DNA of 40,664 bases from Nitrososphaerales archaeon (GTDB taxonomy: Archaea; Thermoproteota; Nitrososphaeria; Nitrososphaerales; Gagatemarchaeaceae): positions 1-40,664 of the forward strand of contig JBJKSN010000038.1 in assembly GCA_046703945.1 (NCBI GenBank). Reading direction: 5' to 3'. The position numbers and the translations under genes were made by a program. How positions within the stretch are numbered: the first letter of the stretch is position 1; every line of letters begins with the position of its first letter. The notes below the pieces were generated by a model. It searched no databases, was not told the origin of the DNA, and was given only the letters and a program-made list of their open reading frames with translations. Below, in pieces: positions 1-40,664 of this stretch.

Positions 1-5
1 TATCT

Positions 6-365
6 GTGAGGAAGGGAGGTCAGTTGCTTTTGCTCAGGAGGGAGAAGCCTGAACGCATGGCAGGAAGCTGGGTCCTTCCCAGCGGCGTGATAAACTACGG
101 CGAAGACCCGAGGGTGGCGGCCCTGAGATTTGTGGAGGAGCAGGTGGGGGTAGCGCCGACTGGTTTGAAGCTCATCGACATCCAGTCATATGGGGACAGC
201 CATTGGGATCTCTGCTTCTTGTACACTGCAGAAGTCCCGAGCATCGGAGCACCCGGTGGCGACTTCGACAAGGCTGAATACTTTGACTTGGGTGGATATC
301 CCGCGCAGCTGAGCGAAGGGAACAAGGAGGTTCTCGAAACTGCCAGGTCGAGAAGCATCCTCTAA
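6..365 (+). CDS. NUDIX-family hydrolase, probably 5'-truncated by the window edge
   Basis: Track ORF 6..365. The frame stays open back to base 3. There is a Nudix-box-like segment GVINYGEDPRVAALRFVEEQVGV (GX5EX7R..EE.GU pattern, with the usual RE reading RF and EE reading EQ), preceded by the typical LLLLRR...W.LPSG strand. Confidence 0.7.
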   Translation: MRKGGQLLLLRREKPERMAGSWVLPSGVINYGEDPRVAALRFVEEQVGVAPTGLKLIDIQSYGDSHWDLCFLYTAEVPSIGAPGGDFDKAEYFDLGGYPAQLSEGNKEVLETARSRSIL

Positions 366-443
366 GAGCCTGAAAGCCTGCAGGCCCACAGCGACACAGG
401 AACCAGCAGGACGAAAGCCGTGTACATTTCTGAGCACGAATCG

Positions 444-450
444 CTATAAG
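444..450 (+). promoter_or_regulatory. TATA-like box upstream of trpE
   Basis: CTATAAG within tcgCTATAAGccc, about 36 nt upstream of the GTG start at 483. A near-identical tcgCTATAGcc element sits upstream of lysW. Confidence 0.3.
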
Positions 451-482
451 CCCTTCCACTGCAGGAACGCAGAGAAACTTGG

Positions 483-1880
483 GTGGTCACCTTTGGCCCC
501 GCCGTCGTAGCCTCAGAGCTTGAGCTGTCAGCTAAGAAGCTGGACATCAAGGAGCCTCCAAGGGAACTCTTCGCGAAGTTTCTGAGCCGATACGAGAACG
601 CTTTCCTGCTTGAGTCTGCCAGCGACCACTCGAAGCTGGCGGAGTACTCTTTCATCGGCTTTGAGCCATCCGCGCTCATAGAAGCGAAGTCGGGTACGCT
701 GGAGGTGACCGATGCCGCATCGGGGTCGAAGGAGAAGACCAAGACGGTCGACCCTTTGAAGGAGCTGAGGCGCATCGTCCCCCCGAACTCGGTCAGCGGC
801 CTCTTCAGATTCATCGGAGGCGCCGTCGGGTATATTTCCTACGACGCAGTGAGGTACTGGGAAAGGCTGCCCAGCAGAAGAGGAGGTCAGGAACAGCTTC
901 CCGATCTGCAGTTCGGGGTCTACAGAGACGGCGTCGTCTACGACCATACGAGGGGGGAGACCTACTATTACACCCTCGGGGAGAACAGGCTGAGCGAAGT
1001 CCTCGCAACTGCGAGAAGTGCAGAGGGCGACACCGCGGTCAGGGCCTCAGCGCCGAGGCTGTCGATGAGCAGAGAAGAGTTCGAAGCCGGGGTCCTCCGA
1101 GTGAAAGAGCACGTTTCGGCCGGCGACATATTCCAGGCTGTGCTCTCGAGGCGCGTCGACATGGATGTCGAAGGGGAGCTGTCGGCGTTCTACGAGTCAC
1201 TGAGCCGAGTCAATCCATCGCCGTACATGTACTTCCTCAAGTTCGGAGACACGAAGATAGTCGGCTCTAGCCCTGAGATGCTGGCCAGGGTAGAAGGCCG
1301 GAGGGTGGAGACGTATCCGATCGCGGGGACGCGCCCCGTGCTGGCTGACGGCAGAGAGACATCTAGACTCGCGAAGGAGCTCGTAGAAGACCCGAAGGAA
1401 AAAGCCGAACATGTGATGCTCGTAGACCTGGCCAGGAACGACATCGGGAGGATCTCCGAGTATGGGTCGGTCAAAGTCCCGGACTTCATGACTGTCGAAA
1501 GGTTCAGCCATGTCCAACACATGGTGTCTCATGTAGTCGGCGAGCTGAGAGAGGGCCTCGACTCCTATGACGCCTTGAAAGCGGTCTTTCCCGCTGGCAC
1601 TGTTTCCGGAGCTCCGAAGGTCAGGGCCATGGAGATAATCGACCAGCTCGAACCGACCGCGAGGGGACCCTATGGCGGGGCCGTCGGGTACTTCTCCTTC
1701 AGCGGAAACGCCGACTTCGCGATCACCATACGGACCCTGGTCTCCCAGGGCAGAACCTGCTCCATACAGGCTGGAGCGGGAATCGTGTCAGACTCGTCCC
1801 CGGAGAAGGAGTGGGAGGAGACCGAAGCAAAGGCCAGGGGGCTGTTGAAGGCCCTGGAGCTGGCGGAGAAGGAAGCATGA
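483..1880 (+). CDS. trpE: anthranilate synthase component I
   Basis: 465 aa. Motifs LLESA, GDIFQAVLSRR, PSPYMYF, TYPIAGTRP, EHVMLVDLARND, GAPKVRAMEII, RGPYGGAVGY. The stop overlaps the trpG ATG (ATGA at 1877-1880). Confidence 0.95.
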   Translation: MVTFGPAVVASELELSAKKLDIKEPPRELFAKFLSRYENAFLLESASDHSKLAEYSFIGFEPSALIEAKSGTLEVTDAASGSKEKTKTVDPLKELRRIVPPNSVSGLFRFIGGAVGYISYDAVRYWERLPSRRGGQEQLPDLQFGVYRDGVVYDHTRGETYYYTLGENRLSEVLATARSAEGDTAVRASAPRLSMSREEFEAGVLRVKEHVSAGDIFQAVLSRRVDMDVEGELSAFYESLSRVNPSPYMYFLKFGDTKIVGSSPEMLARVEGRRVETYPIAGTRPVLADGRETSRLAKELVEDPKEKAEHVMLVDLARNDIGRISEYGSVKVPDFMTVERFSHVQHMVSHVVGELREGLDSYDALKAVFPAGTVSGAPKVRAMEIIDQLEPTARGPYGGAVGYFSFSGNADFAITIRTLVSQGRTCSIQAGAGIVSDSSPEKEWEETEAKARGLLKALELAEKEA

Positions 1881-2467
1881 AGGTCCTGATACTGGACAAC
1901 TACGACTCCTTCGTCTACAACCTGGCCCAGTATGTCGGAGCGTTGGGGGCCGAGCCTCTGGTCCTGAGGAACGATAGTGTCACCGTCGACGAGGTCGAGG
2001 GTCTCTCTCCGGAGAGGATCATAGTCTCCCCCGGGCCAGGGAGCCCTGGAGACGACAGGTCATTCGGTGTCTGCGCCAGTGTTTTGAAGGGAATCAGCAG
2101 AGACGTGCCGACCCTGGGGGTCTGCCTGGGGCATCAGGGGATAGGGTATGCGTTCGGTGCCAAGGTTGACCGGGCACCCGTAGTCATGCACGGGAAGACC
2201 AGCAGAATAGTCCACGATGGCAAGGGAGTGCTGCAGGGGGTCGCCAGCCCGCTTCAGGCCACCAGATACCACTCGCTGGTCGTGCAGAAGGATGGCCTTC
2301 CGTCCGAGCTGAGGGTCACGGCCTTGGCCTTGGAAGACGCGGAGATCATGGGCCTAAGGCACTCACGGTATCCAATAGAAGGAGTGCAGTTCCACCCCGA
2401 GTCGATAATGACCCCAGAGGGCATGAAAATCGTGCGGAACTTCATCGAGAAGGGGGTCGAAGTATGA
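1877..2467 (+). CDS. trpG: anthranilate synthase component II (glutamine amidotransferase)
   Basis: Start taken at the internal ATG (MKVLILDNYDSF) overlapping the trpE stop. The track ORF from 1811 is an upstream extension. Motifs LGVCLGHQ (nucleophile Cys) and QFHPES. Confidence 0.95.
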   Translation: MKVLILDNYDSFVYNLAQYVGALGAEPLVLRNDSVTVDEVEGLSPERIIVSPGPGSPGDDRSFGVCASVLKGISRDVPTLGVCLGHQGIGYAFGAKVDRAPVVMHGKTSRIVHDGKGVLQGVASPLQATRYHSLVVQKDGLPSELRVTALALEDAEIMGLRHSRYPIEGVQFHPESIMTPEGMKIVRNFIEKGVEV

Positions 2468-3510
2468 TCCAGAGGTCGATTCAGAAAGCCCTCGATGGAA
2501 CCCCCCTGACCCGAGACGAGGCCGAGGAGACAGCCAGAGAGATCGCCGAGGGCAGAGCAACCCAGGCTCAGATGGGAGGATTCCTCGTGGCCCTAGGGCG
2601 GAAGGGAGAGACCCCCGAGGAGATTGCCGCCTTCGCGTCGACGCTCCGAGAGTACAGCGTCAGGATCCGTCCCCGAGTCAAGGGCAGGCTGGTGGACACC
2701 TGCGGGACCGGCGGAGACAGGTCCAAGACGTTCAACGTCAGCACGGTTTCCGCGCTCGTGGTCGCTGGAGCCGGCGCTGCTGTCGCAAAGCACGGCAATA
2801 GGTCGGTCACAAGTAAGTGTGGCAGCGCCGACGTCCTCGAGCGCCTGGGTTTCGACGTCGGGGCCCCGCCTGCCATGGTGGAAGAGAGCATTGAGAAGTC
2901 TGGCATCGGGTTCATGTTCGCGCCTACGTTTCACCCGGCGATGAAGTACGTCGCGCCTGTCAGAAGGGAACTGGGTGTGAGGACAGTCTTCAACCTGATG
3001 GGCCCGCTCATCAACCCCGCTGGGGCTGACGCCCAGCTGGTGGGAGTGTACTCGCCGGATCTAGTGGCGAAGGTGGCAGGCGTGCTGAAGATGCTCGGGT
3101 GCGAGGAGGCGATGGTCGTCCACGCCCGAGAAGGCATGGACGAGATCTCGACGCGGGGGAAGACGCTGGCCGCATGGCTCAGAGAGGGTGAAGTCAAGAA
3201 GCTTGAGCTTTCGCCGGTGGACTTCGGCATCGGAGAGAGCGAGACGCTGGTCAGTGAGGTCGGCGGCGTAGACGAGGCTGCCCGGACGGTGCTCTCCATA
3301 CTTGGCGGCGAGGGGTCGCCCCTGACTGACATGGTGCTCGTGAACTCTGCAGCTGCCCTGGTGGTAGCAGGGAAGGCGGACGACTTTGCCGGCGGAGTAG
3401 AGCTCGCCAGAGAGTCGCTGGCCAGCGGAGCGGCGCTGTCGAAGCTCCGAAGGCTCGTCGAGGGAAGCGGCGGAGATCTATCTCGGATTGAGGTCTATGC
3501 AGCAGACTGA
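2464..3510 (+). CDS. trpD: anthranilate phosphoribosyltransferase
   Basis: 348 aa. Motifs DTCGTGGD and GNRSVTSKCGSADVLE. ATGA overlap with the trpG stop at 2464-2467. Confidence 0.95.
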   Translation: MIQRSIQKALDGTPLTRDEAEETAREIAEGRATQAQMGGFLVALGRKGETPEEIAAFASTLREYSVRIRPRVKGRLVDTCGTGGDRSKTFNVSTVSALVVAGAGAAVAKHGNRSVTSKCGSADVLERLGFDVGAPPAMVEESIEKSGIGFMFAPTFHPAMKYVAPVRRELGVRTVFNLMGPLINPAGADAQLVGVYSPDLVAKVAGVLKMLGCEEAMVVHAREGMDEISTRGKTLAAWLREGEVKKLELSPVDFGIGESETLVSEVGGVDEAARTVLSILGGEGSPLTDMVLVNSAAALVVAGKADDFAGGVELARESLASGAALSKLRRLVEGSGGDLSRIEVYAAD

Positions 3511-4288
3511 TGGGAGCTTCCTGGCTGGGCTGGCCAAGTCCGCCAGGAGCCGAGTAGCCGGAGGCTATTACGATGTCAAAGCAGAACCGAGAGTCGAACG
3601 GCTCAGCTTGGTTGCGTCCCTCCGAAGGGAGGGAAGGGTCCCAATCATAGCCGAGGTCAAGTTCCGCTCCCCGGCTGAGGGGAGGCTCAGCGACACGAAG
3701 AGCGTCAAAGAGGTAGCCGGTGCCTACGAGAGAGGAGGGGCGGCCGCGATTTCGGTCCTGACAGAGCCTGAGCACTTCGAGGGGCGCCTAGACTACGTCC
3801 CGGCCGTCAGGCAGGCAGTAGGGGTCCCAGTCCTGATGAAGGACATCTTTGTGGATGAAACCCAGGTCGAGGCGGCTGACCGCCTGGGCGCCGACGCTGT
3901 GCTGCTGATTGTCGGCGTCCTCGCCGGAGAAGGCGGTGCTGGCGGACTGGAGGGCCTGCTCGCCAGCGTCCACGCCAGGGGGATGGAGGCCGTGGTCGAA
4001 ACGCACGACGAAGACGAGCTCGCCATCGCCCTCGCCAGCGAGGCAGACGTGGTTGGGGTAAACAACAGAAACCTGAGCGACCTTTCTGTCTCCCTCGACG
4101 TCTCCAGGAGGCTCCTCGGCAAAGGGCCCTTCGCCAAGCCGGTGATCTGCGAGAGCGGCATCGGATCCAGGGACCAAGTCAAGTCCTTGACAGCCATGGG
4201 AGCGAGCGGGTTCCTGGTGGGTTCGGCGCTCATGAAGTCCGCGGACCCCGCAGGGGCCGTCAGAGCTCTGTCGAGGATTGAGCCATGA
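3497..4288 (+). CDS. trpC: indole-3-glycerol-phosphate synthase
   Basis: Motifs IIAEVKFRSPAEG, LTEPEHFEG, VGVNNRNL, ESGI. ATG at 3497 (alternative TTG at 3488), overlapping the trpD 3' end. Confidence 0.9.
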   Translation: MQQTDGSFLAGLAKSARSRVAGGYYDVKAEPRVERLSLVASLRREGRVPIIAEVKFRSPAEGRLSDTKSVKEVAGAYERGGAAAISVLTEPEHFEGRLDYVPAVRQAVGVPVLMKDIFVDETQVEAADRLGADAVLLIVGVLAGEGGAGGLEGLLASVHARGMEAVVETHDEDELAIALASEADVVGVNNRNLSDLSVSLDVSRRLLGKGPFAKPVICESGIGSRDQVKSLTAMGASGFLVGSALMKSADPAGAVRALSRIEP

Positions 4289-4908
4289 CCAGGATAAAGA
4301 TCTGCGGCCTGACGAGGGAAGAGGACGTTGACGTTTCGGTGAGGGAGGGCGCCGACGCCGTCGGGTTCATCAGCGGCTTCGAGTCCCCTAGGAGCGTTTC
4401 CATAGAGCGGGCAGGGGAGCTCATCAGGATGGTCCCCCCATTCGTCGACTCGGTCTTGGTCACGCGGTCTGAAATAGTGGAGGCGAATGCGGACAAGATC
4501 GCGCGAATCGGACCTTCGGCCATCCAGCTCTACGGCCGGGTGCCGCACCCGCTCGCCTTGAAAGAGAGGCTGGGAGTGAAGCTGATACTGCCGCACCCGA
4601 TGAACGGTCTCGCCGTCGGGACTAGCGACACAGAAGGGTACGACGCCCTGCTCGCGGACACCTATGCGAATGGAGTTGTCGGCGGGACCGGCCAGACTTC
4701 AGACTGGGACGAGTGCAGGAAGCTCAGGGACGCGGTCGCGCCTCTGCCTTTCATCCTTTCTGGGGGGCTGAGGCCGGAAAACGTCGCCAAAGCCATTTCA
4801 AGGGTCAGGCCATATGCAATCGACGTGTCGTCTGGGGTCGAGGCGTCGCCCGGAGTCAAGGACCACTCCAAGGTGAGGGCGTTCGTAGCCCAGGCAGGGG
4901 GTCACTGA
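4285..4908 (+). CDS. trpF: phosphoribosylanthranilate isomerase
   Basis: Motifs [30 protein letters not shown] overlap with the trpC stop at 4285-4288. Confidence 0.9.
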
Positions 4909-4909
4909 G

Positions 4910-6085
4910 TTGCCAGAGAGAGGAAGATTCGGTGAATACGGCGGCCAGTACATCCCCGAGACGCTGGTGCCTGCGGTGAAGGAGCTGGAGAAGGCGTACC
5001 GGAGGTTCGGGGCTGACAAGAGGTTCAAGTCCGAGCTGGCAGGGCTCCTGAAGGACTATGCAGGGAGACCTACCCCGCTTTACTTCGCGGCCAACCTGAC
5101 GAAGAGGGCAGGAGGGGCCAAGATCTATCTGAAGCGCGAGGACCTGCTGCATGGCGGAGCGCACAAGATCAACAACACGCTGGGACAGGCGCTGCTGGCG
5201 AAGAAGATGGGAAAGACTCGGATCATCGCCGAGACGGGCGCGGGGCAGCATGGGGTCGCTACGGCGATGGCCTGCGCGGCCCTCGGCCTGAAGTCGGAGG
5301 TCTACATGGGGACAGAGGACGTGGAGAGGCAGAAGCTCAACGTCTTCAGGATGAGGCTGCTCGGGACGGAAGTCCATCCCGTCGACGCAGGCTCGCGGAC
5401 CCTCAAAGACGCCATAAACGAAGCCCTCAGGGACTGGGTGACCAACCTTGTCGACACCTACTACCTCATCGGCTCCGTCGTCGGGCCTCACCCCTACCCG
5501 GCCATGGTCAGGGACTTCCAGAGCGTCATCGGCGTGGAGATTGCCAGGCAGTCGGTGTCAGCCCGTGGGTCTCTCCCCGATGCCCTGGTAGCATGCGTAG
5601 GCGGGGGGAGTAACTCCATGGGGACGTTCTACCCCTTCGTGAGGAAGAAGGGGGTGGACATGTATGGGGTTGAGGCCGGGGGGACAGGAAGGTCTCGCAA
5701 CGCGGCCACGCTGGCCTTCGGTAGGGCCGGGGTCGTCCATGGCATGATGACCTACGTCCTCCAGGATGAAGACGGACAGACTGGTGAGACGCACAGCGTG
5801 GCTGCTGGACTGGACTACCCCGGTGTCGGCCCTGAACACTCCTATCTGAAAGACACCAAGAGGGTCACCTACGTGACTGCCACCGACGAAGAGGCGATTG
5901 GCGCGTTCCACACCCTTGCGAAGGAGGAGGGGATACTTCCGGCGCTGGAGTCAGCCCACGCGGTCGCCTACGCGATGAAGCTGGCGCCTGGGATGAAAGC
6001 GGACGAAAGCGTGGTTGTCACCCTGTCTGGGCGAGGGGACAAGGATGTGCAGATCATCGGCAAGATGGCGGGGTTCGAACTCTGA
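4910..6085 (+). CDS. trpB: tryptophan synthase beta chain
   Basis: 391 aa. Motifs [31 protein letters not shown] (PLP lysine), [21 protein letters not shown] start 1 nt after the trpF stop. Confidence 0.95.
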
Positions 6086-6885
6086 GCAGGATACAAGACA
6101 CGTTCGACTCCCTCGCCGGAGGGGCGCTGGTGGCCTATGTCATGGGCGGAGACCCCGACCCTCGTTCTTCGGTGGATGTCGCCAAGGCGGTGCTCAGGGG
6201 CGGGGCAGACATCATCGAGTTGGGCATCCCCTTCTCCGACCCCATAGCGGACGGCAGGTCGGTCCAGGCCGCGGGGGTCCGGGCGCTCAGGTCAGGCACG
6301 AAACCCGTGGACGTGTTGAACATAGCATCCGAGGTGAAGAAGGTCCGGGATGTCCCCGTGGTGGTGATGACCTACTTCAACCCGATACTCTCCAGGGGCG
6401 CATCTGACTTCCTTGACGCCGCCCGAAGGAGCGGGGTCGACGGGGTGATCGTCCCCGACCTCCCCCTGGAGGAGGCCGCCAAGTTTGGCGGTGCGGCCCG
6501 GGCCAGAGGGATTGATTCCATCCTGCTCGCGGCGCCCACCACCGGGGCGGAGCGCATGAAGAAGATAGTCGCGAGCACGTCTGGCTTCCTCTACCTCGTT
6601 TCAGTGCTCGGAGTCACCGGGGCGAGGGAGCAGGTGAAAGACAGCACTGTCGGGCTCGTCAAGTTCGCGAAGAGGTATGCCAAGGGGAAGGTCCCTCTGG
6701 CGGTCGGGTTCGGAATCTCAAGGCCTGAGCACGTCAGGACGGTGATAGGAGCCGGCGCGGACGCGGCCATAGTGGGAAGCGCCATAGTCGACAGGGTGGC
6801 GTCATTCGGCGACGACAGGATGGGGACCCTGAACCGGATTGAAGCCTATGTCAGGTCCATGAAAGACGCGGCAAGGTCGGCCTAG
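6082..6885 (+). CDS. trpA: tryptophan synthase alpha chain (start uncertain: CTG 6082 inferred, first canonical start is GTG 6130)
   Basis: Motifs [29 protein letters not shown]. In-frame sequence upstream of GTG 6130 encodes (L)[18 protein letters not shown], which looks like the normal TrpA N-terminal helix and first strand. No ATG, GTG or TTG occurs in that stretch. CTG 6082-6084 overlaps the trpB TGA (CTGA). Confidence 0.88.
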
Positions 6886-7709
6886 GCATCCGCGTAGACT
6901 CGGCTCAATGAAGCCTCCATGTCAGACCTTCGGAACTGGCGCGCGAGCCTTGAGAACTCCCTCCCGAAGGCCTTCGAGTCCTTCCTCTCGATGGCGGCCT
7001 TCATGGAGGACAGCTCGGCGATGGTCGACGAGATGGCGTCAGTGACAAACCTGTTCTCGACGTCGATGTAGAAGTAGAGTTCAGGGTCCTGCAGGAGCAC
7101 AGACCTCACGAGGTCCAGCTGGGCGGAGGCGAAGGGAGGAGCCGACTTCTGGAGACTCTTCAGGCCAGGCCCCTTCGACACTGCCGACGCGAAGGCCAGG
7201 CTGGTGAGGTGCACCAGAGAGAGCGCATAGGCCACCAGTCGGTCATGTTCTTCCGGAGCGATCAGTGTCAGCTTGGCCCCCCTGAAGATCCGCCCTGCGG
7301 CCTCCACGTCCCCGCTCCCCCCCACCACCAGCATCCTGGGGGCCTTCGACCTCGACGACGGGCCGAACATCGGATGGAGCGAAAGGAGGGATGCGCCGCG
7401 GGCGGATGCGAGCTTCCCAAGAAGCGCTGGCGCAGTCCCTTTGACCGACATAATCTCGACCAGCGTGCAGCCGCGCTTCAGGGCAGGCCTGACCGCCCTG
7501 GCGACATCCAGAGTGTCCCCGACCGGCACGGCGAGCAGCACGAGGTCGGCTCCTCGCGCGGCCCTGAGGTTGGAAGAGGCCGCCCTCCCCCGCTGCCTCG
7601 GCCCGCCCGAGCGGACATCGGACCCCACGACCGTATAGCCGAGGCGCCTGAAGTATCCCACGAAATATGAACCCATGGCACCCGCGGAGCCCAGAACTGC
7701 GACCCTCAA
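6882..7709 (-). CDS. tyrA: prephenate (or arogenate) dehydrogenase
   Basis: 275 aa. N-terminal Rossmann motif VAVLGSAGAMGS and the HPMFGP motif. The TTG start overlaps the upstream stop (TTGA at 7706-7709). Confidence 0.85.
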   Translation of the reverse strand: MRVAVLGSAGAMGSYFVGYFRRLGYTVVGSDVRSGGPRQRGRAASSNLRAARGADLVLLAVPVGDTLDVARAVRPALKRGCTLVEIMSVKGTAPALLGKLASARGASLLSLHPMFGPSSRSKAPRMLVVGGSGDVEAAGRIFRGAKLTLIAPEEHDRLVAYALSLVHLTSLAFASAVSKGPGLKSLQKSAPPFASAQLDLVRSVLLQDPELYFYIDVENRFVTDAISSTIAELSSMKAAIERKDSKAFGREFSRLARQFRRSDMEASLSRVYADA

Positions 7710-9106
7710 GCGAGGAGGTCGCCCATCCGCCTTACTCCCTCGAGGATAATCTCCTTGGGCTGGCCCAGAGAGATGCGGAAGAAGTCTTCGTAGGCGCCGA
7801 AGGCAGCGCCGGGAGTGACGGTGACACCCTTCTGGAGAAGGTCTTCTGCGAATCTGCTCCCGGTCAATCCCTTCTTTCTGAGCCTGGGGAAGAAATACAT
7901 GGCGCCGTCGGGCTTCACATACTCAAGCGAACCGACCTTGTCCAGCTCCCCGGAGACCGCTTCGACCCTGTCTTTCATCTCGGCGACGTTCTTCGCGACT
8001 TCGGCGTCTGAGTCTAGGGCTTTGATGGCTCCATGCTGGACGAACTCCGGGACGGACGAAAGCATCAACGAAGTCATCCCGGCCACCTTGGATACGATGT
8101 CTTTGCTGGAGACGACATAACCGATCCTGAACCCTGTCATCGCCCAGGCTTTCGAGAAGGACGAGGTCAGCACGAACTTCCTGGGGGTTGTCCTAAGGAC
8201 GCTGGGGCAGGGCTTCGACGAATACTCGTTGTATATCTCGTCGCTGATCACCGTAAGGCCGTGGTCATCAGCTACTTGTACCACTCCCCGGAACGCCTCG
8301 GGGGATATCACCTTCCCCGTCGGGTTGTTGGGGTAGCTCAGGATAATCGCCTTGGTGTTGGCACGTATCGCCCTCTCGACCTCGTCTGGGGAGAGGGACC
8401 AGCCGTCCTCGAGTCTGCCATGGACGGCGATGGTCCTGGCGCCCAGGTGCTGCAGGGCCTCTCGATAGGCGGACCAGTTGGGCTCAGGGAGGATGACGCT
8501 GTCCCCTTCGGACACGACGGCGGAAAGACCCGCGTAGACGGCGAATCTGCCGCTGGGGGTCACCGCGACCTCGTCCTCCGTGGCCGCGAAACCGCTCTTC
8601 CTCTGAAGGTACCCCCTGAGGGCCGAGAGAAGCTCCGGTATGCCCTTCGCCTCCGTGTAGTGCGTCTTGAAGCCGAACAGCGCCTCGGAGCAGGCTTCGA
8701 GGACGGCTTGGGGCGGCTTGAAGTCAGGCTCGCCGACGTCGAGACGTATCAGCTTCGCCCCCCTCCTCTGTAGCTCGACGGCCTTGGCGAAGACAGACAT
8801 CGGGCTCGCCACAGGCGACCGAGCCTGTATCCCCTGGGCTTTCTTTGACTCGGCGAGCAGGAGTGCGAACATCCTCATACCCGCGCCCCTGTCCACCCCT
8901 GCGCGGTCGCACTCTTTTGTCACCTCCGCGAGCAATGAGTCCTCCACGGCGTCGTCCTCGGCGGGGAGGGACCCCGAAGCCTTCAGCCTCCCCACTTCGC
9001 GGGCAAGGCCGTTCCTGCGGGCTACCAGCCTGATGATCTCTCGGGTGGTCTCCGCGATGTCGGAGCGCAGCTCGTCTATCCCGGGGCCCGGCTCCGTCTC
9101 TGTCAT
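7706..9106 (-). CDS. fusion protein: AroQ-type chorismate mutase domain + class I (aspartate/aromatic/prephenate-type) PLP aminotransferase
   Basis: Start taken at ATG 9106 (MTETEPGPGIDELRSDI...), which overlaps the aroC stop (ATGA). The track ORF extension to 9568 lies inside aroC. N-terminal ~95 aa carries the AroQ pattern (IDELRSDIAETTREIIRLVARRNGLAREVGRLK ... MRMFALLLAESKKAQ). The remainder is an aminotransferase (LDVGEPDF, NPTG, SFSKAWAMTGFRIGY with the PLP lysine). Confidence 0.85.
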   Translation of the reverse strand: MTETEPGPGIDELRSDIAETTREIIRLVARRNGLAREVGRLKASGSLPAEDDAVEDSLLAEVTKECDRAGVDRGAGMRMFALLLAESKKAQGIQARSPVASPMSVFAKAVELQRRGAKLIRLDVGEPDFKPPQAVLEACSEALFGFKTHYTEAKGIPELLSALRGYLQRKSGFAATEDEVAVTPSGRFAVYAGLSAVVSEGDSVILPEPNWSAYREALQHLGARTIAVHGRLEDGWSLSPDEVERAIRANTKAIILSYPNNPTGKVISPEAFRGVVQVADDHGLTVISDEIYNEYSSKPCPSVLRTTPRKFVLTSSFSKAWAMTGFRIGYVVSSKDIVSKVAGMTSLMLSSVPEFVQHGAIKALDSDAEVAKNVAEMKDRVEAVSGELDKVGSLEYVKPDGAMYFFPRLRKKGLTGSRFAEDLLQKGVTVTPGAAFGAYEDFFRISLGQPKEIILEGVRRMGDLLA

Positions 9107-10206
9107 GGTCCCCTGAGCACCGGAGGTATCATCCCCGCCCTGATCGCGTGGTCCGCGAGCACGAGGGCGGTCGAGTTCTCGACCACCGGGACCGCCCTGG
9201 GGACGACCGTCGGGTCGTGGCGCCCGGGTACTACGAGTTCCACCTCCTTCTTGGAAGCGAGGTCGACCGTCGTCTGCTTGGAGGCGATGGATGAAGCAGG
9301 CTTGAACGCGATTCTGTACACTATGGGCATGCCGTTGGAAAGCCCACCGAGAATTCCGCCGGCGTGGTTCGTCTTGGTCCTGACCTTGTCGCCCTCGAAG
9401 TAGTATTCGTCGTTGTTTTCTGCCCCCCTGAGTCTGCTGGAAGAGAAACCGGAGCCGAATTCTACCCCTTTGACCGCAGGAATCGAAAGCGCCATCCGAG
9501 CGAGGTCCGAGTCCAGGGACGCAAACACGGGTTCGCCGAGGCCAGGCGGGACGTTGAGCGCGACGCACTCGACGAGCCCTCCGACGCTGCTCCCACCTCC
9601 ACGGGCCTCGACGATCTTCTTCTTCATCAACTCAGCCGCCTCGGCCGTAGGAGCCCGAGCGTCGTTCGCGTACCGGTTCTTCCTTGCCGTGTCTAGGTCG
9701 AACCCTTCGGCCCGAATCCCACCGATTTCCAATGAATAGGCGATGATTTCGATCCCTAGCGTTTCACGCAGGAGTTTCTTCGCCACGGCGCCGCCCATGA
9801 CGAACGACGCGGTTATCCTGCCGGAGAACCTGCCTCCTCCCCTGTAATCGTTGAACCCCCCGTATTTCATCTTCGCCACAAGGTCTGCATGCCCAGGGCG
9901 AGGGGAGTTCACCATGGCGTCGTAGGACCGCGAGTCCTTGTCCCCGTTCTTGATGAGCATCATTATGGGCGCTCCGGTGGTGCGGCCGTTGAAGACTCCA
10001 GACATTATCTCCACCCTGTCCTCTTCCTTCCTCTGGGTGGTGACTATCGACTGGCCTGGCTTTCTCAGGTCGAGCTCCGGCTGGATGTCTGCCTCGTCCA
10101 GAGCCAAGCCTGCAGGACAGCCTTCCAGGACCGCGCCCACCACCTTACCGTGGCTTTCTCCGAAGGTGATCAGTTGGAACCTCTCGCCTATGATGTTGCC
10201 GCTCAA
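9103..10206 (-). CDS. aroC: chorismate synthase
   Basis: 367 aa. Motifs FGESHG and RPGHAD. The TTG start overlaps the aroA stop (TTGA at 10203-10206). Confidence 0.95.
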   Translation of the reverse strand: MSGNIIGERFQLITFGESHGKVVGAVLEGCPAGLALDEADIQPELDLRKPGQSIVTTQRKEEDRVEIMSGVFNGRTTGAPIMMLIKNGDKDSRSYDAMVNSPRPGHADLVAKMKYGGFNDYRGGGRFSGRITASFVMGGAVAKKLLRETLGIEIIAYSLEIGGIRAEGFDLDTARKNRYANDARAPTAEAAELMKKKIVEARGGGSSVGGLVECVALNVPPGLGEPVFASLDSDLARMALSIPAVKGVEFGSGFSSSRLRGAENNDEYYFEGDKVRTKTNHAGGILGGLSNGMPIVYRIAFKPASSIASKQTTVDLASKKEVELVVPGRHDPTVVPRAVPVVENSTALVLADHAIRAGMIPPVLRGP

Positions 10207-11468
10207 TCTGTTGTCACCTTTACGCCAATCCGCTCCATGTCGGAAAGGAATCCAGGATATGACACGTCGAGACTTTCCACCCCGGTCACCGGCGCCCCGT
10301 CCGGGACGAGAAGGGAGGCCAGGGCGAACGCCATGAACATCCGGTGGTCGTCGTGGGCGTCAAGACCAGAGCGGGTGAACTCGTGGGGCCTCGCTATGGT
10401 CATCCCGTCCGCGCGCTCTTCGACCTTCGCCCCGACCTTTGAGAGCTCCTGTGCTAGGACGCTGATCCGATCAGTCTCTTTCAGCCTCGCGTGGGCTACC
10501 CCGCCTATCGTCAGGGGCTCTTCGCACTTCAGGGCCAAGGCTGCGAGCACCGGCAACAGGTCCGGGGAGTCAGCCAGGTAGAAAGACCCTCCTCTTAGTG
10601 CTCCGCCGTCGGCGTCGACGACCACTGAGCCAGGTCTGCGTTCGACCCCTACCCCCAGGTCCTCGAGCACCTCCAGGATCGCCGCGTCCGCCTGGGGGAG
10701 CTCGCTCCCAAGGTCCAGGAGCTCGACCTTCCCCCCTGCCAGGGCGGCCGCAGCCATGACGAAGGCTGCCGAGCTGAAGTCTCCTGGGACGGCGAAGTCT
10801 GCAGGCCGGTATTGCTGGGCTGCCTGAATCTCAAAGCGTCCATAGCCGTCCCGCCTGATGCGTATGCCGTGTAGCTCTGCGAGCTTCAATGTCGCGTCGA
10901 TGTAGGGTCTCGAGACTGGATCCACGACCGTAAGGCTGGAGTCTTCCCTCGCCAGCGGCGAGGATATGAGAATCGATGAAACGAACTGTGAAGAGACGTC
11001 TCCCTGGAGCCGGGCCTGGCCTCCGCGCATCCCGCCTTCCACTACTATGGGAGCACACCCGTTCCCAGCGGTGGCGCGCGCCCTGGCCCCCAGCTGGCCG
11101 AGGGCGTCGAGGAGCCCCTGCATCGGCCTCCGACGGACGCTCGCATCGCCAGTGAGCACCGTCTCCCCCCTGGGAGGGAGCGCGAAGGCTGAGGTCATGA
11201 ACCGCAATGTGGTTCCTGAGTTCTCGACGTTCACCTCCCTTGACGCGGCCCTGGGCTCTGTCCCGGTTATGACTAGCCCAGACCCTGAGGCTGCGATGCC
11301 TGCGCCCATGGCCCTGCATGCCTCGAAGGTGGCGATGGTGTCCCTGGAGCTGAGGGGGTTCTCCACCAGGCTCTCTCCCAGGGAGAGGCTCGCCATGAGA
11401 ACGGACCTGTGGGTGTAGCTCTTGCTGGGAGGGACCCTGACGGTCCCATCGAGAGGCCCACGGGGCAC
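10203..11468 (-). CDS. aroA: 3-phosphoshikimate 1-carboxyvinyltransferase (EPSP synthase)
   Basis: 421 aa. Motifs PPSKSYTHRS and NSGTTLRF. GTG start. Confidence 0.95.
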   Translation of the reverse strand: MPRGPLDGTVRVPPSKSYTHRSVLMASLSLGESLVENPLSSRDTIATFEACRAMGAGIAASGSGLVITGTEPRAASREVNVENSGTTLRFMTSAFALPPRGETVLTGDASVRRRPMQGLLDALGQLGARARATAGNGCAPIVVEGGMRGGQARLQGDVSSQFVSSILISSPLAREDSSLTVVDPVSRPYIDATLKLAELHGIRIRRDGYGRFEIQAAQQYRPADFAVPGDFSSAAFVMAAAALAGGKVELLDLGSELPQADAAILEVLEDLGVGVERRPGSVVVDADGGALRGGSFYLADSPDLLPVLAALALKCEEPLTIGGVAHARLKETDRISVLAQELSKVGAKVEERADGMTIARPHEFTRSGLDAHDDHRMFMAFALASLLVPDGAPVTGVESLDVSYPGFLSDMERIGVKVTTD

Positions 11469-11478
11469 AAGAGTCGTG

Positions 11479-12351
11479 CTAGCGACCGATCGCAGCCCCC
11501 CCTTCGCATGTCTCTGTCCTAATCACGACGGCCCCTTCGTCTTTCCAGCGCCTCTCAAGGCGGTCCGCTGACCTGCCGTCGTCGAACACGGCGGCCACGG
11601 CGGGGCCCGTCCCCGAGAGGCCGGCCCCCAGCGCTCCCTCCTCCAGAGCCTCGAGGGCGTCAGAGCTCGAATAGCCATAGATCGTACTGTAGAGCAGCCC
11701 GTTCAGGGTCATGGCCTTCCAGATGCCGCCGCGTCTGGCCTGGTCGAAGATGGAGTCCGCCAACTTCGCGAAGCGCCTCACCTCGGAGAGGGCTACCGAA
11801 TCCCGCCTGCTCCTGTTGCCGTGGATCCCTATGAGGACGGTCATCGGCTTCTTCAAGCTGACAGTGGCAATGATGCGCTTCGAATGGTTGTCGGTGAAGA
11901 CCCCGCCACCCAGGAGGCAGGCAGCGGCGTCGTCCATCGCCCCGGTGACGCTGGTTCCGCTGGCGAGGGAAGCTGAAACGCTGCACCCGAGGACTTCTTC
12001 CGGCGCGTAGTCAGGTCTCCCGAAGGCGGAAAAGGTCGCCAGGGCCACCGCCACCGACGAGGACGAAGATGTCTTGAGGCCCACCCCCACCGGGGCTGAT
12101 GTCTCAGTCTCAATTCGGCCAGAGTACCTCTCGGGGCTCTCCCCGAGAACCCTGATGGCATCCCTCACGGTGCGCTGAGGCAGGCTGGACGTGACAGGGC
12201 CGCCGTTGGTCGACCCCTTCCAGCTCCCGCGCCTTTCCTGTATGGTGACCTTTGCGGTGGTGGGGAGATTGACAGCGAGGGAGGCGCCATGGCCGCTAGC
12301 TATAGCGTTGACGATGCTCACCGCTCCACGGGCGGTGGCCACTCCAATCAG
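11479..12351 (-). CDS. aroK: archaeal-type shikimate kinase (GHMP kinase family)
   Basis: Motif GAVSIVNAIASGHGASLAV and GHMP motif PVGVGLKTSSSSSVA. Start uncertain: CTG 12351 overlaps the aroE TGA (CTGA), GTG 12342 lies 3 codons downstream, and ATG 12423 would overlap aroE by 76 nt. Archaeal shikimate kinases are about 280-290 aa, which favours the two short options. Confidence 0.85.
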   Translation of the reverse strand: MIGVATARGAVSIVNAIASGHGASLAVNLPTTAKVTIQERRGSWKGSTNGGPVTSSLPQRTVRDAIRVLGESPERYSGRIETETSAPVGVGLKTSSSSSVAVALATFSAFGRPDYAPEEVLGCSVSASLASGTSVTGAMDDAAACLLGGGVFTDNHSKRIIATVSLKKPMTVLIGIHGNRSRRDSVALSEVRRFAKLADSIFDQARRGGIWKAMTLNGLLYSTIYGYSSSDALEALEEGALGAGLSGTGPAVAAVFDDGRSADRLERRWKDEGAVVIRTETCEGGAAIGR

Positions 12352-13184
12352 GTCGCCACCACCCCGAGGGAGGCAAAGAGCGCTTTCCTCACCGGTTCTT
12401 CGGGACACGGCTTCCCGGTCCATATCTCCAGAGCTTTGATGGCCTGGGCGAGGAGCATCTCGTGCCCGTGGATGAGCGCACACCCCTTGGCGGAAGCGAG
12501 CCGCATCAGCTCCGTCTCCACCGGAGAGTAGACCGCGTCGAACACCACCGGCGCACGATCCAGCAGGGGCGCAGCCTCGGCGGGGAGCGGCCTGCCTCCC
12601 CCGCCTGCGGGGGTTGCGTTGAAGACCAGGTCGGGATGCTGGGAAGGGGCCTCGCGGTAGGAGACCACGTCCAGGTCCATGGTCGGAAAAGCAGCCTCCA
12701 TGTCAGCCAGGAGAGCCTGCGCCTTCTCTGGAGCCCTCGATATGAACGTCACCGAGCCCGACCCCGTCCGGTTCATGGCAGCACAGAAAGCTCTGGCCGC
12801 CCCCCCGGTCCCCAAGGCGACGGCGTGGCGGAAGCGGGGGAGGCGCCTGGCTGCCAGCGGCGCGATGATGCCGTCGACGTCAGTGTTGTACCCCCGATAT
12901 CCGCCCGCCTCCGCGTTTACTGTGTTGACCGCACCTACGCTGGCCGAGACCCCGTCCAGCGAGTCGAGCAGTCGCACCATCGAAGCCTTGTGAGGCATCG
13001 TGACGTTCAGGCCCCGGACCTCGTGGTTCCTTGCCTTCCTGAAAGCGTCGTCCAGGCCGGAGGGCGGGACGCTGAGGGCTTCGTACTTTGCATCCAGGCC
13101 CATGGCAGCGAAGGCCGCGTTCATCAGGTGTGGCGAGGGCGAGGTGCCGACGTCTTCGCCTAGCAGCAGGTACCGGTCAGTCAT
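12348..13184 (-). CDS. aroE: shikimate 5-dehydrogenase
   Basis: Start at ATG 13184 (MTDRYLLLGEDVGTSPSPHLMNAAF), overlapping the aroD stop (ATGA). Motifs GLNVTMPHK, GYNTD, GTGGAARA. The track ORF extension to 13496 lies inside aroD. Confidence 0.9.
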   Translation of the reverse strand: MTDRYLLLGEDVGTSPSPHLMNAAFAAMGLDAKYEALSVPPSGLDDAFRKARNHEVRGLNVTMPHKASMVRLLDSLDGVSASVGAVNTVNAEAGGYRGYNTDVDGIIAPLAARRLPRFRHAVALGTGGAARAFCAAMNRTGSGSVTFISRAPEKAQALLADMEAAFPTMDLDVVSYREAPSQHPDLVFNATPAGGGGRPLPAEAAPLLDRAPVVFDAVYSPVETELMRLASAKGCALIHGHEMLLAQAIKALEIWTGKPCPEEPVRKALFASLGVVAT

Positions 13185-13834
13185 CCCCTTTGTCTCCGCA
13201 TGGCCAGGAGCTGCGAGAGCGTGGTCTGGCCGGGGGCGGTCGGCTCTCCGGGGAGCGAAGCGTAAGCTATGGGGGTCCCCCGCTCGACGGCCATTATCCT
13301 CGAAAGCAGCCCGGCCTCGCCCATGCAGAAGGCGATGGGAGCAGGGACCCCGGCGTCGTACAAAGAGAGCACGGTGAGATTGTCTGAGGCCCTGCGGGCG
13401 GTGGGGACCAGCTTGGCCAGGCCCCCGAAAGCTCTCGCGTCTGTCAGTATGGAGGCCAGCCGAGCACTGGAAGGAGTCCGCGAGCGGTCGTGCCAAGAGA
13501 CGATGAGCCTCTGACCTGCGAGGCCACGAACGAGGTCCGGGCTAGCTCGCAAGGTGCGTAGCTCGACGTCCAAGAAGGCAGGGTGCAGGCGGCTGGCAGC
13601 CATGATGGCCTCCAGGCGGTCCGCCTCGCTCCCCTCGAAGCCGCCTCCCTCGTCCTGTGGCCTCACGGTGAGAATCGCCCTGCCCGCGAGCTCCGAGAGC
13701 CCCGACTCCCGCAGCTGGAACGGCCTGAGGGAGTCCAGCCTGAACTCGACGAGGTCGGTGCCAAGGTTCAGTGCCCTCCGGGCTTTGCTTCTCTGTTCGG
13801 CCAGAGTTCCGGCAGACACAGAGGTGCAAATCAT
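13181..13834 (-). CDS. aroD: 3-dehydroquinate dehydratase, type I
   Basis: 217 aa. LVEFRLD and overall type I DHQase pattern. Sits between the DHQ synthase and shikimate dehydrogenase genes. Confidence 0.88.
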   Translation of the reverse strand: MICTSVSAGTLAEQRSKARRALNLGTDLVEFRLDSLRPFQLRESGLSELAGRAILTVRPQDEGGGFEGSEADRLEAIMAASRLHPAFLDVELRTLRASPDLVRGLAGQRLIVSWHDRSRTPSSARLASILTDARAFGGLAKLVPTARRASDNLTVLSLYDAGVPAPIAFCMGEAGLLSRIMAVERGTPIAYASLPGEPTAPGQTTLSQLLAMRRQRG

Positions 13835-13877
13835 CGTCAGCCCGGCCCCCTTCTGGGCTACGGCGGGCCCATGCCTC

Positions 13878-14891
13878 CTACTTCTCTTCGATGTGCTCGT
13901 CCACTTCCCCCCCGAAGTGCCTGGCCTTGGCCGCCTCGGCGCGGACCAGGACGACGTCCCCCGCCTTGAGCTCGGTCACCGAGACCGCCTCGCCGCCGGG
14001 ACGCACCAGGCGGATCGTCTCGGCCTTCTGGAGTATCACCGCTCCGGAGCCGGTCGCCGACCTCGCATCCACCAGGACCAGCGGCCGGCGCTCTATCTTG
14101 ATCCTCCCCACCGACGCTTCCCTGGTGTCCCCGCCGGTCCCCACGATGGTCACCTTGTCGGGCGGTTCCAGCTCCGATAGGTATCGCGTCCTTCCGTCCG
14201 AGGACAGGGTGTAGCTGTGCACCGCCCCTGCGTTCACCCGGAAGGGACGGGTGGCGATGTATTCCGACGGAATCGTCTCCCCATGGACGAGAAAGAAGAA
14301 ACCCCCCCTGCTCCCGACGAGCATCCCCTCTCCGACCTCCAGCTGGGAAGTCGTGTCGACGCAGGCCCGGTCTCCCACCCCAGCGTCCACCACCCTGGTG
14401 ACTTCGGCGGGTTCGAGCGCGAGCTTCGGCCTTTTCCCGATTATGCCCATCGCTTCTGCGATGGAAGATGGAGGGATGACCACACCGTCGACCCCCCGCT
14501 CGAGGACGGTGAAGGCCGTCTCAATCTGCTCCTTCGAGTCGGCGTAGGCGTAGAGTTTGCGCCCCCGGCGCCTGAACTCCGCTATGAGGTTCTCCAGTGG
14601 GATGATCTTCCAGTCGGAGCACTCGACGATGACGAATGCTATGCTCTGCGAGCTGGCGGCCACCGCCTTGTCTACGTCGCGGGGCCCGGCGACCTTGACC
14701 CATCTGGTCTTGTTCGGCCCTTCGCCTTCGGAGACTTCGAAGACCTGAAGCCCGTTCAATGGGGCAGACGCGGGGACAGGGCCGTCGGTGACCAGGGAGC
14801 GCACCCCGGCGGCCGCGGCTTCGGCCAGGAGCGTCTCTGAAATCTCATCCTCGGTGATATGAACGACCAGTGCCTTGTCATCAGTGAGCAT
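13878..14891 (-). CDS. aroB': 3-dehydroquinate synthase II (archaeal AroB', MJ1249 type)
   Basis: Strong resemblance to archaeal DHQ synthase II blocks: WKIIPLENLIA, GDRACVDT, GEGMLVGS, ATRPFRVNAGAVHSY, RYLSEL, VGRIKIERRPLVL, AETIRLV. Start taken at ATG 14891 (11-nt overlap with the upstream gene). Confidence 0.85.
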   Translation of the reverse strand: MLTDDKALVVHITEDEISETLLAEAAAAGVRSLVTDGPVPASAPLNGLQVFEVSEGEGPNKTRWVKVAGPRDVDKAVAASSQSIAFVIVECSDWKIIPLENLIAEFRRRGRKLYAYADSKEQIETAFTVLERGVDGVVIPPSSIAEAMGIIGKRPKLALEPAEVTRVVDAGVGDRACVDTTSQLEVGEGMLVGSRGGFFFLVHGETIPSEYIATRPFRVNAGAVHSYTLSSDGRTRYLSELEPPDKVTIVGTGGDTREASVGRIKIERRPLVLVDARSATGSGAVILQKAETIRLVRPGGEAVSVTELKAGDVVLVRAEAAKARHFGGEVDEHIEEK

Positions 14892-15672
14892 TGCCGAGCG
14901 CCTCCATGGCGCCGTCGACGGACTCCCCCTCCACGACCACCCTGTGCAGAGCCCTGACGATGCGAGTGGGGTCGCCATGCCCGAAGACGTTCCTCCCGAA
15001 TGTCACACCCATGGCCCCGGCCTTCATGACAGAGTCGGCCATTTCGAGCAGGGCCCTGTCTGAATCTACCTTCGAGCCCCCTGCGAGAACCACCGGGGCA
15101 GGGCACTTCCTGACGACCTCCCTGAACGTCTCTGTGCTTCCGGTGTAGACTGTCTTGACTATGTCAGCCCCGGCTTCGGCGCCGATGCGCGCCACGTGGG
15201 CGATGGTGTTCGGGTCGTTCGGGTCCTTTATCCCTTCGCCGCGCGGATACATCATAGCTATCAGAGGGACCTGCAGGCCGTCACACTCGTCGGCCACGGT
15301 GCCGAGCTGGACCAGCATCTCTGGCTCCTCCCTGGCGCCGATGTTGATGTGCACAGAGACGGCGTCGGCGCCGAGCCTGACGCCCTCCTCGACGGACGAC
15401 ACCAGGACCTTCCGGTTGGGCGTAGGGCCGAAGGCTGTGTTCGCCGAGAGGTGGAGTATCATGCCTATTGGAGGCGCATCCTTCAGGGCCTTCAGGACGC
15501 CCTTGTGCGCCAGGAAGGCGGTCGCACCCCCCGCGGCGACCATCTTCACCATCAGCTCCGGCTCTTCGAGGCCTCTGATTGGGCCGTTGGTGATAGAGTG
15601 ATCCATAGGGACGCAGAGCATCCTGCCGCGGTCGACTATCCTCGAAACTCTGAACGCCTTGCCAGAGACCAA
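14881..15672 (-). CDS. aroA': 2-amino-3,7-dideoxy-D-threo-hept-6-ulosonate (ADH) synthase (archaeal AroA', MJ0400 type, class I aldolase fold)
   Basis: 263 aa. Blocks VPMDHSITNGPI, GADAVSVHINIG, PLIAMMYPRG, GADIVKT (Schiff-base Lys region), CPAPVVLAGG, GRNVF. TTG start 2 nt after the asd stop. Confidence 0.8.
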   Translation of the reverse strand: MVSGKAFRVSRIVDRGRMLCVPMDHSITNGPIRGLEEPELMVKMVAAGGATAFLAHKGVLKALKDAPPIGMILHLSANTAFGPTPNRKVLVSSVEEGVRLGADAVSVHINIGAREEPEMLVQLGTVADECDGLQVPLIAMMYPRGEGIKDPNDPNTIAHVARIGAEAGADIVKTVYTGSTETFREVVRKCPAPVVLAGGSKVDSDRALLEMADSVMKAGAMGVTFGRNVFGHGDPTRIVRALHRVVVEGESVDGAMEALGNAH

Positions 15673-15674
15673 GC

Positions 15675-16739
15675 CTATCTCCCCAGGTACCCCTTGCCCT
15701 GCATCAGCTCTGCTGTAAGGATGGCTGTGCCTGCGGCGCCCCTGATCGTGTTGTGAGAGAGAAGCGTCAGTTGTATCGAGTCGCTGCCGATTCCCCTCCG
15801 CACCCTCCCCACCACGACGCTCATCCCGGGAACCGAGCCAGAGAGGCGGTCCAGGCGCGGCTGGGGCCTGTCAGGCTCAGGCCTGACGATGATTGGCCGT
15901 TCGGGGGCCGAAGGGAGTCCCAGCTGCTGGGGGGCGCCGCGGAACCCGCTCAGGCAGTCGACCGCATCTTCAGGCTCGAGGTCCTTGCCCAGCTCGGCGT
16001 AGACGGTCTCGACATGGCCGTCAATGACGGGGACGCGGTTGCACGATATGGCGATCTGTACACCGGCGCTGCGGACACTGCCGTCCTCCCGCGCCCCCAG
16101 AATCTTCCTTGACTCGTCCGCCACTTTCTCCTCCTCGTCCCTGATGTAGGGGACTACGTTTTCTGTGATTAGCATGGAAGGGACCCCCGGAAAGCCCGCC
16201 CCCGAGACCGCCTGCATGGTCGTAACGATGGCGCGCCTGAGCGCGAACCTGTCCGCGAGGGGTTTGAGGACCATCGCCAGCCCTGTGACTGTGCAGTTGG
16301 GAGTGGTGACCAAGGACCCGCTCCAGCCCCTGTTCTTCTTTTGCGAAGCGAGGAGGCCGAGGTGGTCCGGGTTGACCTCCGGGATCATGAGTGGGATGTC
16401 TGCGCCGAGTCTATGCGCGCTCGCTTCGCTTATCACCGTGAAGCCGGCCTGGGCGAACTTGGGTTCGACCGTGGAGGCCGCATCGGCGGGGAGGGCGGAG
16501 AAGACGACGTCGCATCCCGCGGCGCTGCGCGGTTCGGCTGGGAGTATCTTCCTCTCCGCGAATCCTTCGGGGATGTCCTCTGATGCGAGCCACCGGGTAG
16601 CTTCGCTGTAGGTCCTGCCGGCGGAGTCACCTCCCATGAGCACGTCGAGTTCGATGCTGGGATGGCGGCTCAGCATCGTAAGATATCTCTGGCCCACCGC
16701 ACCGGTGGACCCCAGCAGTGCGGCCCTGAGCTTCGTCAT
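15675..16739 (-). CDS. asd: aspartate-semialdehyde dehydrogenase
   Basis: 354 aa. Motifs GSTGAVGQ and TPNCT (active-site Cys). The ATG overlaps the lysC stop (ATGA at 16736-16739). Confidence 0.9.
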   Translation of the reverse strand: MTKLRAALLGSTGAVGQRYLTMLSRHPSIELDVLMGGDSAGRTYSEATRWLASEDIPEGFAERKILPAEPRSAAGCDVVFSALPADAASTVEPKFAQAGFTVISEASAHRLGADIPLMIPEVNPDHLGLLASQKKNRGWSGSLVTTPNCTVTGLAMVLKPLADRFALRRAIVTTMQAVSGAGFPGVPSMLITENVVPYIRDEEEKVADESRKILGAREDGSVRSAGVQIAISCNRVPVIDGHVETVYAELGKDLEPEDAVDCLSGFRGAPQQLGLPSAPERPIIVRPEPDRPQPRLDRLSGSVPGMSVVVGRVRRGIGSDSIQLTLLSHNTIRGAAGTAILTAELMQGKGYLGR

Positions 16740-17959
16740 TTCTCTCCCACCATCATCGCTTCCTTGACGAGTTTTGAGGCCCGCTGGGCCTGGTCTGCTG
16801 ACACGAACACCCGGATCGATGATTGGATCGTGACGATGCCGAACAGGTTGATGCCAGACCTGGCCAGCGGCTGGGCCACCCGCTGGATTACCCCAGGCTG
16901 CGTCTCCAGCGCCTTCCCTCGGATCGAGATCATGGCCAGGCCGTCGAAGGAAGACACCGCCTTACCGATCTTCTGTCCGACAAGGATCTGGTGGACTCGG
17001 TCGAGCACCTCCAGGCCCCCGGAGACGTAGAAGATCACAGAAGTCGACTCGAGGGACAGGGCGAGGATTGTCGCGTTGCACTCCCTTATCGTGTTGGCGA
17101 TGGCCATGACCGACTCGATGCGGGTGGGGTCCACCCCGACGATGGTCACCATTGAGGTCTCAGTGTGCGTGACCTCCACCTTGGCCTCGGGGATGTCACC
17201 CTCGATGACCGTCCCCGCGTCGAGCTTCTGCAGGCTGGTCACCCTGATCTTGAGCCCCGGGGCCTGGTAGCTGAGGGCCTTCAGGTGAAGGAATTTCGCC
17301 CCTCCAGCCGCGAGCAGCTCGGCCTCCTCGCCGTTCAGGCTCTCAATCAGCTGGGGGTTTTTCACCTTCCCCGGGTCGCTCGAGAAGACGCCGTCGACAT
17401 CCTTGATGAGCACGACCTCCTTCGAGCCTAGGCAGTTTCCCAGCAGGACTGCGGTTGTGTCGCTCCCTCCTCGCCCGAGGGTTGTCACCTTGCCTGTCGT
17501 GGTTCGGCCCAGGAATCCGCATACGATGGGGACATCGCCTCGCGCGATTATCGGCATCAGAGTCTCCCTGCTCCGCTGGCGAGTGACGTCCATGATCGGG
17601 TTGGCATCCTGGTGCCTGTCGTCGGTGATGACCGGCCAGCCTGGGCTGTCAGTGTCGATTACTACAGGCCTGAGCCCGTGTTGAGCCAAGGAGGCAGCCA
17701 CGAGCCTGGCGCTGGTCTTCTCCCCCGACGAGAGGAGCTCGTCCACGAGGGACGCCTCCATGTTCGGGTTCACCCCCCTGGAGAGCGTGAGGAGATTGTC
17801 GGTGACCCCCTTCATCGCCGAGACCACCACGACCACTCCTACACCCCTTCCGAGGGTGCGGGCGATGAGCGCGGCTGCCTGGCCAATGGCTCGGCCGTCG
17901 TCCAGCACCGACCCTCCGAACTTTATTACGATGATTTCACTAAATTCACTCTTACTCAT
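16736..17959 (-). CDS. lysC: aspartate kinase with C-terminal ACT domains
   Basis: 407 aa. Motifs IKFGGSVL and GRGGSDTTA, with tandem ACT-like C-terminal repeats. First gene of the minus-strand aro operon. Confidence 0.9.
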   Translation of the reverse strand: MSKSEFSEIIVIKFGGSVLDDGRAIGQAAALIARTLGRGVGVVVVVSAMKGVTDNLLTLSRGVNPNMEASLVDELLSSGEKTSARLVAASLAQHGLRPVVIDTDSPGWPVITDDRHQDANPIMDVTRQRSRETLMPIIARGDVPIVCGFLGRTTTGKVTTLGRGGSDTTAVLLGNCLGSKEVVLIKDVDGVFSSDPGKVKNPQLIESLNGEEAELLAAGGAKFLHLKALSYQAPGLKIRVTSLQKLDAGTVIEGDIPEAKVEVTHTETSMVTIVGVDPTRIESVMAIANTIRECNATILALSLESTSVIFYVSGGLEVLDRVHQILVGQKIGKAVSSFDGLAMISIRGKALETQPGVIQRVAQPLARSGINLFGIVTIQSSIRVFVSADQAQRASKLVKEAMMVGEK

Positions 17960-18223
17960 TGAACTAGAATCCCCCAGAGTTGATAGAGCTGGAAGGGATT
18001 CTTACCAGCTGTAGCCGAAAAAGCCAAACACGGTCCAGTAGGCGGGACGTTCAGCCCGTGTGATGGCGTTCAAGTTTCTCGCGAACCCATCGCCGTCCCT
18101 GGCCTATTTATGAATTGGTGCACGAAGATGTACATTGCTCGGCCTGTCCGCCCCGTCCCGGCGGCATCGTCACGTAGGTCAACGAGCACACTCATGTTCC
18201 GCTGGGCCGGCAACATGGAGTTC

Positions 18224-18667
18224 CTAGAAGCTCTCCTTGATGGTCTGGAACGCTACGCAGGTCTCGGTCTTTTCGACACCATTTATTGCCCTCAGCTTGT
18301 CAACGACGAGCTTCCCGATGTCCTCCACCGAGTTCGCTCTGACCTTGAGCAGCATGTCCCACCCTCCAGAGATCACCGACACCTCATAGACCCCCGGCGT
18401 TTTGGATATCTCTTCTGCGAGCTTCCTCTGCGAGAGCCTCCCTTCGCTGCCGAAGGCCACAAAGACGTAGGCCATCACCTCCTTTCCCACCTTGGAGTAG
18501 TCGGGGATCGCGACGAACCTCCTTATCACCCCCGACTTCACCATCTTTCTCAGCCTCTCCTGGACCGTGGCCCTGGGGAGTCCCACGCGGTCGGCGATGT
18601 CAACGATGGACATCCTGCCGTCGTTGACCAGCTCGCCGAGTATCTTAGAGTCCTTTGCGTCTACCAT
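18224..18667 (-). CDS. Lrp/AsnC-family transcriptional regulator
   Basis: Start taken at ATG 18667 (MVDAKDSKILGELVNDGRMSIVDIADRVGLPRATVQERLRKM...): a wHTH domain plus a C-terminal RAM-type domain, 147 aa. The track ORF extension to 18856 crosses the AT-rich promoter region. Confidence 0.85.
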   Translation of the reverse strand: MVDAKDSKILGELVNDGRMSIVDIADRVGLPRATVQERLRKMVKSGVIRRFVAIPDYSKVGKEVMAYVFVAFGSEGRLSQRKLAEEISKTPGVYEVSVISGGWDMLLKVRANSVEDIGKLVVDKLRAINGVEKTETCVAFQTIKESF

Positions 18668-18769
18668 ACTGTCAACATGCTGGGATAGCAGAATTAAATG
18701 GTTCGTTTTCCGGTAAAATGCCCAATATTCTGCCTTAATGATTATATTTCCTAGATGTGACATAGACGT
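18668..18769. promoter_or_regulatory. AT-rich divergent promoter region (Lrp regulator <-> asnA-like gene)
   Basis: The AT-richest stretch in the left half. TTTAATT (minus sense, plus coordinates about 18692-18699) lies about 28 nt from ATG 18667. ATTATATT (18741-18748) lies about 26 nt from ATG 18770. The spacing fits archaeal TATA boxes on leaderless or short-leader mRNAs. Confidence 0.45.
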
Positions 18770-19732
18770 ATGGCCGAGACAGCGGAGCCCAACGCCGTGG
18801 AGACCCCGAAGCCGCTTCACCTCCTCACCGGCCGCGAGCTGAAAAGAAAGGAACAAATCGCAAGGGTCACCACGGAGGTCCTGAGATACTTCACAGGCGA
18901 GTTCGCCCGGAGGGGCTTCGAGTGGCTGCTACCGGTGATCTTCTCGAAGTCCACTGACCCCCTCTGGCCGGACCCGGGAGCGTCCATCGAGAAGAGGGTA
19001 GAGACGGAAATCTACGGAGAACCGGTCAGGACCACCCACAGCATGATCATACACAAGTTAGTGGCGTCCTCGACGGCTTATCCGAAGCACTTTGTCCTCT
19101 CTCCGAATGTCAGGATCGAGAGAAGGGAGAGGAAGAGCAGCGGCTGGCATGCCTACGAGTTCACCCAACTCGACTTCGAGATTCGGGGCGCAGGCTTCGA
19201 GGATGTGAAAGAGTTGGTAGAGGATGTCGTGAGCGGCCTGGTCGCTCGCCTGAAGGCCACCGGACACCTTCCCGTCTCCTTCGACGGGCATGGAGCCCTT
19301 AGAGTGCCTTTCGAGGTCCATGACAGGCGAGACCTGGCAGCCAGATACGGCCAGGACTGGGAGAGGAACTTGCCTCAGCAGATAAGCTACCCTGTGTGGG
19401 TCAGGAACATACCCAGGGAGTTCTACGACTTCGAGGACCCCAACACCGAAATTTGGGATAACTATGACCTCTTCGTCCCAGACTACGGGGAGATACTCTC
19501 GGGCGCCAGGCGGGAGTGGGAGTACAACAGGATAGCGGCGAAGATGAAAAGGGACGGAGTCGACCAGAAGAACTTCTCGTTGTTTCTCAGGCTCGCCAGG
19601 GAGGGGAGGATTCGGCCGTCAGCAGGGGCCGGCATCGGCATCGAGAGGGTCGTCGCCTGGGTCGTGGGCGCACGGCACATCGGCGAGGTGCAGCCGTTCC
19701 CCAAAGTCCCCGGGGTCGTCTATGACCTGTGA
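18770..19732 (+). CDS. asnA: archaeal asparagine synthetase A-like protein (AsnRS/AspRS class II catalytic-core paralog without anticodon-binding domain)
   Basis: 320 aa. Blocks GFEWLLPVIFSKSTDPLWPDPG, THSMIIHK, LSPNVRIERRE, YEFTQLDFEIRG, NIPREFYDFED, REWEY, PSAGAGIGIERVVAWVVGARHIGEVQPFP. These match my memory of the Pyrococcus AsnRS-like asparagine synthetase. Confidence 0.8.
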   Translation: MAETAEPNAVETPKPLHLLTGRELKRKEQIARVTTEVLRYFTGEFARRGFEWLLPVIFSKSTDPLWPDPGASIEKRVETEIYGEPVRTTHSMIIHKLVASSTAYPKHFVLSPNVRIERRERKSSGWHAYEFTQLDFEIRGAGFEDVKELVEDVVSGLVARLKATGHLPVSFDGHGALRVPFEVHDRRDLAARYGQDWERNLPQQISYPVWVRNIPREFYDFEDPNTEIWDNYDLFVPDYGEILSGARREWEYNRIAAKMKRDGVDQKNFSLFLRLAREGRIRPSAGAGIGIERVVAWVVGARHIGEVQPFPKVPGVVYDL

Positions 19733-19753
19733 GACAAGCCTCCGTCCGGTTCT

Positions 19754-19785
19754 GCATGCGACCGACCCCGCGATGCGCATGCTTT
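19754..19785. terminator. hairpin plus T-run between convergent asnA-like and pheA genes
   Basis: GCATGCG (19754-19760) pairs with CGCATGC (19776-19782), followed by TTT. Lies in the 85-nt convergent intergenic gap. Confidence 0.25.
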
Positions 19786-19817
19786 AGACGCCTGCTGTCT
19801 CATGCCTGCTCGCGGCA

Positions 19818-20657
19818 TCAGGCTCCATTCGTTTCGACCCTTGCCTTCGGATATGAGCCGAGCACCTTGAGGAACGTGGTTTTCTTGGTGAGGTCGCTCA
19901 GCGCCTCCTTCTGGGCGGCATCGTCCATGTTTCCCTCGAAATCCAGAAAGAAGTAATACTCCCACGGGCGCTGCCTAGTGGGTCTGGACTCGACCTTGGT
20001 CAGGTTGACCCCGTGCCTCGCAAACGCCTCGAGGGCGGCGTACAGAGAGCCAGGTGTATGCGGTACCGAGAAGATGACCGATGTCTTGCACGTGGGGGCT
20101 CTTTCGCTTTCTTTGGTTGACACCACCAAGAACCTGGTGTAGTTGCTTCTGTAGTCTTCTATGCCCTGCCTCAATACACCCATCCCATAAATCTGGGCCG
20201 CGTTCATGCTCGCAACCGCCGCGGCGTCTTTCCTACCATCGTCTCTGATCATCTTGACGCTCCCTGCCGTGTCATAGGAGACCTTCACCTCGGCACCGAG
20301 GGAAGCAAGGTACCCCCTGCACTGGGCAAGGGCTTGAGGATGAGAGTAGACCACCCTTACATCGCCGATTGTGGTAGAAGGCATGGCGACGAGGCAGTGA
20401 ACCACCCGCAGCACTATCTCGCCCACTATCTTCGCGCTGCTCGTTATCAGAGAGTCGTAGGCCTCGTGGACGCTACCCTCAATCGAATTCTCTACCGGGA
20501 CCACCCCGTACTTCACTTTTCCTTCCTCAGTCAAGTTGAATACTTCTGAAATGGTTTTGCATGGTACGGTGTCTGTCTCGCTCCCGAAGTGTTGGCGGAC
20601 TGCTTCCTCGCTGTAAGCCCCGTGTTCTCCTTGAAACGCGATCCCGTTGGCCTCCAT
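19818..20657 (-). CDS. pheA: prephenate (or arogenate) dehydratase with C-terminal ACT domain
   Basis: 279 aa. Motifs IAFQGEHGAYSEEA, YTRFLVV, VESRPTRQRPWEYYFFLDFEG. Confidence 0.9.
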   Translation of the reverse strand: MEANGIAFQGEHGAYSEEAVRQHFGSETDTVPCKTISEVFNLTEEGKVKYGVVPVENSIEGSVHEAYDSLITSSAKIVGEIVLRVVHCLVAMPSTTIGDVRVVYSHPQALAQCRGYLASLGAEVKVSYDTAGSVKMIRDDGRKDAAAVASMNAAQIYGMGVLRQGIEDYRSNYTRFLVVSTKESERAPTCKTSVIFSVPHTPGSLYAALEAFARHGVNLTKVESRPTRQRPWEYYFFLDFEGNMDDAAQKEALSDLTKKTTFLKVLGSYPKARVETNGA

Positions 20658-20684
20658 GTCTCTCTAGTGAAACCCATGACCTGA

Positions 20685-20692
20685 TTATATAA
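20685..20692 (-). promoter_or_regulatory. TATA box for pheA
   Basis: Minus-strand ggTTATATAAtc, centred about 31 nt upstream of ATG 20657. Confidence 0.45.
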
Positions 20693-20882
20693 CCGAAGGC
20701 TCAGGACGCCATACCCGCAGACTCCTGTTTCCACGGCGGGTTCGGCCTTGGATGAAATGCTCTCGGCGCGAAACACTCCCTGGTTGCCCTAGATGTCCAG
20801 CGTGCTAGGTACACGCTTTGCTCGCGCCTGACCATCAGGTCGCAGATGTCACCGAAAGCTGACACAAGTGGCGCGGGCCGCG

Positions 20883-21739
20883 TCATCGTTTTTGGATTGA
20901 GACCAGGTAGTCGACGATGACTCCGGGTATGTCTACGCCTGTCGCTGGGACGGTGTTCTTGAACTCCGTGGTATTGTTGACTTCGTGTACCACGATGCCG
21001 TCCTTCCCCTCCATCATGTCGACTCCGACGAATTCTCCTTCCACCGCCTGTGCCGCCTTCACAGAGAGCTCATCGAGCTCCGGGGTGATCTTGCACTTCT
21101 CGGCCCTCCCGCCCCGGGCGGTGTTAGTCCTCCAGTCTGTGGACGAGTGCCTGTAGATGGCCGCGACAGTCCTCCCCCCCACGACGAACGTGCGGATGTC
21201 TCTGGGCGGCCTCTTTACGAACTCCTGGAGGTAGTAGACCCGGTAGAGTGGGAACATGTGCTCCCTGTCCTCGATGATGGCCCTGGCTGCGTCGCTGTCT
21301 TTCACGAGGGCCAAGAGCCTCCCCCAGCTCCCCACGACAGGTTTCACGACCACCGGATATCCCAGTCTCTCGATGGACCTGAGAGCGGAGTCCTCCGCCA
21401 TCGCGAGGATCGTCTTTGGGGTCGCAATTCCGTGCCTTATCAGCGCCAGCGACCCCAAGAGCTTGTTGCCGCAGGTCCAGGCACAGGCGAAGGGATTCAC
21501 GACCGTGTGGCCAAGAAACTCTAGCGTCGCCGTTGAATGTACGTTTCTGAAATAGCTCACCGACCTCTGAAGAACCACCTTATCGGCCAGAGCCAGCCCA
21601 GCCGAGTTCAGGTCGATTGAGAGGTCCTTGGAATCGAACAGATTGACGGTGACTCCGCGCTTTTCAGCTGCGGCGACAATCGCCTTTTCTTCCCATCTGA
21701 TGATGTCATAAAGGAGTGAAAAGGCTGGCGTTGGCTCAC
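20883..21739 (-). CDS. lysX: LysX-type ATP-grasp ligase (RimK family, LysW-dependent), 5' end frame-disrupted or non-canonically initiated
   Basis: The track ORF starts only at internal GTG 21578, but the same frame upstream encodes ..FSLLYDIIRWEEKAIVAAAEKRGVTVNLFDSKDLSIDLNSAGLALADK, the normal LysX N-terminal domain, with no ATG/GTG/TTG. A GTG at 21739-21737 overlaps the lysW TGA (GTGA) but is one base out of frame. ATP-grasp body: YPVVVKPVVGSWGR, YLQEF, VGVDMME, VHEVNNTTEF. Confidence 0.75.
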
Positions 21740-21906
21740 TCGCCCCAATCCTCTCCCTCCAGCGCCGCCTGATGGAGGGTGAAGAGACCGCCCGGCTGCT
21801 CTTTCACCAGTTCAAAGGATGTCTGACACTCTCTGCACGAGACTATCTCGCCCTGAATGGCGTCTGCCGGGACTGTCATCGGAGCATCGCACTCCATGCA
21901 GTTCAT
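21736..21906 (-). CDS. lysW: LysW-type amino-group carrier protein (zinc ribbon, C-terminal EDWGE)
   Basis: 56-aa ORF below the track length cut-off, translated by hand: MNCMECDAPMTVPADAIQGEIVSCRECQTSFELVKEQPGGLFTLHQAALEGEDWGE. It has two CxxC pairs and the diagnostic C-terminal EDWGE. GGAGG lies about 15 nt upstream of the ATG, and the gene sits directly upstream of lysX. Confidence 0.85.
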   Translation of the reverse strand: MNCMECDAPMTVPADAIQGEIVSCRECQTSFELVKEQPGGLFTLHQAALEGEDWGE

Positions 21907-21944
21907 CGCCTTTGAATTCCCCTCCTTCAGTCTCCTGGAGCTAG

Positions 21945-21952
21945 GCTATAGC
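21945..21952 (-). promoter_or_regulatory. TATA-like box upstream of lysW
   Basis: Minus-strand atcgCTATAGcc about 40 nt upstream of ATG 21906, immediately after the stop of the Lrp gene. Followed by the Shine-Dalgarno-like GAAGGAGGG. Confidence 0.3.
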
Positions 21953-21967
21953 GATATTCGGTCGAAA

Positions 21968-22402
21968 TCAACGAATTGTGCGTAGCACCATAGTGGTGTT
22001 CGTGCTTGTGACACCGTGTATCCTGCGCATTCCTTCAATTGTCGCGTTAACTACACCGATATTCGCACCTTTTATGACTACCACGACGTCGAACTGGCCA
22101 GCGGTTTCGTAGACAGACTCGACTCCTTTTACTCCCTTGATCTCATCGCTCACCTGCCGCGTTGGCGTCGCTGGGTCGACGGAGACCCATGTTATCGCGC
22201 TGCTGAGGTCTCGATCATCCACCTCCACGGTGAACCTTCGAATGCGCCCACTGGCCTTCAAGTTGCTTATCCTCCTGCGCACGGCCGACTCAGAGAGCCC
22301 CAACCTAGTGGCGAGTCTCGTGTTGGACTCCCTGGCGTCCTCCCTAAGAAGGCCTATGAGCAACTCGTCGGTCCTGTCTGACTCAGTCCGTTTCCTCTTC
22401 AC
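21968..22402 (-). CDS. Lrp/AsnC-family regulator (LysM-like by position upstream of lysWX)
   Basis: 144 aa, GTG start. wHTH (LLIGLLREDARESNTRLATRLGLSESAVRRRISNLKASGRI) plus a RAM domain. The LysM analogy is by gene context only. Confidence 0.8.
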   Translation of the reverse strand: MKRKRTESDRTDELLIGLLREDARESNTRLATRLGLSESAVRRRISNLKASGRIRRFTVEVDDRDLSSAITWVSVDPATPTRQVSDEIKGVKGVESVYETAGQFDVVVVIKGANIGVVNATIEGMRRIHGVTSTNTTMVLRTIR

Positions 22403-22480
22403 TTCGGCTCACTCCAGCGCCTCGAGCCCTTTCGATATTAGGGTCTCTTGACATGCGCAGGCTGAAAGCCGTAGGCTAGC

Positions 22481-23506
22481 CTATCCTTCGGCACTCCCGG
22501 CCAGCTCTCTCCTTGTCATCGCGTCGAAGTCTATGTCGTAGTGACATTCAGCCCAATGCTTCGCCTCGACCTCCACGAGCGGGGGGGCCGTGGCCCCGCA
22601 GAGGTCTGTAGCGAAGGCGCACCTCGTCCTAAAGCGGCATCCCGATGGTATTGAAGTGGGATGGGGGATGTCACCCTCCAGCCCCCGGAGGTTCTTCCTC
22701 TTCGAGGGGTCCGGTATTGGGACTGAGGAGAGGAGCGCCTTGGTGTACGGGTGCTTTGGGTTCTCGAATATCCTGTGGGTATCTGCAAGCTCCACAATCC
22801 TGCCGAGATACATGACAGCAGTCCGGTCGCACATCTGCCTGACCACCGCCAGATTATGCGAGATCAAGATGTAGGTCAGCCCAAGCTCCCTCTGGAGTTC
22901 CTTCAGCAGCCTCAGTATCTGCGCTTGGACAGAAACGTCGAGTGAAGACGTGGGCTCGTCGAGCAGGACGAAGGCGGGTTTGACCGCCAGAGCGGCCGCC
23001 ACGGCGACGCGCTGCCGCTGCCCTCCCGAGAACTCATGGGGGAACCTTGACAGGTGGTCCGGATTGAGTCCCACCTTCTCCACCAGCTCAGTGGCGAAGT
23101 CGTCGGCAGCTCTCCTCGAGTGCACGACGTGGTGCAGCATCATGGGCTCTGTCAACGCTGATTTGATGCTCTGGCGCGGGTCGAGTGAGGCATAGGGGTC
23201 CTGAAAGACCATCTGCATCTTCTTCCGGAAGGGCTTCAGACGCCGTCCTTTCAGGCGAGTGATGTCCGAACCGTCGAAGACAACTCTGCCGCCCGTGGAA
23301 CCGGTGAGCCTCATCAACGTGCGCCCCAGAGTCGTCTTGCCGCACCCAGACTCGCCCACGAGGCCGAAGGTTTCCCCCCTGCGGACGTTGATGGAGACTC
23401 CGTCGACAGCCTTGACGTGGGCCACTTCCCGGCCAAAGAAACCTCCCCTCACAGGGAACCACTTGGTGAGGTTCTCCGTGGTGAGAAGATAGTCGCTCTC
23501 GCTCAT
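22481..23506 (-). CDS. Opp/Dpp-type ABC transporter ATP-binding protein (OppF-like), system 1
   Basis: Walker [10 protein letters not shown], signature FSGGQRQRV, Walker [12 protein letters not shown]-terminal oligopeptide-type Cys-rich extension. Start at ATG 23506 overlaps the upstream stop (ATGA). Confidence 0.9.
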
Positions 23507-24624
23507 GACTTTTTGCCCCCAAAGAGAAGGCACGAGACCATGTGCCCGGGCGACACCTCAAGTAGCTGCGGCTTGACCTGCGGGCACTCTCCGAAGGCCT
23601 TCGGGCAGCGTGGGTGGAACCTGCAGCCGGTGGGTGGATTGATCAGGTCAGGGACCGAACCCTGGATTGAGGCCTCTCCCACCGCAGACTGGACGTCGAC
23701 CCTCGGGACAGACCCGAGCAGGCCCATCGTGTACGGGTGCAGCGGGTTCTTGAAGAGTTCCATGACATCGGCCACCTCGACGATGTTTCCAGCATACATC
23801 ACAGCCACCCGGTCGCAGAGCTCAGCGATCACGGCCAGGTCGTGGGTGATGAGCAGAATCGAGGCGTCCATCTCTTCCTTCAAATCACGGAGCAGTTGCA
23901 GCACCTGTGCTTGCACAGTGACGTCTAGGGCTGTGGTGATTTCGTCCGCCAGGAGAAGTTTCGGCCTGCGCACCAGCGCCATTGCAATCATCACCCTCTG
24001 GCGCATCCCACCGGAGAGCTCGAAGGGGAACGTCTTCAAGACCTTCGCCGGCTCCGGGAGCCCCACGTCTGCCAGGGCCGACGCTGCGTAGGCCTGCTTC
24101 AGGCGGTTGAAGTCTCCCCTCCCCAGCCGCCTGCTGACAAGGGCTGCCCTCAGTCGCGTCTCCTCCGCCGCGGATGATGTCTTCCCTTCTTTCTTGATTT
24201 CCGCCAGCCTGAAGTTGACTAGTCTCTCGGTGAAGAGTTCAGGCCTGGTGGACATGATCTCTGTGATCTGCCTCCCTATGGAGAGCACTGGATTCAGGAA
24301 GGTCATCGGGTCCTGGAAGACGATAGCGATCTCCTCGAGCCTGGCTGTCTGCAGGTCCTTCTTCGACATCTTGAGCACGTCCCTCTCCCCCAGCAGCACG
24401 GTCCCCCCGAGAACGACAGCGTTCTGGGGGAGAAGGCCGGCTATGGCAAGAGAGGTGACTGACTTACCGCACCCCGACTCGCCCACGAGGCCGAGCACCT
24501 CGCCCTTCCTCACGGTCAGGTCTACGCCGTCGAGCGCCTTGACTGCCCCCGCGTAGGTGTTGAAGTTGACGCGCAGGTTGGAGACCCTTAGCACGTCCTT
24601 CTCGGTGTCTTGCGGACCAGTCAT
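23503..24624 (-). CDS. Opp/Dpp-type ABC transporter ATP-binding protein (OppD-like), system 1
   Basis: Walker A GESGCGKS, signature LSGGMRQRV, Walker B LLADEITTALD. Start at ATG 24624 (MTGPQDTEKDVLRVSNLRV) overlaps the permease stop (ATGA). There is about 35 aa of extra sequence between the Q-loop and the signature motif compared with the system 2 OppD. Confidence 0.9.
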   Translation of the reverse strand: MTGPQDTEKDVLRVSNLRVNFNTYAGAVKALDGVDLTVRKGEVLGLVGESGCGKSVTSLAIAGLLPQNAVVLGGTVLLGERDVLKMSKKDLQTARLEEIAIVFQDPMTFLNPVLSIGRQITEIMSTRPELFTERLVNFRLAEIKKEGKTSSAAEETRLRAALVSRRLGRGDFNRLKQAYAASALADVGLPEPAKVLKTFPFELSGGMRQRVMIAMALVRRPKLLLADEITTALDVTVQAQVLQLLRDLKEEMDASILLITHDLAVIAELCDRVAVMYAGNIVEVADVMELFKNPLHPYTMGLLGSVPRVDVQSAVGEASIQGSVPDLINPPTGCRFHPRCPKAFGECPQVKPQLLEVSPGHMVSCLLFGGKKS

Positions 24625-25550
24625 CTTCTCAGCCTCGGATCGAGTATGTCCCTTATGCCGTCGCCGAGCAGGTTGAAGCCAAGCGAGATCACAAGTATGG
24701 TGAGCCCCGGAAAGAGTATCAGCCATGGGGCCGTGAAGATATACTGTATACCCTGGCTGGCCAGATTCCCGAGCTCGGGGAGAAGCGGGTTGGGAGTGAG
24801 CCCCACGAAGGTCAGCGCAGAGACGGTCAGGATGACCGAGCCTATATCCAAGGTAGCCTGGACCAGTATCGGATAGATGGAGTTACGAACGATGTGGATA
24901 TAGAGGATCCTCGTCCCGCCGGCTCCGCTGGCCCGCAGCCTCTCGACGTACGGCTTTTCCTTCTCGGTGATGACCTGCGACCGCATCAGTCTCACATAGT
25001 AGGGCCACCATGTTATCGTGATGGCAAGCGTCAATGTCGGGAGCGACCTACCCAGCACCACAATCAGGACTATGGCCAGCAGGATTGACGGGACAGCGAG
25101 GAAGACATCAGTGATTCTGAGTATAGCCTCGTCGATGAAGCCACCGGCGTAGGCGGCCAGCCCTCCGAAGACAACCCCAATCGCCACCGCCGAGGCGACC
25201 ACTTCGAGCGCTATCTGCAAGTCGATGGGTATGGCCAAGACTATCATCTGCAGGAGGTTCCTGCCGTAGGCGTCTGTCCCCAGAGGATACTCCGCCGGGC
25301 AGGTCTTGATGTTCGCTATGTGCCAGTTGATGATAGGGTTGTTCCAGCAAAGGCGAAGGGCCAGGGGCTGCTGGTCGGCGATGGCCGGGTTGACGAGGAC
25401 GTGGGAAAGGGCGGCGATCGCAAGAGTCACCACCGATATGACCAGACCGATGAGGACTATCTTGTTGCTCCTGAGCTGATAGAGGGCGTATCTGACGTCG
25501 GCCGCGCGACCCGTCGTGCTGCGTCCCGAAGGCCCGGCTTTGGCGCTCAT
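24621..25550 (-). CDS. ABC transporter permease (OppC/DppC-like), system 1
   Basis: 309 aa, multi-TM, with an EAA-loop region (SLPTLTLAITITWWPYYVRLMRSQ) and the typical C-terminal LGDGIRDILDPRLR. Confidence 0.9.
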   Translation of the reverse strand: MSAKAGPSGRSTTGRAADVRYALYQLRSNKIVLIGLVISVVTLAIAALSHVLVNPAIADQQPLALRLCWNNPIINWHIANIKTCPAEYPLGTDAYGRNLLQMIVLAIPIDLQIALEVVASAVAIGVVFGGLAAYAGGFIDEAILRITDVFLAVPSILLAIVLIVVLGRSLPTLTLAITITWWPYYVRLMRSQVITEKEKPYVERLRASGAGGTRILYIHIVRNSIYPILVQATLDIGSVILTVSALTFVGLTPNPLLPELGNLASQGIQYIFTAPWLILFPGLTILVISLGFNLLGDGIRDILDPRLRR

Positions 25551-25551
25551 G

Positions 25552-26670
25552 TCAGTATCTTATCCTCGGGTCCAGGACCGCGTAGACCACGTCGACGATG
25601 AGGTTGGTCACCACAATTATGACGGCCGTCACTAGGACGTAGAGTTCCAGGAAGTTCACGTCCAGGACGTTTGCGGCGGCCAGGGCGGCGTTCCCGACCC
25701 CGGGCCAGGCGAACACTATCTCGACTATCACTACCCCGCCCATGAGATAGGAGACCAGCAGCCCCGATATGGTCACCGCCGGGAGGACAGCGTTTCTGAG
25801 CGCGTGTGTGTAGGTCACGACCCGCTCCTTGAGGCCCTTCGACCTCGCGAGCGTGATGTAGTCCTGCTTGAGCGCCTCCACCATGCTCGACCTCACTATC
25901 CTGGTGATGGCCCCTATCGACGTAATCGCCAGGGTCAGAGCAGGGAGGAACACCGCGAGGAGCGAGTCCCAGAAGTAGGGGAAGTTCAGGGAGAGCACCC
26001 CATCTATCACCGGCGCCCCTGTGTAGGCGACCACCGTCCCGGGATTGGAGAAGCAGATGGCGCAAGATGTGGCCACGGTGCTGCTTATGGAGAGCAGCCC
26101 GAGCCCGTGGATTCTGATGTAAAGCACGAAGAGTATCTGGAGGACGGCCCCGAACCAGAACTGTGGGACGGAATACCCTCCCAGTGAGACGATGCGGGAG
26201 ACGTGGTCGGGCCATTTGTTGTTGTGAGTCGCGGAGATGATGCCCAGGGGGATCCCCAGGATCACCGTCAGGAAGGCGGCCACCAGCGCCAGCTCGGCTG
26301 TGAACGGGAACCTGCTGAAGAAGGCGTTCCAGGTCGTGGTCAGAGGGGCGACTCCAGGGAGGAGGGAGTACCCCCAGTTGCCAGAGAGGGCGTTCTGCAG
26401 CCAGTAGAAATACTGACTCCACAGCGGGACTATGCACCCCTTCTGGAGGGCGGTGAACGCCTGGAAGGAGGGGCAAGAGGCTGTCGCCACGCCCACCGCC
26501 CTCGCCACGGAGAGCTTTGCGGCATCGTCAAGCCTTGGCGTGATGTATGGGGCGAGCGCCGTCGAGGGCGGGAGGAGGCCCCGCGTCAGATAGAAGATCA
26601 GGAGGCTGAGCGCGAAGAGGACGAAGACCATCAGGATCAGCCGCCTGATGACAAACTCGTAGAGCTTCAA
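25552..26670 (-). CDS. ABC transporter permease (OppB/DppB-like), system 1
   Basis: 372 aa. N-terminal FVIRRLILMVFVLFALSLLIFYL, motif ITLARSKGL, C-terminal DVVYAVLDPRIRY. The 25547..26476 track ORF is the wrong frame of the same DNA. Confidence 0.9.
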   Translation of the reverse strand: MKLYEFVIRRLILMVFVLFALSLLIFYLTRGLLPPSTALAPYITPRLDDAAKLSVARAVGVATASCPSFQAFTALQKGCIVPLWSQYFYWLQNALSGNWGYSLLPGVAPLTTTWNAFFSRFPFTAELALVAAFLTVILGIPLGIISATHNNKWPDHVSRIVSLGGYSVPQFWFGAVLQILFVLYIRIHGLGLLSISSTVATSCAICFSNPGTVVAYTGAPVIDGVLSLNFPYFWDSLLAVFLPALTLAITSIGAITRIVRSSMVEALKQDYITLARSKGLKERVVTYTHALRNAVLPAVTISGLLVSYLMGGVVIVEIVFAWPGVGNAALAAANVLDVNFLELYVLVTAVIIVVTNLIVDVVYAVLDPRIRY

Positions 26671-26745
26671 CGGGGTAGCTCACCGCCCCCTTCCTCTACC
26701 CGAGGTATCGATGCGAGGTGGCGCAGGAGAGGACATGGACCAATT

Positions 26746-26765
26746 CGAGTGACCCCTGTCACTCG
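26746..26765 (-). promoter_or_regulatory. perfect 8-bp hairpin immediately after the binding-protein stop (intra-operon attenuator or mRNA stabiliser candidate)
   Basis: CGAGTGAC-CCCT-GTCACTCG at 26746-26765, 2 nt downstream of the SBP1 stop (26768) and about 75 nt upstream of the oppB1 start. Confidence 0.4.
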
Positions 26766-26767
26766 TG

Positions 26768-28927
26768 TCAGTATAGGGTAGCGAAATACTGCGGTTCCCC
26801 GGTCGTGTAAATCGCTGGATTGAAGTAGAAGCCATGTACATTGGACGTCATCACCATCAGGATGTCAGGATAGAAAGTCCAGATGTCCATGACTTCCTTG
26901 TTGGCGAGCGCCTGCATCTGCTGGGTCGCGGTCGCTACGCCGGCGGCGTTGCCAGCAGCGCTTGCGGCCTCCGCCTGGGCGTAGAGAGCACCCATCTGCT
27001 GCAGGTTCCATCCGCCTGGACCAGTGTAGATGCCTCCCGGCGAGAGGATGGGGTTCAGGAAGTCGAGCGACCACGGATAGTCGTCAAACCAACCGAAGCA
27101 GGATTCCGCCCAACCGTAGACCTGACCGGAGAAGGCTTCTGTGGTCATCTGGCCGCAGGGGAGTGGGGTCACGTTGACCGTCAACCCCATGTTGTAAGTG
27201 GAACTTACGTTGTTAATCGTACCAGCGATCTGGTTGAGGATAGCTTGGTCCACTGTGTCTCCCTCGGCATAGACCAGTGAGAATGTCTGTGGCACTGGGT
27301 GGGCGCACTGGTTGTTGCTATCCAGAGTGGTGCAGCCAAAGGTGTTGTCGAACGTCCCAGACGGCGCCGCTGTGCCGTTCTCGAATGTGAATTGGGTGAG
27401 CGGGTGTTCCATCGCGCTCAGCAGGAGTGTCTGCACCTGGGCGGGACTGTAGCTGTAACCCGGAGCGAGGGACGACGAATGCGAGCCCGTAGGGGGTATG
27501 TTCGGCGGCTCCAGCTCGTTTGCCACCTGGCCGAGGTTGTTGTTCACCTGCTGGTCAATCAGCGTCAGGTTGACCGAGTCGCCCACTGCCTGCCTGAACC
27601 TCAGGTCTGCGAAGGGCTGGAACTTGTAGTAGTTCCCAGTGAACGGATTAGTCACGTTAGTGTCCAACGGGATGAAGTAGGTAGCGTACTGGCTGTAGGG
27701 TCCATAGATGGTGACCCCGGGGATTGTTGACTGCAACTGGCCCTGGTTGAGCCAGGCGGACCTGTTGGCGACGTCGTAGATGTTGGTATTGGCGACATCG
27801 ATAATCATGGCTTGCCCCGACGCCGCTGCGTTCTTGAGGTCGATCTCCCTGGTCGTCTGGTCAGGGACGTACTTGTAGGTCACAGTCTTAATCTGAGGAT
27901 GAATCGAATTGGTAGGGCCTCCCCAGTAATTGGGATTGGCCTGGAGCACTATGGTGTTCGATGCCGTGTTGACGCTCTGTATCGTGTAAGGCCCTGTCCC
28001 TGCGAGCGACCCGCCGGTGGAGGAGTCCAGGTAGGTGGCCGCGCATCCCTTCGGCGTGGCGCCAGCGTTGCAGGTGGCAGAGTAGTCGTCAAAGTACTGG
28101 TTCATCTGCTGGGTTACATTGCCAGACAGCGACGGATAGGGCAGATGATATCCAAGGCTAGGCTGGCTCCAAAGGGCGAGGTCGTGCGCCATCACGTAGT
28201 CGGGGGCGACTATGCTGGCCCACAGGTTGCCGAACAGGTAGAGGACGGCGCCGTTTGGATGCATGATGTTGATCTGGACTGACTCGGGGCCGGTCATCTG
28301 GACGAAGTTCTCATTGAGGACTGACTTCACGTATGAGTTACCATAGGTCTGGGTGCAGGCGCAGAGAGTCGTACTCAGAGACGTGTTAAGGAGTTGCTGC
28401 ATGATCCATGAGGCCTGAGTCCCGTGCCCTATGGGCGCGCTGCCGTCCATCACCAAGAGCCTGTTGTAAGCGAAGTAGACGTCGGAGGAGTTGAGAGTCT
28501 CGCCGTCGGCGAACTTGACTCCGTTCCTCAGGTTGATGTCCACAGTGTGGCCGTTGTTACTTATGGTGTAACTCGATGCTAGCCATGGGATAGGAGCGGT
28601 GTTGGTCCCGTTGAACCAGAAGAGGTTCTCATAGACGTTCTGCTCAACCGAGGCGCCATAGATGTCGTAGGAGACCTGCGGGTCAAGGAACTGTATCGTG
28701 GAGACAGTCTCGTAGGTTATGGAGGTCGGGACCTTGCCTGAAGGGATAGTTGACTGAACCGTGGATCCTGTAGTCGTTACTCCCGAGGTCGTCGTAGTGG
28801 TGGACGATGGCGCGTGGGCCGTCGTCAGATACAGAGCAGCCCCACCACCCACAACTATGATTACGATGACGATTACCGCACTTGCTACGCGCGAAATTGC
28901 AGCACGACGAGTCTGGAAAATGCGCAA
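26768..28927 (-). CDS. ABC substrate-binding protein, family 5 (OppA/DppA/NikA type), membrane-anchored with Thr/Ser-rich linker (SBP1)
   Basis: 719 aa, TTG start. N-terminal TM anchor AVIVIVIIVVGGGAALYL, then SSTTTTTSGVTTTGSTVQST (about 28747-28816), then a family-5 SBP body. Heads the oppBCDF system 1 operon. Confidence 0.85.
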   Translation of the reverse strand: MRIFQTRRAAISRVASAVIVIVIIVVGGGAALYLTTAHAPSSTTTTTSGVTTTGSTVQSTIPSGKVPTSITYETVSTIQFLDPQVSYDIYGASVEQNVYENLFWFNGTNTAPIPWLASSYTISNNGHTVDINLRNGVKFADGETLNSSDVYFAYNRLLVMDGSAPIGHGTQASWIMQQLLNTSLSTTLCACTQTYGNSYVKSVLNENFVQMTGPESVQINIMHPNGAVLYLFGNLWASIVAPDYVMAHDLALWSQPSLGYHLPYPSLSGNVTQQMNQYFDDYSATCNAGATPKGCAATYLDSSTGGSLAGTGPYTIQSVNTASNTIVLQANPNYWGGPTNSIHPQIKTVTYKYVPDQTTREIDLKNAAASGQAMIIDVANTNIYDVANRSAWLNQGQLQSTIPGVTIYGPYSQYATYFIPLDTNVTNPFTGNYYKFQPFADLRFRQAVGDSVNLTLIDQQVNNNLGQVANELEPPNIPPTGSHSSSLAPGYSYSPAQVQTLLLSAMEHPLTQFTFENGTAAPSGTFDNTFGCTTLDSNNQCAHPVPQTFSLVYAEGDTVDQAILNQIAGTINNVSSTYNMGLTVNVTPLPCGQMTTEAFSGQVYGWAESCFGWFDDYPWSLDFLNPILSPGGIYTGPGGWNLQQMGALYAQAEAASAAGNAAGVATATQQMQALANKEVMDIWTFYPDILMVMTSNVHGFYFNPAIYTTGEPQYFATLY

Positions 28928-28953
28928 TCGGACGCTTCAATATTGCGTCTTGT

Positions 28954-28961
28954 GATTATAA
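28954..28961 (-). promoter_or_regulatory. TATA box for the SBP1 operon, overlapping the formamidase stop codon
   Basis: Minus-strand cgTTTATAATCac. The TAA stop of the upstream gene lies inside the box, which is centred about 31 nt upstream of TTG 28927. Confidence 0.4.
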
Positions 28962-29894
28962 ACGTTTGTTGGAAGACTTCGGGAAGACATCCAACGGCAT
29001 CATTGTTCCTACGACCCAGTTGGGAGAATCCACGACCTCGTGGATTCTGAGGTCAGCCGCTACACTGCAGAGGACGTAAGCTTCCTCCTTCGAGAGTCCG
29101 TAGTTCTTGGTCAGGTGGGTGATCATCCCCCTGGCTGACTCCTTGGCCGCAGTCATCAGGTCACTTGCGATTCCGGTAGTTGCATACCACCCTGCCTTAG
29201 CCTCAGGTTCGCCCTTGGTGTAGAAGTCTGGATAGATTAAGCCGGCACCCTTCTCGAGACCGAAGCGTATCTTCGCTGAGCCGGCGCACTCGATGGCACA
29301 GACACAGATCTCGCCGTCGCCCATGGCCGCGTGGATGTCTCCGGTCGAGAACAGAGCCCCCTTCGCGTGGACCGGGAGCCTCACCCTGCTCCCTGCTGTC
29401 GTGTGCCGTATGTCCATGTTCCCGCCGTGCTTCCCTGGGGGCATGACATCAAAGGAGCCCGCTTCCGCGGGCGCCACGCCGAGGACGCCGCAGAACGGCC
29501 TGACTGGAATTCTAATCCCCTTCTCGAAGCGGGCGTAATTCTCACCGTCTAGGTTCCACTTATACAGGAACGGCCTCTTGAACTCCTCCAGTAAACCCAG
29601 CCCCGGAAGTATCGCAGTCCAACCGAAGTCATCCACCTTCACATCCAATATGTCAAGAACAAGGGCGTCGCCGGGCTCAGCTCCTTCCACATAGACCGGC
29701 CCAGTCAACGGGTAGAGCTTCTCATTGTCGAGCTTTTCAAGGTCTGAGGACGTGGACTTCGCTGTCAGCTGCCAGCTGAGGACGTCGTTGGCGTCAAAGG
29801 TGACCGTGTCACCGGGTCTTACGGTCAACGCGGGCGTGTGCGACCTGTCCCACTTGTAGTGGAATGTCTCTCGTCCTATGTGATGAGAGGCCAA
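28956..29894 (-). CDS. acetamidase/formamidase-family amidohydrolase
   Basis: 312 aa, TTG start. Blocks HYKWDRSHTPALTVRPGDTVTFDANDV, GPVYVEGAEPGDALVLDILDV, GGNMDIRHTTAGSRVRLPVHAKGALFSTGDIHAAMGDGEICVCAIE, typical of the FmdA/AmdA family. Confidence 0.8.
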   Translation of the reverse strand: MASHHIGRETFHYKWDRSHTPALTVRPGDTVTFDANDVLSWQLTAKSTSSDLEKLDNEKLYPLTGPVYVEGAEPGDALVLDILDVKVDDFGWTAILPGLGLLEEFKRPFLYKWNLDGENYARFEKGIRIPVRPFCGVLGVAPAEAGSFDVMPPGKHGGNMDIRHTTAGSRVRLPVHAKGALFSTGDIHAAMGDGEICVCAIECAGSAKIRFGLEKGAGLIYPDFYTKGEPEAKAGWYATTGIASDLMTAAKESARGMITHLTKNYGLSKEEAYVLCSVAADLRIHEVVDSPNWVVGTMMPLDVFPKSSNKRL

Positions 29895-29998
29895 CGTTCG
29901 CCGTTTCGGGCATGATGGTCTTAAGGATTGAATCAGATATGGAGACAGATGGCCCGGAGACGGTCATCTGACCAGGCCGCACTGAAGGTTCGGCTACG

Positions 29999-30325
29999 TT
30001 ACTGTGGGCGTAGGTATCGGCGCTTCATCTCGTCCGTGAACTCTAAGACCATCCTGTCGAGGAAAGCGACGAACGCCTCATCGGATGCCATTACCTGATA
30101 CTTGTTGGCGTCTATCTCCGCTTTGGCCCGCACCATGAAAGGATCCGACTTGAGTTTGTCGGACTTGTCGTAGACTTCAGCCAGTCTGCTAATCGCCTCA
30201 ATCAGCCTCAGCGGGCCATACATCTTCGGCTCGTGGACGCATCCTCTCGCCGCAGTGATCAGGAACACGGAAAGGTCGAAGATGTGCGCCTCGGCTCCTC
30301 CGTCTTGGGTAGCTTCTTCAGACAT
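29999..30325 (-). CDS. small helical protein of unknown function (resembles DUF6092-type proteins, from memory)
   Basis: Start at ATG 30325 (MSEEATQDGG...), an 8-nt overlap with the nitroreductase 3' end. 108 aa. The segment FLITAARGCVHEPKMYGPLRLIEAISRL resembles the ..SARGL.DEP..YGP.RLL.. core I recall for DUF6092. This is unverified. Confidence 0.55.
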   Translation of the reverse strand: MSEEATQDGGAEAHIFDLSVFLITAARGCVHEPKMYGPLRLIEAISRLAEVYDKSDKLKSDPFMVRAKAEIDANKYQVMASDEAFVAFLDRMVLEFTDEMKRRYLRPQ

Positions 30326-30905
30326 GCTGCTTCTCCTCCGCCGCCTTCCACGGCTCTCCGAATTTATCCAGATAGGTCTTCTTCCCAGACTTCTTCTTCT
30401 TGAGTGGACGGGGCGCATCCCTGGCGGGGTAGCCCACGGAGACCAGCAGTTCTGTCCTGCAGTGGGCGGGTAACTCCAGCAACCTGCTCACCGCCGCCTC
30501 GGAATACGATTTCACGAATGAACCGGCCAGCCCTATCGAGTACGCAGCTAGAATGACGTTCTCCGCGGCGGCTCCGGCGTCATACTTGGTGATCTCATCG
30601 ATCACCGTCCTACCGCTCTTCCTCGCCTCGTCCATGTCTGTACAGATGAATATTGCCGCCTTGCACTCCCCCAGGAAGCCCGGTCCGACGAGACGAACCA
30701 TCTTCAGGACGGTGGGATTTTTCACCACTAGCACGAAGCGGTAGGTGGCGTTTCCCGCCGTCGGCGCCCTGTGCGCCGCCCTGACCAGCACGTCCAGGAG
30801 CTCGTCGGGGACTGGCCTCGGGTCGAACTGCCTGCATGCATACCGCTTTCGGAGGATCTCGAAGAATGTACCTTGTACGGCCTTTACATCCAGTTCGCTC
30901 CCCAT
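30318..30905 (-). CDS. nitroreductase-family flavoprotein with Lys-rich C-terminal tail
   Basis: Block RYACRQFDPRPVPDELLDVLVRAAHRAPTAGNATYRFVLV. ATG 30905 is preferred over TTG 30920 because the TATA box is centred about 27 nt upstream of 30905. C-terminal tail PLKKKKSGKKTYLDKFGEPWKAAEEKQHV. Confidence 0.8.
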   Translation of the reverse strand: MGSELDVKAVQGTFFEILRKRYACRQFDPRPVPDELLDVLVRAAHRAPTAGNATYRFVLVVKNPTVLKMVRLVGPGFLGECKAAIFICTDMDEARKSGRTVIDEITKYDAGAAAENVILAAYSIGLAGSFVKSYSEAAVSRLLELPAHCRTELLVSVGYPARDAPRPLKKKKSGKKTYLDKFGEPWKAAEEKQHV

Positions 30906-30927
30906 GGAGGTTCGAACCAAGGCGGCG

Positions 30928-30935
30928 TTTTATAG
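30928..30935 (-). promoter_or_regulatory. TATA box for the nitroreductase sub-operon
   Basis: Minus-strand ggCTATAAAAcg, centred about 27 nt upstream of ATG 30905. Confidence 0.4.
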
Positions 30936-30990
30936 CCTTTGAAGCCTTAGACCGAACTCAAAACTGATTTGGGGCTGAAGCCGCAAGAGT

Positions 30991-31010
30991 TCGCCTGGCG
31001 GCCAGGTCGA
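30991..31010 (-). terminator. GC-rich hairpin directly after the SBP2 stop
   Basis: TCGCCTGGC / GCCAGG(T)CGA, an imperfect palindrome at 30991-31010, 7 nt downstream of the SBP2 stop at 31017. Minus-strand GTTTTG follows about 30 nt later. Confidence 0.3.
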
Positions 31011-31016
31011 GCCTAG

Positions 31017-32840
31017 TTACAGACGTGGAATGTACTGGACGGCCGAGTCTGGCGCCAGCGCTAGACCAGACCTCGCGTCGATGGTAGGGACAGAGAAAGC
31101 AGGGGCGGCACTGGCCGATATGTTGGCAGCGTTGGAGTAGTAGAAGGCGTTGTAGTCGAAGCTCATCCCATCATAGAAGGTGTAGCCTTTCACCGTCGGC
31201 GCGAAGGTGACGTAGTAGGGCTGGTTGAAGACGAAGACCTCTGGAGCCAGGCTGACGATGTCATTCTGTAGCTGATAGAATATCGCCTGCCTCTGAGCGG
31301 GGTTGGTGGTAGCCCTTTCCTGAGCAATCAGGTTGTTGATGGTGGCATTGTTGAGCCATGACATCGACTCCCATGTGCCGCTGGCGGAACTCGAGTAAAT
31401 CGGATAGAAGTACGAGTCTGTGTCAGGATATAGCGGGTCATAGTAAATCTCCGAAATCTGGGGGGTGGTCGTGTTGCGGGCTGCCAGCTGGGTTATCGTC
31501 TGGAACGTCTGCGTGGCCAGGTTGACCTTTATGCCTAGGACGCTCTCCATGTTCGACTGGAAGAGTTCTGCGATCTGCTGCTCAGGTATGTTTCCGGTAA
31601 CGTATGTCAGGGTGATTGTGGTAGTCGACGGGTTGATGCCTGAGGCCTTGAGCATGGCCACCGCCTGGGTGGGGTTGTACGTGTACTGGAACACGTTGGG
31701 GTCATGGTACTGGTACGTGTTGGCTACCGGTCCCTGTGATTGGACGGCGCCGGGGAGAATCGTGGGGATGGCGGTGTAGTTGAACGCATACGAGACAGCC
31801 TTCCTGAAGTCAAGGTTGCCAAAAGCGCAACCGCACTGGGTGTTCATCACTAGACTGAAGGTGTTAGGGGATGCGAAGGTGTCCCAGGTCCAGCCCATCT
31901 GCTGGAGAGCCTGATAGGTCGGAACCGCCAGGAATGTCCCGGCCCAGTTCAGCTGGCCAGACCTTGCCAGTGACTGTACTGTCGAATCCGAGTCGATGTA
32001 CAGGTAGTTCACATTGTTGTAGGGGCTAGAGTTGCTTGCCCATCCCTTCCAGTAACTCGTGTACCGGGTAAGGGAGAGCTCGGCCCCCTGCTGCCAGTTC
32101 TTGAGCATGTATGGCCCGGAACCCGCGTCATGCGAGGTGAGCCAGGCGAGCCCCCAGTCTCCCATCGGGCTGCTGGCCGAGACGTTGGCCAAGTGTTGCG
32201 TCACCAGGTTCTGATCCACGATGAAGAAGAGCGAGAGCGAGCCGAGGAAAGGCGCGTAGACTTGGTTCAGCTTGAATTGGACTGCGGTCGCGTTCAGTGC
32301 CGTCACCCCAGACGGGCTAAGGACCGGAGTCCAGAGGCTGGAGAAGCCTTGCCCTATGGCGAGCTCTCTCTGCATCGAGAAGACTACGTCGCTCGCGTTC
32401 ATCACGTCGCCGTTGTGGAAGTGTATGCCGCTGTGCATGTCAAAAGTGTAGGTCAACCCGTTGGTCGCGATGGTCCAAGCTGTAGCCACGTTCGGCTGTA
32501 TGGCACCGTTGGGTGCCTGGGTGAGGAAGTTGTCATACATGTTGATGTTGGCAGCGAACTGCGTGTAGTCGTTGCCGGCTGCCGGATCCAGCGTCCCGAA
32601 CGGCTGGGCAACCTCTGCGTTGAGGGTCGAGTTGCCAGAAGTGGACGAGGTCGTGTATAGGCTGGTGGCAGTGGTGGAAGTCGTGGATGAAGAACTCACA
32701 CTAGTGGTGGTAGTCTTACCACCTGTGGTTGTTACAAAGTACACCCCGATACCAGCGACGATGATTATTACGACGATGACTACACCGATTACAGCGTTAG
32801 AAATCCCCGGCCTCTTGTAGTGGGAAACCTGCACCGGCAC
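31017..32840 (-). CDS. ABC substrate-binding protein, family 5, membrane-anchored with Thr/Ser-rich linker (SBP2)
   Basis: 607 aa, GTG start. TM anchor AVIGVVIVVIIIVAGIGVYF followed by TTTGGKTTTTSVSSSSTTSTTATSLYTTSSTSGNST (about 32625-32732), then a family-5 SBP body. Confidence 0.85.
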   Translation of the reverse strand: MPVQVSHYKRPGISNAVIGVVIVVIIIVAGIGVYFVTTTGGKTTTTSVSSSSTTSTTATSLYTTSSTSGNSTLNAEVAQPFGTLDPAAGNDYTQFAANINMYDNFLTQAPNGAIQPNVATAWTIATNGLTYTFDMHSGIHFHNGDVMNASDVVFSMQRELAIGQGFSSLWTPVLSPSGVTALNATAVQFKLNQVYAPFLGSLSLFFIVDQNLVTQHLANVSASSPMGDWGLAWLTSHDAGSGPYMLKNWQQGAELSLTRYTSYWKGWASNSSPYNNVNYLYIDSDSTVQSLARSGQLNWAGTFLAVPTYQALQQMGWTWDTFASPNTFSLVMNTQCGCAFGNLDFRKAVSYAFNYTAIPTILPGAVQSQGPVANTYQYHDPNVFQYTYNPTQAVAMLKASGINPSTTTITLTYVTGNIPEQQIAELFQSNMESVLGIKVNLATQTFQTITQLAARNTTTPQISEIYYDPLYPDTDSYFYPIYSSSASGTWESMSWLNNATINNLIAQERATTNPAQRQAIFYQLQNDIVSLAPEVFVFNQPYYVTFAPTVKGYTFYDGMSFDYNAFYYSNAANISASAAPAFSVPTIDARSGLALAPDSAVQYIPRL

Positions 32841-32934
32841 AGTAAATGCGAATCAGGAATTTAAACATTAGCTTTTGTTTCGGTCATTTTCTACTTAAAT
32901 CCGTCAAGTCTGCCAAATCAGTAAATCGCTGCCG
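32841..32934. promoter_or_regulatory. AT-rich divergent promoter region (SBP2 <-> DUF917 paralog 1)
   Basis: Minus-sense gTTTAAATtc (plus coordinates about 32859-32866) lies about 22-26 nt from GTG 32840. Plus-sense CTTAAAT (32894-32900) lies upstream of ATG 32935. Confidence 0.4.
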
Positions 32935-34032
32935 ATGGGTTTAACGTCCCCAGAGACAGCGCCAAGAACGATGCTTTTCGGTCTCGATGACATCGAGCCG
33001 CTGGCTGTGGGGAGCGCTGTACTGGGGTCTGGGGGCGGAGGAAACCCGTACGTCGGCGCGCTCCTTCTCCGGAGCTCCATGGAGGCGAAAGGGGTGGACA
33101 AAATCAGCGTCACACCATTCGACCAGATTGACGAGTCCGATTTCCTCATCTGTTCGGCGGGGATGGGCTCTCCTGCCATAGGCATCGAAAAGCTGCCCAC
33201 CTACACGGATCATCTGCGCGCGTTCAGGGGGCTGGAGTCGTTTGTCGGGAAGAGGGCCACGCTGGTCTCCCCGATAGAGATAGGAGGGATCAATTCTCTG
33301 GTCCCGCTGGTGGTGGCCAGCCAGACGGGGCTCCCCGTGGCCGACGGAGACGGCGAGGGGCGCGCGTTCCCCGAACTGCAGATGACCACTCTGACTGGGT
33401 ACGGACTCACCGCGTCTCCGGTCTGCCTGGCAGAGGAGCGCGGCAACACCCTGATAATCAACGGCATCTCAGACATCTGGGTCGAGCGTCTCGCGCGAGC
33501 CGCCACGGTGACCTTTGGGGGGAGGGCCTACGTGGCAATATATCCACTGGAGGGGCGCGACTACATGAAGGGAGCCATCCCAGGCTCTCTGAGCCATGCC
33601 ATCAACATTGGCAGGTCTCTGCTGGAGGGCATCCAGCATAAGGACGCAGAAGACGCGCTCGTAAAGTCGTGCAACGCCAGACTGATCTTCACCGGGAAGG
33701 TCGTAGACGTGAAGCGCTACAACACCAGGGGGTTCGCAGTGGGCTACACAAAAGTCGAAGGGTTGGACGACTCAGCCCATGACGCAATGAAGGTATCGTT
33801 CCAGAACGAGTATCTGCTGGCTGAGACAGGCGACGCCCAAGGCGAACGACGCCGGCTGGCGGTCACCCCGGATATCATATCCATCCATGACATGGAGACG
33901 CTCCTACCCATAACCACAGATTCGCTCAGGTACGGGCAGAGGTGCAAGATATTTTCCATCCCCGTGAGCAGGAAGTGGGAATTTCCCGGGGCCCAGGACC
34001 TGGTGGGCCTCAAGGCGTTCAAGCTCGAGTGA
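32935..34032 (+). CDS. DUF917-family protein, paralog 1
   Basis: 365 aa (alternative start ATG 32971, which aligns with the N-terminus of paralog 2). Shared blocks with paralog 2: LGSGGGGNP, SPIEIGGINS, DGDGEGRAFPELQMTT, YPLEG, RYG. Confidence 0.8.
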   Translation: MGLTSPETAPRTMLFGLDDIEPLAVGSAVLGSGGGGNPYVGALLLRSSMEAKGVDKISVTPFDQIDESDFLICSAGMGSPAIGIEKLPTYTDHLRAFRGLESFVGKRATLVSPIEIGGINSLVPLVVASQTGLPVADGDGEGRAFPELQMTTLTGYGLTASPVCLAEERGNTLIINGISDIWVERLARAATVTFGGRAYVAIYPLEGRDYMKGAIPGSLSHAINIGRSLLEGIQHKDAEDALVKSCNARLIFTGKVVDVKRYNTRGFAVGYTKVEGLDDSAHDAMKVSFQNEYLLAETGDAQGERRRLAVTPDIISIHDMETLLPITTDSLRYGQRCKIFSIPVSRKWEFPGAQDLVGLKAFKLE

Positions 34033-34036
34033 GCCG

Positions 34037-34222
34037 TCACTTCATTCGGTAGAGCGCCCAGAACTCCGCTATACTGGCAACCCCGATGACGGCCGCCATG
34101 GGGACTACGTAGGCGAACCCGAACATTCCTAACGCCTGGAAGGCGGACGGGATGCCCAGCAAATCGAAGAGGAGGAAGGCGACAGTGAGCCCCATCTTCA
34201 GCGCGTAGTGTCCGAACCCCAC
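34037..34222 (-). CDS. small hydrophobic protein, two predicted TM helices
   Basis: 61 aa (GTG 34222, or ATG 9 codons in): LTVAFLLFDLLGIPSAFQALGMFGFAYVVPMAAVIGVASIAEFWALY. A strongly hydrophobic ORF is unusual for a chance frame in GC-rich DNA. It is the last ORF on the strand of ABC system 2. Confidence 0.4.
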   Translation of the reverse strand: MGFGHYALKMGLTVAFLLFDLLGIPSAFQALGMFGFAYVVPMAAVIGVASIAEFWALYRMK

Positions 34223-34317
34223 TGATGACTCGGCGACGAGCCTCTCGCGTCGCTTTGCTACATAGCGCTTCAGCGCTCCCTCGACCCCCCTGTCCTTGTC
34301 CGCCGTCTACATCGCCC

Positions 34318-35271
34318 TCATGCGAAGTGGCACGCTACCCAATGTTCCTTCCCCTTATCTATAAACTGAGGATAAGTGTCGCAGACATCCTTCCTGAGCC
34401 AGCACCTGTCTCTGAAGACGCACCCCCCATGCCCGTTGACGGGCATTGTTGGGACCTCCTCAGGTACGTCAACGGGTTTCGCCCGCGTTTCGGAGTCGCT
34501 GACGACGGGCACAGAAGAGAGAAGAAGCCTCGTGTAGGGGTGCAGAGGATTCCTGAATATCTCGCTCGTTTCCCCCATCTCGCACATCTTCCCCTTGTAG
34601 ACCACCAGTGTCCTGTCGCAGAAGTTCGCGACCAGGCTCAGGTCGTGCGAGATGAACACGTACGTTATCTTCAGCCTCGCCCTCAGGTCCTTCAGAAGGG
34701 CGATTATCTTAGCCTGGACGGAGACATCAAGGGCTGAAGTCGGCTCGTCCAGAATCAGGACGTCGGGGCTCAGGGCCAGGGCGCGTGCGATTGCCACGCG
34801 TTGCTTTTCGCCGCCGCTCAGCGTGTGCGGATACCTATAGAGGTAGCTGTCGTCGAGGTTCACCAGCTTCAGAAGACCACTGACCTTGTCCGCGGACGTC
34901 TGGTGGTAGATTTTGAGCGGGGCTTCGACCAGATCCTTCACCTTCTGCCGTGGATTCAGAGACGACGTGGGGTCCTGGAAGACAGTCTGCACCTTCCTCC
35001 TGTAGTCCCTGACCTGGGCGTCCTTGAACCTCGATATGTCCTCCCCCTCGAAGAGTATCCGGCCCGCGTCTGGGCGATAGACCAGGAGCATCATCTTTGC
35101 TATCGTGGTCTTCCCCGACCCGGTCTCGCCTATGATCCCGAACGTCTCGCCGGGACGGACGCCGAAGCTCACGCCGCTCACCGCTTGTATCTCGGCCCTG
35201 GTGCTCCTCACTAGCCCGCTCTTGACTTCGAAGGTCTTCGTCACCCCTTCGAGGCTGTATATGTCTGTCAG
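34318..35271 (-). CDS. Opp/Dpp-type ABC ATP-binding protein (OppF-like), system 2 (start inferred at CTG 35271)
   Basis: Walker A GETGSGKTT, signature LSGGEKQRV, Walker B ILDEPTSALD. The expected N-terminus (M)TDIYSLEGVTKTFEV begins at a CTG overlapping the upstream TGA (CTGA at 35268-35271). The only upstream canonical start (ATG 35379) would overlap oppD2 by 112 nt. Confidence 0.85.
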   Translation of the reverse strand: MTDIYSLEGVTKTFEVKSGLVRSTRAEIQAVSGVSFGVRPGETFGIIGETGSGKTTIAKMMLLVYRPDAGRILFEGEDISRFKDAQVRDYRRKVQTVFQDPTSSLNPRQKVKDLVEAPLKIYHQTSADKVSGLLKLVNLDDSYLYRYPHTLSGGEKQRVAIARALALSPDVLILDEPTSALDVSVQAKIIALLKDLRARLKITYVFISHDLSLVANFCDRTLVVYKGKMCEMGETSEIFRNPLHPYTRLLLSSVPVVSDSETRAKPVDVPEEVPTMPVNGHGGCVFRDRCWLRKDVCDTYPQFIDKGKEHWVACHFA

Positions 35272-36242
35272 CTCGCCTGCCTCCGCTGTTCGGCCACATA
35301 GCAGGCGACGCTCTGCCCTGAGACGAGCTCTTTCAGCTCGGGTTGCCTGGTCCAACACTCGTCGATGGCGTAGGGGCACCTCGACGCGAAGCAGCAGCCC
35401 TTGGCTGCCCGGTCCTGCTGGGCGATTTCACCCTTGATCCCCTCCATGGACCTTGACCTATCCAGCGATGGAATCGAGTCGATTAGTCCCTGGGTGTATG
35501 GGTGGAGTGGCTTCCTGAAGATTTGCTCCGTGGGTCCGGTCTCCACCACGCGCCCGGCATACATCACGTAGGTCTTCATGGATGACTCCCGTGCTATGCC
35601 GAGGTTGTGCGTGATCAGGATAAGGCTCATCTTTTCCTCCTTGGTCAGGTCGGACAGCAGCGACAGGATTTCCTTCTGCGTCGTGACGTCGAGCGCCGTC
35701 GTCGGCTCGTCGGCAATCAGGAGGCTCGGCTTGCGCAGCAGGGCCATGGCTATCATGACGCGCTGGCGCATGCCGCCGCTGAGCTGGAAGGGGAACATGC
35801 GGAGTATCTTGCCATCCCCGTAGCACCGAGCCCCCTCCAGGGCAGATCTGATTCGGCTCGCCCGCCCTTCCTTAGTCTCCTTCCCATGGAGCGACCAGTT
35901 GAGGACGTCATTCATCTGGTCTCCCACTCGGAAAAGCGGATTGATGGACGACATGGGGTTCTGGAATATCATGGCGATGCGCTCCCGAGCGGCGGCTGCG
36001 CCTTCCTTGGTGAGCACGTCCGCGCCATCGAAGGATATGCTGCCGGAGTTGACCACGGCGTTCTTCGGGAGGACACCCATCACCGCCCTAGCCGTGAGGG
36101 TCTTGCCGCTTCCTGTCTCCCCTACTATGGCCACGGTCTCCGACCTGTCCAGCGTTAGTGAAACGTCGCTGAGGATTGGAAGGACCCGACCCTCGGCGCG
36201 AACCGAGAGGCTCAGCCCGCTGACTTCAAGGAAGGAGGTCAT
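35268..36242 (-). CDS. Opp/Dpp-type ABC ATP-binding protein (OppD-like), system 2
   Basis: Start at ATG 36242 (MTSFLEVSGLSLSV) overlaps the permease stop (ATGA). Walker A GETGSGKT, signature LSGGMRQRV, Walker B LIADEPTTALD. Confidence 0.9.
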   Translation of the reverse strand: MTSFLEVSGLSLSVRAEGRVLPILSDVSLTLDRSETVAIVGETGSGKTLTARAVMGVLPKNAVVNSGSISFDGADVLTKEGAAAARERIAMIFQNPMSSINPLFRVGDQMNDVLNWSLHGKETKEGRASRIRSALEGARCYGDGKILRMFPFQLSGGMRQRVMIAMALLRKPSLLIADEPTTALDVTTQKEILSLLSDLTKEEKMSLILITHNLGIARESSMKTYVMYAGRVVETGPTEQIFRKPLHPYTQGLIDSIPSLDRSRSMEGIKGEIAQQDRAAKGCCFASRCPYAIDECWTRQPELKELVSGQSVACYVAEQRRQAS

Positions 36243-37108
36243 ACCACCTTCACGTCGAATAGGTCTCTGATGCCGTTGCCTATCAAGTTGAAAGCGAGGA
36301 TGAGAAGGGTGAGGGCGATGCTGGGGAAGACCGGAATCCACCACTTCGTTGCGATGTAGCTCGAACCGGCTGCCACCATCACCCCGAGGTCAGGGGTGGG
36401 GGGGCGGACGCCGATGCCGAGAAAGCCCATGCCCGCCTCGATCAGGATGATGAAACCGGCGTCCAGCATCACCTTCGCGGAGAGGGTGGATGCGGCGTTG
36501 GGGAGGATTTCCCTGAACATTATCCTGAAGGCGCCGGCGCCCTGGACCCGCGCGGCCTCGACGTAGGGCTGGTTTTTGAGAGACTTCGTCAGGGTGAACA
36601 TGATGCGGGCATACCAGTTCCACCACAGGCTCAGGAGCGCGATAATCACGTCTTGGAGGCTAGGCCCCAGTATACCCGTGATTACCAGAGCGAAGATCAA
36701 CGCGGGGAGGGCGAGGAAGACGTCGGTGACCCGCTCCACCAACGCCTCGACCCAGCCGCCATAGTAGCCGGCGACCAGCCCCAGAGTGACGCCTAGCATG
36801 ACGCTGGGGATGAGGACCACAGCGGCGATGAAGAGCGATACTCGGAAGCCGAAGATGACGCGGGTGAAGACATCCCTCCCGACGTCGTCCGTCCCGAAGA
36901 GGTGAGTCAGAGACGGGTGGAGGAAAGCCTGGGCGAAGTTCGCGTAGGCCCCCACCTCATTGGGGTAGGGGGTGATGTAGGGAGCGAAGAGAGCCAGGAC
37001 GACCATGACAGCGAGCATCACCAGGCCCGCGAATGCCATCCGGTCGTAGGTGAGCCGCCTGAAGGACCTGACGAAATCCTGCCAGCGCGCGCTCGAGGCG
37101 TCGCTCAG
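36239..37108 (-). CDS. ABC transporter permease (OppC-like), system 2 (start inferred at CTG 37108)
   Basis: The track ORF starts at ATG 37039, right at the first TM helix. The in-frame upstream 23 codons read (L)SDASSARWQDFVRSFRRLTYDR, a typical OppC cytoplasmic N-terminus, with no canonical start. CTG 37108-37106 overlaps the oppB2 TGA (CTGA). C-terminal GNGIRDLFD. Confidence 0.85.
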   Translation of the reverse strand: MSDASSARWQDFVRSFRRLTYDRMAFAGLVMLAVMVVLALFAPYITPYPNEVGAYANFAQAFLHPSLTHLFGTDDVGRDVFTRVIFGFRVSLFIAAVVLIPSVMLGVTLGLVAGYYGGWVEALVERVTDVFLALPALIFALVITGILGPSLQDVIIALLSLWWNWYARIMFTLTKSLKNQPYVEAARVQGAGAFRIMFREILPNAASTLSAKVMLDAGFIILIEAGMGFLGIGVRPPTPDLGVMVAAGSSYIATKWWIPVFPSIALTLLILAFNLIGNGIRDLFDVKVV

Positions 37109-38121
37109 TGGCCCTCACCCAGCCGGATTCTTGGGTCTATGTAGCCGAGGCTCAGGTCGATGAGGAGGTTGAGCACCACATAGAACAGCCCTATGACCAG
37201 GACTGTCGCGACGATGGCGTTAAAGTCGTCGCTCTGCATCGCCGTGACCGCATAGGTGGACAAGCCGCCCCAACTGAAGACCTCCTCGACGAAGAAAGCG
37301 TTGGCGATGAGCGACGCATAGAGCAGCCCCAGCACCGTGAGGACCGGGATGAGGGCGCTCCGGAGGGCGTACTTGAAATCCAGGGCCAAGGACTTCGCAC
37401 CGAACGTCTTCAGAGCGAGATAGTAGTCTTCCTGTGTCTCGTCGAGCATGCCTGAGTAGGTCAGCTGCGCTATCTGCCCGATGCCTGCCAGCGAAAGGGC
37501 GATCTCTGGTAGGAGGAGATGCTCCGAAGTGCTCACGAAGGCGGGCCAGTTGCCGGTTAGCATGCTGTCGACCCAGAGCATCCCTGTGATGTGGGCAGGA
37601 GCAGGCCCGCTTATCTGACCTATGATCGCGTTGAAGTGGAACCAGTAGCTCGAGATTACCTGCAGTCCGAGTCCGACCGTGAACGGAGGTATGGCTATGC
37701 CTACCATCCAGAGGGCGCGGACCGCGCCTGAGAGGACCTTCCCTCTCCTCGAGGCGGCGATGACGCCGAGGGGTATGCCGATCAGTGCCGTGAGGACGAT
37801 CGATATGGTGATGAGCTCAAAGGTCGCCGGGAAGTGTATCTCGACGTCGTGGAGTACGTTCTGCTTGGTGACGAGGGACTGGCCCCACTGGCCATGGATG
37901 AAGTTCCAGAGCCAATAGAAGTACTGCTCATAGAGGGGTTTGTTGAGTCCCAGCTGCCTGTCGTAGGCGGCCACCTGGGCCGCGGTGGCATACGGACCCA
38001 ACGCGAGCCGGCCCGGGTCAGCAGGGAGGACGCGGGAGAGGTAGAAAATCACTAGTGAGAGTCCGACTAGTGTGACTAGGGCGAGCAGAGCCCTGCGAGC
38101 GACAAACTCGGCAAACCGCAA
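37105..38121 (-). CDS. ABC transporter permease (OppB-like), system 2
   Basis: 338 aa, TTG start. N-terminal FVARRALLALVTLVGLSLVIFYL, C-terminal DLSLGYIDPRIRL. Confidence 0.9.
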   Translation of the reverse strand: MRFAEFVARRALLALVTLVGLSLVIFYLSRVLPADPGRLALGPYATAAQVAAYDRQLGLNKPLYEQYFYWLWNFIHGQWGQSLVTKQNVLHDVEIHFPATFELITISIVLTALIGIPLGVIAASRRGKVLSGAVRALWMVGIAIPPFTVGLGLQVISSYWFHFNAIIGQISGPAPAHITGMLWVDSMLTGNWPAFVSTSEHLLLPEIALSLAGIGQIAQLTYSGMLDETQEDYYLALKTFGAKSLALDFKYALRSALIPVLTVLGLLYASLIANAFFVEEVFSWGGLSTYAVTAMQSDDFNAIVATVLVIGLFYVVLNLLIDLSLGYIDPRIRLGEGH

Positions 38122-38247
38122 TCCTTAGACCAAACTAAGGGGCGTTTGTTATTTAAGAGATTGGCCGGACTCGGCGGGGCCGGCAATCGCGGGCAATGGG
38201 CAGGTCGTTCAGGATAAATAGGCGACCAGGGCTGTCTCGACCGAGAA
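38122..38247. promoter_or_regulatory. divergent promoter region (oppB2 <-> DUF917 paralog 2)
   Basis: Minus-sense CTTAAATAAC (plus coordinates 38148-38157) is centred about 31 nt from TTG 38121. Plus-sense gGATAAATAgg (38213-38220) is centred about 31 nt from GTG 38248. Confidence 0.45.
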
Positions 38248-39330
38248 GTGCAAATCGGCCCAGACGAAATCGAGCGTATTGCCCTCGGCGCCGCATTCCT
38301 CGGGACCGGAGGAGGAGGCGACCCGTTTGTCGGAAAACTTCTCGCGCTCGACGCAGTCGACAGGTACGGGCCCGTGGAGTTGATTCAGCCGGAGGCCGTG
38401 CCGGATGAGGGCCTGGTCATACCATCGGCGATGATGGGGGCGCCGACTGTGATGGTCGAGAAGATTCCCAACGGCAGCGAGGGGATGCAGGCGCTGAAGT
38501 CCCTTCAGAGCAGGCTGGGGAAGAAAGCGTTCGCCATTTCTCCCATAGAGGAGGGCGGGATAAACTCGCAGATACCAATAGCCGTGGCCGCGAACCTCAG
38601 GCTGCCGCTGGTCGACTGTGACGGGATGGGGCGGGCGTTCCCGGAGCTTCAGATGGTGACGTTCACTCTCTATGGCATCACCGCGGCGCCCATGGTGATG
38701 GCTGACGAGAAGGGGAACGCGCTCCAGATGGACACGATAGACAACCTGTGGACCGAGAGGATAGCGAGGTCGGTCACGGTGCAGATGGGCGGTTCTGCCC
38801 TGATCGCCATTTACCCGATGGAGGGCCGCCGGCTGAAAGAGTCGTGTGTCAGAGGGTCGGTCACCCTAGCCATGCAGGTCGGCGGGATGATCGCTGAGGC
38901 GAGGGCCCATGGGTCCAATCCTGCTGAACGGATCATGGAGCGGATGAATAGCGTCGTCCTCTTCAAGGGGAAGGTGGTAGACATACTGAGACGGACGACA
39001 GCTGGGTTCGCGAAGGGCGAAGCTACCTTCGACGGGCTGGACGAATTCTCAGGGAAATCTCTCACAGTGAGGTTCCAAAACGAGAACCTCATGGCCACCA
39101 TGGATGGAAAACCTGTGGCGATGGTCCCAGACTTGATCTCAGTCCTCGACCTCGAGTCGGGGCTCCCTATGACCACGGAAGGGCTCAGGTATGGGAACAG
39201 GGCCCTCGTACTTGGGACCCCCTGCGACCCGAAGTGGAGGACTCCAGAGGGCATCAAACTGGTGGGGCCAAGATATTTCGGCTACGACTTTGACTACGTG
39301 CCGGTGGAGGAGCTGGTGAGCTCTAGATGA
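38248..39330 (+). CDS. DUF917-family protein, paralog 2
   Basis: 360 aa, GTG start. Blocks LGTGGGGDP, SPIEEGGINS, DCDGMGRAFPELQMVT, YPMEG, RYG. The stop overlaps the ATG of the next gene (ATGA at 39327-39330). Confidence 0.8.
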   Translation: MQIGPDEIERIALGAAFLGTGGGGDPFVGKLLALDAVDRYGPVELIQPEAVPDEGLVIPSAMMGAPTVMVEKIPNGSEGMQALKSLQSRLGKKAFAISPIEEGGINSQIPIAVAANLRLPLVDCDGMGRAFPELQMVTFTLYGITAAPMVMADEKGNALQMDTIDNLWTERIARSVTVQMGGSALIAIYPMEGRRLKESCVRGSVTLAMQVGGMIAEARAHGSNPAERIMERMNSVVLFKGKVVDILRRTTAGFAKGEATFDGLDEFSGKSLTVRFQNENLMATMDGKPVAMVPDLISVLDLESGLPMTTEGLRYGNRALVLGTPCDPKWRTPEGIKLVGPRYFGYDFDYVPVEELVSSR

Positions 39331-40664
39331 ACAAGTTCAGAATAGGGATCGACGTCGGCGGGACCCACACCGATGCCGTGATTCTCGACGAGGCGAACAA
39401 GCTGGTCGGGGCCGAGAAGGTCGACACCACCGCTGACGTCTCGACGGGGATAGACGACGCGCTTGCCGCGGTCCTCGCGAACAGCGAAATCGACAGGAAG
39501 AGCGTCGCCGCGGTGATGTTCGGGACCACTCACTGCACCAATGCCATCGTGGAGAGAAAGAAACTGGCCAGAGTGGGGCTGCTGAGGATCGGCAAGCCGG
39601 CGACCATGGGGATCAGGCCTCTCTACTCCCTCCCCGGAGACCTGCGGGCCGCCATAGGCGACATATGGGAGGTCATACATGGAGGGAACGAGTTCGACGG
39701 GAGGGAGATCTGGCCGCTGGACGAGGAGGGGGCCAGGCGGGCCGCGGAGCGATTCAGGAAGGAGGGTGTGGAGGCCGCGGCGGTGTCTGCCGTCTTTTCA
39801 CCGGTGAGCGCCACCCACGAGAAGCGCGCAGGGGAAATCCTGTCGGAGGTGCTCGGCAATGACGTCCAGGTCACGCTATCTCACGAGATAGCCAGCATCG
39901 GGCTGCTCGAGAGGGAGAACGCAACGGCGCTCAACGCCGCTTTGGTGAAGGTCGCCAACATGGCCTTCGACGGTTTCGTCCGGTCGGTGAAGACGTCAGG
40001 GCTGGACAAGGCGAACATCTTCCTTACGCAGAACGACGGCACCCTGATGAATGTAGCCTATGCGAAGAAGTATCCTGTGAAGACCATAGCGTCGGGCCCG
40101 ACCAACAGCATGAGAGGGGCCGCCTTCCTCACCGGCCTGACCGATGGGATCATCATAGACATCGGTGGGACGACCACCCTGGTCGGCGCTGTTGTGAAGG
40201 GATTCCCCAGAGAGTCCAGCGTGGCCGTCGAAATCGGCGGAGCGCGCACCAACTTCAGGATGCCCGACCTTCTGGCGGTGAGCTGCGGGGGCGGTACCGT
40301 AGTCACCCTGGAGGGCGGCCATGTGAAGGTGGGGCCCCAGAGCGTCGGATTCAGAATCGCCAAGGAGAGCGTGGCCTGGGGAGGGAAGACGCTCACCACC
40401 ACGGACGTCAGCTTAGGTCTCGGGAAGGCGAAGGTGGACGACCCTTCCTGCGACCCCGAGCGGGTCAGGAAGTCGCTTCCCGAGGAGGCGCTCAAGAAGG
40501 CACTCGACACAATAGTGTCCGTTGTGGAGGAGTCGGTCGACAGGGTGAAGACGTCTGCCCAGCCAGTCCCGGTCGTCCTCGTAGGCGGGGGAGGCATCTT
40601 CATCCCCCCTGAGTACTATCCGAAGTTCAGGGGCGCCCAGCGGGTGGACAGGCCGCCCCACTTC
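39327..40664 (+). CDS. hydantoinase/oxoprolinase A-type (HyuA-like, ASKHA-fold) ATPase, 3'-truncated by the window edge
   Basis: Not in the ORF track because it has no stop inside the window; translated by hand. It is open for 446 codons to the last base. MNKFRIGIDVGGTHTDAVILD... (phosphate-1 motif), ...IIIDIGGTTTLVG... (second ASKHA motif), ...VPVVLVGGGG. Confidence 0.85.
   Translation, partial: MNKFRIGIDVGGTHTDAVILDEANKLVGAEKVDTTADVSTGIDDALAAVLANSEIDRKSVAAVMFGTTHCTNAIVERKKLARVGLLRIGKPATMGIRPLYSLPGDLRAAIGDIWEVIHGGNEFDGREIWPLDEEGARRAAERFRKEGVEAAAVSAVFSPVSATHEKRAGEILSEVLGNDVQVTLSHEIASIGLLERENATALNAALVKVANMAFDGFVRSVKTSGLDKANIFLTQNDGTLMNVAYAKKYPVKTIASGPTNSMRGAAFLTGLTDGIIIDIGGTTTLVGAVVKGFPRESSVAVEIGGARTNFRMPDLLAVSCGGGTVVTLEGGHVKVGPQSVGFRIAKESVAWGGKTLTTTDVSLGLGKAKVDDPSCDPERVRKSLPEEALKKALDTIVSVVEESVDRVKTSAQPVPVVLVGGGGIFIPPEYYPKFRGAQRVDRPPHF

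Follow-up and report, generated by a model that had tools for sequence, protein, structure and literature searches.

The final two genes of the 40,664-nt stretch of DNA analysed here (the window) encode a DUF917 protein, paralog 2, and a short HyuA-like ATPase. Across bacteria, archaea, fungi and invertebrates the members of such pairs stay adjacent or are joined in a single protein, and each pair therefore probably constitutes one uncharacterised ATP-dependent enzyme. We lean towards the view that the two proteins are modules of a single enzyme acting on an imported cyclic amide, in which DUF917 takes the role of HyuB. A sequence-only reading of this DNA had already suggested DUF917 as the functional partner of the HyuA-type ATPase, and that suggestion gained support on all three points that had been named as able to refute it, namely the genes downstream of the pair in close relatives, the conservation of the pair in other genomes and the physical linkage of its two proteins. 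The relevant features of the window are collected in Table 1.

Table 1 Features of the window discussed in the text (positions in nt from the first letter of the window)
Feature	Position	Strand	Remarks
Acetamidase/formamidase-family amidase	28956..29894	-	recurs in 2 related loci only
Cyclodipeptide-oxidase (CDO)-like pair	29999..30920	-	CDOA + CDOB
CDOB, DUF6092	29999-30325	-	PF19585, 93 bits
CDOA, nitroreductase family	30318-30920	-	PF00881
Family-5 solute-binding protein (SBP_bac_5) of ABC importer	31017..32840	-	Pfam
DUF917 paralog 1, 365 aa	32935..34032	+	42% identity with paralog 2; no adjoining HyuA
Opp/Dpp-type ABC importer	34318..38121	-	translations; Pfam matches of orthologues in loci L001-L004; divergent from DUF917 paralog 2
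ABC importer ATPases	34318-35379, 35268-36344	-
ABC importer permeases	36239-37039, 37105-38121	-
DUF917 paralog 2 (S-Me-THD-like)	38248..39330	+	GTG start, 360 aa; Pfam PF06032 + PF20906
Shine-Dalgarno-like GGTGAG	39315..39320	+	within the 3' end of DUF917 paralog 2; 6 nt before the HyuA-like ATG; read from sequence
ATGA overlap, DUF917 paralog 2 stop / HyuA-like start	39327..39330	+	TGA 39328-39330, ATG 39327-39329
Short HyuA-like ASKHA ATPase	39327..40664	+	first 446 codons, gene cut by window end; Pfam Hydant_A_N + Hydantoinase_A

The reading frame of DUF917 paralog 2 ends with the codons TCT AGA TGA, and its product matched both Pfam domains of the family (S-Me-THD_N, 4.5e-56; S-Me-THD_C, 7.9e-71). 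In the frame of the HyuA-like gene, the codon directly 5' of the ATG at 39327 is TAG (39324-39326), so that no earlier start is possible; since the N-terminus MNKFRIGIDVGGT also agrees with that of homologues, the 4-nt overlap between the two genes is forced. The GGTGAG sequence upstream of this ATG is a putative Shine-Dalgarno element of the HyuA-like gene. While the overlap of TGA and ATG was thus present as first described, it does not stand out in the window: 4-nt overlaps are routine here and occur in at least six other same-strand pairs (2464/2467, 4285/4288, 7706/7709, 10203/10206, 16736/16739 and 25547/25550). It favours coupled translation of the two genes, but the equal amounts of protein that had been deduced from it do not follow, and any argument for functional partnership from the overlap alone is weak. 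Among 77 homologous DUF917/HyuA pairs, overlaps of -1, -4, -8, -11 and -17 nt or gaps of up to 10 nt dominated. A scan of the region for sigma-70 promoters and terminators gave nothing above chance, the sigma-70 model being of little use for an organism that looks archaeal.

Two samples of loci were taken, one seeded with DUF917 and one with HyuA. Each comprises only the 80 nearest to the query, and their statistics describe this clade only. A short HyuA gene adjoined DUF917 on the same strand in 77 of the 80 DUF917-seeded genome loci, which span many bacterial and archaeal phyla; the remaining three were cut by a contig edge or carried HyuA 6.5 kb upstream, and none was a clear counter-example. 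In the opposite direction, DUF917 adjoined short HyuA in 76 of the 80 HyuA-seeded metagenome loci, three of the others being truncated and one (L149) a true exception. The arrangement first noticed in the window is thus conserved elsewhere. Two gene orders were found, each specific to its clade, which indicates that the adjacency has outlived rearrangement. The two genes have also diverged together: their mirror-tree correlation was r=0.79, while permutation gave at most 0.13. This pairing is a property of the present DUF917 clade and not of the whole family, since thiohydantoin desulfurases stand alone.

Both modules were fused in 112 of the best 149 library representatives, among which 86 were full-length fusions, 85 of them in the order HyuA then DUF917. 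A fused protein thus occurs in at least 86 sequence clusters, some of them from animals, fungi or amoebae, and named carriers are starfish, sea spider, amphioxus, molluscs, fungi, Balamuthia, Pelomyxa and Anaeramoeba. An AF2 model of one fusion (P0241) had a pTM of 0.80 in spite of a disordered 27-residue linker. By our own arithmetic, a value of about 0.55-0.6 would be expected if its modules, of 519 and 360 residues, were placed freely; pLDDT over five fusion models ranged from 82 down to 70. The pTM, from which alone the interface was read, suggests a fixed arrangement of the two modules in the fusion. Natural fusions and this model together support the physical linkage of DUF917 and HyuA that had been anticipated, and separately encoded partners such as those of the window may form a comparable complex.

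Fusion and adjacency also fit two consecutive enzymes that form no complex, and fusion of consecutive enzymes is common. DUF917 alone would then open or modify the ring, the HyuA-like protein would work on another intermediate as a kinase or an ATP-dependent hydrolase, and the linkage of the genes would reflect metabolic channelling or co-regulation only. We consider this unlikely. It is in keeping with the characterised DUF917 enzymes, which stand alone according to their NCBIfam names and to the context of locus L170, with some distant DUF917 genes, such as that of locus L167, that have no HyuA nearby, and with the many loci in which two to six DUF917 paralogs accompany a single HyuA, paralog 1 of the window likewise having no adjoining HyuA. 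Against it stand the near-obligate adjacency in both directions, the fixed arrangement suggested by the fusion model, and a set of invariant charged residues that the paired clade has to itself. Moreover, we know of no HyuA-type subunit that makes up a complete enzyme unless joined by a second catalytic subunit.

The DUF917 family is no longer wholly uncharacterised, as two of its members are named in NCBIfam as desulfurases acting on thiohydantoin and S-methyl thiohydantoin (NF058529 and NF058532), which we take to be part of ergothioneine catabolism. Like the DUF917 proteins of the window, these enzymes contain both Pfam domains, and they have in common with them the core residues G104, N106, D123, G128-R129, R174, N278-E279 and P294-D295. 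Their substrate is a cyclic ureide with a five-membered ring, in line with the hydantoin-type surroundings of the pair. Assignment of the window proteins as thiohydantoin desulfurases was ruled out by score, context and residues. Against the NCBIfam desulfurase models they scored 97.8 bits for a cut-off of 450 and 76.6 for a cut-off of 440, while the S-methyl thiohydantoin desulfurase of L170, used as a positive control, reached 555 bits and had no HyuA neighbour. A phmmer search with the L170 hydratase as the query found no (S-methyl)thiourocanate hydratase in the window or in 160 related loci. The L170 desulfurase also deviates at 17 positions that are invariant across paired and fused DUF917 proteins, and differs from all of these at E71, E101, D125, K242, R248, Y315 and R318. 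The pair of the window has its two genes co-directional and adjoining, and its DUF917 carries all seven of these residues. A search of the literature on DUF917 and the S-Me-THD family found nothing on the DUF917-HyuA pair itself.

The AF2 model of DUF917 paralog 2 (pLDDT 89.9) had a single match in a Foldseek search of the PDB, namely 2o3i (TM 0.8). This is CV_3147 of Chromobacterium violaceum, a structural-genomics protein 23-24% identical to the window protein and the only solved structure of the DUF917 fold. As the PDB also contains the B-type chains of acetone and acetophenone carboxylases and of caprolactamase, the notion that DUF917 is a remote HyuB was discarded. Its fold is unrelated to that of HyuB, and it lacks the Asp-His-Asp-His metal site described for the caprolactamase subunit CapB (PMC8453981). 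No universally conserved Cys or His was present in the DUF917 alignment.

Pfam analysis of the 446 visible codons of the HyuA-like gene gave Hydant_A_N at 6.4e-39 (133.9 bits, cut-off 25.2) and Hydantoinase_A at 2.4e-32 (112.8 bits, cut-off 22.9). Proteins of the HyuA type bind ATP through a phosphate 1 motif DxGGTxxD, a phosphate 2 motif DxGGT and an adenosine motif GxxPGP (PMC8453981). The first two were invariant in the short HyuA proteins, as DVGGTHTD at residues 9-16 (DVGGT(H/N)TD among homologues) and DIGGT at residues 278-282 (D(I/V)GGT). The adenosine motif was not evident, and its place may be taken by GGG(G/S), which is invariant at residues 420-423. The orthologues in the four closest relatives have 512-533 aa and homologues in general mostly 510-535 aa, that is, about 160 aa fewer than a classical A subunit (about 650-710 aa). 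Their Pfam analysis gave no match to Hydant_A_C (PF19278), a domain which the classical HyuA of locus L016 does carry. The pair of the window thus resembles the HyuA/HyuB-type enzymes (caprolactamase CapAB, 5-oxoprolinase OplAB, N-methylhydantoinase, acetone and acetophenone carboxylases) in its ASKHA module with Hydant_A_N, Hydantoinase_A and conserved phosphate-1 and phosphate-2 motifs, and in its two-gene architecture with a non-ATPase second module; unlike them, it has no Hydantoinase_B partner beside it.

A HyuA-like ATPase could instead serve DUF917 as an activase or chaperone, as GlmL/MutL does for glutamate mutase or in the manner of HgdC/BcrAD-type ATPases, with no phosphorylation of the substrate. 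Weak secondary Pfam and NCBIfam matches to MutL, BcrAD_BadFG and GlmL point in this direction, and one ATPase for several DUF917 paralogs would suit a shared activator. The primary matches are nevertheless to Hydant_A_N (1e-39) and Hydantoinase_A (1e-32), and the structures closest to the N-terminal module of the fusion are HyuA-type chains (9h03_A, 5svc_B, 5l9w_B and 6yra_A), the substrate-phosphorylating subunits of acetone/acetophenone carboxylase and caprolactamase. As DUF917 furthermore has no evident signature of a radical or redox cofactor, such as a universal Cys or His, we regard an activase as improbable.

The absence of HyuB was examined in the window and beyond it. A jackhmmer search over all ORFs of at least 60 aa, seeded with a HyuB verified by Pfam Hydantoinase_B (PF02538, 560 bits), found none in the window, as the sequence-only reading had stated. 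The sole contig with an identical DUF917 protein (2.5 kb) stops at the same point as the window, and the region downstream of the pair was read in the close relatives L168, L169, L002 and L003, the HyuA proteins of the first three being 92%, 85% and 79% identical to that of the window. No HyuB was found in the flanks of these four loci, and the proposed partnership was not refuted by the downstream genes; the gene next after HyuA in three of the four is a convergent one of the Polysacc_deac_1 (deacetylase) family. Eight of the 160 related loci did contain HyuB. In L016, L079 and L144 it adjoined a classical long HyuA, in L046 a separate and weakly scoring HyuA-like ORF, and in the other four the contig ended at or near HyuB. 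In three loci a classical HyuA-HyuB pair lay immediately upstream of DUF917 and its short HyuA, which shows that the two systems can coexist instead of replacing one another. The ATPase could alternatively belong to a classical HyuA/HyuB enzyme, with HyuB encoded elsewhere in the genome and DUF917 as an accessory or unrelated neighbour. This would be compatible with those eight loci and with a reading of the genome confined to the window, which stops before the HyuA-like gene ends, but is very improbable. The short HyuA is devoid of the Hydant_A_C of classical A subunits, and HyuB is missing from 152 of the 160 loci and from the surroundings of the pair in all four closest relatives. In L016, L079, L144 and L046, HyuB has another HyuA or HyuA-like ORF next to it. 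The fusions join short HyuA to DUF917 and, in the best 149 representatives, never to HyuB.

For the two-module enzyme we propose the following scheme. The catabolic cluster would import a small cyclic amide or ureide, of a hydantoin-, diketopiperazine- or lactam-like kind, through the Opp/Dpp-type ABC system in the window or, in many relatives, an NCS1 'cytosine/hydantoin' permease. Caprolactamase, 5-oxoprolinase and N-methylhydantoinase serve as the analogy for the next step, in which the ASKHA module would phosphorylate the substrate on its lactim oxygen at the expense of ATP. DUF917 paralog 2, as the catalytic or substrate-handling module, would receive the activated intermediate and, with a fold unrelated to HyuB, perform the substitution or ring-opening that falls to HyuB in classical enzymes. 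Of the two caprolactamase subunits, CapA is the one that binds ATP, with phosphorylation of the substrate as its proposed role, and ring opening is the task of CapB (PMC8453981). The characterised DUF917 desulfurases, which have no HyuA partner, substitute the sulfur group of a thiohydantoin, which leaves as H2S or methanethiol; in the paired clade, the leaving group would be the phosphate put on by HyuA.

The permeases and racemases found around the pair are typical of hydantoin or lactam use. The Opp/Dpp-type transporter recurs in many related loci, an NCS1 permease lies near the pair in 36 and a hydantoin/Asp/Glu racemase in 10. CDOA and CDOB occur together in L003 also, and in 12 of the 160 related loci (about 8%); the CDO was accordingly dropped as a core part of the system and is best described as an optional neighbour of the DUF917-HyuA pair. 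No cyclodipeptide synthase (CDPS) was matched among the window ORFs scanned against Pfam, and with adjacent CDOA (PF00881) and CDOB (PF19585) genes the window fits the definition of a non-CDPS CDO cluster. Andreas and Giessen (Nat Commun 2024, PMC11055893), who described clusters of this type, report enrichment of the combination seen in the window, namely CDOA, CDOB, DUF917 and an ABC transporter of the dipeptide type. In the sections consulted, DUF917 is termed an uncharacterised putative hydantoinase and a HyuA-like partner is not named. The amidase may catalyse a downstream step of the pathway, although its recurrence in only two related loci makes the link weak. DUF917 paralog 1 was tested as a member of a recurrent 'second subunit' clade and clustered solely with its L003 orthologue. 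It keeps E71, E101, D125, K242, R248, Y315 and R318, a set characteristic of DUF917 proteins paired with HyuA, and the one HyuA-like ATPase of the window may serve it as well. Such heterogeneous contexts (NCS1, ABC, CDO) make a single substrate improbable, and there is probably none common to all DUF917-HyuA loci.

A bolder version of the two-module reading, to which we give only a small probability, is that the pair represents a distinct and ancient ATP-dependent class that extends across the three domains of life, fungi and invertebrates included, with a module of unrelated fold in the role of HyuB, and that in loci like the window it acts on a 2,5-diketopiperazine. The dipeptide-type ABC importer and cyclodipeptide oxidase of such loci make this a candidate substrate. 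2,5-Diketopiperazines are very stable rings for which, to our knowledge, there is no well-defined family of dedicated hydrolase genes, and the pair could therefore be an ATP-driven cyclic-dipeptide hydrolase.

If the pair is indeed one enzyme, it would provide a common functional frame for thousands of genes annotated as 'hydantoinase/oxoprolinase family protein' and 'DUF917 domain-containing protein', which lactobacilli and rhizobia carry on plasmids and which also occur in Clostridioides difficile, archaea, fungi, amphioxus, starfish and molluscs. It would also add a second, non-homologous catalytic partner for ATP-driven lactam and hydantoin chemistry, and a concrete candidate for opening stable cyclic amides, with a bearing on nitrogen scavenging, on the turnover of diketopiperazine signals and on biocatalysis. 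Exploration of the related HyuAB enzymes for hydrolysing stable lactams is reportedly already under way. The module 'cytosine permease-DUF917-hydantoinase' is present on plasmids, and in C. difficile the expression of CDR20291_1615-1617 shifts together (PMC12915319).

The ATGA overlap between the stop codon of DUF917 paralog 2 and the start codon of the HyuA-like gene, which the sequence-only reading had reported, was confirmed from the gene coordinates. The 4-nt overlap is certain because a TAG codon immediately precedes the HyuA-like ATG in frame and the N-terminus MNKFRIGIDVGGT lines up with those of homologues in the alignment; the GGTGAG motif at 39315-39320 could plausibly serve this gene as its ribosome-binding site. 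Pfam searches assigned S-Me-THD_N and S-Me-THD_C (formerly DUF917) to paralog 2, and Hydant_A_N and Hydantoinase_A to the HyuA-like gene. The overlap had also been regarded as the tightest coupling in the window, but ORF coordinates revealed the same 4-nt overlap in at least six other gene pairs, and it is ordinary for this window. An AT-rich element, GATAAATAGG, is found at 38213-38222 (+), approximately 26-35 nt upstream of the GTG codon of paralog 2; it is a candidate archaeal TATA box, in which case the transcript would be leaderless or have a short leader.

Features of the window and of related loci (L-numbers)
Feature	Location	Strand	Remarks
DUF917 paralog 2	38248-39330	+	GTG start, 360 aa, stop TGA 39328-39330
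HyuA-like ORF	from ATG 39327-39329 to window end	+	446 codons visible
DUF917 paralog 1	32935-34032	+	42% identity to paralog 2
Small hydrophobic 61-aa ORF	34037-34222	-	between paralog 1 and ABC ATPase genes
Family-5 binding protein and Opp/Dpp-type ABC importer	window cluster		
Cyclodipeptide-oxidase-like pair: CDOA, 200 aa, of the nitroreductase family; CDOB (DUF6092, 93 bits)	29999-30920	-	8-nt overlap
Acetamidase/formamidase gene	window cluster		
Second complete Opp/Dpp-type ABC importer	22481-28927	-	two ATPases, permeases, 719-aa binding protein; adjoins acetamidase/formamidase gene
Aromatic amino-acid biosynthesis cluster	483-17959		archaeal-type 3-dehydroquinate synthase II, GHMP-family shikimate kinase
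Polysacc_deac_1	L002 12678-13484; L168 2718-3497; L169 5197-6171		convergent with HyuA, directly downstream
Polysacc_deac_1	L003 1036-1851		family kept in 4/4 closest relatives
Short HyuA	L149 3242-4909		no DUF917 within 3-5 kb; only informative locus of its kind
Second divergent DUF917 (250-277 bits)	L010 2045-4488; L011 2291-4723; L013 2165-4630	-	adjoins 427-458 aa ORF

Adjacency of the two families in other genomes was examined by scanning one genome per species with a DUF917-alignment seed. The 80 loci obtained came from taxa including Bacillota, Chloroflexota, Pseudomonadota, Actinomycetota, Spirochaetota, Thermoproteota, Nitrososphaerota and Halobacteria, and the pair was present in 77 of them, split or truncated copies counted. 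Two of the remaining three loci (L016 and L056) are cut at a contig edge, and in L018 the same strand carries HyuA 6.5 kb upstream. Each of the 77 full-length short HyuA genes obtained here (513-558 aa, and in addition the L002 orthologue of 533 aa) adjoins a same-strand DUF917 gene with a spacing of -17 to +87 nt, mostly an overlap or a gap of at most 10 nt. The pairing of the two families was likewise apparent in a reverse scan of metagenome contigs seeded with the HyuA-like alignment, where DUF917 adjoins the short HyuA in 76/80 loci; three of the other four are truncated and one, L149, is a real exception. Genes for a PucR-type regulator and for a family-5 binding protein neighbour the short HyuA of L149. 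DUF917 precedes HyuA in 90 pairs and follows it in 50, and this order tracks the HyuA phylogeny: 95% of nearest neighbours have it in common. The pairwise distances of DUF917 and HyuA were correlated with r=0.79 (maximum of 0.13 in 500 permutations).

In the Chloroflexota loci L029, L031, L033, L053, L063 and L072 (approximately 3000-13400 in each), the short HyuA gene is followed by a tandem DUF917 array of up to 5-6 paralogs, which suggests a single ATPase for several DUF917 modules, or heteromeric assemblies. The ORF beside the second divergent DUF917 in L010, L011 and L013 showed a weak match (40-77 bits) to the short-HyuA profile and, in the two loci where it was scanned, L010 and L011, no Pfam match; this arrangement could represent the same pairing in a more divergent form.

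A profile built from concatenated pairs retrieved single proteins with all four Pfam domains, namely two metagenome fusions of likely prokaryotic origin, P0241 (906 aa) and P0242 (896 aa), and about 20 eukaryotic fusions of roughly 1000 aa. When a profile of the fusions was searched against a library clustered at 50% identity, both modules were found in 112 of the best 149 representatives; 86 of these 112 were full-length fusions, with HyuA first in 85/86. Fusions occur in animals (Acanthaster, Nymphon, Branchiostoma, Lineus, several molluscs, crinoids and Lingula), in fungi (Tolypocladium, Lentinula and Sanghuangporus) and in Balamuthia, Pelomyxa and Anaeramoeba. Some longer predicted proteins embed the fusion among large extra regions (P0406, 2715 aa; P0440, 3066 aa; P0453, 2540 aa; P0366 from Pelomyxa, 1451 aa). 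Public domain annotations reflect the association, for instance in the JGI name for P0241, and our literature search found no paper describing the DUF917-short HyuA pair. The case for DUF917 and short HyuA being a functional unit is strong.

The predicted structure of P0241 (22 fusion sequences) had a pLDDT of 82 and a pTM of 0.80; residues 520-546 form a disordered linker. By our own arithmetic from the pTM definition, a pTM of approximately 0.55-0.6 would be expected if modules of 519 and 360 residues had no defined position relative to each other, and the higher value thus suggests that the two modules are modelled in a defined arrangement. The N-terminal module matched ATP-binding subunits of acetone carboxylase, acetophenone carboxylase and caprolactamase as well as a fused N-methylhydantoinase (9h03). 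Of these structures, the one closest to the HyuA module was chain 9h03_A (1277 residues, released 2025), whose title, 'NMHase, dihydrouridine', raises the possibility that dihydropyrimidine nucleosides are substrates of HyuA/HyuB-type enzymes; no paper on this enzyme was found in a literature search. The window DUF917 model (pLDDT 89.9, pTM 0.90) had a single significant PDB match, 2o3i, a structural-genomics protein with no assigned function, and no HyuB-type chain was matched in this search. The C-terminal module of P0241 likewise matched 2o3i alone.

HyuB, the usual partner of classical HyuA, was reported missing by the sequence-only reading, and a jackhmmer search of all window ORFs with the Hydantoinase_B protein of locus L016 (5005-6738, 560 bits) indeed gave 0 homologues. 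The alternative that a HyuB gene follows the HyuA-like gene is disfavoured by the closest relatives, L168, L169, L002 (HyuA 92%, 85% and 79% identical to the window fragment, respectively) and L003 (DUF917 79% identical to that of the window), whose flanks hold none. Their HyuA-like proteins, 492-533 aa as called on the contigs, lack the Hydant_A_C domain present in the classical long HyuA of L016. The 492-aa call in L003, starting 110 nt after DUF917, may use a late start because the HMM match begins 5' of the called start codon. The next gene in L003 is convergent and Kelch-repeat-like, with weak or faint Pfam matches only; in the other three it encodes Polysacc_deac_1, a family that includes PuuE-type allantoinase, and could provide another ring-opening or deacylating step. 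Across the 160 related loci HyuB was found in eight and, where the flank suffices, adjoins a second HyuA gene distinct from the short DUF917-paired one. HyuB lies directly upstream of the pair, in the same orientation, in L144 (2-6161), L145 (3-4089) and L157 (2-3628), so a single operon-like array can contain both systems; L144 has a classical long HyuA ahead of HyuB, and the contig ends inside HyuB in L145 and L157.

NCBIfam equivalogs within DUF917 comprise thiohydantoin desulfurase and S-methyl thiohydantoin desulfurase, and the window DUF917s scored far under both cut-offs. A true S-methyl thiohydantoin desulfurase from an Agrobacterium plasmid (555 bits) adjoins an S-methyl thiourocanate hydratase gene (976 bits), with no HyuA-like gene within 7 kb. 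It shares with paired and fused DUF917s a core of N106, D123, G128-R129, R174, N278-E279 and P294-D295, but differs at 17 aligned positions that are invariant in the latter, including acidic E71, E101 and D125 and basic K242, R248 and R318. Window paralog 1 retains the charged residues that characterise DUF917s paired with HyuA; it has no adjoining HyuA gene, belongs to a clade shared with an L003 orthologue only, and may share the single ATPase with paralog 2. Judged from their NCBIfam names and from work on ergothioneine catabolism, these desulfurases presumably act at C2 of a thiohydantoin, where a sulfur leaving group is displaced.

For caprolactamase, whose A subunit binds ATP, the proposal is that this subunit phosphorylates the substrate in its lactim form; the metal-containing B subunit then receives the substrate and opens the ring (PMC8453981). 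By analogy, the short HyuA would activate its substrate as this A subunit does and DUF917 would fill the B-subunit role. An O-phospho-lactim would be the same kind of electrophile as a thiohydantoin, with phosphate as the leaving group, which would explain both the need for an ATPase and the extra acidic and basic residues of the paired clade. We hold this specific ATP-dependent chemistry with moderate confidence, and rate the pair as a variant of HyuA-type ATP-dependent enzymes.

The window cluster matches the 'non-CDPS CDO clusters' (CDO, cyclodipeptide oxidase) described by Andreas and Giessen (PMC11055893), where DUF917 is enriched and listed as experimentally uncharacterised. Among the window ORFs scanned against Pfam, no CDPS gene was seen with the CDOA/CDOB pair, which also occurs in L003 and in 12/160 related loci. 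Among the 80 genome loci, an NCS1 permease is encoded near the pair in 36 and an Asp/Glu/hydantoin racemase in 10; Opp/Dpp ABC components and TetR, PucR or sigma-54 regulators also recur. A compact 'cytosine permease - DUF917 - hydantoinase/oxoprolinase' module is found on annotated L. plantarum and Sodalis plasmids, and the corresponding three genes of C. difficile shift expression together (PMC12915319). The aromatic amino-acid cluster of the window also holds aspartate kinase and aspartate semialdehyde dehydrogenase genes; its archaeal-type 3-dehydroquinate synthase II and GHMP-family shikimate kinase make an archaeal origin of the window probable. The 61-aa ORF had no Pfam match, and a small ORF (5809-6081) occupies the equivalent position in L003.
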